In this document: one piece after another, positions 1 to 64,000 of the stretch
Layout: every line of letters starts with the position of its first letter
Position numbering within the stretch: position 1 is the first letter of the stretch
Source of the DNA: Psammoneis japonica
Taxonomy: Eukaryota
Assembly: GCA_008632985.1 (NCBI GenBank)
Contig: QPGO01000023.1
Location: forward strand, 217,266 to 281,265
Direction of reading: 5' to 3'
DNA: 64,000 nt
Notes under the pieces: model-generated
What the model was told of the DNA's origin: nothing
Databases searched by the model: none
Seen by the model: only the letters and a program-made list of their open reading frames with translations
Made by a program: the position numbers and the translations under genes

Positions 1-77
1 TTCACTCCGGTTTCAAAAGCAGGCAAGCGGTTTTCTTCATTGCCACTTTTCTTTTCTGCATTGTCATCTCAGCATTT

Positions 78-2162
78 TTGTGCGCCGGCATCTATGTTTC
101 GAACTGCACTGCAGGCGAAACCGCAGTTAAGATCCGGCACGAACACACTTGTGATCCGACAAAGGATTGCAGCACTCGACAGCAAGGATTGACTTACAAG
201 CAGAAGCAGCATGTTGAGAAAAATGCAGATGCCAAGACGGCTGATGGAATCTTGCATCAATTGGTTGGCTTGCCTCACGAACATCTGGCAGAGCAGAATC
301 TTCTCTCCAACGATGGCAATCTACCAAGCCATAAAGAAGTCCAGACTTACTTGAAGAACCGTCGCAAACGTGAAGGAGGAGCCGCATCAGAGATTCAACG
401 ACATTGCGACGAGATGAAGAAAGATGTCAATGATCCCGGTTTGGGCGACGATGAGCCTTTCATCCTTGATTGTCACATCACATCAAAAGACGATTTTGGA
501 ATTGTCATGTCGACAAAGCGCCTGCTGTGAAAGTTCCAACTGACTTCAAGGCGCAACTTAGATGGCACGTACAAGCCACTGAGTTCCGGCCATCCAGTGA
601 CAATGATGGGTGTGGACGACGCGGAGCGCCATTGCCATCCTGTCATCATGGCGTTACCAAATTCTGAAAAAGGCAAGGACTTCAAGTTTGCAGCCAAGGC
701 GGCACTCAAGGCAGCTCCGAATTCGTTTCCCACTGTGACACTCATGGCCGACGCTGCACCAGCAATTAGGAATGGCTTGAAAGACGCTCTCAAGGCAGCA
801 TCAAACGAAGGCACCAAGCTGTCACGAACGAAGAGACAAGATTTGCACACTGTAGATTGTGTTGAGTCGATGAAACAATCCTTGGAGGAAGTTGGCGAAC
901 CCCTGGTGAGTGATCCTTGAACGTTGCATGGCTGGAGTTGCTTGACAATTCACATTCGGTCTCGCTCAACGCCATGCATTCCTCTTGCGTTGTTGCAGAA
1001 CGAAGTGACCAATGTGCACAGTGACAATGCGGAAACACGGGTGACGATGTGCCACTTCCACATGGTTTCAGCTTGTAAGAAAAACAAGTCGAAGCTGAAA
1101 AATGCTTCAAACTGGAGCGAAATCCATTCGGATGTTGGAGCCCTCCACAACGTCCCTCACCCGTTTGCCAAATCTTTTGATTACTTCATGGAGTTGTTCA
1201 TGGAGAAATGGATGCGCAAAGGCGAAGAGGATTTCGTTGAGTGTTTTAAGAAAGAGTGGAGTGGCGTTCTCCATCGCTGGTCTCGATGTCATCATCCTCC
1301 GGGATACGCAGCCTGCAACAATGGATTAGAGCGGGGCAACCGATCTGTAAAGGACATTGGCAACCACAAGCGCCAGACAGTGTATGATTTTCTCAAGTCC
1401 ATGCGCACGATGGTGGCGCTTTGGAGCCTTAAAGCGAAGGACAGCCAATTTGTTACTCCTTCGAAGCGCCCCCCTCTTGATGACAACGATTGGATAAATT
1501 ATCGCAAGCACCTTCGCGACTGGAACCAACACAGTGTAGACATTGGAGTCAAAGGAGGCACCGTTGTGAACTATGTCAACGCACAAGTTGGGGAAAGTAA
1601 GTTTTGAGTTTTGTCTCCTCCTAAATCAAGTCGCGTTGCACGTCACTCACGCTTAAGTTGCACTGAACTACCAGCATATATCCCATCAAGCATTTCCATG
1701 GACAGGTGGAAGAAGAGGGCGCTGCAAAACAACAATGGACTTGACGCAAGTGAAACAGTAAGGAAAAACATTGCAAAGTACCAAGAAGACTCGTTCCGCA
1801 ACAAGTTTGTACCATTCTGGGAAGCAATGAAAACCGGCGACAAGGCGCAGTTCGTCAAATTGAAGATAGACACTTTTGACAGATTCAGAAAACGCATGGA
1901 GTCATTTCATGTTATCACGAAGCTTCCCGAAACTGACAACAGGGAAGACATGAAGCATGCGTGTACTTGTCCAGCATATCAAAAGGAGGCAAAGTGCAAA
2001 CATGCCATTCATGTTGGGACTACAACTGGCGAGATCCCTGTCAGTATGAGCAGTCAAAGTCTTGAGAGAAAGGCGAAACCTGGACGTCCCAAGAAGACGA
2101 CAAAGGCTCTGGTGAAACAGCCTGGGGAGTACGATTCAGATTCGTCGGCTTGCACGCAGTAG
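78..2162 (+). mobile_element. Mutator-like (MULE) DDE transposase with SWIM zinc finger; 5' part probably outside window; one premature stop
   Basis: ORFs 78-530, 597-920, 924-1607 and 1611-2162 share one frame. Two GT-AG introns (906-998, 93 nt; 1597-1674, 78 nt) remove two of the stops, leaving a single TGA at 528-530. Motifs: LDGTYK, MADAAPAIRNG, MCHFH, NNGLERGNRSVK, SWIM CTCPAYQKEAKCKH, AT-hook-like KPGRPKK. Confidence 0.9.
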
Positions 2163-2212
2163 TTTCAAAGTATAAATCATTGTTATAATGACACGGGTAT
2201 AGCTGTGATTTG

Positions 2213-3597
2213 TTACTTGCTTCCACTGCAAATGCAAATATGCATGCATACTGCGGAATGCTCCTTATTGGTATCAAGCGCAACAGTAGGTGTCGAACGC
2301 ACTGGCAGTCTTACCATACATACTGTAGAATGCTCCTTGTTGGTATCAAGCACAATGGTAGGTGTTGAACATAGCGGTAGTCTTACTTTCTAAAAAGCTT
2401 CAACTGCATGTTACGTGCGTCGATTTCACCATTCTGAAAGAACTCGTCCAACAAGCTTGAGTTTGTGCCACGTTCACCGTTAACCTTGAAGGCTGGAAAA
2501 CGCTTCGGTAAGCCATAATCGCCATCGGGAGCTTTGTTCTCAATAACAGATCGACAGTTGATCAGAACACGAAGAGCTTCAAATAGGCTGCAAGCACGAG
2601 AATGACAAAACTCCACGGACTTTGGATTACAATGGCTATCTGCCTCACAGGCAAATGTTGCTTCAGCATAAGCTTGGCAATACGTAGAGAATTGGTTGCA
2701 AAGACGGGCATTTTCCTGGTTGCGGCATCCTTTCTTGTACCATGCACTGGACATCATTTTCACTAGCTTCTGCTTATAATCATTCGTATCCTTTGGATCG
2801 TGCTGATCATTGGTGCTACTAGGCATTGCAGCTGTCTCAGCTCTGCCCACGGATGTCAATGCGACATCACTATTGACGCCACGTGATGCGGTTGATGTGG
2901 CTCTGCCCGTGTGTCTTGACATACTTGTTGTTTCGAATAGCCCAAGTTGCTCTAGACGACGTAACTTCTCCACTTTCTTTTCACCATACGCTTTCCTTTT
3001 ACTAGAATACTCACAGTATTCCTTCACGTGACGGCGAATCCAGTTGTACACCTTCCTATTGTGCTCATAATGGATTCGTAAATGACCGTATTTCTTCTTG
3101 AATTGCACCAAATACTGGTATTTCGATTCCCAAGTTTCATACCGACCATGATTTGTCCCTGTGGTCTCAGTATTGTTTTTGTAGTTCGCGAGTTCTTCTT
3201 CTGCTTCTTGCGGCCTCACATCAGAATCGTTACTCTCTTGCTCGGATCCGCGGTTGTGGCTAGAGTACATTTGGGTAGTGCTGCCATCGTTGTTGGAGTA
3301 GACATGAAGAATGTCATCGTCGGACTCCTTGTTCAAATCATAATTGCCTTGATCAACATCACCATCGTTGTGATGGTGGACTTGAATGACTTCAACTTCA
3401 TCATCCGAGATCGAATCATCGTTGTCGTACTCGATCCTGCTATCGTTGTTGGAGTAGACGTCAATAATGTCGTCGTCGGAATCCTTGTTCGAAACTTCGT
3501 TGTGTTGCTCGGTATTCCCATCATTGGGATGGATGACTTGAATAACTTCAACTTCGTTGTCAGGAGCACCGTCGCTGTCTTGATTTACCCCTGCCAT
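2213..3597 (-). CDS. Acidic-repeat protein with helicase-associated (HA)-like domain, convergent with the MULE transposase
   Basis: ORF 2383-3960 with likely ATG at 3597 (MAGVNQ). WESKYQYLVQFKKKYGHLRI...VYNWIRRH matches the HA-domain pattern. Predicted intron 2386-2226 (GTAAG...TTGCAG) and short last exon ending at TAA 2213. Confidence 0.7.
2243..2386. repeat. 2 x 72-bp imperfect tandem duplication inside a predicted intron
   Basis: catgcatactgcggaatgctcc...gcagtcttac (2243-2314) vs catacatactgtagaatgctcc...gtagtcttac (2315-2386). Confidence 0.9.
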
Positions 3598-4132
3598 CTT
3601 GAGATTCGAAATACTACCGCTGTACGAGCGTTGTCCACCGACGTTGTGTAGTTCCTGAACAAACGGACCCTCTGGCAGCATATGGGATTCGAGACCATGA
3701 TGTAGACATGGAACACCATCATCGTGGAAGTTATTCCATACACTGCATGTACAAGAAACAAAACGAGAAACGAGAGAAGAGTAACGCACGATGCGTTGGA
3801 TGACAGTTCCGGCGAGGCTAAATAAATTTAAAAAATAACGTCTGCCGTTGAAACGGAAAGGGCTTGCCTCCTTTGGGGCCGTTTGGAGATCCACGTGGAG
3901 GCCAGTCGTGAAATTTATTTTTAAGAATCGCAAACTTATTTTTATAAATGAAAAAATCATCTGCGACGACGCTCCTCACTATCGGCGCTTCAGTCGTCGC
4001 TCGTCGCTGGGGTCCATTGCACTTACTATTCGCACCTACTCATCTTGTTGCCGACACGCTTTCCATCTTCAATCTCTACGTTGTGACTGATGCGGTACGA
4101 GCACCAAGCTCAGTGTGAGCTGTGTGACTGAC

Positions 4133-5134
4133 ATGGCGCTGCTACGATGTCTCTGCCGTGTTCTGTCTTTTCTCGCAATCCTCTTGGTGTTGATTCCCTT
4201 GGAAAAGATTGTGCGGATTTCGAGCGACGGAGTCCTGGAGTCCATGATCGAAGCAGTTAACCTTGGCTGCGAGTGGCAACCATACAATGACACGGAATGC
4301 ATCAATCTCCTTACACGCCGAATATACAAGAATGCTAATGCTTCGGCATACCGGTGGCTCTTTTTTGGAGACTCAACAATGCAACGTACCTTTGCTTACA
4401 GTCCTTTGTCTCCAACCGTATTGAATCAATCGAAACCCGAGTGTTGCAAGCAACTGAGTTCCGGTCCCTGCAATACAGATTCTGTCTTTCATCTCGAAAG
4501 AGCTTCACAGTGGATCGAACCCAACTTTTCTGCTGGAGAAGGACCAGTCGCTTACGGTTTAGACCATCCATTCTGTCAAGATTGTTCCGGATGCAACTCG
4601 AGTTTGCTTCTGTGTACTTGTGGTGATAGAGGAGGCGGCTACGGCAGTGTGGAATTTGCCCGGGATGTTGAACTCCAGTCAGTGCAGTATGGCACAACAC
4701 AAGAGAACTGGGCATCCCATCTTGCCAACGAATGGAACTCAAATCCCGATCAACATCGGCCAATCTGTGCATTACAAGCCGGCATTCACGACGCTGCAAT
4801 CCCACATGTTACGACTGAAGTCTACATGGCTAATGTTGAGTGGCATTTGCAGATGATGCGTTCACAATGTGAACATGCAGTCTGGCCAGGTGATGCAAGC
4901 CCTCAAACAGATCGGAACAATCAGAAGAAGGAGCAGACGCGAGAATGGAATCATGTCATACACGACAAGATACTTGCCAAACAGTTTCGAGATAGCAGTT
5001 CTTTTGTTGATGTGTGTGATGCTTCCACCGGCTTTGACATGGTGGACAATGTTCACATGGCTGCACAATGGTGCGAACTGTTGGGTGCAACTTTTCTCAA
5101 CGTCATGAAGTCTTCTCACTCTGACACTGAATAA
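4133..5134 (+). CDS. SGNH/PC-esterase-like protein with N-terminal membrane anchor (TBL/Cas1p-like acyltransferase/esterase fold); 3' third possibly hypermutated
   Basis: Hydrophobic N-terminus, FFGDSTM (GDS motif), GIHD, terminal DNVH (DxxH). Confidence 0.65.
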   Translation: MALLRCLCRVLSFLAILLVLIPLEKIVRISSDGVLESMIEAVNLGCEWQPYNDTECINLLTRRIYKNANASAYRWLFFGDSTMQRTFAYSPLSPTVLNQSKPECCKQLSSGPCNTDSVFHLERASQWIEPNFSAGEGPVAYGLDHPFCQDCSGCNSSLLLCTCGDRGGGYGSVEFARDVELQSVQYGTTQENWASHLANEWNSNPDQHRPICALQAGIHDAAIPHVTTEVYMANVEWHLQMMRSQCEHAVWPGDASPQTDRNNQKKEQTREWNHVIHDKILAKQFRDSSSFVDVCDASTGFDMVDNVHMAAQWCELLGATFLNVMKSSHSDTE

Positions 5135-5279
5135 AAAGGATCAACATTGTTGGATTGGTTTGAAAATCGTTCATGTTGTTTATCGATGTGTATAGAGTGT
5201 CAAAACTATTGTAACGGTCGTGTCTTGAAGTACGATGAACTCTGCACCTCCCGACGCCCTTAGAGTGACATCCAATTTG

Positions 5280-7790
5280 TTGAACTCATCAAACGATTTC
5301 ACTTGCTTTGACACAGTTGCAGAAAAGTTGTTTGCCGAGGACGACATCCTTTCAAGGCAAAGCTCTTTTTCTGCTGATGATGACAAAAAGGATGAGACTC
5401 TGCCATTGTCTCTGAATTGCAAGCAAATTTCATCTTTCACAAGCTCCACCATGGCCTTTCCAGTGTCATCGTCATCACCACAAACCTTCTCAAGACTCGT
5501 TGCTTGCAAAATGCTGGGCTTGTTTGTGCCAAGGGTGTGCACTGGAAGTTCTTGGTTTTGGACAACAAGGGCTGTGCTGGTGTCTTCCTCAGCACAAGCC
5601 ACACTTGGCAAGAAGAACACACCGCAAAAGTTTTGAAGCTGCTGACTCAAATGATGTGGCAAGCGCATCTCTTGCAATGTTGGTGTCATGACTGCCAACT
5701 TTGTTTTCACTCTGTTCACACCAGCCAGCATGGTTTTTCTTTGGCAGGCATCTCATGACTCTGGCTGTGGCTTTCAACTTCACAGAGCACTTGCCGTCTT
5801 TGATGCAATCTGATCAAAAAGGTCACCCACCAGCCACTGCAAAAAATCTCTGTGACACACATGGGTGCACAATCAGTGGAGGAAGGGGCAAGAGTCAGCA
5901 CTGCCACTGTCTTCCACGTGAAAAAGAGGTTGATGTGAAAAGGACAAAAGGCACAGCCAGAAGCACTGCTGTGACAAGCTTGCCAAATGCACAACAGCAG
6001 CTTTAGCCAGCACACATTGTCCAGCTCAACAATGCAGCAATGAGCTGTTGTTGGCAGCAAGGGGAACAACAAAAGGCTTGGCAAATGACAGCTGCAGCTT
6101 GGTCATTGTTGCGAGCAGCTCAAGCACTGGCAAGGCCTCTTTGTTGTGATGATGATGGCAGCAACATCTTTGGCATGGGACGTGGTTGTGCAAGCATGGC
6201 TGGAGCACTTTGTTGTTCCTGCTGCATGCATTGAGAAAGAAAAGAGCAGAGCAATGTCTGCAGAGCTTGCTTCTTGATTCATTGGATTGCACAAACAAAT
6301 GGTTGGATCAATCACAGTGAAGTTTTGTTGCCTGCAAGCAAGAGAGAGCCTTTGTTCTCCTCTTCTCACCAACAAGGCTCTGTGCTGGCCTGTCAATGAA
6401 AGAAATCTCTGTGCAAACCTCCATTTCTAGTTGCCCAGTGATGGGTGTCTTCAGCATGCAAAATTTCATCCCCAGGGTGTCAAGCAAGGGCATCAAAGTT
6501 GTCCAGTTGCATCCATTTGGTTTTTGCCATGAATTCCATCTGTGTCATTTGTCCACCATGTGTGTGACTCTGGGAAGAACTGCACAATAAGAGTGAAATT
6601 GGTGTGAGTGAAAAAGAGCACACTGCATGGTGATGCAAGTGTCAGAAGCAAGTTTTGACATGATGCAAAAACACTGTGCACAGCACTGTGCACACTTTGC
6701 ACACCTGTTCTTGTGCAGACACTTTGCATCATCATGGCTCTCTGACTTTGCAAGGTGTTGCCATTCTGGCAGCTCTCAGCTCTGCTGCATGAAAGTGCCC
6801 CACTTCTTGGCCTCACTTTGTCAATTTGGCAAGGCGCTGACATTGCTCAATTTTGCATTCTCTGTCAGGACACAAAGTCATGCCAGCAGTCCTTTTGCTT
6901 GTCATTGCCAGTTGCACACAACCAGAGATGATTGATTGTGTGGGGCATCTGCAAGGCAATCTGCAACAAGAGATGTGAGGGCACCAACAAAACTGGCTGG
7001 TCAATGGCTCATCCATGCAAACCAGAAATTTCTTCTTCTGCAGCAGGTGTCTGTGCTCAGTTGGGTCATTTTGCACATCACTGCTCCCTGCTTGTGCTCA
7101 GGCATGTGTGCTCCATGTCCAACAAAAAAATGAGAAGCAGCCAGCAGAGCCCCAAATCCCACAAAAACTCCCGCCTCCTCCTGGAGGAGCCGGCGTGGTG
7201 CGCGCACCTCCTGCATTGTTTGTGTGGACTTGAGATAAAATCAACAACAATTGCCAATAGTGTCTTTGTCAAGGCTTTGTTTGAAGCTTTTTTTTGACCT
7301 CTGACAAGAGCTGCTCAGCACTTCTCGACAACAAGAGCCATTTTGCCAACGCGCGGGCTTGTGCACAACTTCCACACAGCAGCATCTCATTGATGCAAAC
7401 TCCACCAACATCCCATTTGCCCATGCTCAAGTCTCACACATCTGCCACCTGCACAGCAAACTTTTGAGCTTGTGAAGATGTCACTGCAGAACAGAGGTTT
7501 CAGCGTGGAGCTCACCAGTGGGCAGAGCAGAGGTCTCGTCCTGGGACCCACACAAGCCAAGAGCATCAGTGCCCTCACCTCCTCAGCTGTGGTGTGGTGG
7601 TTCTTCTCAAGGATGTCCATTGAGTGAGCAGCAGAGCACTGCAACAACAATTTGCCCTTGGTTGTTTTGTTGTCATTTTTTGAGCTGCTGCAAGCCACAC
7701 ACTTGGTCCTCCGTCTTTCTCAAAGCACCTCACAGCAAGAAAAACAACAGTTGTGGATTGAAAGGACTCTCAGGCGCATTTAAGCCCTAG
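5280..7790. other. CpG- and TpA-depleted decayed island 1 (relic gene/TE sequence)
   Basis: Hand count for 6001-6300: 1 TA and 2 CG, versus 12 TA and 19 CG in genic 9001-9300. The minus-strand ORF 5180-5731 looks like the 3' end of a decayed gene. Confidence 0.85.
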
Positions 7791-7794
7791 GCAG

Positions 7795-7844
7795 CAGCCA
7801 AATTGGCTGTGTAATTTTTAAGAATTGAATTGAATTGAATTGAA
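7795..7844 (+). repeat. Hairpin plus (GAATT)4 tail, possible 3' end of a non-LTR retrotransposon
   Basis: cagccaa-a-ttggctg (7795-7809) followed by (GAATT)4GAA (7822-7844), at the point where island 1 ends. No RT motif recognised upstream. Confidence 0.4.
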
Positions 7845-8025
7845 ACAACCGGAGCATGTACACAGAACTAACTCCCCATCGTTCTACCTAATGATGGAAA
7901 CGTTGCAAACCTCAAATTATTTTGTGACTCAACGCTGGGAATCCAAACGCACGTCCCCGCCCGGAAGACCACGCACTTTCGACTTACTGTATCACAACTC
8001 ATCATCAAGAGGGGAAAACATAACC

Positions 8026-9863
8026 ATGACAAACAACACCGTCGTTATCACAGGCGGTGGTGGTTTTCTTGGCCAATGCCTCGCATCTCACCTTCTCAAG
8101 AATAAGCCAGTGGACAGGCTACTTCTCGTCGACATTAGATTTCCTGATACGCTTCAGCCGGCGATCGAAGAAGATGTCAACGACAGGGTTTCCACAATCA
8201 CAGGGGATGTTTCTGAGCAGTCTTTTACACAGTCGCTTTTTGATCAAGTAAAGGATGCGTCGTCCTTGTCTATCTTTCATCTTGGTGCCGTCATGTCTGG
8301 CGACGGCGAGCGAGACTTTGATTTGTGTGTGAGAGTCAATCTTCACGGATGCATCAGCATGCTCGAGGGAGCTCGAACATTTCAACGAGAATCAAACGTC
8401 ATGCCCAAGTTCCTCTTGGCGTCCGCAGGAGCAACCATTGGATCTGGTGCCGACGCCGATTATTACCAAGGATGATGTCATTTCAGATGCGTCCAGAGCA
8501 ACACCGCACACCACGTATGGAGCAACAAGGCTTGTTGTGAGCTTCTTTTGAGTGATTATGCTCGACGAGGATTTGTCGATGCCAGAGCACTCAGGTTGCC
8601 AACTATTGTGGTTCGAGCTGGAGCTCCAAATGCCGCCACGACGGGGTGCTTTTCTGGAGTGATTCGAGAGCCACTCGGCGGAGTTCCTGTTGTCCTACCG
8701 ATTGGGAAGCACGTCCCGCATGCAGTTACCGGAGCTAGGGCTGCAATCAACGCTATGGTCACCTTACATGATGCTGAAGAGAGCAAATCGAAAAAGTGTT
8801 GGGTTACGATAGGACGGTATTTCTTCCAGCAGTAGCACTTGCATTGGGAGACTTGCAAGACGCACTAGGCAAGGTAGTGACAGCAGAGACTAAAGGAAAA
8901 CTGGGAGACATTACGTATGAAGTAGACGAGCAGCTCTCAGCTGTTGTAGGGAGCTTTCCGACAAAGATTGACGCGTCTCGTGCCCTCAAACTTGGAATCC
9001 CGCCAGCACCGGATGCTGAGCAGTTAGTGAGGGAGTATATTGAAGATTTTGGTTCAGCGGTAGCGGAAGGAATCGAGATTTCCCCAATCGCAGAGCCTAC
9101 CGCACCCTCAACAGACTCCAAGGTTGCAGTGATTACTGGCGGAGGAAGTGGAATCGGACGTGCCGTCGCTATCCGTCTCTCTAAGGGTGGATGGACAGTG
9201 GTATTGGTAGGACGTAGAATGGAGACGCTGTGCGAGACAAAGGACATGCTACAAGATCAGGCCAACTGCATCTGCGTCAGAACAGACGTTTCCGTGGAGA
9301 CTGAAGTCGACAAGCTATTTGCTACCGCCGAGGCCAGATACGGACGCATAGATTTGCTATTCAACAATGCCGGCATAAATGTTGCTGCGGCTAGCACAGA
9401 GAATGTCTCCTTTACCGACTTTGAGAAAGTAATCAAGACCAACGTCGGAGGGCCTTTTCTCTGCGCACGAGCTGCAATGAGAGTCATGGCAAAACACGGG
9501 GGCGGCCGAATCATAAACAATGGCAGCATCTCGGCACACGTCCCTCGACCCGGTTCAACGTGCTACACTACCTCTAAGCATGCCGTCTTGGGACTCACCA
9601 AGTGCATTGCCCTTGATGGCAGGGCAATCAATGTTGCTTGCGGTCAAATCGACTTTGGAAACGTCGTAAGTGAAATGAGTCTGGGGACAAACAAGGCGGG
9701 TACTGGAGCCATGCAAGCGAATGGCACCTTGTTAGAAGAGCCTTCCATGTCTCTCGAGGATGCCGCAGAGACGTTTTGGGCAATGGCCAGCTTGCCTTTA
9801 GAGGCGAATATTCTCCAAATGACGGTCATGGCCACAAAGATGCCGTTTGTCGGACGTGGGTGA
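8026..9863 (+). CDS. Fusion of extended SDR (D-erythronate dehydrogenase/NAD-epimerase-like) and classical SDR; three frameshifts, probably assembly errors
   Basis: Domain 1: ITGGGGFLG, FHLGAVMSGDGERDFDL, TTYGATK (after repair), LRLPTIVVRAGAPNAA. Domain 2: VITGGGSGIG, LFNNAG, IINNGSIS, YTTSK, MPFVGRG. Frame breaks at ~8460, ~8527 and ~8785. Confidence 0.85.
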
Positions 9864-10165
9864 AAATTCTGTCTCAAGATAAATCGACGATTGAGCAAGA
9901 TGAAGTATCCTCTACTAACTGACCTATATTATCTCGGTGTAATCGTGATCTTCGTAAAAAAAGCCCGTAGATTTTAAAGCACAATGCTGTGAGCACTGAT
10001 GCATTGGTAACTAGCTACTTTGTGTAGTCCCTTAGCGCTTGTGGAGGTTCTGATCGGAGAACTAAATATAAGGATCTTTTTTAACAAACGTATGAAACTC
10101 TATTCAGTATGGCTCGAGTCTATGGTAGCCATCAACTTTGTGATAAACTGCGCCCCCATTCTTTC

Positions 10166-10900
10166 TTATATATCTGGATTGTACAACTTGGCAGTGTCGC
10201 TCAACAAGAATTCAATCCATTTTCGATCGGTATGAGCAAACCAAAGAATGAGCGTAAAGGCGGCAATCACGGAAACGAGGGCCGAGGCATAAATACGTGC
10301 TTCCTCATGATTCCAAAAGACAACCCAACCCACTTGCCCCAGAACGCACATGAACAGTGGAACCCCATATGCAAAACAACGCAAGGCCAATCTCCAATCC
10401 GAGTCACAGCTTTAACATATTGATACGAGGGGATTAGAAGTGACTTCAAGAGTTATTCGAACAAAGACTTTCACTTTTCGTCGTTTTGCTATCGAGACTC
10501 ACCGTTTTCTCCAAAAGTCACCAAAAGCCACTTCACGATTGACACAGTCATACCGTAAGATAGCGACCAGCATAAATGTCGTATTCAACATTGCAATCAG
10601 CATCAGGCTCACAACCATTGCGGTTGTGCATCCAAAAATGACTAAAAGCACGGGATTCAAGTCGTCGGGTATTGAGATTTCCACCATGACAATCATACTA
10701 AAGCCAGCAATAAGCGCGCTATTGTTGGAAATGGCCCTGAGTTGCTGAGCCTTTTCGTCCACGGATCTTCGGGCGTCATCAATGGCCCTCCGCTCATTCT
10801 CCAAGGCACGTTGAGCCATGTCTTCTTCGCGGCACTTTATTTCCCATGCCATGTCCGCCATGTCCATACCGGCTGTGAAAGAACTCAAAACAGAAGTCAT
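10166..10900 (-). CDS. ORAI: Orai-family (CRAC) calcium channel subunit
   Basis: TM1 QLRAISNNSALIAGFSMIVMVE matches Orai [22 protein letters not shown] including the filter Glu. Intron 10502-10410 joins WRKR to CDSDWRLA. Four hydrophobic segments. Confidence 0.9.
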
Positions 10901-11188
10901 TGTTGGTGTTATCAGTAAGTATTGGAGAATTTAGAAGTAGATTGTGACAGTTACAACGACGGCGTTGTCTCGTGTCTCATGGTGCATTCAGCATCATCAT
11001 CTGACATCTCGCTCTGCTGATAAACTGAAGGGCCCTTCGACTCCTTCGACTGAACTTGAATGAGAACTCGTGACTCAGATTCGGGATTCATCCACGATTG
11101 TCACAAAAATTTTGCGAAAATCTCCAAATCGCGAACGTCGAACGTGACAAAGACGATGACACGAGTTACACTAAAATACGAAATCACA

Positions 11189-12183
11189 ATGAATACCACG
11201 CTCATGCTATTCACACTCCTTACTGTTGGATACAGTGTCAATGTACGAGAAAATTATAAGGCGGTACTGCGAAAAGAGAGGGACTTTCTTCGCCATGATG
11301 TTGTAGGTATTTTTTCGATTTCTGCTGTTCGTCAGTGTTCAGTGTTCTGTGTACTACTCAAAAAGTGTGCCACATCTCTAATGTTCATTCTTCTTCATGT
11401 CAGACAATGTGGGAGGAAGATGAAGATTTCATTATGCGTCAGCTCGAATCATCGTCCATGTCCATAAACGTCGAATCGCCCACTGTTTTTCCCACCGTCG
11501 GTTCAACTCCATCACCAACTCCACCTCGTCCTACACCATCTCCTGTACCACTCCCTCCCACCACTCCAAGCACCGACTTGGAATGGTTTGGACAGAATGC
11601 GTACTTTTCAGGGGAAAACGTCAAGGCAACCATTGATGATGGGAGTGTGATTTCGTTTCAAGACGATTTTGATCGTCCCCTCTTTATCAATTCAGGCGGC
11701 GGTGGAGAAGAGGTATCACGGGAAGATTCTTGGACCGAAGGTGGAATTGAACGACGAGTCAAGTTTTACTTTTTCATAAAGCCTCCTGGAGAAGCGTATT
11801 CCATACCGGATGCGGCCGAGTTTGGATGGTACATGTACGATGCTCGAATGTACAATGCACAAGGTACCGATTGGGTTTATTGGGGTGGCGACTATCGCAA
11901 TGTCAGCATGGTGCAGACTCGTCCAGGATTTGAATTGTTTTATTGTGATCATTTTGAGCTAGACTATGTGCTTGGAGGGCGTCCACCGACACAAGGCGAA
12001 CCGGGAGGCAAGTTTGAGGCGGAGAATGTCACAATAGGCGGATATTTGGAGGAAGGATACGATGTAGAATCTCTTCGAGTGTTCAATCCTTGTGCTGAAA
12101 AATTTCCTGGAGAAGAATGCAGAGCAATAAATGGAAACGTCTTTTGTGGGGATACCGCCTTGACTCTGGATGCTTTCAGTTGA
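11189..12183 (+). CDS. Secreted protein of unknown function with Pro/Thr/Ser linker (paralog A)
   Basis: Signal-like MNTTLMLFTLLTVGYS; intron 11303-11403 (GTAGGT...CAG) keeps the frame; PTPS linker followed by a ~200-aa domain. Confidence 0.75.
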
Positions 12184-12757
12184 TACTATCCCAAAGAGTA
12201 TCCCCTGTGGTCTGTATGTCCGGACGCACTTTGTTACAAAAGCCTACGCCACGTCATAGGGTATTGAAAAGATTCCTCCATGACAACTATACTGAAATCA
12301 CCAATAAGCCCTCTAATGCTCAAATTGGTCAACGGATCTTCTAGCATTGTCAAGGGCCCGTTGTTAATCCTCCCATGCCTTTATGCATGTCTACCATGTC
12401 ATACCGGCTGTGAAGGAACGCAGCGCACAGAAGTCAATGGCTACTGTTTTTGCCGCTCTTTTGAGTTGCCCGCGCGAACAGTGAAATGACGGGCACTTTG
12501 ATTGTTCCTACTCTACTCTTTACTCTAGCTAGCTAGCTCCAGTTGAGACGATTCCTCGCGACTGTTCATTCACAATAATGAGATCGGCAACTCGCGACTG
12601 GCATCCACGATTGGTGGATTCGGGATTCATTCCACAATCCCCGCCGCGCGGAGCTGGGGTCGCGGATCAAATTCAAAATCGCGAACCAAGAAAAAGCTAG
12701 AGAACATGATCATTAAATCACACAATGACACGAAATACTCATCTACGATCAGTTACA

Positions 12758-13803
12758 ATGGAACTAATCATCAAGCTACTCATATCTTTGCTGTTGGCTA
12801 CAGTATCGACGCACGAGGAAGTTCTAAGGGAGGATTGGGAAAAGAGAGTCGCTTCCTACGGCATGATGTAGATGTAGGTACTTTTCTCGTTTCTGCTGTT
12901 TGTAAGTGTGACATCATTTCTAATATTTGATCTTTTGATCATATCAGATGCTGTGGGAGGAAGAGGAAGCTTTCATTATGCGTCAGCTCGAATCTTCCAT
13001 GTCGATAGACGTAACATCGCCACCAAATTCACCCTTGGAGCCTGGTTCATCGCCACCAGATTCACCTTGGAGCCTGGTTCAACGCCACCAGATTCACCTA
13101 CGGAGCCTGGTTCAACGCTATCACCAACTCTTTCGTCTCCACCTAGTCCTACACTCTCCCCGGTGACACTCCTTCCCAAGCCAACAAGTATAAACTTGGA
13201 ATGGTTTGGACAGAATGCGTACTTTTCCGCAAAGAACGTCAAGGCAACCATTAACGATGGGAGTATGATTACCTTTCAGGACGACTTTGCTCGTCCCCTC
13301 GATATAAATTCGGGTGGCAGTGGAGAAGAAATATCACGAGAAGATGCGTGGAGAGAAGGTGGAATTGAACGACGAGTCAAGTTTTACTTTAACATAACCC
13401 TCCTGGAGATCCATTTTCCACACATAACCGGATGCAGCCAAGTTTGGATGGTACATGTACGACGCACGAATGTACAATGCTGAAGGCACGGGTTGGGTGT
13501 ATTGGGGCGGTGACTATCAAAATGTCAGCATGGTTCAGACGCGTCCGGGATATGCAATGTTCCATTGCGATTATTTTGAACTAGATTATGTGCTAGATTC
13601 TTGGTCGGGACAAGAAGAACCGGGAGGCAAGTTTGAGGCGGAGAATGTGACAATAGGAGGATACTTGGAAGAAGGGTACGATGTTTCATCACTTCGAGTA
13701 TTCAATCCATTGCATGGAAAGCTTTCCTGGAGAAGATTGCAGAGCAGTCAATGGAAAAGTATTCTGTGGGGATACCCCCTTGACTATGATTGATTTCAAT
13801 TAG
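12758..13803 (+). CDS. Tandem paralog B of the 11189-12183 gene; several frameshifts (errors or pseudogene)
   Basis: Shares LEWFGQNAYFS, GGIERRVKFYF, MYDARMYNA and GGKFEAENVTIGGYLEEGYDV and the same intron position. Split over ORFs 12706-12930, 12948-13166, 12908-13483 and 13455-13793. Confidence 0.75.
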
Positions 13804-13995
13804 ACAATCACCGCTCTTGTCGCGCATGCCCCAAACTCATTCTTTGGCGGCAATACCTTACATTTACTTCCTTAGAAGCCGATTCACTTTCTAGAGCTCT
13901 TCTCGGTTGCGAAGTAGTCATATCTAAGCTCGCAGTCCAGTCGCGGCTAGCCTGCAAAAGGATAAAAAACGCCTCCTTCAAAAACAACAGTACAA

Positions 13996-14786
13996 TCATT
14001 CTACTTCGCATGACGACACAAGTTTGTACAAGTGATGTTCATTGCGAGCCACTCCCTCCCAATACGGTGTGCCTGTTCCAAACCCCGGCTGTTGCTTTAA
14101 CCGTTCAATGGCTTGTACGTCAGTCCACTGCCCGTAATTGAGAACCATGGTTCCATCCATACTCTTGTGAAAGGTAGCACTCAAGAGGCCCTCCGTCTCC
14201 ATGGCGGGTCCAATATTGTCATGAGCCAGCTGTACCATGGCTGGTTGTTTCGATGGATCCATGTAAAACTCAGCAAAGTGCACGAGGGAATACTTGGGAT
14301 TGACCGACACGTCTTCGTCAACAAGGTTGGATTCGGACCTGAAAATCTCGTACACTTTTCTATTTTGATCCGTAGGGTCAATTGCAGCGCCTTTTATTGC
14401 TCGGTGTATGGCAGTTCTGAAACTCTCGAGACTAGACGCCTCTTGATAATTGTCTAAAGTATCCCACTGCTCGTACGTTGCCACCTTGTTGCCGTCGAGG
14501 CTTTGATGCAGGTGAATCGATACAAATCCATTGCACTCTCTCAACATTGGTAAAACAGTGTTTCTCATGGACCCTATCAAATGTTGCTGTTGGTGTTCGT
14601 CTCGAGTGAGATAAATGCCACTGCAGTCGTCAAGGAATTGTCTAGTGAAAGCGGTGAAGCATGCCTTTCCGTCGTTATTGTGACACAAACATCACGCTTC
14701 ACGATTCCAACTGTACAAAACGCCTTGACGCCCCGCTCAAAGGACACACAGAGGCACAGGAAAAGAAACGACGATAAATTACTCAT
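13996..14786 (-). CDS. Tandem two-domain ABM (antibiotic biosynthesis monooxygenase-like) protein, probably plastid-targeted; one frameshift near 14595
   Basis: GFVSIHLHQSLDGNKVATYEQW and GLLSATFHKSMDGTMVLNYGQW are ABM signatures. Upstream ORF 14577-14786 supplies a signal peptide + AF. Confidence 0.75.
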
Positions 14787-15056
14787 TTCTGCGAATTTCT
14801 AACCAACAACCAACGGTCCGCTCTCGAGCTATGATATGCGATAGACGCAGCAACAATAGACAACAACACAACGGCGGCCATCATGGGCTGTCAGAGGGAA
14901 GCAGAAAGTCGCGTGCGCCGCGCGGATGACGACGTGATGACCGTATGAACGTACAGAATGTGAAACGCATGACAGACGTCACTGATCAAAATTTTGACTG
15001 ACACGACTGACTAACTCCGCCCCGCCCAGAAAAATGCCAGTCTCGCTGTCATCACC

Positions 15057-18000
15057 ATGGCGTCTTCACGATGGAAGCGCTTTGCCTTTTTCGATCGGCA
15101 TACACTGAGTCTCCCATCACAAGTATCAGAAGACTTGGTATTGTCTTCTAGAAGCAAGAGTTCCCGCCGAATCATCGTTTCGGATAACGAACATGTCAGT
15201 AATGATGCAGTCAGTCTTGTTGTAACTACAGCGGCGCTGCCCATGGATACCAAGCAAAAGAGTGTAGTAGCAAACAAGAATCAAACATCCGGAGAAGCGT
15301 CAATATCATCCGAAACAAAAGAGGAAGTCGAGACTGACAATGCCCTTACAGGAATGTGGTCCACTCTGACGGCTTGTACAGCTCCAAATGCAGCTTCTGA
15401 TGCGCAAGAGCATCAACAGCTAAACTACCGAGTCAGTCTCAACAATTAATGATGGACCCCAACTATGTGCAAAATACAACGGCAAAGAAAACTGAAGCGG
15501 ATGGATTGGTGCTTTTGTTTTGCTCGTCCCATCAAACAGATTTGATTCATTGTGTAGATGTTACCGTGCGATGCAATCCAACCAAGGAAACGAACAGTAC
15601 GGACGAACATGCGTTGGAAGATTTGGATGGGTGGCGCGGATACTTTGCCCCGTTTGGGTTTAGGGACGCTGCTTCTATTACTGGGAGACACGGATCTGAG
15701 TCTCTGGGAGAATCGAGTTCATCTCTGGACAATTCGCTTGTTTCGGTCCGTGCTCTAGCTACATGCCGAGAACCCGTCACGGCCGAGTCCAAAGACCAGC
15801 ACTCGCCCGTTTATCTGGCGTGTGTATCCGACACGAGGCTCGTGGTCCATACTGATCCCCATATATACTTGTCCTGTCGGCTTCCTCTCAAGAGCTCAAG
15901 CAACACGACCAACAGTCCTCGACCGGCATACACGTCCTGGAATACCTCCCTGCACGGTCAAGCCAGAACCGTCGACATGTGTCCCGGCCTAGTGGCTGTG
16001 GGAACCGACAAGGGAGCAGTGTTGGTGTTTTCTTTTACTCCGACCCGTTTGAATCTCATCATGTCTATTCCTTCTCCGCCATCTCAAGGAAACGGGGTAG
16101 CAGTGTCGAGTATCAAATTGACCAACAACGACACTGTCGTCTTGTTTGTCGCCTACCACAAGCAACAGCAACAACCCCCAAATTCCCTCCGAGGGTGTTC
16201 GTCCACAGTCATCGCCTCGAAAGGCTGGAGCAGGAGGAGTCGTGTGTTTTGATTTGGGCACAACCATTGGAGGTGGCCACTCCGGTTCAACCGCACCTTT
16301 GGCACGATACGATTTGGATGGACGGCCTGTGCCTTCCTCGAGTCTGTGCGACTTGGTTGTGTCGGAGCAGGACGGGCATCACTTTATGGTGGTACGTTAT
16401 AGTGTTCTGCAGACAGTGCTTTGTTCTTTTAGTTTTTCACGTGTCGTTCTCCTATTTTTTTGTTCAGGCGCAAACCGACGGACTCTATTCTTATTCACAA
16501 ACGCAAAAGGTGGGAGTGTCTCCGGTCGACGGTACTAAAATTGCCATGTGTGTCTTGCCTCCTCCAGAACGCCAGCCATGGCTTCGAAAGAGAGTGGTGG
16601 GAATGCCGTCGGTGGCGGCGACGTGGGATCTCTTTATGCGCTGGTGGCAAGCATGGATGTCAAGTCGGGACGAGACGCGATTGATGTCTATGATGCCACC
16701 AACAAACTTGTTGCCTTTCATGTATTATTGTCGCCGGGGCATAAAGCCTTGCGTGCCGTTGGAGTTTCCACCTTGGCCAAAAACTCTAGCGACATGGATG
16801 GAGGACGGTCGTCTGCTGTTGTCCTTACGGTACGTTTCGACTGCCCTCGAGAATTGGAGTTAGTTTCGGCAATATGGCATAACTGTGTACTAATTCTCAT
16901 TCTTTGCGACAGAGCGGCGGTTCCATTGTCACGCTGACCGAGAAAGTCACATCAGAAAAAGTCTCTCTTTTGGTCCAGAAGAACTTGTACTCTGCTGCGA
17001 TTTCAATGGCATTTGGAGATCCATCCTATCAACCCGCTGATATCACGGCATTGTACCGCCGACACGCTGAACATTTGTATCGAAAGGGAGACTTTAGTGC
17101 CGCCATGGAGCAGTACATTTACACCATTGGCTCACTGAATCATCACATGTCATTTTTCGGTACTTGGATGCTCCCAAGATTCCCCTCTTGGCAAAGTATT
17201 TGGAAGAATTACGAGTCCGCAAGCTGGCTTCGCCTGTTCACAATGAACTCCTGAGAGCATGCTATCTCAAACTTAACGACACTGCTGCAGCCGAAAAGAT
17301 TGCAGCCGAATCCACGGGGGCGACGGATGCGTCGTCATGGTCATCCACGGTATCTGAGTTGTCGACGCAGAATCCAAAGGAAGCTCTGGCTTTGATTTGT
17401 TCCTTCAAGGCGCCGCAGGTACGTACTGTAGTTGTGTTTCGTAGCTTATATGTGGTGACTCTGGCATGTTTCGGACCTCACGATTTCCCCTTTTTCGCTG
17501 CGCCGACGACGTAATATGTATCTAGGCCGCGGAAGCTCTGGTCGTCCATGGCGCAACCTTGGCGAGGAGCTTGCCTCACGAGACTGCGGGAGTTGTCGTT
17601 TCTTTGTGTGTCGGTAGTTACTCGCCCACCAATCTTGCAAGTGTAGCACCGGACAAGTCGAAAGCACACGTTTCCAAAAGCGATCGTGATGCTGCAAAGC
17701 TGTTGGAGTACCAGCCTGGGTGGAAGAAGGTGGCGAGAAAACATCGGACCCGTATCCGGTCCACCTTTTTGCCAGGGCCTTTCTGGAAAACCCAAAGCTT
17801 CTGCGCTTGATACTTTCGCACTGTTCTCGGAGCAAATGTCCCTTGACTCCGTCACTGAGAAGGACATTGTTGGAGTTAACTCTGGCTGAATGGAATCACG
17901 CAAAGCGAACGGGGGACACAGAAGCAGAAAGATTGCGTCGGAAGGAAGCTATCACAGTGAGTAGACCGTTCAGTGTTCGGTTTCTTTTGCTTTCTTTATT

Positions 18001-19005
18001 CTCTCAATAAAGATATATTTCCGACTTTTTTCATAGTCCTTGACCGACGCGCATTCTTCTGAAGTCGGCGATTACGAAGCTCTTGTACTTGTGCAGCAAG
18101 CAGGCTTCGCCGAAGGTGAATTGCTGCTTTATGAGCGTCTGCAGATGGTACCCATGCTCTTGGCGAGCTATGCCGCTGATGGTGGAGAGCGTGCACGAAG
18201 GCAAATGCTAGCAATGTGCCAAAGCGATCCAGAGATTCTTGCTGATGTACTGGGCTACTTTGTCAACATGGCGGGCGAGAAGGCTGCAGCTGTGAGTAAA
18301 TTGTGTCTTTGTTACGGTTTAGGGCTAGTTGTCAGTGCAAAGACCTTTCTCTCACCCCCTTTCCATCTTATATGGTGCACAGGCCGAGGAAGCAGACGAA
18401 GCGAGTGATATCTCGGACGAAGACGACGAAATCTTGGAAGACATTCGAGAAGCTTTGTCTCTAGCTCGGGTTCAGGGTGTTATCCCGCCAGTGAGAATTG
18501 CAAGGATTCTAGCGGGCGAAGGAACAGGGCAGTTTAGCTCAGAAGTTCAACAGTCAAGTGACGCCAACAAACAGCCAACGGTACCACTTTCGGTGGCACT
18601 TGACTACGTGGGCGTCATCTTGGATGAGTCCAGCAAGGACATATCACGACTTCGGGTAAGTGAAAGTCGCAATCATGTAACGCGCATCGCTGTTACTATT
18701 TGTAGTCTAACCCTTTCACATTCGATCATTTCAATGCAGGCTGAGGTTGAGGAGTACAATCAGCTTTGCTCTGAAATGGAAACAGAAATTGCTAGCATTT
18801 CAGGATCATCTCAATCGCTGGAAGAAGGGCACAATATCAATATCGATGAAGTCTATTCCAAACTCCGCACAGCAGTTGATGAAGGCAGCAGTGCAGAGAG
18901 CAATAAATCTCTACAGGCGAGTGAGGCTTCTGGCGAGAGATGGGAAATTCGGAGGATCGGTTTGAAACAATTGCTCGCTTTTTCGCAAAAGGCGTTATGG
19001 AATAG
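15057..19005 (+). CDS. VPS11: Vacuolar protein sorting 11 (HOPS/CORVET core); multi-exon, some frameshifts
   Basis: N-terminal WKRFAFFD; clathrin-repeat region HAEHLYRKGDFSAAMEQYIYTIGSL..SHVIFRYLDAPKI; C-terminal FETIARFFAKG-stop. About six GT-AG introns (~16392, 16830, 17419, 17957, 18292, 18656). Confidence 0.88.
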
Positions 19006-19143
19006 TAACGTAATTTTTAATTTATCGTATGCAGTGTCTGGTTGTAGTTCCAGTTCCTCCATCCCAGTCAAGTGCTTTGACGGGTCGTTTGCAACCTATC
19101 TGACTCGAGTAGATAAAGATGTCGTCGTAAAAGAACCTCGCGC

Positions 19144-22100
19144 CTACTGTTTCTGAGACTTGACCACTTTTGAAGCTGTTGAACCTCTTTCTTTTCCATT
19201 TGTAAGAAGTCGCCAATTTTGTTGCTGGATCGGCCAAAGCTCAACTTGTCTCCCTGCGTTAGGGATAGGAAGCATGAGAATGCATTAGCACCAAAAGGAA
19301 AGCTTCAGATTTTCGATCACAAGCACAAAACACACACGCTACTTACCATTCCAGTTCCAACATATTTGTCCAAAATGTTTCCAAGCTTGTCCATGGCAAG
19401 GTATGGATACTTTCGCCTAAGCACAGCAGCATTAACGGGCTGCAAGAGCGTTGGCAGCTCCGGGTCGAGCAGAGCATTGGTCAAGCACTTCAATTCATTA
19501 AAGCACTCGCTCAGCTGAGGAATTCCAGTGCTCTCAGCAAAGTTTTCAAACTCAGCCACGTCCAAGGACAAGTTTTTAATGCCACAAGCGTCAATACGAG
19601 AAATGGGCGGCAGGGTTTCCTTGGCATCGCTAGCCCTTTCCGAGGGATCATCGGCAAGCAACTTGACCAAACGCTCCGCCACGTGTCCACAACACGAAAA
19701 GTGCAATCCAGCCCGTGATCCTTCATCCATGGGACCAAGGCACTTAAAGGTGGATCGCATGTACTCCACCAGACTCTCGCAATACGCGTTGGGCATGTCA
19801 CGAGCCGTCTTAGCAACCCACTGAAAGTTCTCCAAGGAGAAGTTAATGAGCATGTCAATCTTGTTGCGACAAATTTCATAGACAAGACTGTACATGCTGC
19901 GGACTTGCGTGTCGCACGATTTGTCGGCTCCCTTGAGAGTATGATCCGCATACTGAAAGGTCTCTTCCAATTCCGCAAACCGTATGAGACCAGAGTGACA
20001 CATGCCTCGCATGAGCGTACCAAATAAACGAGGAAGGGCGTGCTGTAACGCCGAAATGTTTGCCGTTACTTGCACAGCTTCCTCCACCGACATTTCATCC
20101 ACTGGAGTTCCGTCTCCCTCACGGATACCCACGGCTGCAATGGAAACGCACTCTTCAATGCAATCCAGAACGTATCCAGCAGCACCACTTCCCTTTTTGG
20201 ACGTAAAGACTTGTCCGAGCTCTTGTTGGTTGAGCGCAAAGGCCGCACAAACAATAGCACGGGCATGAATGGACCGAACGACAAGCGGAACTGACGCGGA
20301 AAACATGTGGTACTCGTCCTCCTTGCCTCGACGCTCGTGACGAAATTCCGACGTATCGAGGGGCTTTTGCTTGAGATCCACCAATCCAAACGGCATGCCG
20401 ATATTCTCTGTATCGGGCACACCCGCATCCTTGCGACTCGGTTTGCTGCGACGAGTATCCGAAAGACGAACCATCATGGGTTCCTTGCGGTCATCCGTCA
20501 CAATGGCCTTGGTAATTTTGAGCTGTTCCATTTGAATCACCTTGAGCGCCGTCATGATGATATCGACATCCATGGCCAGCAGTTCCTTGTCACTGCGACG
20601 AGTGGTAGAACTGGGATGGACAATCTTGAGACCGGACCGTAAGGCAGCCATGAGACACGATCCTCTCGCCAACTCGACAAGCGTGGCTCCAATGGCACGC
20701 TTTCGTAACAAGGCACCCAACTCGGCCACGAGCGTACGTTCGTACCGTGCCGAACTGTCACGAAAGCGTGTGGCGCTGCTACTCGTGTCTGCACCAACGC
20801 CACTTGCTTCTCTAGCTTCTTCCTCCTCGTCGGCAAAGTTGCCCAACTCGAGTGCTGCTTCGACGGCACTAAAGCCCACAACACTAGCACACAAGTGCGA
20901 AAGACTCTTTGCGAAAAAGACACGGTCCGTCCCGACACTCACATCATCGCCCGTAAGTGAGGATAGCGAACTGCGAGTTTCATTGGCACCACCATCTTCG
21001 GCCGCAGCCGCATCTTCTTGTTTGCCTCCACCAATCTTGACATTACCGAATCGATTCTCTTCATAATAGGCACAAAACTCTTCCGACTTGCCCAAAAGAG
21101 TATAGGCCGTTTCGGCCCGACGCACGGGATGGACGGATTCGGGCAATTCAAACATTTTTGCATCATCCTCCTTGCGTGTCGCTGCATCCATGAATAAATC
21201 ACTAGGAATCAAAAGCTTGGCCCACGGTGGACGGTTCCGTTCTCCACTGCCACCACCACCACCACCACTGGTCGAAGCACGAGTGGATGACTTGATGTCC
21301 TTGCCATCGGCTCCCGTAGCCTTGTCTTCACCTTCTTTTCTACGTCCCACACTTAGATCACGACGATGGGCCGACGAGGAGAGAGACGACGACGCACTCT
21401 CTCGCGCCCGAAATCCCAATGTCCGTCCCCGACGTCCATGGCGACTCCCACTCAATCCACCATGACCACTCCGGTCCATTCCGTGTCGACTACCCGACAA
21501 TCCCCCGGTAATGGAAATGCCTTCAAATTCCGACAAATCCACCAAGAGAGCATCCCGTTCATCCCACGCTCGGTACCATCCAAAGGCTGCCGCAAACGAT
21601 TCGGCCCGTCGATCAATACCAGGACCGCACAAGGATTCCAACCGCTCGGCTTCCTTGGGTGCATCGCGTTCAAAAAAGTATCCCAATCGCACGGCACGAG
21701 CGACACGTCCGTTTTGTGAGACACGCGAAATCCAATTGTCGGCCGTTTTGGCCCGCATAATGTAGGAGGGTGGCAAGTGTCCGCCCAAACCCAAATTGCC
21801 CGGTCCGACCGCCACGCTATTGGCACATCGTCTCAACACGGCCCGGCCCGCCTTGGCACCATCGCCGCCACTGCGCATTTGTAAAAACCAACGATTGAGT
21901 CCGCGGCGTGCTCCAATCAAGACTTCATTTTCAATCTTGGGGAGAACTAAAGTGGCGCGTGCGCCGTAGGGGGTTTCTTCCAAGGATAGCAGCGAAGCTT
22001 GCTTGTTGGTGCCATCGGCGGTATTACTCGTGGCGGATGGAGTTGTACCCGTGTTTGCACCAGACGTGCTTTCCAATGTGGGTTTTGCCAATAAGTTGTG

Positions 22101-22844
22101 GTACAATTGCGCAAACGACGACGCCTCGTCCATTTTGTTACCACCCGGCACAAACAACAACGAAGAGAGAGGCGACGTGAGCAATTGTCTCGCTTCATCC
22201 ACAGCATCCAGAGCCGCCCTGGGTCGTCCCAATGACGCTTGTTGTCGTGCTCGTTCCAACAAGACAGCAACCCGCCGACACGCCGTCACCATGCCGTGTA
22301 GCGTCCGTGCTCGTGCGTCTGCCTGTTGCGACGCTTCCATATACACGGCGGCATCCACCATGGTGCCGGCCGTGTTTTGTTGGAGCTCGTCGTTTTGTTG
22401 TTTTAACTCCGTCTCTAATTCTTTCGACGGAACTCCCAATGCTACGACAGACGCGACGGAATCCAAAAAGGCATTGGAATGATCGTGACACACTTGACCG
22501 ATCCGACCCGCACTGTCCTTGGCTTCTTGTACCAACTCGGCGTGCAAGTCTTTATCCAAACCACGTTCCAATGCAGTAGCGACAGTTGACGCTACGAGCC
22601 ATTCGTAATCATCCAATTTGTTATTGTTATTGTCTGAAGAAGAAGAAGCACTCGTCAGCTTGCTCACGTCGGTCACCAATCGACGCACTGCTTCTTCGCG
22701 ACGACGGCGTACACGGTTCTGCCAAATCTCATTGGCTTTGGAAGAATTATTGGCATTGCTCTTGAGAGGAGTGTCTTCAACAGCGACTTCTTCTTCTTCC
22801 TCTTCATCGTCTTGTAGCTCGTGATCAGGAGCAGATGCAGTCAT
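19144..22844 (-). CDS. SEC15: Exocyst complex component Sec15/EXOC6
   Basis: 1175-aa [19 protein letters not shown] resembles the Sec15 N-terminus; NFQW...[12 protein letters not shown] and FNELK fit the Sec15 C-terminus. Intron 19346-19254 precedes a short last exon. Confidence 0.85.
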
Positions 22845-23111
22845 GGTGTTGTCGTATGATATGTTGTTGTTGTTGTTGCTTTTTGTTGTGTGTTTCTCTC
22901 AACGCATGGCGATCAATGATACATCCGGGTGTGTTTCTTAAAATAGGAATCAGGAATCTTGAAGCTTGAGGAGCAATTCACATCTCCGGTTTTGCGCGGT
23001 CTAATCTTTCGCGCGAAAAGATACTCTCCGGGTTTCTTCCTGATGGATCGCTCATTTTTTGTTTTTTGCGCTTCGCACTTCGCACTCTTCTTTTTCCAAC
23101 AAGCTTCGACC

Positions 23112-24596
23112 ATGATTGTCAACTGGTTGCTTTTTGTTGCAACATTGCAGTCATTGGTATCGATTTTAGAATCTTTTACTCTAGTAAAGAATCATTGTGA
23201 GAATCGATTTCGATTGACAAGGACGTCTCGAACGACGCTCCTCTTGAGCAGCAGCACTACAGAATCGAATGAAAACAAAAACTTCATTACAAACCACTCA
23301 CCACCATCGTCATCAACGGCACCTGCGTTTGTGTATTCACCGCTGTCGCTTCTTCATATTCAAAATGTCGATTTACCTCCCGATTACAGTCGACCGTGGA
23401 CGCAACAAAAAACAATAGCCACGGTGGGTGCCTTGGTGGTGGGAGGTGTCATGGGTGCACTCGGTGAGGTTGCCATTCAATCCGTGTTTCATCAAGAAAA
23501 AGCCTTTGTTTTCTTGGGTGCCATTGGGGCAGCCGTCGGATGGCAGCTCTTGGGAGGACAAGAGATTACAAAGTCAGAAGCACAAATCAACGGCGGTCTC
23601 GATGCAAAGCTCATTGCCGACAAACCGTCGCGAATAAACACGACGATTGCATTCTTGAATCAACAACAACAAAAGGACGAACCAACGAACGTCCATGTCA
23701 TTGAGAAACGTCACGATGAAAACGAAATCTTGAAGCATATTCTCAAAGTACATGACGCAGCTTATGTTGAAAAACTCAAACAGTCTTCTCTCTCCGATAA
23801 CCCGTATCCACATCGATTGTATCCCACGTATACACGCACCTTGGTGGATCAACACTCGTACCATGCCGCACTTCAGGCCGTGGGAGATTGGATGGAATGT
23901 GTCAAGGATGCAAGCCAATCGATTCCACCAAGCTTTTTATTGGTGCGACCGCCCAGTCATCATGCGTGCAAGGCCAAAGCCAAGGGCGGATGCTTGTTGA
24001 ATTCCATAGCCATTGCCGCGAAGTATGCTCTAGACGAATTGAATGGAATCCATCGAGTGGCCATTTTGGACATTGACGCACACCATGGAAATGGAATCGC
24101 ACACTGTATACAAGACGACGACCGAATACGATATTGCAGCATTCACGAAGAATACAACACCAACCAACTACTAACGAAACATCAAGCGCTCTATACAGAT
24201 AGTATGGAAACAAATCACAATATCAACGGAGACGACGATCCACGGAGTCCATCGGCAGACGATACAGGTCCATTAGACAATATTCTCAATATTAATTTGC
24301 CTCACAACACGGGTTGGAGGGATGGCTATGCAGAAGCATTGGAAACCAAGGCCATGCCCTTTTTGTGCCGAAACTTTAAGCCAGATGTTTTATTGGTGGC
24401 GGCTGGCTTTGATGCCTTGGAGGAAGATTGGAGTAGTAGTCTGCGATTGCAGCCCGAGGACTATGCCAAGTTGGGAACGATCCTCAAACAGTACTTTGGA
24501 AATCGGATTGCCTTTGGACTCGAAGGTGGATACGCCTACAAGGAGGGACAATTGGCGAACGCCATTACTGAATTTATAAAGCCATGGCAGTCATAA
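23112..24596 (+). CDS. Histone deacetylase-family amidohydrolase, probably plastid-targeted
   Basis: RPPSHHA, DIDAHHGNG, AGFDA, GLEGGY; signal peptide + SF and a Ser/Thr/Arg-rich transit-like region. Confidence 0.88.
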   Translation: MIVNWLLFVATLQSLVSILESFTLVKNHCENRFRLTRTSRTTLLLSSSTTESNENKNFITNHSPPSSSTAPAFVYSPLSLLHIQNVDLPPDYSRPWTQQKTIATVGALVVGGVMGALGEVAIQSVFHQEKAFVFLGAIGAAVGWQLLGGQEITKSEAQINGGLDAKLIADKPSRINTTIAFLNQQQQKDEPTNVHVIEKRHDENEILKHILKVHDAAYVEKLKQSSLSDNPYPHRLYPTYTRTLVDQHSYHAALQAVGDWMECVKDASQSIPPSFLLVRPPSHHACKAKAKGGCLLNSIAIAAKYALDELNGIHRVAILDIDAHHGNGIAHCIQDDDRIRYCSIHEEYNTNQLLTKHQALYTDSMETNHNINGDDDPRSPSADDTGPLDNILNINLPHNTGWRDGYAEALETKAMPFLCRNFKPDVLLVAAGFDALEEDWSSSLRLQPEDYAKLGTILKQYFGNRIAFGLEGGYAYKEGQLANAITEFIKPWQS

Positions 24597-24624
24597 CAGC
24601 ATAAAAACAAAATGTCTCTAGTGT

Positions 24625-25484
24625 TTAGTGTGGTTTTGTTGCGCGAAATCGTAAACGAACATAATCGGCCAGCCAGATTCCATTCTCGTCCACAAGCTGC
24701 GGCTCCAACGTCTTGACAATACTTTGTATGAGTTTTGGTATGTTTTCGTCCGGAACCGCTTCAAAGTAAGGATTAGCAAAGGTCTTCAGCCAGCCACTGG
24801 CATCTCCAGAGAGAGGAGTAGGACGGGGAATGAGTTCGATGCGCTCAACTTGAAAACCATTCTTTCCAATAACTCTTGATATTCTTGAGGAGAAGGAAAG
24901 TACCAAGGACTCTCAGAGACATGCAAGTTGTGATGGTTTAATTCTCGACGAATCGCCGTTTCAATTGTCGCAATGTTTCCAACGCCACCAAACTCTGCTA
25001 CGAATCGACCACCCGGTTTCAATGAATTATGCACCCCCTGCACCACTCTCTCGGGTCCTTGTTTCATCCAATGCAATGCTGCGTTCGAAAACACAGCATC
25101 AAATTCTTGAGCAAAAGATAATTCGTGTCCATTGATCACTCGAGCATCTAAATCATAATCCCTTTTGGCAGCTTGTATCATTTCTTTACTGGCATCGACT
25201 CCCACAACACTGCAGCCATAATCCTTTTGGAGTTTCACCGTCAGCGCACCATCACCGCAACCCAAATCCAATATAGACTCGTTCGGTTTTGGATCCAACC
25301 ATTGTACAACGGGGAGACCCAAATCGGCCACAAAACTAGCGTGCTCGACGTAATCAGACGGACTCCATTTCTGAGACATACTGCTGTGGCGAGTGAGAAA
25401 CGACCGAGACTGTTGTTGTTCTCGTTGGATGTTACTCAGCAAACCAAATGCAGCTACAGCTAAGGTTGGTATAGGAGGAACCAT
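24625..25484 (-). CDS. Class I SAM-dependent methyltransferase (Methyltransf_11/Tam-like); frameshift near 24865
   Basis: ILDLGCGDG, FDAVFSNAALHW, LKPGGRFVAEFGG, and WLADYVRLRF in the second frame. Confidence 0.88.
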
Positions 25485-25667
25485 TCGTCTCGCCTACACT
25501 ACGGCAATGCAGCTTGCGCTGATTTTTTGTGGCTTGTTGTGCCAACGCCGTCGTTCATTGCATGTTGTACAGTAGTCGGAACAGTCGGGAACGGCTCGAG
25601 CAGCAAAATCTCAGTCGTGGACAACTCCATCAGTCGTGGACTTGTACAGGAAAACCTACATATGTAC

Positions 25668-25675
25668 TGACGTCA
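25668..25675. promoter_or_regulatory. Perfect TGACGTCA (bZIP/aureochrome-type) site upstream of the methyltransferase
   Basis: Palindromic 8-mer ~185 bp upstream of the ATG at 25484; about one such site is expected by chance in 64 kb. Confidence 0.25.
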
Positions 25676-26131
25676 GGTCGCGATAATTCGCACGTCTGAC
25701 CATCTGAGTAGTGATCAAAGCTCACAAACAGCTACAGAACGCTCTCTCTAGAAGTAGTAGCTAGTAGAGAAGAGTAGCTACGGTAGAGTAGAGAGCTAGA
25801 GTAGTAGTAGCTCTGAGATCCTACTGAATCTCTTGTCCGAGCCTCCAGCATCTCCCTATGGAGAACGTCTTCGGTGATAAGTTCGAGCAATCCTCGTTTG
25901 CCTTTACCGGTGAACATTAGTTTTGGTGTTGATACATCTGCAATTCATAAGTAAATCTGTTTTAAAATGCAGAAAGGTTGGATGCAGTTTCATGAGACAG
26001 GCATTACACCTTCTATGTAAAAATGAATTTGAATATAGTTATAAGCAAAGTTTGTACCGTAAGCCGTAAGCCGTCAATCATAGACAGACTTCGTAGCGTC
26101 GCGTAGGTGCTGTCTCTCTTTGTCACTCTAG

Positions 26132-26908
26132 TTAGGGATGCACTAGAGGAACGTATCGAACATCCAATAGCTTGGTGATACGAAAGTCCTTGTCCTGGAA
26201 TCGCGGAGATTCAGCCTTGCGTTCTACCTTGTACAGTGCCTGAGCCCAATCGCCAACGGGGACCACAAGCACTCCACCGACTCTGAGCTGCATCATGAGG
26301 TTTGTCGGAAACGTGTCTGCCGCAGCTCCGACATGAATAGCATCGAATGGACTCTTGTCGGGCAAGCCCTCCCAACCATCCCCAACCGATACCTCTACGA
26401 TGTTGTTCGTAAACAAATCACCGTCTTGCTTTTGAATGTTTTCGCGTGTCATTTGCACCAAACTTGGATAAACATCAATGCCATAGACCTTTCCAGGCTT
26501 CCCCAAGATGGAGGTACCTGCCGTATTATCCACCAATCGACCAAGGGCTGCGGTTAGGTAGCCAGAACCACATCCAACATCTAGAATATTCACCGACTCG
26601 GCCTGGCTGTTCTTCAGATACGGAAACATTTCTTCCAGTGCATGTGCGTGCATGTGGGGCGCCGAAATGGTTTGGCCATGACCAATCGGCAGGGGCGCAT
26701 CAACATAGACGGAATCATCCTCGACCCAGTCGTCACCGGCATAATTCTTACGATCCACTCGTGACAGCACCGTCTTGACTTGTGGAATCGTCACAACGTT
26801 GGAACGCGCGAGTTTGTCAATGAGATCTTTTTGGTTGCGGCCTTGAGAGCGCATGAAAAACATAATGTTTGGGAGTAAAAAGAAGAATCCTCGCCTTGCA
26901 AGTAGCAT
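26132..26908 (-). CDS. PIMT: Protein-L-isoaspartate O-methyltransferase
   Basis: TISAPHMHAHALE, LDVGCGSGYLTA, PFDAIHVGAAA, VRYVPL. Confidence 0.95.
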   Translation of the reverse strand: MLLARRGFFFLLPNIMFFMRSQGRNQKDLIDKLARSNVVTIPQVKTVLSRVDRKNYAGDDWVEDDSVYVDAPLPIGHGQTISAPHMHAHALEEMFPYLKNSQAESVNILDVGCGSGYLTAALGRLVDNTAGTSILGKPGKVYGIDVYPSLVQMTRENIQKQDGDLFTNNIVEVSVGDGWEGLPDKSPFDAIHVGAAADTFPTNLMMQLRVGGVLVVPVGDWAQALYKVERKAESPRFQDKDFRITKLLDVRYVPLVHP

Positions 26909-27214
26909 AATGGTTTGTTGATGAAGCACACAAGTGTGATTGACTTATTGTGATTGACGCCGCATGCCCTCTGCCTGATGCGGTCGGTGTCAAAGGGTTC
27001 GCAAAATAAAAATTGAAAAAGTGGAGCGAAAAACGCGCGAAAATAAAATGGCTGCGGTGCTTCGTGCTTCGTGTCCGGTTCTAGATGGTGTACTTCTAAA
27101 TAATGGTAGAAGTAGAAGAGACAATGGTATAGTACGACGAAACGAGGGGATGCAACTCTACGGAGAGAGCTAGGTTGGAAAGTAGTGCAATTTGAAAAGG
27201 AAGGCAAGGTGGAG

Positions 27215-28264
27215 TTACCGACAATCACAACTCTGAAATTTAATCTTCAATTTCCGGCAAATTTCTCGGAGTTTCTTTGCTCCTTTCTTTTTCTTTGATG
27301 TTCGTTCCCATTCAATACCCAGTAGCTCACATATTGTTTGGCACTTTTCTGAAGAATCGTAAAAGAACAGTTGATCTTTCCAGTTCGACACGTTGTCTAT
27401 TTGTAGATCCGGTGGCAAGGACACGACGTCATTTTGTTCTTGCGTCCTTCTCACCAACCTTTCATGAATAATAAAATTCATCTTTCTTAACCTATTCAGT
27501 CGTCTCGCCATTGACAGCTTGGCGGTGGTACATTTCTTGACTTCAATACCGAGTTCCCGGCAGTAATGCTTGAGGTGGTTGCCATGATGCTCCATGATTG
27601 CTTCCTCTTCGGCCGTGACAGTCGCTTTCTTTTTCAATAATTTTCGAATCATTTTATGTAGTGAAGTTCGTGCCGTCTGCACACTGTAGACTTTGCACAG
27701 AGCACGAATTTCTTCGAGAGTGTGAGAATCATAAAAATCTTTTTCTTCCGGTCTCATGTGGAGCTTTGCTTTGAAATCTTTGAAACGCTTTCGGTCGGCT
27801 TTTCGCTGGACGTTGCGCTCGTTAATCATTTTATTGATCAGTTTGGCTTTGTTGAATGATGACGTCTCCAAGTTAGATTGGATAAAGTCCTCAATCCTGT
27901 TGCGCTCGTTACTGATCTCATGCCGACGGCACATTTCAATCAGCTCTCGTACGCTCAGCCGCTGCAAATCTTTCTTTCCTGTGTGCCAGATCCAACTGTC
28001 CTCGTCCACAGAAAGGGTGCCATCACTGGAATTCATAGGTTCTTTTTCGTGGTGTGGTGCGGTCTCGGACAATGCTGAAGATGACGACGCCGAATACATC
28101 CGATTTGAGGTAGTGAAACACTGCGCGACGTACTGTACGTGATTGCCTTCACGCTGATTGCTTCTGCACGGAAAGGACGATACAAGTCGACTCCAGTCAC
28201 TCAACTTAGACCATCTTGCCCTTTTGACACAAAAAATGGAAGCAGAAGTAAGATTACGGATCAT
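27215..28264 (-). CDS. Basic hypothetical protein with repeated SAP/HeH-like motifs; mitochondrial-like presequence; 3' end uncertain
   Basis: 349-aa ORF with LSVRELIEMCRRHEI, HTLEEIRALCKVYSV, LKHYCRELGI, QTICELLGI, LREICRKLKI. Confidence 0.6.
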   Translation of the reverse strand: MIRNLTSASIFCVKRARWSKLSDWSRLVSSFPCRSNQREGNHVQYVAQCFTTSNRMYSASSSSALSETAPHHEKEPMNSSDGTLSVDEDSWIWHTGKKDLQRLSVRELIEMCRRHEISNERNRIEDFIQSNLETSSFNKAKLINKMINERNVQRKADRKRFKDFKAKLHMRPEEKDFYDSHTLEEIRALCKVYSVQTARTSLHKMIRKLLKKKATVTAEEEAIMEHHGNHLKHYCRELGIEVKKCTTAKLSMARRLNRLRKMNFIIHERLVRRTQEQNDVVSLPPDLQIDNVSNWKDQLFFYDSSEKCQTICELLGIEWERTSKKKKGAKKLREICRKLKIKFQSCDCR

Positions 28265-28624
28265 GATGACGCTACCGGTGTTTCACTGGTTGCTGGCGAT
28301 GGGCCTATCGAAGCCAGAATTTGGAAACTTGAAAACTCCCTCCAACGTCTGGCCCTGCACCACTTTTAATTGAAAACTTCCCAGCGACCGACTATCCGCC
28401 GCCGTTGGAAAAAGAGAATTCATAAGACGAACAAACGCTCGAGAGTTTCTGCCGCAAAAGTATCGGAGAAGCGTCGCCATGATCGATATGATAATGGGCC
28501 GCTCTTCTCTCTCTCTCTATAGAGCTATAGCTCTGATAATGGTTGATAAAGCCGAAAATTGAACGTCTCCTCGGCAGCATTAATTGAAGGAGGTCTCCAT
28601 CGAAATCCACATGCGGGAAAAGTC

Positions 28625-31600
28625 ATGAACAAGCTGGATTTCTCTGTTGCACGAATTCATGGCAGAACTGAGGAGCTGGCAATTCTGAAAGATGCCTATC
28701 ACCGTGCTTGCGATGAAGAGACGGAGTCACCTGAGATTGCCCTCGTTCATGGCGTTGCAGGGACTGGGAAAACAGCACTGATACAAGAGCTCAAAGCATG
28801 GATAGAACTGGAAAGCGGGGGTAAAGGTGCATACTTTTGTTCTGGAAAATTCAGTGAACGGGAAAGGAGTAAGCCATACTCGGCTTTGGCGGAAGCGTTG
28901 ACCGAGTTATGTGATCAGATAGTTTCATCAAATGATACGGACAAAGTCGCAGCTATTCTAAAAGAGAACGTCGGCTCCAAATCGAAAGTTTTGCTCAACA
29001 TTATCCCCCGCCTGTCCAACGTTATTGGATGCGGCAGCTCTGAAAAGGGCGGAGACGATTCTACCGAGCATGGAGGAACAACAGTGACAGCCTTGAATCA
29101 GCTAAAGTTCGTCTTCAGAGCATTCGTTCGTGCTGTGTGCAGAACAGCTAACCATCCGTTAGTAATAGTGCTGGATGATCTGCAGTGGTCTGACTTGGCC
29201 TCGTTGGAGTTGTTGAAGTCGACGATTGGTGACTCGAAAACGACCAACTTGCTCTTGATTGGAGCGTATCGAGACAGTGACATAGACGATGACCACCCAT
29301 TTATGCGCCACGTGCGGGAGATTGAAACGAAAAGGAAAATTGTTGAGATTTCGGTTTCGAATCTTGCAACAGGGAGTGTCAATGAAGTGATCTCTGACGT
29401 TACACAGTGCAAACCGAGCGAAACACAATCACTTGCTCAAGTTGTACACAGTCGGACGAATGGTAATCCTTTCTTTGTCCTGCACTTTCTACGAACGCTT
29501 GAAGATAAGAAGCTCCTTTGGTTCTCGATGAAAACTTACAAATGGGAATGGGATACGGAAACTATCGTTGCAGAAACAAGTCTGACAGAGAATGTTGTTA
29601 GTCTTGTTGCTTCAAAAATTGAACGACTTCCTTTCAAAACCGCGATTGCCTTGAGAGCAGCATCGTGCGTCTGGTCGACCTTCGATGCGGACCTGTTAAG
29701 ACAAGTCATGATTTTCTGTCGAGATAACTACCTTGCGTTGGGCAAGCAATGCTACGACATGTTTACGGACGATGACGTCGTCGATGATCTTTTGGATGTG
29801 GCTGTCGACGAAGGGCTACTTGACAAAATCGATAGGAAACGATACAAGTTCTCACACGACCGCATTCAACAAATTGTCTACGCGCTTATCCCGTCGGGAG
29901 GACAAGAGCAGGACGTGTTGCATTATTGGATCGGTAAATTCTTATTGCAAATGACGCAGTCACCTGAAAGGAAAGAATGGATGTTCTTTGCCTCGGCGGA
30001 CCAGCTGAATCGCGGATCTAGTTGTATCACCGAGGAGAACGAACGAGTTGATTTAGCAAAGCTGAATTTGCTTGTAGGAATGAAGTCTGTTGATCTGTCG
30101 GCATTTGTCCCAGCCGCAGCATTTCTGCAGAAAGGTATTGATTTGTTGTCAGGTGAAACATGCTGGATTGAACAATACGACCTTTGCTTGGATCTCCACA
30201 ACACGCTATGTGAGGTGAAGAACTGCATGGGCGACTTCCACGGAGTGAGGGGAGTATCTGAAACCGTAATTGCAAATGGCCGCTGTTTCGAGGACAAGCT
30301 CAAAGTTTACTATACCCTTTGCACCTCACACCTTTCAGTAGGAGACGAAAGGCTGTTTCGTAAGGTGTGCAGCCACGTCCTTTCTTGTCTTGGTGAGCCG
30401 CTCCCAAAACGGGACAATAAGGCAATCCTAATTCTAGAGCATCTGAGACTGAGAAGAATGCTACACGGCAAGAGTGATGAAGACCTTCTTTCGCTCCCCA
30501 TCATGAAGGACAGTCGAAAGAAGAGTGTCATGCAGTTCTGTTATTTGGCGCACCACGGGACGTTGCGCCAGACATCTTTTGCAGCGATGAAGTCGATGGA
30601 AATAACTCTACGCTTTGGTCTCTGTAACCTGTCGGCGATGGCGTATGCAAATTTCGGTGGTATTATGGTGGCCAGGGGGATATAAATGAAGGGTTTCGCC
30701 TTGGCAAACTAGCACTCAAACTCTCAGAGAAGCTCAGTGATGAGAGTGTGCGCGCAAGCGTTACAGGGATTGTGTACGTTTACTTGAACCACTGGAAGGA
30801 ACCGCTTCAGCAAGGTCTGGACCCAATAATGCAATCGCACACTGTGAAATGCTCAATGGACATATCACTGAGGCATTCCAATGCATACTGGCTTATCAGT
30901 CATGCTACTTCTACAGTGGCTTGCCTCTTGAACCAGCAGTGGAAGATTTGCTAGCTTTTTCTTCACAGATGTTGGAGTACAATCAGAATATGATCCGTAG
31001 ATTCCAGTTGCCCGTCCTACAGACTATGTTGAATTTAATGGGTCGCTCAAAAGACGTACTCAAGCTGACAGGAGAGGCAATGGATCAAGATTTCTTTGAA
31101 AACCCAGAAACGAATCCGGACGAGCACAATCTACAAGCCATCTCATCTTGCCGGCTACAGCTTGCGTATTACTTTGGTGACTATCAATTGGCCTCAGAGA
31201 TGGCAACGAAGCTTGAGAAAACACCGAAATTAGAAGTCTACCCTGCCAGCTATCTCATTTGTGCCAGGAAAATGTTTCTTTGTCTCGTCAGAGTGGCGGC
31301 TGCACGAAGAAACAAGAAAAGAAGAGACGCAGCTAAGGCACGTAAGATCATAAGTGAAGTCGAGAGCATATGGGTCAAGCGCGGCGCTGTCAACTGCGTG
31401 CATAAGTTACAAATAATGCAGGCGGAATATGCGTCAATCATGCAGAAAGATCCGGATCAAGTGAGCAAGGCCTATGACATGGCAATAGCTTCGTCACGAA
31501 GAGCTGGTTTCATCCAGGATGAGGCTTTGGCTAACGAACGAGCCGGGTTGTTTTTCCTGGAAAGTAGCGACGACAATTGGGCTTCGTGGTATTTGTCTCG

Positions 31601-31796
31601 GGCGTGCAAACTCTACGGAGAATGGGGCGCACAAGCTAAGGTAGACCAACTTGAGCAGCGCTACGGCACCTTGATGTCACAACAGGAAGAACAATTTGCG
31701 TCACACCTACGCGGTCGCTCGCGTTTCACAGAGAACCATGCTAGTCTTCACAAGGCTCTTCCTGCAAACCAGCTTTTTGATGCTGATGATGTCTAG
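28625..31796 (+). CDS. AAA_16/STAND-type ATPase with TPR-like region (like the ATPase module of multi-sensor kinases, no kinase domains); two frameshifts
   Basis: IHGRTEE, Walker A GVAGTGKT, VLDDLQWSD, TNGNPFF, FSHDRIQQ, QDEALANERAG, WGAQAKV. Frame breaks at ~30680 and ~30848. Confidence 0.88.
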
Positions 31797-31909
31797 TTGG
31801 ATGGTTGCTTCTAATTGTGTGTTGTTTTGCTTGCAAACAGCCCGTTCATTCGCTCTACGAAAGCTGCCATCAACAGGGGGACGCGATCAAGGCGCGAGCT
31901 AACAAAGCG

Positions 31910-33604
31910 TCTGTCACTGGCTGCATGACACATGTCTTTTGTATTTTCTTGATGGCAATGTGAAGGTGTCGCATTGGCACTTGCAGCTTTTTGGCTGTAC
32001 CCCTGGTGTCAGTCCATTCAGCAGTCCTTTTTTTTGATAGATCCACCTTAGCATGTCCATGGTGTAATTTAACTGAAACTGTCCAAGGAGTTGATCACTT
32101 TCTTGACCGCACGCGGCGGTTTGGCACGGAAATGGGTGAGAGGGGTGATTTTGTTTTTGTTCAACCATGACGTGGTGGTTCTGACATTGATGCAACATGA
32201 CAGCCAGCAAACTCGCTTCTTGCATCTGTGCTGAATGCTTACAAATGTCCAACACCAGAGTGGTTGAGCCAACCAGCACACTTTAGAGTGCAGTGCGTTG
32301 TGCAACCAAAAACCTTTGGGATGATGATGTGCTCCACTGCAGCTGTGACTTTTGTCGCAAAATTGCTTCCCTGTTGTCAGACTTCCATCATGACCCTGCC
32401 AGGTGAGAAGAGCTGGGCAGCTTCATTCACAAGCCCTTCAAACCACATTCCCCAAGGAGCAGCATGCCTCTCCAAGTTTGCCTCACAAGCAGTGCCAAGC
32501 ATGCTTTGTTCTTCAAGTTGCTCCCTTGAGATCATTGTTTTTGTTGCTGCAAATCAAGTCCTGGAGGGTCTCATCAAGTTTGCCAAAGTGAGAAAAACTC
32601 CACGACAAAGGAGTCTGCTCTTTGAGCTTTGCTCAGTGCTGGCATCAACCCTCTCATCAGCCATCCTTGTCTGTTGCATGTTGTTGCTGCGCACAGCACT
32701 GCAGGGCACTCAAGAAGCAGATTTCCCGAAATTCCCAAAATGAAAGTGCTGGCAAAATTTTTGGCCCCTCCAAGCAAGCACACATGTGGCCAGCAATGAT
32801 TCTCGATGTTCATCTCATTGCAAGGAGAATGGCATCAGCTGTCAAGCCACTTTTGACCTTTGTCGAGTTTGCAAAGCAGTGCATGCATCAAAACAAGCAA
32901 TGGCTGCACAGGCTCCCACCAAACATGTCTGCCTTTGCTTTTTTCCTCCAACAGCCAGTCACAAAGTGGTGGTTGATGATTTCATGCTCAGCACAAGAAG
33001 CCAGCCTCAAAGGACACATTTGCAACAACTCCCTGGTGCACCTGACTTTGATGCTGCAATGGCAGCAGATGCAGCCACTTGTTGAAAATCAGTGCTGCAA
33101 GTTTGGCAGATCCAGCACCTCATTTGTGTCAAGACATCACCAGTGCTTTCCCAAGTTCACAGGTCACAAAGTTGCTGCAACAGTGGCAGCCCTGAACGAC
33201 AGCTGAGAGAGGGAGAGGCCACTCTGCCAGCAAGTGCTTGTTTTTTCATTTCATTCACAACCTGTGTGCACAGCCACTGCTTTGACAATTGACACATGAT
33301 CCAAACCAGCACACATCATGCCCACCCTGTGTCAAGCAAAAAAGCAGAAACTGGCAGGACCAGGGTCCACATGGGCATCACAAGATGTGGGAACCTCCTT
33401 TTTTTTGTTGATCTCCTTCCTCATGAGTCGCACATGGGGTTGTCAACATCTGTGGATGAACTGCCGCGCACTCAAGTGCCATGCAAATGACAGACAATGC
33501 CAGAGTTGACCAGGGTTTTCATGAGCAAACTTTGGCAGGGCCCTGCAGTGCAGAACCCCTTTGTTCTGTGCTGACATCTCCCCGCCATCATGTGTCCACA
33601 CACA

Positions 33605-33642
<38 letters not shown>

Positions 33643-34115
33643 CTGTCATGCAGGCCATGCAAGAAGCACAGATGGCCCAAGCAAGTGGCACATTTTTTCC
33701 ATTGATTCTGTGTTTTGGCAGATGCACCCACACAAGTGTCCAGAGACACAAGCGATGTGGCAGGAGTCCACGCCACTCTTGTTCTGTCGACGTCTTTTTT
33801 TTTGTGGGTGCGACACAACAAGCTGTCATTTGCAAGCTTCTTGCCTCTTTTCATGACATCATTTAATTGTCGCACATGTGAAAAATGAAGCAAGAGAGGG
33901 AGAACTTGGCATTTGGCATTTGAGATTTTTTGCAGTGTCACCTTTTTTTGCAGTGCGCATGCTGCTGCAAAAGTGCTCAAGCAAGGTGGGTTTTTCAAGA
34001 AGAGCTCATGTTGTTGCTGGTGTGTCGAAACATCAGGTGTGACTGACCAAAGGTCAAATTTGCTGAGAATGACAGTGCTTTGGCAATCATCAGTTCTCAG
34101 TGCATCAAAGGAAAC
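31910..34115. other. CpG- and TpA-depleted decayed island 2
   Basis: TG/CA-saturated sequence between two ordinary genes; no family motif recognised. Confidence 0.8.
33609..33641. repeat. (GA)n microsatellite
   Basis: About 16 uninterrupted GA units. Confidence 0.95.
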
Positions 34116-34479
34116 TCTAAGTTGTAAAAGCGGACAGGAAAGGCGCCAGGGCGCAGGCCAACGAAAGTCGAAAGTGCCCCTGCAGTGTGACCGTCGAACG
34201 TACTGTCTGACAAAACTACGTGCTGCTGACACCGCGCTGCCGCGCGTGCGACTGCTGATAACCTACGTCTTCTCAATGAACCGACGCCGCGGCGCGGCGC
34301 CATGATGCAGTATCTTGGCTTCCCGCCGCATATCCCTGATCGATTCGCTTCTGCTCATTTGTCAGGGCGTTACGTATCGAAGTGTCATCGTGCTATGTAC
34401 GTTGAGTGTCTTGTAACTTTGAAAGTTTGAAAAGCTCTAGAAAGAAAGGTTCACACATTTTCCGCGACACATCCCCGCC

Positions 34480-35556
34480 ATGCGAATGAGGCTGTTTGTT
34501 CCGCATCCAACGACGACTTTAGCAGCACTTTGTTTCAGCAGATCTCATTACGTCCGACCGTTCACAACATCCGTTATTACGAGTAGAATCTCGAGATTCA
34601 CAATGGAAGCTGATACGAATGTTCCAACGGTTTCAGCCATGTCTGCCGGTGGAATTCAACGTGCTACTTTTTCAACACGTCTCAGTGGTGCTGCGACGGA
34701 AGAAGAGAAGAACAACGAGAAAGATAGACCCTCCAGCGATGACAAGAACAAGGAAAAGAGAGGAAAGAAGCGAATAAATCGACCGGGGATGAATTCATAT
34801 CTCAAGGTGGTACTCGATGATGACACATTGGGTGATCTCCACGGGCATGCGATTCAACTGCAACAACTGGTGAAAGAAACATTTGCGCAAGAACAGGAAA
34901 CAGAAGAGTGCAATGACGAAGACTCGAAGAAGAAACCAAAGAAAAAGCTGGCCTTTCGACCGAGATCTCGTGCGTCTCTTCATCTGACTCTTTTCTTTGC
35001 TGGCGAAGAGTTGTGTGAGCTCCCACGGGACGAGCTCACAGAATGGTATTCAGCTATATCGACTCGTCTTGGAGCGTCAAACTTTGCAGTACAGACTGCA
35101 TCATCTGATTTCGTTGGCCTCATCAATGACATTACCGACAACGATAAACACGATTTTCAACTCAAAGTGCGTGGGTTGTCCTTGTTTCCTCCGCGGAAAA
35201 ACTACTTGGTTGTTGCTCTGTTGGATGCAGATGAACCATGGCAAGCGCTGTACAACGATTTGAGAAAGATCGCTCTGGATGGTAATTCAAAGTTGCTGGC
35301 CTCCCTAGTCAAGAGGAGTGGCACCACCTGGATTCCGCACATTACACTTGGAAACTTGTATGGCGGAACCAAGGACGATGTGAGAGCCTTGGCTGACATG
35401 CTTGAGACGTTTTCTGCATCGACCATCGCAAGTGTGGCAAAGATAAAGATGATTTCAATGGGAGGTCCCATCCCAACGCAAGCTGGTACTCTTGATTGGG
35501 ACTTTCACCATCATGCTTGCGACTTGTACGAGCGAAAGGCTAAGAGTGTAGAATAG
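34480..35556 (+). CDS. 2H phosphoesterase (LigT/2'-5' RNA ligase-like)
   Basis: Two HxT motifs: SLHLTLFFAG and WIPHITLG. Confidence 0.85.
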   Translation: MRMRLFVPHPTTTLAALCFSRSHYVRPFTTSVITSRISRFTMEADTNVPTVSAMSAGGIQRATFSTRLSGAATEEEKNNEKDRPSSDDKNKEKRGKKRINRPGMNSYLKVVLDDDTLGDLHGHAIQLQQLVKETFAQEQETEECNDEDSKKKPKKKLAFRPRSRASLHLTLFFAGEELCELPRDELTEWYSAISTRLGASNFAVQTASSDFVGLINDITDNDKHDFQLKVRGLSLFPPRKNYLVVALLDADEPWQALYNDLRKIALDGNSKLLASLVKRSGTTWIPHITLGNLYGGTKDDVRALADMLETFSASTIASVAKIKMISMGGPIPTQAGTLDWDFHHHACDLYERKAKSVE

Positions 35557-36419
35557 TAATACCGGAACCACCACAGGAGACAAGGAGAAAAGTAACGAAC
35601 ATTCAGCGGTCTCGCCACGTGATGGAGAATGGCTGTATAGGTCGTTTAAACTCGGAATGTATCGAGAGTCCGTGTTCGAATTGATGGCAGAAGTGAAGCG
35701 CACTCTATTCTCTAGGTGATAAGTACGATGCAGCTTGCAATATCTAGAGAGAGCCCGAGTACTGTAGCGGCAATCGAGCTCCTTCATGGCTGATCAAAGA
35801 TTTGAAAAATGAAATGATACGACATCTTAGGATGTGGCCAGAATTGCAAAGAGTAGTGAGGGTTCATACGTTTAGAGAGGAATGTACCGTAGAAAGGTAA
35901 TTTATCTCATTACGTGCGATTGACTGCCGTCGCTTTCGAAAGCTTGTCAGGAAGCGAAGAACCAAAACCCACACCAGAAAGGGGAAAATGACATTATGAT
36001 TTCAAGAACGATGGAAGACAAGTCCGTGGAAGAAAACTGATAAGAAATTCAACTGCTCCTCCGACAACCGACAACACAGCCTGTCATGCTTGTGTCCTGA
36101 CACCCCAACAGCTCTCTGAACTTCTCAGACACTGATTGCACATTAGAGAGATCCAAGTGGGGGGTGCGACCGAAATTGTAGTGTCATTTGTCGTCGCCGG
36201 GGGGAGCTGGCTCAGGCGATAACAGGCGCTGGCAAACGAACAAGCCAGTCTACAGGATGTGGGAGGGTAGTGATCAATGCATGTTTGCCTCGTGCCTTCA
36301 AACTCTTACCAGGGGTGGGTGGTGGTAGTTGCAATAGCATTCGAGAATACGACTTGTCGCATCCGCCGCCTCGATATTGTGGAGACAATGGTGTTTATCA
36401 AAGTTATCTTAGGTCTGTT

Positions 36420-37380
36420 TCATTCGTCCCCAAACAGAGTCTTGTCCAGAAAACTCGCCAATGCCGCAATTTCGTCAGGATCTGAAGCGTGACCCATCGG
36501 ATAGTCTGACGCTTCCACGTCCACTCCATTGTCAAGTAGTTTCTGGACACCAAACCCTTGCTGTTCGAACAATACCTTATCGTCGTACCTTCCATGTGCC
36601 TTGATAGAGATGAAGTGACGAAATAGAATGTAAGAGGCAGGATCGGAACGACGCGAAGAGAATGAAAACACACTAACGGACGCCTCACCCAGAAAAGAGG
36701 AGTCGACTTTGCTACTTCAGGCACTTTGAGATCAGTTGTGAGCGTTAACCAGGCGCTAAGAGCAGCACATCCAGCATAAGGTCTTTCGTTGTTTGCCGAT
36801 TGGTGATAGGCGGCAAGCAACGCAATTGCTCCTCCTTGAGAGAAACCGCCCACAACAATCCGACTCCTATCAATTCCGTCCTCTTCCAGTTTTTGAACTG
36901 CTACTTCAATTTGCGCCACCGCCCTTAGTTTTCCCTCTTTGTCATCTTTTGATCCGACTCCAATAGGCCAAGCAGTGAGATCGAACCATCCCGGCATTTG
37001 CATGCCCCCATTGATTGTTATCGGAATGGTTGGTGCTGGAGGAAAGACATACTTCAATTCACCGAGTCGGGGTTTCATGGAGGGAAGCATTTGTTCCAAG
37101 GACGACCAACCAGCTGGTGTGTCACCGAGGCCGTGCAAAAAGACGAGAGCTGCGGGACCTGATGAATTGAATAGATAAATAAAGTATACCCTGGTAAGCA
37201 AGAGTGTGTGTAAAACAAAGCAAAACTACTGTATCGTCCGCCGACAATGGCGCACTGACACAAATCAAAAAGCAAGAACTTACCGCAGGTTTTCTGTGTG
37301 CTGGACATGGCTCGAACAATCAACTGCTGACTTGTACCAAACATGAACAGAAGGTAAACAATTGCAGTACGCATTGGCAT
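36420..37380 (-). CDS. Acyl-protein thioesterase/lysophospholipase (APT1-like)
   Basis: FLHGLGDT, MPGWFD, GGFSQGG, HGRYD, YPMGH. Introns 37283-37159 and 36688-36600 restore the frame. Confidence 0.92.
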
Positions 37381-38121
37381 CCGTCGCAGAGTAAGAACTG
37401 TTGCAGTCGCAACGGCATGCATTGAGCATGTTGCTCGTCACATCGTCGGCGCGAGCGCGACGAGCGACGACAAGACGACGACTTCTTCTTACGTGTATGT
37501 ATGATGTACCGTGTTTTTGGATATTTTCGATGACTTTGAAACTGTGGAACACTTGGGGGTCGCGATTTGGAGTTTTTGACCCCCAGACCTATTTTAATGC
37601 ACGCCCACATGTCTGTAGAATGCATTAAAATACCAACGGTCCAAATCAGGTCGTGTTTAGCATATCAAAAGTGTTCCACAATTTCGGTTGCTCGCCAATC
37701 AAAGAAATGAGGCACAACATTAATTATTTTAATAATTATATATATTTCAATGATCACACCCAAAACTCATACCTCATCTTCCGAAAAAACCGCCAGAGCT
37801 TACCCCCCCATTCCCCCCCCACGGAATGAGCAGACTCTCAGCTTTCCATCGATGTATCGCATGTGGGGTAACTGTGCGTACAAAATTTCAACTCATCATA
37901 AATACTCAAGTGCACGGTATGTCGCAACAAGGACGTGTTACTGTAATAGTAGAGTAAGTGTAATCGTTGGCCCCGGGTCAAAGAGATCAAAGGACAATGA
38001 AGGTTTTCGCAATGAACGAGTGATGATATGCAATATCTATAATGTAATTACTTTGCCTATTCGGCGCGGTAGAGAGAAGAAGCAACATCCAGTCAACTCC
38101 AAACTCCTCTTGCTTCTTGGT

Positions 38122-38724
38122 TCACCTACCGAGACCGTGTATTTGAATCAGGAGGTCCACATTCCCTTGAATACAAAAGTTCTCTTGACTATTGACAAAC
38201 ACTGATATCTCTCCTCCAACTTCTCTCCCAACACCGGCGTCGAGTTCTGACGACACTGCTTCTTCAAGAAGCCTCAGTCTGTGGTCGCTGTCGTCACAGG
38301 GATTGAAACTTGAACAAACCATTCCTTTTCCTAGCCATCCGGACATGTTTGGCAATATACGATGTTTTTGATCTCCTTCTTCTTCTTCTCTTATTCTTCT
38401 CACGGATAGGTCGTGGTGAACCTCAATAATACTGACATGTCCATCATCACTTTCGAATCCAGTTCTTCTCAACTCCTCATCCATCCACATTTCCAACGAG
38501 TTCTTCAATATCTCTTGAAGTTTATCGTCTTCTTCTGGCGTACACTCATTATTTCCGTACCCGTCCCATAACATTTGAATCTCAAACGTGAAGTTGCCCT
38601 TGTCATGACTTTTGCTTTCTTCCTCGGCATGTAGACGGTTCCCTCTGATCGTCGCGCTGTCTACAGCGACACACAAAGAGACTAGCAAGCACATTGCCAG
38701 TAGAAGCTTGTCCATGGATATCAT
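38122..38724 (-). CDS. Hypothetical secreted protein
   Basis: Signal peptide MDKLLLAMCLLVSLCVAVDSA; acidic body with several RxL-type motifs. Confidence 0.6.
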   Translation of the reverse strand: MISMDKLLLAMCLLVSLCVAVDSATIRGNRLHAEEESKSHDKGNFTFEIQMLWDGYGNNECTPEEDDKLQEILKNSLEMWMDEELRRTGFESDDGHVSIIEVHHDLSVRRIREEEEGDQKHRILPNMSGWLGKGMVCSSFNPCDDSDHRLRLLEEAVSSELDAGVGREVGGEISVFVNSQENFCIQGNVDLLIQIHGLGR

Positions 38725-39286
38725 TTTGGTTCTTGTTTTCGACAATACTTTCGAGGAAAACAACATCTTCAACAGGAATAAAACGCTCGCAATTGAATTG
38801 GGATAGGTGCGTGTTGAAACGTGATCATATTTTCGGCGACGAATTCACCGGTTGGAAGGAAAGTACACAACACTGATAGTGGCCATAACCGTAATTCGGC
38901 CCGTAACGAAAAACGCATGCAAATCTATTAAAAGACATATTGAATATAGCCTGAATTGTGACATCTAACGATCGGATAATTTTTTCGCTACCATCGCCAC
39001 ACATGTTTGATAGGTAGAAGTGACAAATAAATCTATAATTGCGAGGAGGCATGACCGAATCTACATTCGTTGTACGTTGCAACGTACGTCTAAATCAATA
39101 CAAGCTTTCGTAGCGCTAACCACGGACGACGAACATACGGCAGGATGGAGATTTTCGATTTTTTTGGATTTTTTTCGATTTTCTTCTTCCTCGCTCCTCT
39201 CATCGCATCACTCATCACCTTGATCTTTCTTCACACTTCTTCTCTGAGTGACGAGCCACACCAACAATACTTGTATTTGTAGAACC

Positions 39287-40589
39287 ATGACGAACACGTA
39301 CAAGGTTTTTTCACATAATCATGCAATATTCAGAAGCAAGACTTTGTTAACCGCTACTCCAAAACGACAAACTCATATTCTCCAGCGTCGTGCTGTCTCC
39401 TCGTTATTGCTTCAGCCAAACACCTACAGCACGTCTCGGCATCACCCAGTGTCTTATTCGTCCATAGCAGCTCGGCCTTTTTCGACAAGCAGTGTTGACT
39501 CTGGAACTGGCTCAGCTCTACAAGGCTCTAAAACGAGTACGGATGGTGTTGTGGCTGTTCCCATTGACTTTGACGTTGCGTCACGAATCGAGGGAAACGA
39601 AAGTCAGATTGCAACGATTGAGCTGGAGCCTGGACAGATTCTCCGTGCCGAAAGTGGTGCAATGATGTACATGACCGATGGGGTTGAAATGAATACGACG
39701 ACGGGGTAAGAAAAAGAAAAAGTATGGAGAAGAGAAAACTGTGAAGAGCACGTTCTTACTCATTACTATATTTTTGTTTTCATTGCAGAGGAGGCATGTC
39801 CGCCGGTTTCAAACGCATGATGACGGGACAGAATATATTCATTTCAGATTACTCGTACAATGGACCAGAAGGCACCAAGGGACTGGTCGCCTTGGGAACA
39901 GACTTTCCCTCGAAAATTGTTCGTCTCAATGTTGACGATTACGGAGGAAAAATTGTTTGTCAAAAGGGGGCCTTGCTTTGTGCCTCGCACACGATTGATA
40001 TCGAAATGGAGTTTGCCAAGAAAATGACTACCGGATTCTTTGGTGGAGAGGGCTTTGTCTTGCAGGGGCTTACGGGAGAGGGTGACGTATTTGTCAAGGC
40101 GGGTGGTACCCTCATCAAGCGAGAACTAGAGGAGGGTGAAGAATTGCGAATCTCTTCTGGGTGTCTGGTTGCCTTTTCCAACGGAGTCGATTTCGGTAAG
40201 TTACTTGTACTGACTCATTGTTTTTGAAAGCTTGTGAATTGGAAATGAAAGGTACTAATGATGCCATATTCTCTCAGACGTGCAAATGATGCCTGGCTTC
40301 AAGAACGTGCTTTTTGGAGGCGAAGGTCTTTTCATTACGACCCTAAAAGGTACGCGTCTATTCCAAGTCGAACCAAAGATCTCATTCTGCAACAGGAGTT
40401 CACGTTTACCTTCCTTTTGACACAAAAACAGGCCCAGGAACCGTTTGGCTTCAAGGCCAGCCTCCTCAGAGAATGGTGAGCGAAATTGCTCGACGGGTGC
40501 CAGGTGGAGGTGGCATCGGATTGGCAGTACCAATCGGCGGAGGCGGTGGTGGAGGAGAAGGAGACGGCGGGGGCGGGGAAGAGTCGTAA
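39287..40589 (+). CDS. AIM24: AIM24/DUF124-family mitochondrial protein
   Basis: [49 protein letters not shown] across three introns; mitochondrial-like presequence. Confidence 0.9.
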
Positions 40590-40677
40590 TGAGAAAGTGT
40601 ATCATGATAGTTTTGAGTACGGAGGTAGTTTCAAGTTCTCATTCTTTTTCTTTAAGCTGCCCCATACTTTATCTTTA

Positions 40678-41328
40678 CTATTTCATCTTGATGGGTATTT
40701 TCCCACTCTTTTTGACATTTGATGGTGCTTTCTTGAGTCGCGATGCTACCTTCTTAGAATCTCCACCCTTGGAACTATTCTTGTTGCTCTCCTCCTCTTG
40801 ACCTGCTGCCTGAGCTGATCGGGCGTTTACATCATCGTCTACAACAGTGTATCCTTCATCCATGGTTCCCTGCAATACTGACGGGTCTAACTTTGCCATA
40901 ATGTCTGTCGTCTGCTGCAATGTAACAAATTCGTCAGTCATGGATTCCATCTTGAGTTGCTTCTTTTCGTTCTTGTCCTTGCCGAGAGCTAAGACCATGG
41001 CTGTAGGACCGGGATGAATAATTCCTTCATATTGATATCCCTTGAGATCAAACGTAATTCGGTCCTCATCCGCTTCCATTCGACCAATAGCTCCCGTGAC
41101 ACCCTCAAAATCTAAAACGGTGGCGTCTTGCGGGTCGATTTGTACCAGCATGCAACACTCTGCATTGTTTTTCTGATAAGGCAGCACGACATCGATTGGA
41201 GCATTAATCGACGGCTTTGGCGTTTTAGAAGGGGATTTTCGTTTCTTCCGTAACTTCTTATCGGGAGACTTTGCCTTACGGTCGGGGGATGCTGCCTTTG
41301 TTGCAGCCGCCGGCGGTGTTTTCACCAT
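40678..41328 (-). CDS. BIN4: BIN4/MIDGET-like protein (topoisomerase VI accessory subunit)
   Basis: LDFEGVTGAIGR...FDLKGYQYEGIIHPGPTAMV...KMESMTDEFVTL resembles, from memory, the BIN4 C-terminal block DLSGDMGAVGR..LDLKG.IY..TI.P..T....KIEAIMNDFIQL; basic tails. Confidence 0.7.
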   Translation of the reverse strand: MVKTPPAAATKAASPDRKAKSPDKKLRKKRKSPSKTPKPSINAPIDVVLPYQKNNAECCMLVQIDPQDATVLDFEGVTGAIGRMEADEDRITFDLKGYQYEGIIHPGPTAMVLALGKDKNEKKQLKMESMTDEFVTLQQTTDIMAKLDPSVLQGTMDEGYTVVDDDVNARSAQAAGQEEESNKNSSKGGDSKKVASRLKKAPSNVKKSGKIPIKMK

Positions 41329-42056
41329 GATGCTGTTGTGCGTTGTGGAGTTGTGTGTTGTGTGCGTGTGTTCATGCGGCGCGGTGTATGCTGTAGGTTA
41401 CAAAACCCTCAGCGATTGTACGACCTTCTTTTGTATTGAGAGACCGCGCGTAGCAAGAGTACAAGCCAGGGAGTGATGAGTACATGTGTGCACACCGCAA
41501 AGCAAACTGACTGCGAGATGCGAGATGTGAGATGACAAAAAGCAAAGGGCAACACAAAAGTAGACAGCAGCTCGTCTTTACTCTCTCTCTCTACTCTAGG
41601 TAGAGAGAGTAGTAGAGTATTCAAGTCACAAAAGATAGCATATGATATCGTTCGGGACTCGTATCAGAATCGCATTTCTGTCCAAAGAACTTATTGACAT
41701 TCAGTCTCAGTCTGCCGCATTGAGTCGGTGGTCGCGTGAAGTGATGGCGGGAATGAAGAGAAGATTTCTTCGGTGTACAGTATTTTACTCCAAAACGAAG
41801 GTATAACGGCGACTTCTCCAGTGAGTTAAAGTGCGCCTGAGTAACACAAAGGGACTTGGCATGTCTTATGATTTTGCGCAAGTCCATAATAACTGGAGGA
41901 TTTTGTTAGCGCTTGAAAAGAACTTTCGTTGAGGCGGGACTCGGAATCGCGAGAATGTTCCTGCGATGCGAAACATGGAACACGATACGCTGAAGAGAAT
42001 CATCTCATAGGCTCATAAATTCGAAAACAGTGCCTCTACACCTCGAACAAAAGAAA

Positions 42057-42614
42057 ATGCTACTCGCGACCCTTTTCGCCTCAGTTGCTTGCTGGTTGTT
42101 TAGAATGGCTAATGCCGACGTTGTACGGTATGCCAATGGGTGGATTGACTTTACCAATGTCAATTTCTGGTTTGGTTTGGAGCAAGGAATCGCCGTCGGG
42201 GTTGTAGGGATTCCGGATATCACACATGCTGTCAAGTACGCCCATGCAAAGGGCGTCTACGGCGGAGGGAACACGTCTAGCGGAAGGATTAAAGCCAAAC
42301 GCCGTGCAGTCGAAAAGGTGAGGCTATGCTGCGACTCTTTTATTAACCGTGAGAGTCCGGAAATGCTCAAGAGCAAGTGCGATATTCCTAATGATGTCAC
42401 GCGCCACCATCCTCACTTTGACTCCCAAGACTTTTGCAAGAACGACTCACGGATCAAGCAAAAGGCGCTAGAGCTGAAGCAATTGGGTTTGGGCACCATC
42501 CACGTAACCATGCAGTATCAAATACATGGCGACGCCACAGGTACCGAGTGTGACGCTATTTATCCATACCCGCCTTCTCTTGGAGGAAGGCATGCCGTCG
42601 GGTGTACGTTTTAG
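42057..42614 (+). CDS. Hypothetical small secreted protein
   Basis: Signal-like MLLATLFASVACWLFRMANA; no family recognised. Confidence 0.45.
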   Translation: MLLATLFASVACWLFRMANADVVRYANGWIDFTNVNFWFGLEQGIAVGVVGIPDITHAVKYAHAKGVYGGGNTSSGRIKAKRRAVEKVRLCCDSFINRESPEMLKSKCDIPNDVTRHHPHFDSQDFCKNDSRIKQKALELKQLGLGTIHVTMQYQIHGDATGTECDAIYPYPPSLGGRHAVGCTF

Positions 42615-42832
42615 GTCGCTCCAAGTTTAATGTGATAGCTTCTCCTGTTGTGTCTCTAGCTCAACTCGAGCCTACTTTGTATCCCTCCATTTTCGTTAAC
42701 TTCGACTTCTCGTCTACTTGCATTATGACTCAGAGCATGAAAAGTACGGAGGAAGCGGCTTGAAAGTTTAGTGCAATACCTTTGAAATTTTTTTCTATCT
42801 TTCGCAAATGGCAAGCACGCCAGCCGGTTTCT

Positions 42833-44620
42833 CTAGTCATTATGGGCATGAGAGTATTCATAACGATAGAACATGCCAATTAGCTTGTTCATCAGCAAAC
42901 CAAAGCCTCCCAATCCCAGAGTACTGGCGAGATTGCCAACAATACCGAGTTTTGCGGGCCGCACAACAGCCAAGCAAGCAGCTACAACAAAAGATGCAAA
43001 GCGAACCTTCTTTAGTCTTCTCAACGCGTCCTGGCAATACTTGCAGTACTTTGTGTGTCCATTCCATACATCGAAGACTATATCGTTGGATGCAGCAGGC
43101 ATGGATGGGTTGTTTTTGTAGGGAATTCGACCTCCAGCTAGCTGTCGCATCCAGTTTCGAAGATTAATGACACCCTTGTCACTGTTGACAGGGTAGACTG
43201 CTTTGGTGTAGTGATACGGTTCCTCTTTGTCACTTACGACCGACTTGTACTGTCCTGTATGGGCCATTGTGCGCTCTTGATGATGGAGAAAGACTCCGTC
43301 CTGGTTGAGAAATGCGCTGGCTGCTATGTGATTTAACCACGTTGGCATTGGCAGAGTAAATTGTCTGAGCAACTTTGGCATCTTTCCATCCTTGTCCTTG
43401 ACAATAACCATTCGACCAATGTGATTCGAGAAACCTGGTCGAGAAGGTGACACATACAATTCAAGTGTCTGCTTGGCTCCGTCGTCACCCACCGAGGCAT
43501 CAATTTCCACGAGCGACGGGGCAACGAATTTGGTGGTGCTTGGCTTACCGCCGGCAGCCGTTTCGACAGAAATCGAAAATCCATCCTTTGTCAACGGTTC
43601 CTTGGTTTCGATCTTCATTCCTTGATCTCCGTATCGATCTCCAACCACGTTGTGATGTGAGACTCCAACATGAGCTGATGAGGGAACATTATCAACATGT
43701 GAGACATGCTATGAGGTGCGGCCTCGGATTCGGGCTGTACCCAATGCCACAAAATATACTTACCTGGGTCAACCACGTTCTCGAGGAAAAAGTCGGCACC
43801 ATATGGGAGTTCTCGAAAGTTCCACGGTCCTTCCCAAAGACGCTCGCTGTCAGCTTCAGCTGGCCGATGCGCTACTGGCGTAAGCTCAGATTCCAACACG
43901 GCATTTTCATCCGAACTGGGCCATACAAATAAGATCCCGTTAATCACCTTTGTGGGGAATGAATTGCAACTTGTCTTTGGATTCGATTTGATACGGGTCA
44001 GCTCATCTTGTGATTCTACCTGAGGTACAGCCACACACGTGCCCTCTCCGTCAAAACGCCATCCCGTGATAACTACAAAAGAGACTGCCATCGTCCTCGA
44101 CTCGACCTTCACGTAGAGGCACCTTTCTGTGTGGGCATTCATCAATAAAGGCTCTCCAGGTTCCCTCCATACGCTTGGCGCCCTTGGGACGTTTTGACTT
44201 GGGACCAAACAGTCCTCCCTCGACGGGTGCGTCGTTCCAGACCACAATATCTTGTCCCAGCAACTGGAATCTGTGAGGCTTTTCTTGGTCCAAAATTTCC
44301 ACCGGCACAACAGGATACCACGCTTTGAACCAATCAAACTGCTCGGACTCTTTTTCGGGTTCTTCTTCCGTCACAACTTTTGGAGGCGCGTCCAAGGTTG
44401 CGCTCATGAAGAGTGGCCGAGACTCATGAATCCTGGCGACTCCTCGTCCGTGTGACGAAGAAGGAGTGAGAAACGCCAGGGCTCCGGTTGCGCTCATGAA
44501 GAGTGGCCGAGACTCATGAATCCTGGCAACTCCTCGTCCGTGTGACAAAGAAGGAGTGAGAAACGCCAGGGCTCCCACATGGAAGCTTGCCAACAGGAAC
44601 ACAACGGACTTTGCCGCCAT
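42833..44620 (-). CDS. Plastid Rieske oxygenase of the pheophorbide a oxygenase/PTC52/TIC55 family; frameshift near 44068, one intron ~43762-43675
   Basis: Rieske CPH...CSYHGW; mononuclear Fe motif ENVVDPAHVGVSHH; C-terminal HTKYCKYC; signal peptide + AF. Confidence 0.92.
44396..44575. repeat. 2 x 90-bp in-frame tandem duplication in the transit peptide
   Basis: Units 44396-44485 and 44486-44575 differ at 2 positions; each encodes GALAFLTPS(L/S)SHGRGVARIHESRPLFMSAT. Confidence 0.95.
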
Positions 44621-44999
44621 GGGTGCTTCACTACGCTGTTCGGTAGTATATGGATAGTAATGCCTCACAGAAGCAGTGGCAACGTCGTCAACGACAATAG
44701 GCAGTGGCTTGGCCATTTCGAATCGCCCATTTTCGAATTTGACTGACTCAGTCTTGTGTCGTCGGCAGCAAGTTTTGGGTGCGCAGACACGTCATTTCAA
44801 ATGCTGAACACCAAATACCCATTTTACAGACACACAAGCAATCCCAACATCCTCTGTGCATCATTCTGCCGCACAGCACACAGCATCCAACATCCAACAT
44901 CCATCCGCAGATGTACCGGTATGTCTACTGTATTAGTAGTAGACTAGAGAGTAGATAGGCTTGATAGGGATCCAACAAAGCTATCGCTGTGCAACAAAC

Positions 45000-47153
45000 A
45001 TGCTTCGACACGGAATGATAAGATCAAGGCGATGCTTGATTCAAATCAAGCAAGTTTCCGCGTGCAGTCAGAGCGCACATAGCTCGCCCGTGCTATTTCA
45101 GAGATCTTTCAGTGTTATTCCAAGCAGCCTCGGACTCGATTCGCGTTCTTCTCATTGCAAGCCGCCAACAACAAAGAAATTCGCTTCTGTGGCGTCAGAT
45201 GCGGACGAGGACCATCGTGAGGAGGGTGGACTACTTCGGCTACTGACGAGTGAAGAGCGAGACTTGCTGGCAGATCAACGCGACCTGAGTGAACGAGCTC
45301 GTGCGGTTGCATCTCGTGTCGACACGGTACAAGTACGAGAATACACAGATCAATTTTTGGAAGAAATCCTACCCAACTCGAAAGATGCATCCACGTTTAG
45401 TATTGTAGTGGCTGGAGAATTCAATGCTGGCAAGAGCACCGTCATTAACGCATTGTTAGGCAGAAAGCTTTTAGAAATGGGCGCCCTTCCCACCACGGAC
45501 GCAATTACTGTCGTGGTTCATGACCAAGACGCATCTGAAAATCTGTCTGTGGAGCATAACGTAAAGGGTCGGGGTGGAGTCGATCTGTTTCGAGTAACAG
45601 ACGTGCCCTTGCTGCAAGATCTAACTTTGATTGACACTCCGGGAACAAATGCTGTGATTGCGGACCACACTGCCCGAACCATGAAGCTACTGCCAACTGC
45701 GGATTTGATACTTTTCGTGACATCGGCCGATCGACCGTTTTCGGAAAGTGAAAGAACGCTTCTCAAGTCTATACAGGCGTATCGGAAAAGCATAGTCGTG
45801 GTCATCAACAAGATGGATGTGTTGGAAATGTCTGGTGGGAGCTATGGCGAGAAGGAAAAGCAACAAGTCTTGGATTTCGTATCCGACAATGCAAGTGAGT
45901 TGTTGGGTGCCCGCCCCATTGTGATACCGGTATCAGCTCGCGATGCGCTGTCAGCCAAACTGTTGGCTCAAAAGAATGAATCTAGAATATGGCAACGAAG
46001 CAACTATTCACAGCTTGAACGTTTTCTCAAGGAAACCTTGACCACCGAAACAAAAATCAAATCGAAACTATTGAATCCCATTGGAGTGTCAGAAGGCATG
46101 ATTTCAGAGTGTATAAGCATCTTGAAGGAAGAAGAAAAGGAGTTACAGACCGACGTTGCAACCTTGGCCTTGTTGCAAAGTCAATTCAATGGTTGGATCA
46201 AGGATCTGGACAAAGATATGGTTGAGTTCCGCCTTGCTGTGAAGCATCATTTAGAAAAGGAGGGAGAGCGGTGTCAAGTCTTGTGTGATAGAATGACGTA
46301 TTTTGATCAAATCTCATGGACTCTTTTGGATTCGACACGCTTTGCCTATGAGTGGAGGAACACCAGGCACAGTTCCGCGGATACCAAATCTCGATTGGAG
46401 AATCAAATCCATGAGCTTGTCCAAGAAACTGCGTAAGTTTGTTTGTTGTTGGAGGCGTCGATATGGGAAAGATGACTACCTAGATACCAATGTGTGCGTT
46501 TGATGCTTGCTCTGCCTCTTTGTAGAGATAATGTGGCGACACGTGCTACAGCGGAAGGTCAAGCAGTCATTGAATATCTTGGGAAGCGACCAGCAATAAA
46601 GCGTCAAAGTCTCGTAGGGAGCGTAACAGCTACTTCTCGATTTGAAGATACAAAAAAGGCGTTATCCGAGAAAATGTCTTCCTCTGTTCGCAGTATAATG
46701 GAAGATGTAAAGGAAGATTCGGTGGCACAATCACTCGTTATGAAATCGTTTCGCAATACGAGCATAGTTTCAAGTGCCGTTTCTGCGACGGGCATAGCAA
46801 CGGCTTGTGCAGCAGCTTTACAGGCTGTGGATGCAATGGCTGGAATCGGCACAAGTGCTGCGCTTTTTGTCTTGGGCACTCACGTTGTTTCTTACCGGAA
46901 CGGAAATGCTGTGAAAGACTATCGCATGACCTGGAGAGATCGAAGCGATAGATTGGACAACGAACTGGAGGAAGTTTGTTCGAGGGAACTGCAACGTGTA
47001 CAAAAAAAGATTCTTGGCGGTGTGTCGCCGTATACTCGTTATGTTGAAACCGAACAAGAACGTGTACAAGGCTTGATTGAAAAATGCAATGATGTCATGG
47101 CGCGTTCTCGTGGTTTGAGGAGACGAATACAGAACTTGCGACACTATGAATGA
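45000..47153 (+). CDS. FZO/bacterial dynamin-like GTPase
   Basis: GEFNAGKS, PTT, DTPG, NKMD, VSAR; intron 46433-46525; C-terminal hydrophobic hairpin flanked by coiled coils. Confidence 0.9.
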
Positions 47154-47559
47154 AATGGTCGAAAAGTTCATAGTAGCATGTAGCTTATTTGTTGGACCTC
47201 ATTCTCCAACTATGCAACGGCGACTCGGGATATCGCAGCGCGAGGTTGGAAGTGTAAAAGAAGAATGTTTTTCTTCAAAAACTAGATCAGAATAACCGGG
47301 CAGCTAATCTGGGAGCCCAGGTGGTGTACACCTTGGCGGTGCATTTAATGACACGCTTATCGACCTCGCAACATGGAAGATCACGTCGACGTACAGTCGG
47401 CGCAGAAACAACGGTGTCTGCGAGCCGCGGGGTGCTGTACTTATGATTATGTTGGAAGAGAATCATCACTGCATCCGGCATTGTGTAGAGTCTCAACTTT
47501 TGGCCTTGACAAAGCCCTCAATGTCATTTATCGTGTTCCATCATCTACTTGAATGACAA

Positions 47560-47711
47560 TGCAAGAGGAGATCAGACGTTGGCTAAAGGTCGATCGGTGG
47601 CAGAATCGACGTCATCAATGGAAGGGTGTCACTTGTGCCCCGGCCTTGCTACTTTAATGGTCATGCAAGAGGAAATTCAGTGATGGCTAGAGGTTGATCG
47701 GTGGCAGAATC
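47560..47711. repeat. Imperfect ~48-bp direct repeat pair
   Basis: tgcaagagga...gatcggtggcagaatc at 47560-47608 and 47664-47711. Confidence 0.75.
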
Positions 47712-48243
47712 CAGGTCTGGGAACTACACATCTCGAGTTGCCAAAAAGAAATATACTATCACATGTTCATGCTTAGTGGATTCCGAGGATTTGTTGGAGA
47801 CTTCAAGTGAGAATGTCGCTCATCTGATTGGTCTTTCAAGTGTAGGAATATGGTAGCGCTGAGTGGTAGCGACAAAAAGCAGAAATGGGGAGAACCTTTT
47901 TTATCCACTTTCACAAGATACGCACGATGCAAACAATATACATCAGTGGCGCGTGTCACATTACCCATGGCACATGGCGCTGCCAGAGGGCCAGAGGCGA
48001 TTCAGATCAGTCATCAAGCTAGCTTTCCGCTAAGCCTTCTCTTTCACGCTCTGTTTGGACATGCGGTCGGTATCTATACTTCCTTTCGCTTCAAACTGCC
48101 CATTTCTCTACGAAGAGAAGTCGCTCCGACTAGCTTCTCCCGCGTCCTCCAAACCTGCTTGCATTCAACAAGGTCCGCCGAGAACAGTCCACTGCATCCA
48201 CACCGAAGGAATCAGTCATTTGGTACCATACGTTGACAAAAGA

Positions 48244-48885
48244 ATGAGAAATAAGAGATTCCTATCTGCTCCTGCCGTGGCGCTTGGGCTTCTTGTAACT
48301 CACTCCAGCGCCTTTATCGCTCACTACCAAATCGTCACTCTCGTCTCACTTTGTCGAGCTACTTGGAAAACCTTTCAACGCCGACAAGTCCCATTACCTC
48401 CTCAACGATAATATCATCCAGTGATCCCAGCTACGGTACACGGACTTTCAGTACGTTCCCGTTTTATGTCTCATTCAGGCCGACTTGATTGCCAACACTT
48501 TCCTGCTGCAAGCGAAATTGTTTCAATCCAGTCACAGTGTAAGTGCTGGACGCTTTTGGTTCATCGCTCGTATCAAAGAGAATGGATGGATGCAATCCAG
48601 TTGGACTGCCTGATTTCGCCAAGGCCAAGACATTTTCGTGCATTGTCAACAAGTATCCGTCTCGAGCCTTTCGAGATTTGTCTGCAGCTAACGAGGCGTC
48701 TGCAAAGTTTTGTCAAAGTTTCAGTATCTGGAGGTAACATGGCCCCATTTCCCGGTGATATTCTTTTAAAGTTGGGTGATCAATTCGTTGGAGCTGTAGG
48801 AGTGAGTGGTGAGGCGGGAGATGAAGACGAGTATTGTGCGTTGTTCGGGTATGTTGGAAACGTCGGCCGCCATTATAATGTATGA
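48244..48885 (+). pseudogene. Disrupted GlcG/HbpS (DUF336) heme-binding family gene
   Basis: LDAFGSSLVSKRMDG...FAKAKTFS and FPGDILLK...VGAVGVSGEAGDEDEYCAL lie in different frames; signal peptide + AF in a third ORF. Confidence 0.75.
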
Positions 48886-51800
48886 ATGGAAGAACCGCTC
48901 TCCCAAACTCTTAGATCGGTTGCTGAAAGCCATTATGCGGGTGCTGTCTCGACCGTGTCACGCATCTTGGCTTCTCCATTGAACTTTGAATCGCAAGACA
49001 AGGCGGTGGGAGCCATGAAGGCATTAGACGCGTGTTGTCGGAATCTCTGTGCCTTGTTTGGGATTGCGCATACCGACGAGACGGAAATTTGTTTGACGAG
49101 ACTCTATCAAATGGTGGATACCGACTCGTATACCTACAAGAAGAAGGGAAAGCAGGCCCGCAATGCTCCACGAGACGTCACAACGACGGCCCTATCGATT
49201 TTGCTGGCGGCGTGTGCTCGAGCCAAGACGGAGTTTGCGAGTGGAAAAATGGGTCCTCATTACAATGCAGCACTTGTGGACTTGGTGGAGGCTGCCTTGC
49301 TTGCGGCTGGCAGTTTTTGTGGTTCTTCTGTGGCTCCGGGAAGCGGAAAGGGATCGTTGTTTAAAAGGGTGAATAGCCTTGTAATGTATGAGTTGGAAAC
49401 GAATGGTTGGATGGAATTCTCATCTTTTGAAACGTAAATGTTGGCTATAATGCAGGATGATGTACCCACAGACAATGACTTCAAGAGGCGAGAACAAGAA
49501 TCCTGTTCCACTGCGTGTGACGTTCTCGTATACGGAACCAAACAGCGACAAGCTGTGTTGCCCACTCTTCTTGTGGGTGGCTATGGAGAAAGATCTGTCT
49601 CTGCTGCCTTGCGTCTGGCTTTGGCGGTAGCTCAGAACGGAACGGAGAAGGAACACGGCAAGCTTGCCATGAGTGGTATTCTTAATCCCATCCATGGCAT
49701 GCTTCGTGTTTCTCTCACGGGTAGGTGTTGCCTACATGAGTGGATTCCAAAGGACTGCGTGGATAGTATTGAGACTCACCGACCCCATCCTACTTTTGTC
49801 TACAGATGGTGATTTTTTTTTAAATTCTCGGCATCGCCTGCTGTTATCCGATTCTGTGGTCCCCATATTGCCGCTGGAGAAGGTAACGGCCTTCAGTCGG
49901 TGAGAGAATCTATTCGGGTTGCGACCAATGTGCTTACGCTTCCGGTGGATCCTAAGGCCAGTATCAAGCAGATTGAGACTCAAGAGTTGCTCAAGTCGGA
50001 ATGCATTAGTGCTCTCGATGCACTCAGCAAGAATGCTTCCTTGTGGAATTCCGTTTCCAAGGACGCCCTCCCATCTGTTGTCAATTACCTTCATAGTGGT
50101 GAGATGGGATTGGCAAACCAATGTCAACGTAAAACGCGCATGGCCGCACTCCAAGCGGTGCAACGAATCATCCAACTGCCTTCGCATACTATCTCTGCTG
50201 CCCAATGTGGAATCGCCGAGCCATTGGCCAATATCATTGCGTCAAACAGAAAGAACGACGACGAGAGCCGTGGTAATGGGCTGTTGCGAGCATGAAGGTA
50301 CTCCACGTTATTTCCCGTAGTGATGACGCAAGATGAGCAGCTCATCTTTTGGAATGCGGAGCTGTCGCTGCAGTGTGTGGCGCTGTTGGTGACGCTGCGA
50401 CAGATAATCCAGAACAGCCAACCGACCCTCGGGCCGATATTACCTTTCTTGGACTGGATATTCTCCATTCCGTGTTGTCCAACATCGAGCGCTCGAGTCG
50501 GTATTCAACGAGGCGGCCTTTGTTCCGGGCCCTCTGTGCCACACTCCTTGTTGGTACAAAGACGAAAATGGATAGCTTTAAAGTTCCTCCGATTTATGGG
50601 CCGCAACTTGTCCACGTAGACGAAAAGTGCGCAGGATTCAAAGACACGCATGACACCGCGAATTCGCTTTTCTTCGTGTGTGCGGTATTTTACTTTGCGA
50701 TTGAGTCACCTTCGAGGGATTTGTTTTTGGAATAATGCGCTTTTGCGAAGAAACGCTGGTGAGGTGGAGTCTTCTGAATGTGAAAAGGATGCGGCGGTCT
50801 TGTGCACCCATCTCCTCGCTATTCTCGGTGGCGATGAATCTAGGCCTTTCGTTCCTTTTGCCAAAGAAGAAGCAAGACTATGCCACGATTTTCCGACCAC
50901 TCCTTCGTCATCGCCTTCTGGACGAATTGAAGGAATTCATTGTCGAGAAGGAAGACTCCCGGGTACTATCTCCAGCATACGAGGACGACTCGTACAAGTT
51001 GTGTCTGCTAAAAGAATTTGGTGTCCCTCAGCACTGTGTCTTGCTCTTTGCAAGGACCAAGCCTTGTTGGGCCCTTCGTTTGAGTTGATCAAGTTGCTAA
51101 TGGACTTCATTGACAACAAGGCTACCGTGTTGGCTCTCTTTTACTTGTTGAATATCGAAAGTTCAGAAGAAGTTTCAAGTCAAGCAGTTGACCGTATTCG
51201 GGCCACAATTGCATCCATGTTGGATTGGCGGAACAAGGGTTGCTTGCAGAAGCCGTTGATCGCCTTGACGTCCGTTCTAGCGCGATTGCAGCGCTGGCTG
51301 CAGCTTGCCTTGCTGAAGATGAGCAGGGCTCTTCGGCAACGCACGACGACGAGGATGATGACAAACCCTCGACGTCAGCAAGAATGTCAAGTAGGTGTAT
51401 GCAATGCATGGTTGAGTTATGCGCAGATGAGGATGCTCCAGAAGACGCGACCTCAAGAGTAATGCACCCAGCTCCACAAGAGGCGGAAGCAATTGCTTCG
51501 AGACTGGGAAAGAAGATTTGTCAGATGGTCATTTCTCGCTTCTTGGAAATGGCGAAGCTTGAACTGTACGAAATAGAAGACGATCGATGAGCTTATTACG
51601 GAAGCGCCCGACGTGACGATGCCCTGTGCTGTAGCCCAGCACGACAAAGCTTTGAAGACGCTGTGTTGTTTGGGTGGCCTCAATGCTCTGAGTCTGACAG
51701 CCGCCGAAGGTGAGCTTCAAGCTATTTTGTCAATGCAAAAGGCTTGCAAAGACGACCCCGCGGAGGTACTCAAGGTCGACGGACACTTGAATGTCATGGA

Positions 51801-52700
51801 ATTGTTTGGCGAAGAAAAGGAACATGCTCATTGGCACTCATCGATAGCAGATAGCCGCCGTATCGAGGAAGAGGCATTCAGGCTTCGGAATGGCATTTGC
51901 GCGGGGTCGAAAATAAAAAGGGCGTGAGAGCTGTTGCAGCCACTGAACAATGCGGCCATCGCATTGCACGTGCTTCCGAAATAATCTCGGTTTTAGTGGC
52001 CGACGCGGAAGTTGATACAACTGACGACGAGGAAACCGACGATGCTCCTGAATCTTCTGATACGGGAGACGAGAACATGGATGAAGAAGCTTCGAAAATC
52101 GATGACAGTGCAGCCGAGGAAGAGAAAGCCCAAAGCCCTGACGAGCGTACGAAGAAGCAATCTCGGGAAATAAAGGTAGTCATTGACAATCCCGGTCTAG
52201 AGATTGCTGCGTATTTGTTTCTTTCACAGCTTTTGTTCTCCAAGAAGTGCCGCGGAACCATTCTTAGAGATTCCGCTCTTTTGGAGGCGACTACGGCTGT
52301 GGCGGCGCAGTCTACCTCTCCCAAATTGCAGTTTGCGGCGGTGTCGTTTCTGGCCAAGATTGCACCGTTTGCAATGAGCTCTGGTGTTGACGCTGCTGTC
52401 TCGCCGGCAGAACTCACGGAAGTTAGCCACTCTGTTTTGAACTCAAGACCAAGAAGCGCCATCAAAGCCGACAAACGAGGAAGCGCACGCACAAGCTTTA
52501 AATCCACGGGATCGACCATCAACCTTCTTAATGGCGCTATCATTTCGGGAATCAAAGCTGTTTTCCTTTGTGTCGATGCGGATGTCCCATTGGCTTTGCT
52601 GCAGGATGCATGCTGTGCTCACCTCTTCTTCCATCTCTTGGGTTCCCTCATTCCCACTGGCATCCACAGCAAAGTCATTGGCAGCGGGTGTTGCTGCACC
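48886..52700 (+). pseudogene. Fragmented large alpha-solenoid (ARM/HEAT-like) protein gene
   Basis: Chain of + strand Leu/Ala-rich helical ORFs (48886-49437, 49438-49812, 49900-50295, 50349-50735, 51225-51590, 51613-51927, 51897-52706) broken by stops and frameshifts; grades into island 3. Confidence 0.55.
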
Positions 52701-54480
52701 ACATGAGAAAAGAAGCCCCTTGACTGTCGTTGCATGCTGTCACCTTTGCTCTGCATGATTGAAAGGCAAGTGCCAAAGTGTCAAATTCAACAGCTGCAAC
52801 AGCAATGACAACAATGCAATGGACTCACTGAAGAAAATCAAGCTGTGCTTTCCTGGAGCTGTGGCCAAACAATGTTCCTGAGGCCATGGCATTGTGGTTG
52901 TTGCGGTGCTGTCTCATCTTTTTGGATTGTTGTGATGGGGGGTTGCACTTTGATTTTGATTTTTTGGTCAAAATTTTTAATCTCATGTTTTCAAGGACAA
53001 ACAACATTGTGTTCAAAATTTTGTTAATTTGAAATGGCATGTAGACATCACTGTGTGTGTGTGTCCAATCAAGGATTTGCTTGCAGTGCTGTGCACATTG
53101 ACACCTCTCAAAAATCAATGGTGAGGCAGGTGACGCATTTGAATGTCACTTGTGTGCAACCAGATGTTTAATTTGTCTTCCCTCCCTTTTTGGCGGGGAC
53201 CAGCACCGTCCACAACAGATGGTGCAACCCCATTTTCAGCTTTGTGTTGTCCTGTTGTTGTTGCTTTTTAGCCCACAACACATCCACATCTGCTGTTCTC
53301 TCATTGACATTGCCAATTGGCTGGTCTCACAACACACTGATCACTGCTGTGTGACCTGGTTCTTGGCTTGAGTGAGATGGCACCAGAAGAAGCTGTTCAA
53401 GGTTCAGGTGTGATGAAACTGGCTGCAGCCCCTGTCAAACATGACCTGGCCCATCTGCAACACACAGAAATGCTCCTCCTGGACCTGCAGAACAAGAGCT
53501 CCCATCTTTGCTGAATGGCAGAAGCTGTTGGAGCAGGTGACCCACCACTGCCCCCCCCCTGTCAGATGACCTGCAATGAGCAGAGAGGCCCCTCTGCAAC
53601 AATGCTCAAAAAACCCCTCCTCTCCCAGACCTGCAGTCAAAGACATCTCATCTTCTGTGCTGCTCAGAGCTCAGCTGCAATGTGATCTGCAGCAGGATTG
53701 CTCAAAGGGACAGGGCACATGCTGTGGGTGTGAGAGCTCACAGAATGTCCGCCAGCTGCAGCAGCAGTGCAAACCTCACAGGTGAGAGTTGTAAAAAGTG
53801 TGCAATTCCACCTGAAACCTCTGCATTTTTTGTGACCGGCAAACAAACCACATTGTGAAAACAGCCCAGCAGGTCAGATGCAAACAAAGGTGCCAGATCC
53901 AGAGGGTGGGCCCAGGCTCTTCAAATGTGGAGATCATCCACCAAGTCACACCAGGGGCAATGACCAGAGTGAAAGTTCAGAGATGACAGATGCTGCCAAT
54001 GACTTCCCTCACTCAGATCAGGAAAGGAACAAGCACCTGCAGATTCCTTGGAGCACTGGACAAGAGAGCAGGGTTGACTTGCCCACCAGATTTCTTCTCA
54101 CACTGTGGAACATTTGCCAGCAGAACATTTTTCTAGAAAGAGCACCAGCAAACAAATCTTGGCATCAGGCACTGTGTTTCATGATGGCACAGGCTGGGAG
54201 AGTGGTGCTTCAGACAAAGATGCCCACCTGCAGCTGCAGCTGCATGTGGCTCAGCTTGCAGCAAGCCTCATGGATCAGAAGTGCAGCCAAGTGGCAAATG
54301 TCCTCAGACAGGTCACTGAACAGAGAAGAGAGGCCTGGCTTGGCAAGAAAGGCAGAGAAGTCAGGTGTGCTGCGATTGAGAAGTGAAAGGCAAGGATCAA
54401 AGAGCCAGAGGTTGGAAAGAAGACAGGCAAGAGCAGGGCACAAGCAGGAAGAACAAAAGCCAGAAAAGAGACTTGGCAGG

Positions 54481-54936
54481 TCTTCACTCTGACTCTGATG
54501 TGATGACCAACCAAAACCAGGGTGCAACTGTCAGGCGTGGGAGGAAACTGGGAAGGTTGTGGACATTGCCCCCATCTTCACCATCACAATTGCAGTGCCA
54601 ACAACTCTTGGGCAAATGAAATGACAGAGAACAGGCAACAGAAAAGACTCTGTCATGGAGAACATTCTCCCCCCCCCCCCAAAAAAAGATCACAAGGAGG
54701 GTTGTTGCTGACTTTCTGGCTTCTGGGGATCAAGAGCTGCACAAAAAAAAACAGCTGAAATGTTTGGAGAGAAAGGAGAGTCAGCTGTGTCATCTTCACT
54801 CTGACTCTGACTCTGGCACAATCACCAACCAAAAGGGTGCAACTGCAATGACTTTGGAGGAAACTGCTGGGAAGGTTGTGCACATTTCCCCCATCTTCAC
54901 CACCAAAATTGTGTCGCCAACAACTCTTGAGCAAAT
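54481..54936. repeat. Dispersed ~140-bp direct repeat pair
   Basis: tcttcactctgactctga...caacaactcttg(g/a)gcaaat at ~54481-54617 and ~54793-54936. Confidence 0.8.
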
Positions 54937-55104
54937 CAGGTCAGTTTGGCCATGAAAATTGTCATTTCACACTGTGACCTCTCAAAAACTGAGAGTGAAT
55001 CACATTTGACCATTTGCACTCCATCAGCAATTTAATTTGTCTTCCCTCCTTTTTTGCCTGGGACCAACATTGTTGACACGAATGGTGGTGCAATCCCATT
55101 TTCA

Positions 55105-55239
55105 TTGTTGTTGCTCTTGTTGTTCTTGTTCTTCTTCTTCTTGTTCTTCTTGTTTTTGTTCTTGTTCTTGTTGTTCTTGTTGTTGTTGTTGTTGCTGCTG
55201 CTGCTCCTGCTCCTGCTGCTGCTGCTGCTCCTGCTGCTG
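55105..55239 (-). repeat. Compound trinucleotide repeat reading as a poly-Gln/Glu tract on the minus strand
   Basis: Minus strand is almost entirely CAG/GAG followed by CAA/GAA triplets in one phase. Confidence 0.85.
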
Positions 55240-55789
55240 TCATTGACGTTGTTGTCGTGGTTGTTTTTCAGCCTGCAACACAGCCACATCAAACCACTGA
55301 GATGATGCACAATGCCCCACACTTTAGAAGGAGTGCACTTGAAAGCCAACCTCCCTGATTGGAGGCATGGGCAGTTTGCAGTCACTTGCCTCCCAGCAAT
55401 CTAATGAAAACACCAGTGCAAACTGATGGGTGGAGCTGTGGAGCCATTTCACATGACAAATCACAACCAGTTTTGAATTGCTGCATTTGACACAAGCTGG
55501 GCAGGTTTGTTGTGGTGTGGTTTGTGGTGAAGTCATCAGTGCTCAGTGCTCAACACCCAAGCATGCACAAGTGTGGCCAAGCAACCAGACTGTGGCTGCT
55601 CCTCAATGCTTTGTGTTTTCACCTTGGGGGGGTGTGCACATTGTGCTCAGAAGATTGGAGAGTGGACAACTTGTCCAAATCAACTTTTGCAGCTGTGGCT
55701 GACTGGCCACCAAATGCTTCTGTGCACACATGGGCTGCTCTGCCACAACAGTTGTGGCCAAACCCAACCAAACAACCAAGCTGTGCAGA

Positions 55790-58700
55790 AACAAGCACAG
55801 CTTCAGAGAATGCAAACACTTTGGCAGAAGTGATTTTTTTTCCGGTGGCTCACACTTTGCCACAATTTTCTGTGTGCACACCCAGAGGCTGTTCCACTGC
55901 CAAAACTGCAGCCAACAAACATGCCCAAACTGCAATCAAGCCATTGAGGCTGCTCCTTGGGATGTGAAATGTGTGCTCAGAAGCTGAAGCTGCAAACCAT
56001 TTTGCAGAAGGGACTTTTTCTGTTGGCTCACACTTTGCCACCAGGTCTCTCTGTTCGCTGCCCTGACTTTGCTCTGCCACCACAAGAGCTGCAGCCAAAC
56101 AAACCACATGAACTGTGCTCCACCCTTTGAGACTGTTTCTTGGGACATGGAAAGTGAGCTCAGAAGCTGAGAGTGCAAAAACTTTGGCAGAAGTGACTTT
56201 TTCTGCTGGCTTGCACTTTGCCACCAGGTTTCTCTGTTGGCTGCCCTGACTTTGCTCTCCCACCACAACTGCAGTCATGCAAGCCACCCATGCTGTGCTC
56301 AACCTTTTGAAACTGCTTCTTGAGACATGGAAAGTGAGCTCAGAAGCTGAGAGTGCATGCACTTTGGCAGAAGGGACTTTTTCTGCTGGCTCACACTTTG
56401 CCACCAGGTTTCTGTGCACACCCAGAGGCTGCTCTGCTGCCAAAACTGCCACCAACAAACACACCCAAACTGCAATCAAGCCTTTGAGGCTGCTCCTTGG
56501 GATGTGAAGTGTGTGCTCAGAAGCAGAAGCTGCAAACCATTTTGCAAAAGAGACTTTGTCTGTTGGCTCACCCTTTGCCACCAGGTCTCTCTGTTGGCTG
56601 CCCTGACTTTGCTCTGCCACCACAAGAAATGCAGCCAAGTGAACCACACAAACTGTGCTCAACCCTTTGAGACTGTTTCTTGGGACATGGAAAGCAAACT
56701 CAGAAGCTGAGAGTGCAAACACTTTGGCGGAAGTGACTTTTTCTGCTGGCTTGCACTTTGCCACCAGGTTTCTCTGTTGGCTGCCCTGATTTTGCTCTCC
56801 CACCACAACTGCAGTCAAACAAACCACCCAAACTGTGCTCAACCTTTTGAGACCACTTCTTGAGACATGGAAAGTGAGCTCAGAAGCTGAGAGTGCAAAC
56901 ACTTTGGCAGAAGCGACTTTTTCTGCTGGCTCACACTTTGCCACCATGTTTCTGTGCACACCCAGAGGCTGCTCTGCTGCCAAAGCAGCCACCAAGAAAC
57001 ACACCTAAACTGCATTTGAGTCTTTGAGGCTGCTCCTTGGGATGTGAAGTGTGCGCTCAGAAGTTGAAGCTGCAAACCATTTTGAAGAAGAGACTTTTTC
57101 TGTTGGCTCACACTTTGCAACCAGGTCTCTGTGTTGGCTGCCCTGATTTTGCTTTGCCACCACAAGAACTGCAGCCAAACAAACCGCCCAACCTGTGCTC
57201 AACCTTTTGAGACTGTTTTTGGAGACATGGAAAGTGAGGAGCTCAGAAGCTGAGAGTGCAAACACTTTGGCAGAAGGGACTTTTTCTGCTGACTCACACT
57301 TTGCCACCAGGTTTCCATGCACACCCAGAGACTGCTCTGCTGCCAAAACTGCAGCCAAGAAACACACTCAAACTGCAATGAAGCCTTTGGGGCTGCTCCT
57401 TGGGATGGGAAGTGTGTGCTCAAAAGCTGAAGCTGCAAACCATTTTGCTGAAGAGACTTTTTTTGTCGGCTCACACTTTGCCCCCAGGTCTCTCTGTTGG
57501 CTGCCCTGATTGTGCTCTGCCACCACAAGAACTGCAGCCAAATAAACCACACAAATTGTGCTCCATCATTTGACACTGTTCCGTGGGACATGGAAAGTGA
57601 GCTCAGAAGCTGAGAGTGCAAACACTTTGGCAGAAGTGACTTTTTTTTCTGGCTCACATTTTGCCACCAGGTTTCTCTGTTGGCTGCCCTGATTTTGCTC
57701 TCCCACCACAACTGCAGTCAAACAAACCACCAAAACTGTGCTCAACCTTTTGAAACTGCTTCTTGACACATGGAAAGTGAGCTCAGAAGCTGAGAGTGCA
57801 AACACTTTGGCAGAAGCGACTTTTTCTGCTGGCTCGTGCTTTGCCACCATGTTTCTGTGCACACCCAGAGGCTGCTCTGCTGCCAAAACTGCCGCCAAGA
57901 AATGCACACCCAAACTGCAATGAGTCTTTGAGGCTGCTCCTTGGGCTGTGAAGTGCGTGCTCAAAAGCTGAAGCTGCAAACCATTTTGCAGAAGAGACTT
58001 TTTCTGTTGGCTCACCCTTTGCAACCAGGTCTCTCTGTTGGCTGCCCTGACTTTGCTCTGCCACCACAAGATCTGCGGCCAAGTGAACCACACAAACTGT
58101 GCTCCACCCTTTGAGACTGTTCCTTGGGACAAGGAAAGTGAGCTCAGAAGCTGAGAGTGCAAACACTTTGGCAGAAGTGACTTTCTCTGCTGGCTCACTC
58201 TTTGCCACCATGTTTCTCTGTTGGCTGCCCTGATTTTGCTCTCCCACCACAACTGCAGTCAAACAAACCACCCAAACTGTGCTCAACCTTTTGACGCTGC
58301 TTCTTGAGACATGGAAAGTGAGCTCAGAGGCTGAGAGTGCAAACACTTTGGCAGAAGCGACTTTTTCTGCTGGCTCACACTTTGCCACCATGTTTCTGTG
58401 CACACCCAGAGGCTGCTCTGCTGCCAAAACTGCCGCCAACAAACACACCCAAACTGCAATCAAGCCTTTGAGGCTGCTCCTTGGGATGTGAAGTGTGTGC
58501 TCAGAAGCTGAAGTTGCCAACCATTTTGCAGAAGAGACTTTTTCTGTCAGCTCACCCTTTGCAACCAGGTCTCTCTGTTGGCTGCCCTGACTTTGCTCTG
58601 CCACCACAAGAGCTGCGGCCAAGTGAACCACACAAACTGTGCTCCACCCTTTGAGACTGTTCCTTTGGACATGGAAAGTGAGCGCAGAAGCTGAGAGTGC

Positions 58701-59668
58701 AAACACTTTGGCAGAAGTGACTTTTTCTGCTGGCTCACTCTTTGCCACTGAGTTTCTCTGTTGGCTGCCCTGATTTTGCTCTCCCACCACAACTGCAGTC
58801 AAACAAACCACCAAAACTGTGCTCAACCTTTTGAAACTGCTTTTTGACACATGGAAAGTGAGCTCAGAAGCTGAGAGTGCAAACACTTTGGCAGAAGCGA
58901 CTTTTTCTGCTGGCTCACACTTTGCCACCAGGTTTCTGTGCACACCCAGAGGCTGCTCTGCCGCCAAAACTGCAGCCAAGAAACACACCCAAACTGCAAT
59001 CAAGCCTTTGAGGCTGCTCCTTGAGATGTGAAGTGCGTGCTCAAAAGCTGAAGCTGCAAACCATTTTGCAGAAGAGACTTTTTCTGTTGGCTCACCCTTT
59101 GCCACCAGGTCTCTCTGTTGGCTGCCCTGACTTTGCTCTGCCACCACAAGAGCTGCAGCCAAACGAACCACACAAGCTGTGCTCAACCCTTTGAGACTGT
59201 TCCTTGTGACATGGAAAGTGAGCTCAGAAGCTGAGAGTGCAAACACTTTGGCAGAAGTGACTTTTTCTGCTGGCTCACACTTTGCCACCAGATTTCGCTG
59301 TTGGCTGACCTGATTTTGCTCTCCTGCCACAACTGCAGTCAAACAAACCACCCAGACTGTGCTCAACCTTTTGGGACTGTTTTTGGAGACATGGAAAGTG
59401 AGCTCAGAAGCTGAGAGTGAATCACTTTGGCAGAAGTGACTTTTTCTGCTTGCTCATGCTTTGCTGCCTCCAGGTTTCTGTGCACACCCAGAGGCTGCTC
59501 TGCTGCCAAAACTGAAGCCAAGAAGCACACCCAAACTGCAATCAAGTCTTTGAGGCTGCTCCTTGGGATGTGAAGTGTGTGCTCAGAAGCTGAAGCTTCA
59601 AGCCATTTTGCAGAAGAGACTTTTTCTGTTGGCTCACACTTTGCCACCAGGTCTCTCTGTTGGCTGCT
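55790..59668. repeat. Tandem array of ~22 monomers of 177-183 bp in a 540-bp three-monomer higher-order repeat
   Basis: Anchor ctca(g/a)aagctga recurs at ~55977, 56159, 56339, 56517, 56699, 56879, 57056, 57242, 57419, 57602, 57782, 57960, 58143, 58323, 58500, 58683, 58863, 59040, 59223, 59403 and 59582. Confidence 0.97.
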
Positions 59669-59699
59669 GCCGCTTCATGGGCAAGTCCCAGAAAATTGG

Positions 59700-62600
59700 T
59701 CATTGACACAATGCAGCTCTTTTGTCCATCACCCTTTGTGCCAAGTGGAAGCACACCCGGTGCAGAAAGCTGGAGCTGATGCACTCAAATGACAAACGCA
59801 AAAGCATGAAACAAAAGGAGTGCAAACACACCACAGGGCAGTTTTGGTGCTTGCTGTCAAACAAGGGCAAAAGGCAAAACACAAAACTGGCTGTCAAGGA
59901 GGTCCTGCCAGTGTTGTCAGCATGAGTGACAGCACCACTTTACATGCACAAGATGGTGTGCGGACACATGCATGCACAATCTGTGGCAGATTGTGCACTG
60001 CCATGCCACATCACATTTTTCTTGATGCAACAGTTCAGATGAGTCATTGGCTGCCCCAAAATTTGCATGGGAGGCCAATGGACAAACACAATGATGTTGT
60101 TGTGGTGGTGGCATTGTCAGCACTTTTCCACTGCCATGCAACAGCACAATGTTGTTTTTGATGGAACAACACAGATGAGCACCAATGGCCAGTGCATCAA
60201 AATGGCCCATTTTGCTCAAACTGCAGGAGCTTGTTGTTGTGTTCAAACTTGTGTGAGACCAACGCACCATCACAATCACTTTGCTGCAGCCTTGTTGCAG
60301 TGTGCCTTTCTTTACAACACAGATGAGTGCCAGGGGCTGGCACAAGAGAACAACCAAATTTGTTCAAACTGCAGGAGTCACCAGCTTGTCCAAGTTTGAA
60401 GAAGAGGCCAGTGGTGCCAACACAATTTCAACATGGTGGCGGCATGTCAGCACTTTCCCACAGCTGCACAACAGCATGTCTTTCATGATGTGTCAAGAGG
60501 GCAGACAAGCATTGATGGCTGATGTGAAGGAAGAGCCTGTTTTGCTCAAACTGCAGGAGTTCATCACATTCTTGTTCAAGCTTGCATGAGGCAGCGATCA
60601 GTGCATTCTTGTGATGATGTGGCTGAGTTGTCAGCACTTTCTTGCAGCCTTGCAACAGTGTTGTTTTTCTTGACATGACAGCATAAATGAGTGCAGGTGA
60701 ATCTGTCATGTTCTGGCACAAAACAGAAATTTGGGGATGCACTGGGCATGACAATGGTGCTGTCATTGGCACACTGCCAAGGTGCACTTGAAATGTTGGT
60801 CAGTGAGTGCAAGCTTGGCTGTTGCACCACCCCCACATGAGTGCTTCAGAATGCCATGAGTTGATCTTCAGATGGTTCTGATGCATGATTTGGTCATTTT
60901 GGAAGACTGGTGGAGATTGTGCTTTGAATCCATGGGACACCCTGCCTGGACCACAAGCAACTTCCATGTTGGCAATTTTTGCTTTTTCAGTTGCCACAAA
61001 AGAAGTCTCAGCATGCAGCCCAAACACTCTGATGGCACATGCACACTTGTGGGACATTGTCACTTGCAGAGACAATGCTGCAGTGAACACAAAATGGCGG
61101 GAACTTCAAATGGAGGCCTCTGCTGTTGTGCCACAGTGGAGTGCAGTGTCTTCATTCCTTGTGTCTCTTTGTGATGTCTGCATGGTGCCATGCAGAATTG
61201 TGCATGGTGCATGCATGCATGGAGCCCCTCACATTGGGTTGCACTTGCACACCAAAAATGAGCTCTCCAAGCTGTCCATGGCTGTGACATTGTTTCCTGG
61301 AAAAGGTCAGGTGAGTCATTGTTGCATGAGTCCATTGGCAGGACCTGCATCTTGCATTTTCCTCATGGGCAGACAAGCATGCACAGCTTTTGGCTGCTGC
61401 TGTCTGCAAGTCAAATGTGGCAGCACCCTCTGGTGTTGAGGAGATCTGATGATGACACCCACCACACAAAGCCTTCAAGCTCATGCAGCATGTCCTGGAC
61501 ATGAGGAATTGGGTGGGACAATCTTTTGTCCCCATTGTTGAGCTCACAGAAATTGCCAACAAACCATGCCACAAAATCTTGCTTTGGCAAGGAAAATGAT
61601 GGAGCTGTGCACTGCAGACACAGTTGGTTGTGCATTCAGTGATGCCAACTTCATGAATGTGCTCCACTTTCTTTCTCAGCATTGCTTCACATCCCCTTGG
61701 GGCTTTGCAAAGATGTCCGCAACATGGTGCAGCATGATCCTCTTTAAGCTTGGTGTGCTGGAAGGAATTCCCTTTCCACTCACCTGACACACCATCAAGC
61801 AAGGACTCACACTTGCTCAACAAACTGAGCAGCTTCATGTTCTGGTCACTGCCAAGACCTGTTGCTCCCTGCATTGTGTCCTCAAGGCATGCTGGCACAT
61901 GCTCAGCATCTGAGATCTTCACAATTCTGTTGATGCTTTCTGAAAACAGTGGCTCTGGATCTTGAAAACAAATGGAGGTTTCTGCAGTGGCTTCTGTGCA
62001 CTTCAATGGCATCTTGTCATTGACCTTTGGCCACTCCAGCATGTCTCATCCAACAACCATGTGTCAGGTTTGCATGATGATCAAATGTGTGTGTGGTTGA
62101 CTTCACGCACAAGCTCTGCTGTTGCAGACAACTCTGGCAACTGAAAATTGGTGATGCAAGCACAGTGTGCCATCTTGAAGCTGCCTGCCAATGTGGTTTT
62201 GGCTGTCATGTGGCTCAAAAGCCATTTGCTTGCAGCACTTGGCATCTGGCATCACATGCTTTTGATGCTGCCATCTGGCACTGCTTCAATCATTTCAGGC
62301 TTGCCTTCACCATGCTTGGCATCCATGGCTAAAAACAACATTGCTGCCAGTCAAATGTCTGTGCTTGACATGTGTGCAGGGTTGGCCTGTGCAACATGAG
62401 TGTGATGGCACAACAAGTGATGCACTGAACCTGTCTGACTTGCACTGGCCTGCTTGTTCTCAGGTGCTGTTGTCCTCCAAATCCTCATTGGAGTCACCCA
62501 GGGAGAGGGCACAAAAGTGATTTGGCTCCTCTTTGCAAGCCTTGCACACCACCCTGCAGTTCTCAATTACATCTTCCACTCTTGCCTTGGCAGGAGCTTT

Positions 62601-63500
62601 GTCAAGCTCCTCATGAGTGGTGCGCAGTTTCTGTGTGGCTGGTTTCCAATTGCTGTTCATGTGGGACATCTTGAGACATTTCACCCCATGCCTCAAAATG
62701 AGACATTCTTCCACATTGTGCACCTGACACTGTCACCACCATGCAACACTCAGCATTTGATGCCTTTCTCTCCTGACTGTTGACCCCAGCAATTTTAAGG
62801 AATGTCGTCCATTTTTCCATGGCCCTGGTGCTTCATGGGGACATTGTGGCATGACCTTCCTGCTTGCCTTTGGCAGAAACAAGTTTTGCAATGGCATGAG
62901 TCCATGGGTCAAAATCCTGTGGGATTGTCTGCTTTTGCCATGTGTTTGGAGTGCTTCATTCAAATGAGTCAACCAACTTATCTTCTGGCAATGATGCAGG
63001 TGCAAAACCATTTTCAATCACAGACAGAAACAGCAAGATGTGGCCATTCAGCTCACTGGCCTTTGTGGCACAGAGTCGCCTGTCTTCACACCATTTGGCT
63101 TGAGTGCAAAACATCACAGAGACAACATGCTTTTGCAGCAGCACTGCCTTGTGCAGGAAGATGCTTTCTGTCACCTTTGAGATGCACACCTTGAACAAAA
63201 ACACATTGGCCTCCCCCTGATGCCCCTTTGACACACCATCATCAAATGCAGCAAAGACATTGCCTTGCTTTGAGCAGCTGCTGCACAAGCAAAAATTCTC
63301 CAGTCTGGTGGCAAAATTTTGCCCTGTCACAACATGGCCTGCATTGTGCAGAAACACAACGGGTGGGTTCTTCACAAACACAATGCACAAAAAAGCACTG
63401 AAAACCACTCACAGAAAACCACTCAGCTTGTGTGTTGGACTGTCAGCATCAGCTGGTAAGTTCCTGAGCTCACACATCTTGTGCTCTCCTTTTGGCAGCA
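59700..63500 (-). mobile_element. Decayed Ty3/Gypsy LTR retrotransposon (protease-RT-RH-integrase order); boundaries approximate
   Basis: Protease tail HMVVG*DML (~62035-62063); RT start FSLPK..WFVGNFCELN..HPIPHVQDMLHELEGF.WVSS.DL (~61440-61600); integrase zinc-finger region IKKNVMWHG...DCACMCP (~59960-60030). No LTRs seen. Confidence 0.8.
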
Positions 63501-64000
63501 TCTTTTTCTCTGGATGTTTGAGCAGAGATGGCAGCTCAACCTGCTTTTTCATGGTTGGCTAACTTGCTGATGTTGGTTTCAATGAGACTTTGTGACCTTG
63601 CACATTGTTTGCAGCAGCAATGTTGCTGTGCATTGTGCACTTCTGTCAGGTGATAAAAACAACAGGTTGTTGAAAGTTGCAATGTGTTGTGGAGTTCATG
63701 AGACCAGGTTGTCTCTGGAAAAAGAATTGTGGTGTGAATGGGGAGTTGTGCAAATGCCCTGTTGAATTTCTCTTTGGAGATCACATGTGGTCAGCTGTGC
63801 CAGAGTTTCTCCAACTCCATTTGCACATGATCATGAATGTGTGCACCACATGCTGCTCTTGTGCAACATCATGCCAGCCATGCTGATGGCCTGTCAATGC
63901 ACACATGCCACATGCACAGATGCTTGCTTCTAAAATGCCCAAGTCACCAAGCCAAAGGGCCTCTGTGCTTTCATGCCAACCCTGTTGCAGCACTCTTGAC

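Follow-up and report, generated by a model that had tools for sequence, protein, structure and literature searches.

Analysis of the window, as we call the whole stretch of 64,000 nucleotides studied here, revealed three sharp-edged islands (5301-7800, 32301-33800 and 52580-64000) from which the dinucleotides CG and TA are nearly absent. Comparison with related elements shows that, in a retrotransposon remnant of the third island, both were converted to TG and CA. We consider it likely that two mutational arms, CpG to TpG/CpA and TpA to TpG/CpA, operated on one targeted repeat domain and drove the islands to saturation. A preliminary description of this DNA had proposed that CG and TA were mutated to TG and CA inside repeat islands, and both the composition of the islands and a polarised substitution test bear this out.

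The first two islands (5301..7800 and 32301..33800) are decayed repeats without CG and TA, as seen in counts over 1-kb and 200-bp windows. The third (52580..64000), 11.4 kb almost without the two dinucleotides according to window counts and shuffles, has an abrupt left edge near 52580 and continues on its right side past the window end. In the islands (15,400 bases), CG (0.58% vs 5.72% in the 42,400 control bases) and TA (0.20% vs 3.78%) are scarce, while TG (11.74% vs 7.40%) and CA (11.50% vs 7.26%) are abundant. CG and TA together are down by 8.72 points and TG and CA up by 8.58, and the total of pyrimidine-purine (YR) dinucleotides is about equal (24.03% in the islands vs 24.17% in the control), which is what a conversion of CG and TA by transitions should leave. 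The observed/expected (o/e) ratios over the 15.4 kb of islands, a check proposed in the preliminary description, are 0.10 for CG, 0.03 for TA, 1.92 for TG and 1.80 for CA. The hand counts of TA and CG in that description were exact (0 and 0 in 61201-61500, 1 and 2 in 6001-6300, 12 and 19 in 9001-9300). Positions 52601-64000 contain 24 TA and 51 CG, where 200 mononucleotide shuffles gave means of 752 and 675 and minima of 702 and 622. The 1-kb windows of 53001-64000 hold 2-8 CG and 0-5 TA each, and those of genic DNA about 41-87 CG and 22-51 TA, with a median genic TA o/e of 0.56. The G+C content of the islands is 0.47-0.51. The coverage of run X2 comprises the genic part only, up to about 52940.

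Depleted tracts, defined as 200-bp windows in which CG plus TA do not exceed 4, were found at 5301-7200, 7301-7800, 32301-33800, 52601-53100 and 53201-64000. At each of the five island edges, the limits of CG loss and of TA loss lie within about 100 bp of each other, and the loss is limited to islands of retrotransposon, satellite and decayed repeats, the genic remainder being normal. In-silico conversion of CG and TA in the window's own control sequence reduced the distance between its dinucleotide vector and that of the islands from 9.63 to 3.29; this simple model fails to reproduce the GpC excess (o/e 1.36) and the ApT deficit (o/e 0.67) of the islands. Self-comparison of the window detected no repeat family common to the three islands, and only short internal duplicates. 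A Pfam search over 144 stop-free ORFs of at least 60 aa returned MULE and SWIM (1-2159) as the only meaningful matches. None of the 123 island ORFs of at least 60 aa had a meaningful match, eight long island ORFs gave nothing, no Pfam family was found among the ORFs of island 1 (at least 60 aa) or of island 2, and gag/pol queries had no match in island 1.

The third island contains, on its minus strand, the remnant of a Ty3/gypsy-like LTR retrotransposon. A gag-like segment is located at 62698..63639 (minus strand), where a tblastn search that used the first ORFs of metagenome relatives gave 18 HSPs with a best E of 1.6e-19. An aspartyl protease remnant with in-frame stops follows at 62111..62383 (minus strand); it is the third segment of the P0001 tblastn match, at 31.6 bits the weakest one, with a joint E of 6e-29. 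The linker between protease and reverse transcriptase (RT), together with the N-terminal half of RT, occupies 61282..62045 (minus strand). This segment has 54 homologues at E<=1e-3 and tblastn matches with E as low as 1.2e-34, and it is disrupted by a frameshift close to 61605-61640 and by two TGA stops in frame. In the tblastn matches, the order gag, aspartyl protease, RT on one strand fits a Ty3/gypsy-like LTR retrotransposon, and homologues of the 61282-63639 remnant carry protease, RVT_1 and RT_RNaseH Pfam domains. No RNase H match and no LTR pair was found within the window, and the only matches resembling an integrase finger are weak (E 0.007-0.09). The 5' end of the element may lie past base 64000. 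A short fragment in the opposite orientation (59716..59841, plus strand) shows weak similarity to the C-terminus of a related pol (tblastn E 0.001-0.004 with a 1.6-kb database).

The polarised substitution test drew mainly on the segment at 61282..62045 (minus strand) and took as its reference the protein consensus of intact homologues at about 30-50% identity. At the non-synonymous sites of this one element, the 302 columns compared comprise 146 that are identical and 107 with a single-nucleotide difference: TA>TG (17), TA>CA (13), CG>CA (12), CG>TG (8), other transitions (17), transversions (36) and ambiguous cases (4). Among unambiguous changes of A:T>G:C, 30 of 37 fell on TpA, against 88 of 313 (28%) in 30 intact relatives (Fisher p 5e-10), which agrees with the TpA-specific A>G/T>C process that had been suggested beside CpG decay. 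Likewise, 20 of 30 changes of G:C>A:T fell on CpG, against 99 of 481 (21%) in the 30 intact relatives (Fisher p 2e-7). Tyr is kept in none of the 15 consensus-Tyr columns, five being now Cys and five His; the same pipeline applied as a negative control to the 30 intact relatives found it retained at 866 of 999 columns. At conserved Tyr, Arg and TTA-Leu sites, the replacements are precisely those that CG and TA conversions predict. The earlier reading of the RT-side motif is supported too, since the homologue consensus is PYHxxPYxIPxAYExTLK and the window has PCCGHLCKAPRGCEAML. The element family itself is not poor in TA: at 79 of its metagenome loci the TA o/e has a median of 0.77 (minimum 0.52) and the CG o/e a median of 0.99.

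The mutation process acts on DNA and affects either strand about equally. TG and CA counts are similar (566 vs 535 in 59670-64000, for example), and the two outcomes are interspersed at random (runs z -1.78 to +0.90); the runs test detected no single-strand tracts, a result that at saturation says little on processivity. That the process acts on DNA and not on RNA follows from the fact that a 180-bp satellite is affected too. Repeat analysis of the window placed this satellite at 55806..59667, with some 21 monomers arranged as a higher-order repeat of 540 bp. Its aligned columns include 19 CG, 2 TA and 16 CA/TG dimorphic column pairs, and the TG/CA variants are inherited in register among monomer types. 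In a direct repeat recovered by self-comparison (families D3 and D4; 53167..53263, plus strand, with a partner at 55031-55128, 79% identity over 100 bp), CG is kept in one copy where TG stands in the other. The copies of a degenerate 133-184-bp repeat array at 59982..60692 (families D1-D5) differ through CA/TG swaps.

Both minus-strand strings quoted in the preliminary description are present, DCACMC at 59964-59981 and PCCGHLCKAPRGCEAM at 61680-61727. The first had been taken for a converted integrase zinc-finger motif, a reading that we abandoned: Pfam finds nothing in that ORF, full-length pol queries match only weakly (E 0.007-0.09 with a 1.6-kb database) and pair Cys residues of the window with Cys residues in the relatives rather than with Tyr or Arg, and the motif adjoins the degenerate repeat array.

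In the mechanism that we favour, the islands are repeat DNA consisting of Ty3/gypsy-like fragments, the 180-bp satellite and other decayed repeats, and within a sharply bounded domain, presumably singled out by a targeting mark, nearly each CpG and TpA would lose one base by transition. The CpG arm would most likely reflect deamination of 5-methylcytosine in methylated repeats. CG methylation of transposable elements (TEs) has been described in diatoms, with DNMT5 in Phaeodactylum (PMC9998398, PMC2806351), and the available text of Maumus et al. 2009 (PMC2806351) includes no passage on dinucleotide decay. The TpA arm, whose signature is that of Bigelowiella natans mutation-accumulation lines, would most likely come from an enzyme that attacks the A of TpA and deaminates it to inosine, which is read as G; an attack on the T of TpA is a less likely option. 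The outcome would be the irreversible inactivation of repeats, possibly as a defence, since all Tyr codons would become Cys or His, TTA Leu would become Ser, CGN Arg would give way to Cys, His, Trp or a stop codon, and signals of the TATA type would be lost.

The TpA process had been thought undescribed, but a preprint of 2026 (Mettrop et al., bioRxiv 10.64898/2026.01.13.699255) had already reported TpA>TpG/CpA hypermutation of the integrated viral DNA of B. natans; our literature search found no other description of TpA hypermutation. According to that preprint, A>G and T>C changes, all on TpA, made up 230 of the 231 single-nucleotide mutations in the two hypermutable regions, 124 clusters are poor in TpA and rich in CpA plus TpG, TpA-poor CDS are enriched for RT and DDE domains, and the de novo rate in some lines is about 6e-7 per site per generation. 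The window shares with the reported B. natans data the changes TpA>TpG and TpA>CpA, their limitation to foreign or repeat DNA, and TpA loss with CpA/TpG gain in clusters. It differs in that de novo events were seen in B. natans, whereas the window is known from its end state alone, in its saturation (TA o/e 0.03, compared with 0.45 reported for the B. natans NCLDV region), and in its targets, where an LTR retrotransposon, a satellite and a MULE take the place of giant-virus and virophage inserts. In addition, a co-extensive CpG arm of similar size is found here, whereas the reported B. natans spectrum is almost exclusively A:T>G:C; the CpG arm may have a process of its own, superimposed on the same DNA. 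The intron-poor and compact character of the window indicates that it probably comes from an organism other than B. natans. As to the host lineage, the Atlas clusters nearest to the HDAC proved commonest in Haptophyta and Bacillariophyta, and Sec15 gave no lineage signal. The match of the window to TA-targeted hypermutation in B. natans suggests that a defence-like, TpA-directed process is probably not confined to a single organism, the assignment to another lineage being based on gene structure.

Other known systems resemble the islands in part. As in the decay of methylated CpG in TEs, CpG>TpG/CpA is limited to repeats and CpG loss is balanced by the gain of TpG plus CpA, but such decay does not explain the TA loss, and the CG o/e of 0.05-0.10 is very low. 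Fungal RIP and the RIP-like patterns of basidiomycete TEs (PMC3318451, PMC2621366) are likewise described as confined to repeats, made of transitions only, saturating and irreversible, and here too there are sharp islands with a possible slight leak into the flanks. RIP, however, mainly changes C to T at CpA, which creates TpA and AT-rich DNA, whereas in the window TpA is destroyed, CpA is enriched, G+C remains near 0.48-0.50 and A:T>G:C is the larger arm. Hypermutation by APOBEC (C>U on DNA) and ADAR (A>I on dsRNA), also discussed in the B. natans preprint (10.64898/2026.01.13.699255), is similar as context-dependent deamination directed against selfish nucleic acids, and the 5' U preference given for ADAR resembles TpA; unlike in these systems, both DNA strands are hit equally here and the non-transcribed satellite is included.

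Evidence on whether the two arms are separable came from the MULE transposase remnant at 1..2162 (plus strand), which has MULE and SWIM domains (Pfam E 1.9e-5 and 3e-4) and three in-frame TGA stops. Its positions 1-1200 have a TA o/e of 0.17 and a CG o/e of 0.85, the control minimum of TA o/e being 0.34 (400 windows), and this depletion for TA alone suggests that the TpA and CpG losses are two separable processes. No MULE homologues were found at E<=1e-5, and the TA-only state was left unpolarised because the sole homologue, P0058, is too distant (25% identity). The remnant thus argues against a single machinery, in which one enzyme or pathway would attack the self-complementary steps 5mCpG and TpA, for instance a DNA deaminase with A as well as C among its substrates, or an enzyme that oxidises 5-methylpyrimidines (5mC, T) to mispairing products. 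The coincidence of CG and TA edges at five of five sites speaks for such a machinery, both arms are saturated, strand-symmetric and similar in size (30 TA and 20 CG events), and ADAT2-type enzymes are reported to deaminate A and C in DNA (10.64898/2026.01.13.699255). On the other hand, flanks up to 1 kb from the islands are slightly low in TA (o/e 0.41-0.47 vs 0.55-0.60 farther out) with normal CG, the residual CG of the islands (0.58%) is about three times the residual TA (0.20%), several relatives in other hosts show CG-only decay, such as L022 (CG o/e 0.12, TA o/e 0.62) and L006 (0.19 and 0.62), and in the available text of the B. natans preprint the term 'CpG' has 0 occurrences. We therefore regard a single machinery as unlikely. 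Equally doubtful is its extension to a dedicated, RIP-analogous defence mutator present in algae well beyond the chlorarachniophytes, in which one targeting system and one machinery, through a dual A/C DNA deaminase or a 5mC/T oxidase, would act against 5mCpG and TpA, the TpA arm being faster and leaking slightly into neighbouring genes.

It is very unlikely that the islands are a base-calling artefact, with modified bases of heterochromatin misread and the true DNA retaining CG and TA. A contig rebuilt from the k-mers of run X1 (934 bp, depth about 68) spans the island edge and matches window positions 52386-53319 with 0 differences; the platform of this run is unrecorded, and its agreement is not an independent check because run X1 may be the data behind the assembly. 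Other observations also oppose misreading: satellite monomer types inherit TG/CA variants in register, three of the 54 database homologues, from other assemblies, are likewise Tyr-free (P0002, P0003 and P0033), the same change arose de novo in B. natans lines sequenced with Illumina (10.64898/2026.01.13.699255), and symmetric modification would not leave TG and CA in an even 50:50 mosaic.

Two further possibilities can be set against the two-arm reading. ADARs are metazoan enzymes acting on RNA. An ADAR-like A>I editing of retroelement RNA before reverse transcription, combined with ordinary CpG decay, would fit the best-characterised target of the window, a retrotransposon, and the ADAR preference for a 5' U (10.64898/2026.01.13.699255). 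It is nevertheless highly improbable, since editing of genomic RNA would give only one of the two coding-strand changes and TA>TG (17) and TA>CA (13) are similar, the satellite and the DNA-transposon remnant are affected as well, and TA depletion ends at sharp genomic edges shared with CG loss. Selection-driven suppression of CpG and UpA is known in RNA viruses (PMC3829696), but the chance that these repeats always avoided CG and TA, without directional mutation, is close to negligible, given that Tyr, Arg and TTA-Leu sites were replaced as conversions predict, unlike in the 30 relatives, that unrelated repeat types are in the same state, and that all 79 relatives have a TA o/e of at least 0.52.

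Under the two-arm reading, the window would be the second case of TpA-directed hypermutation, reported so far from one species in one preprint. Such a case, saturated, probably from another lineage and involving retrotransposons and a satellite, would mean that the process is no peculiarity of a single alga and extends beyond viral inserts. It would also allow a comparative search for deaminase or TET/JBP-type genes that genomes with the signature share and genomes without it lack. Transposable elements in islands that lack CG and TA escape homology-based annotation, and, because TAA and TAG have been erased, long false ORFs occur within such islands.

Our recount of the CG and TA dinucleotides reproduced exactly the hand counts of the preliminary description, and sliding-window analysis bore out its report that both steps are depleted, with a gain of TG and CA, in islands of the window (island 1, 5301-7800; island 2, 32301-33800; island 3, 52580-64000). 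In 1-kb windows, the segment 53001-64000 contains 2-8 CG and 0-5 TA per kb, with observed/expected ratios (o/e) of about 2 for TG and CA, whereas genic windows contain approximately 41-87 CG and 22-51 TA. When depleted tracts were defined as 200-bp windows with a CG+TA count of 4 or less, they were located at 5301-7200, 7301-7800, 32301-33800, 52601-53100 and 53201-64000. The region 52601-64000 retains 24 TA and 51 CG, whereas 200 shuffled versions contained 752 and 675 on average. At all five sharp island edges the limits of CG and TA depletion lie within about 100 bp of each other; on the left side of island 3, for instance, TA was last encountered at 52538 and dense CG ended at 52579.

A comparison of 15,400 island bases with 42,400 control bases showed that CG falls from 5.72% in the control to 0.58% and TA from 3.78% to 0.20%, while TG rises from 7.40% to 11.74% and CA from 7.26% to 11.50%. 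The pyrimidine-purine total is constant (24.03% in the islands, 24.17% in the control), as expected of transitions, since these preserve the purine/pyrimidine pattern. Random conversion of all CG and TA in the host's control DNA reduced the distance of its dinucleotide vector to that of the islands from 9.63 to 3.29. TAA and TAG together number 49 in the islands, against 738 TGA, and this near-erasure results in long false ORFs. In the islands GpC is also over-represented (o/e 1.36) and ApT under-represented (o/e 0.67, and 0.20-0.41 within the satellite, at 56001-59000); neither is reproduced by the simple conversion of control sequence, and they may reflect ancestral repeat composition or a further bias.

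Self-comparison of the window revealed no repeat family common to the three islands, and a Pfam search of the island ORFs recognised no family. Island 3 contains a 180-bp satellite organised in a 540-bp higher-order repeat (55806-59667), a microsatellite (about 55100-55240), short direct repeats and the remnant of a retrotransposon in minus-strand orientation. HMMER searches with the 297-aa ORF of this remnant (61155-62045, minus strand) retrieved 54 proteins at E<=1e-3 (best 2.9e-13), and a domain scan of 14 of them identified an aspartyl-protease domain in 8 and RVT_1 in 4. Using these proteins and the ORFs of 79 related metagenome loci as tblastn queries, we located gag (63639-62698), protease (62383-62111) and the linker with the N-terminal half of RT (62045-61282), all on the minus strand; the same queries did not find the C-terminal half of RT or RNase H. 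The stretch 59964-59981, previously read as a decayed integrase zinc-finger motif, adjoins a degenerate array of 133-184-bp repeats. Only weak matches were obtained there (E 0.007-0.09, database of 1.6 kb), and these align its cysteines to cysteines of the relatives; the integrase reading is thus not supported.

To establish the direction of change, we compared the ORF with its homologues. Motifs such as DAKY, PYH.., AYE.TLK, EVERL and NMGYYH.RL in the homologues correspond to DAEH, PCC.., GCEAMLR, VEHI and TRGCCHI*L in the window. The first consensus set omitted three tyrosine-free proteins (P0002, P0003 and P0033) and one that matched another part of the ORF (P0011), and only columns with at least 8 aligned homologue segments, at least half of them in agreement, were considered. 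Among 302 such columns, 146 were identical, 107 differed by a single nucleotide and 49, which need two or more changes, were left unclassified. The 107 comprise TA>TG (17), TA>CA (13), CG>CA (12), CG>TG (8), other transitions (17), transversions (36) and ambiguous cases (4). None of the 15 consensus-tyrosine columns kept its tyrosine (5 Cys, 5 His and 5 other residues), whereas 30 intact relatives passed through the same pipeline as a negative control retained it in 866 of 999 columns. The preference for TpA predicted in the preliminary description was recovered by this polarised test: the TA share is 30/37 in the window and 88/313 in the intact relatives (Fisher, p 5e-10), and the CG share is 20/30 and 99/481, respectively (p 2e-7). 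Sixteen column pairs of the satellite show CA/TG dimorphism, compared with 1-7 for each of the other seven double-transition pairs, an excess that is only about two-fold once the abundance of TG and CA is allowed for; some dimorphic columns retain CG or TA in single monomers.

Taken as a whole, the pattern is probably the product of a repeat-confined process of transitions that acts on DNA and has two arms. In the CpG arm, repeat CpG would decay by deamination of 5-methylcytosine; in the TpA arm, TpA on either strand would be attacked as in the alga Bigelowiella natans, most likely by adenine deamination, from which a mispairing thymine modification would be indistinguishable by sequence alone.

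That a single machinery is responsible for both arms appears unlikely. A MULE transposase remnant with three in-frame TGA stops (1-2162, plus strand; MULE E 1.9e-5, SWIM E 3e-4) has a TA o/e of 0.17 over positions 1-1200, lower than any of 400 control windows (minimum 0.34), with a CG o/e of 0.85 there. Its first 400 residues are enriched in His and Cys and poor in Tyr, although this TA-only state is unpolarised, the sole homologue found being 25% identical. Within the islands, CG has persisted at about three times the level of TA. In addition, flanks within 1 kb of the five island edges show a TA o/e of 0.41-0.47, compared with 0.55-0.60 farther out, with a normal CG o/e (0.97-1.03); the effect is weak, but the TpA arm may spill over slightly into adjacent genes. 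These three observations speak for two separable processes, of which the TpA arm would be the faster, but are suggestive rather than conclusive. The MULE remnant may continue leftward of the window.

A base-calling or sequencing artefact is very improbable: TG/CA variants are inherited in register across satellite monomer types, tyrosine-free homologues occur in other public assemblies, and the identical change has been seen arising in Illumina data from another alga. A DNA run (X1) contains 64% of sampled words from 59700-63900; one of its contigs (934 bp, k-mer depth 68) matches 52386-53319 without differences, spanning the island edge, and 149 of 558 contigs placed on 48000-64000 have at least 99% identity to the window. 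This agreement is not an independent check, because X1, whose platform is unrecorded, may be the assembly's own data. Contigs from a second run of the same sample (X2) lie within 48000-52940, the genic part only, and diverge from the window by about 6% (e.g. 71 letters in 1129), in addition to short indels and skips of 88-94 bases; either spliced RNA or an allele or homeologue that has diverged may be their source.

Editing of retroelement RNA has still less to recommend it. On the coding strand the two TA outcomes are nearly equal (TG 17, CA 13), TG and CA occur in similar numbers in each island, and they succeed each other at random, as in controls (runs z -1.78 to +0.90). Moreover, the targets include the satellite and a DNA-transposon remnant. 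This symmetry and range of targets exclude such editing and point to a process on both strands of genomic DNA. Least probable of all is an intrinsic composition of the repeats: TA is not scarce in the retrotransposon family as such, its 79 metagenome loci having a median TA o/e of 0.77 (minimum 0.52) and a median CG o/e of 0.99.

The preliminary description was thus largely right in its interpretation: the TpA process it proposed is real according to the polarised test, but it is not undescribed. Our literature search for TpA hypermutation found one account, a bioRxiv preprint of April 2026 reporting mutation-accumulation lines of B. natans (10.64898/2026.01.13.699255). According to that preprint, 231 of 302 nuclear single-nucleotide mutations fell within integrated giant-virus and virophage regions, 230 of the 231 were A>G or T>C and are stated to fall on TpA, the rate was about 6e-7 per site per generation, and an ADAT2-like deaminase is proposed. 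Its text does not mention CpG, satellites, diatoms or other species. The CpG arm and the further target classes go beyond that account, and a second occurrence would allow comparative genomics to seek the responsible enzyme. The host of the window is probably an organism other than B. natans. Its genes here are closely packed and have few introns (17 ORFs of at least 250 aa in 44.5 kb, with Sec15 as one 1175-aa ORF and an uninterrupted HDAC domain), whereas B. natans genes are intron-rich. Nuclear TpA is 6.0% in B. natans (10.64898/2026.01.13.699255), above the 3.78% of our control bases. For the HDAC, the closest Atlas clusters are most frequent in Haptophyta and Bacillariophyta, whereas Sec15 did not discriminate between lineages.

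The tyrosine-free proteins P0002, P0003 and P0033, 3 of the 54 homologues, come from public metagenome assemblies; they are rich in Cys and His and carry replacements like those of the window, such as NMGCCH for NMGYYH of their relatives, so the signature is present in other public assemblies. Five of the metagenome loci (L006, L016, L022, L041 and L051) show strong depletion of CG only (CG o/e 0.12-0.44, TA o/e 0.52-0.64), which represents methylation-type decay of the ordinary kind in hosts other than this one. Outside the islands, a tandem genic duplication (11202-12181 and 12771-13801, 70-80% identity) has normal CG and TA, indicating that this local duplicate, about 1 kb in length, was spared.
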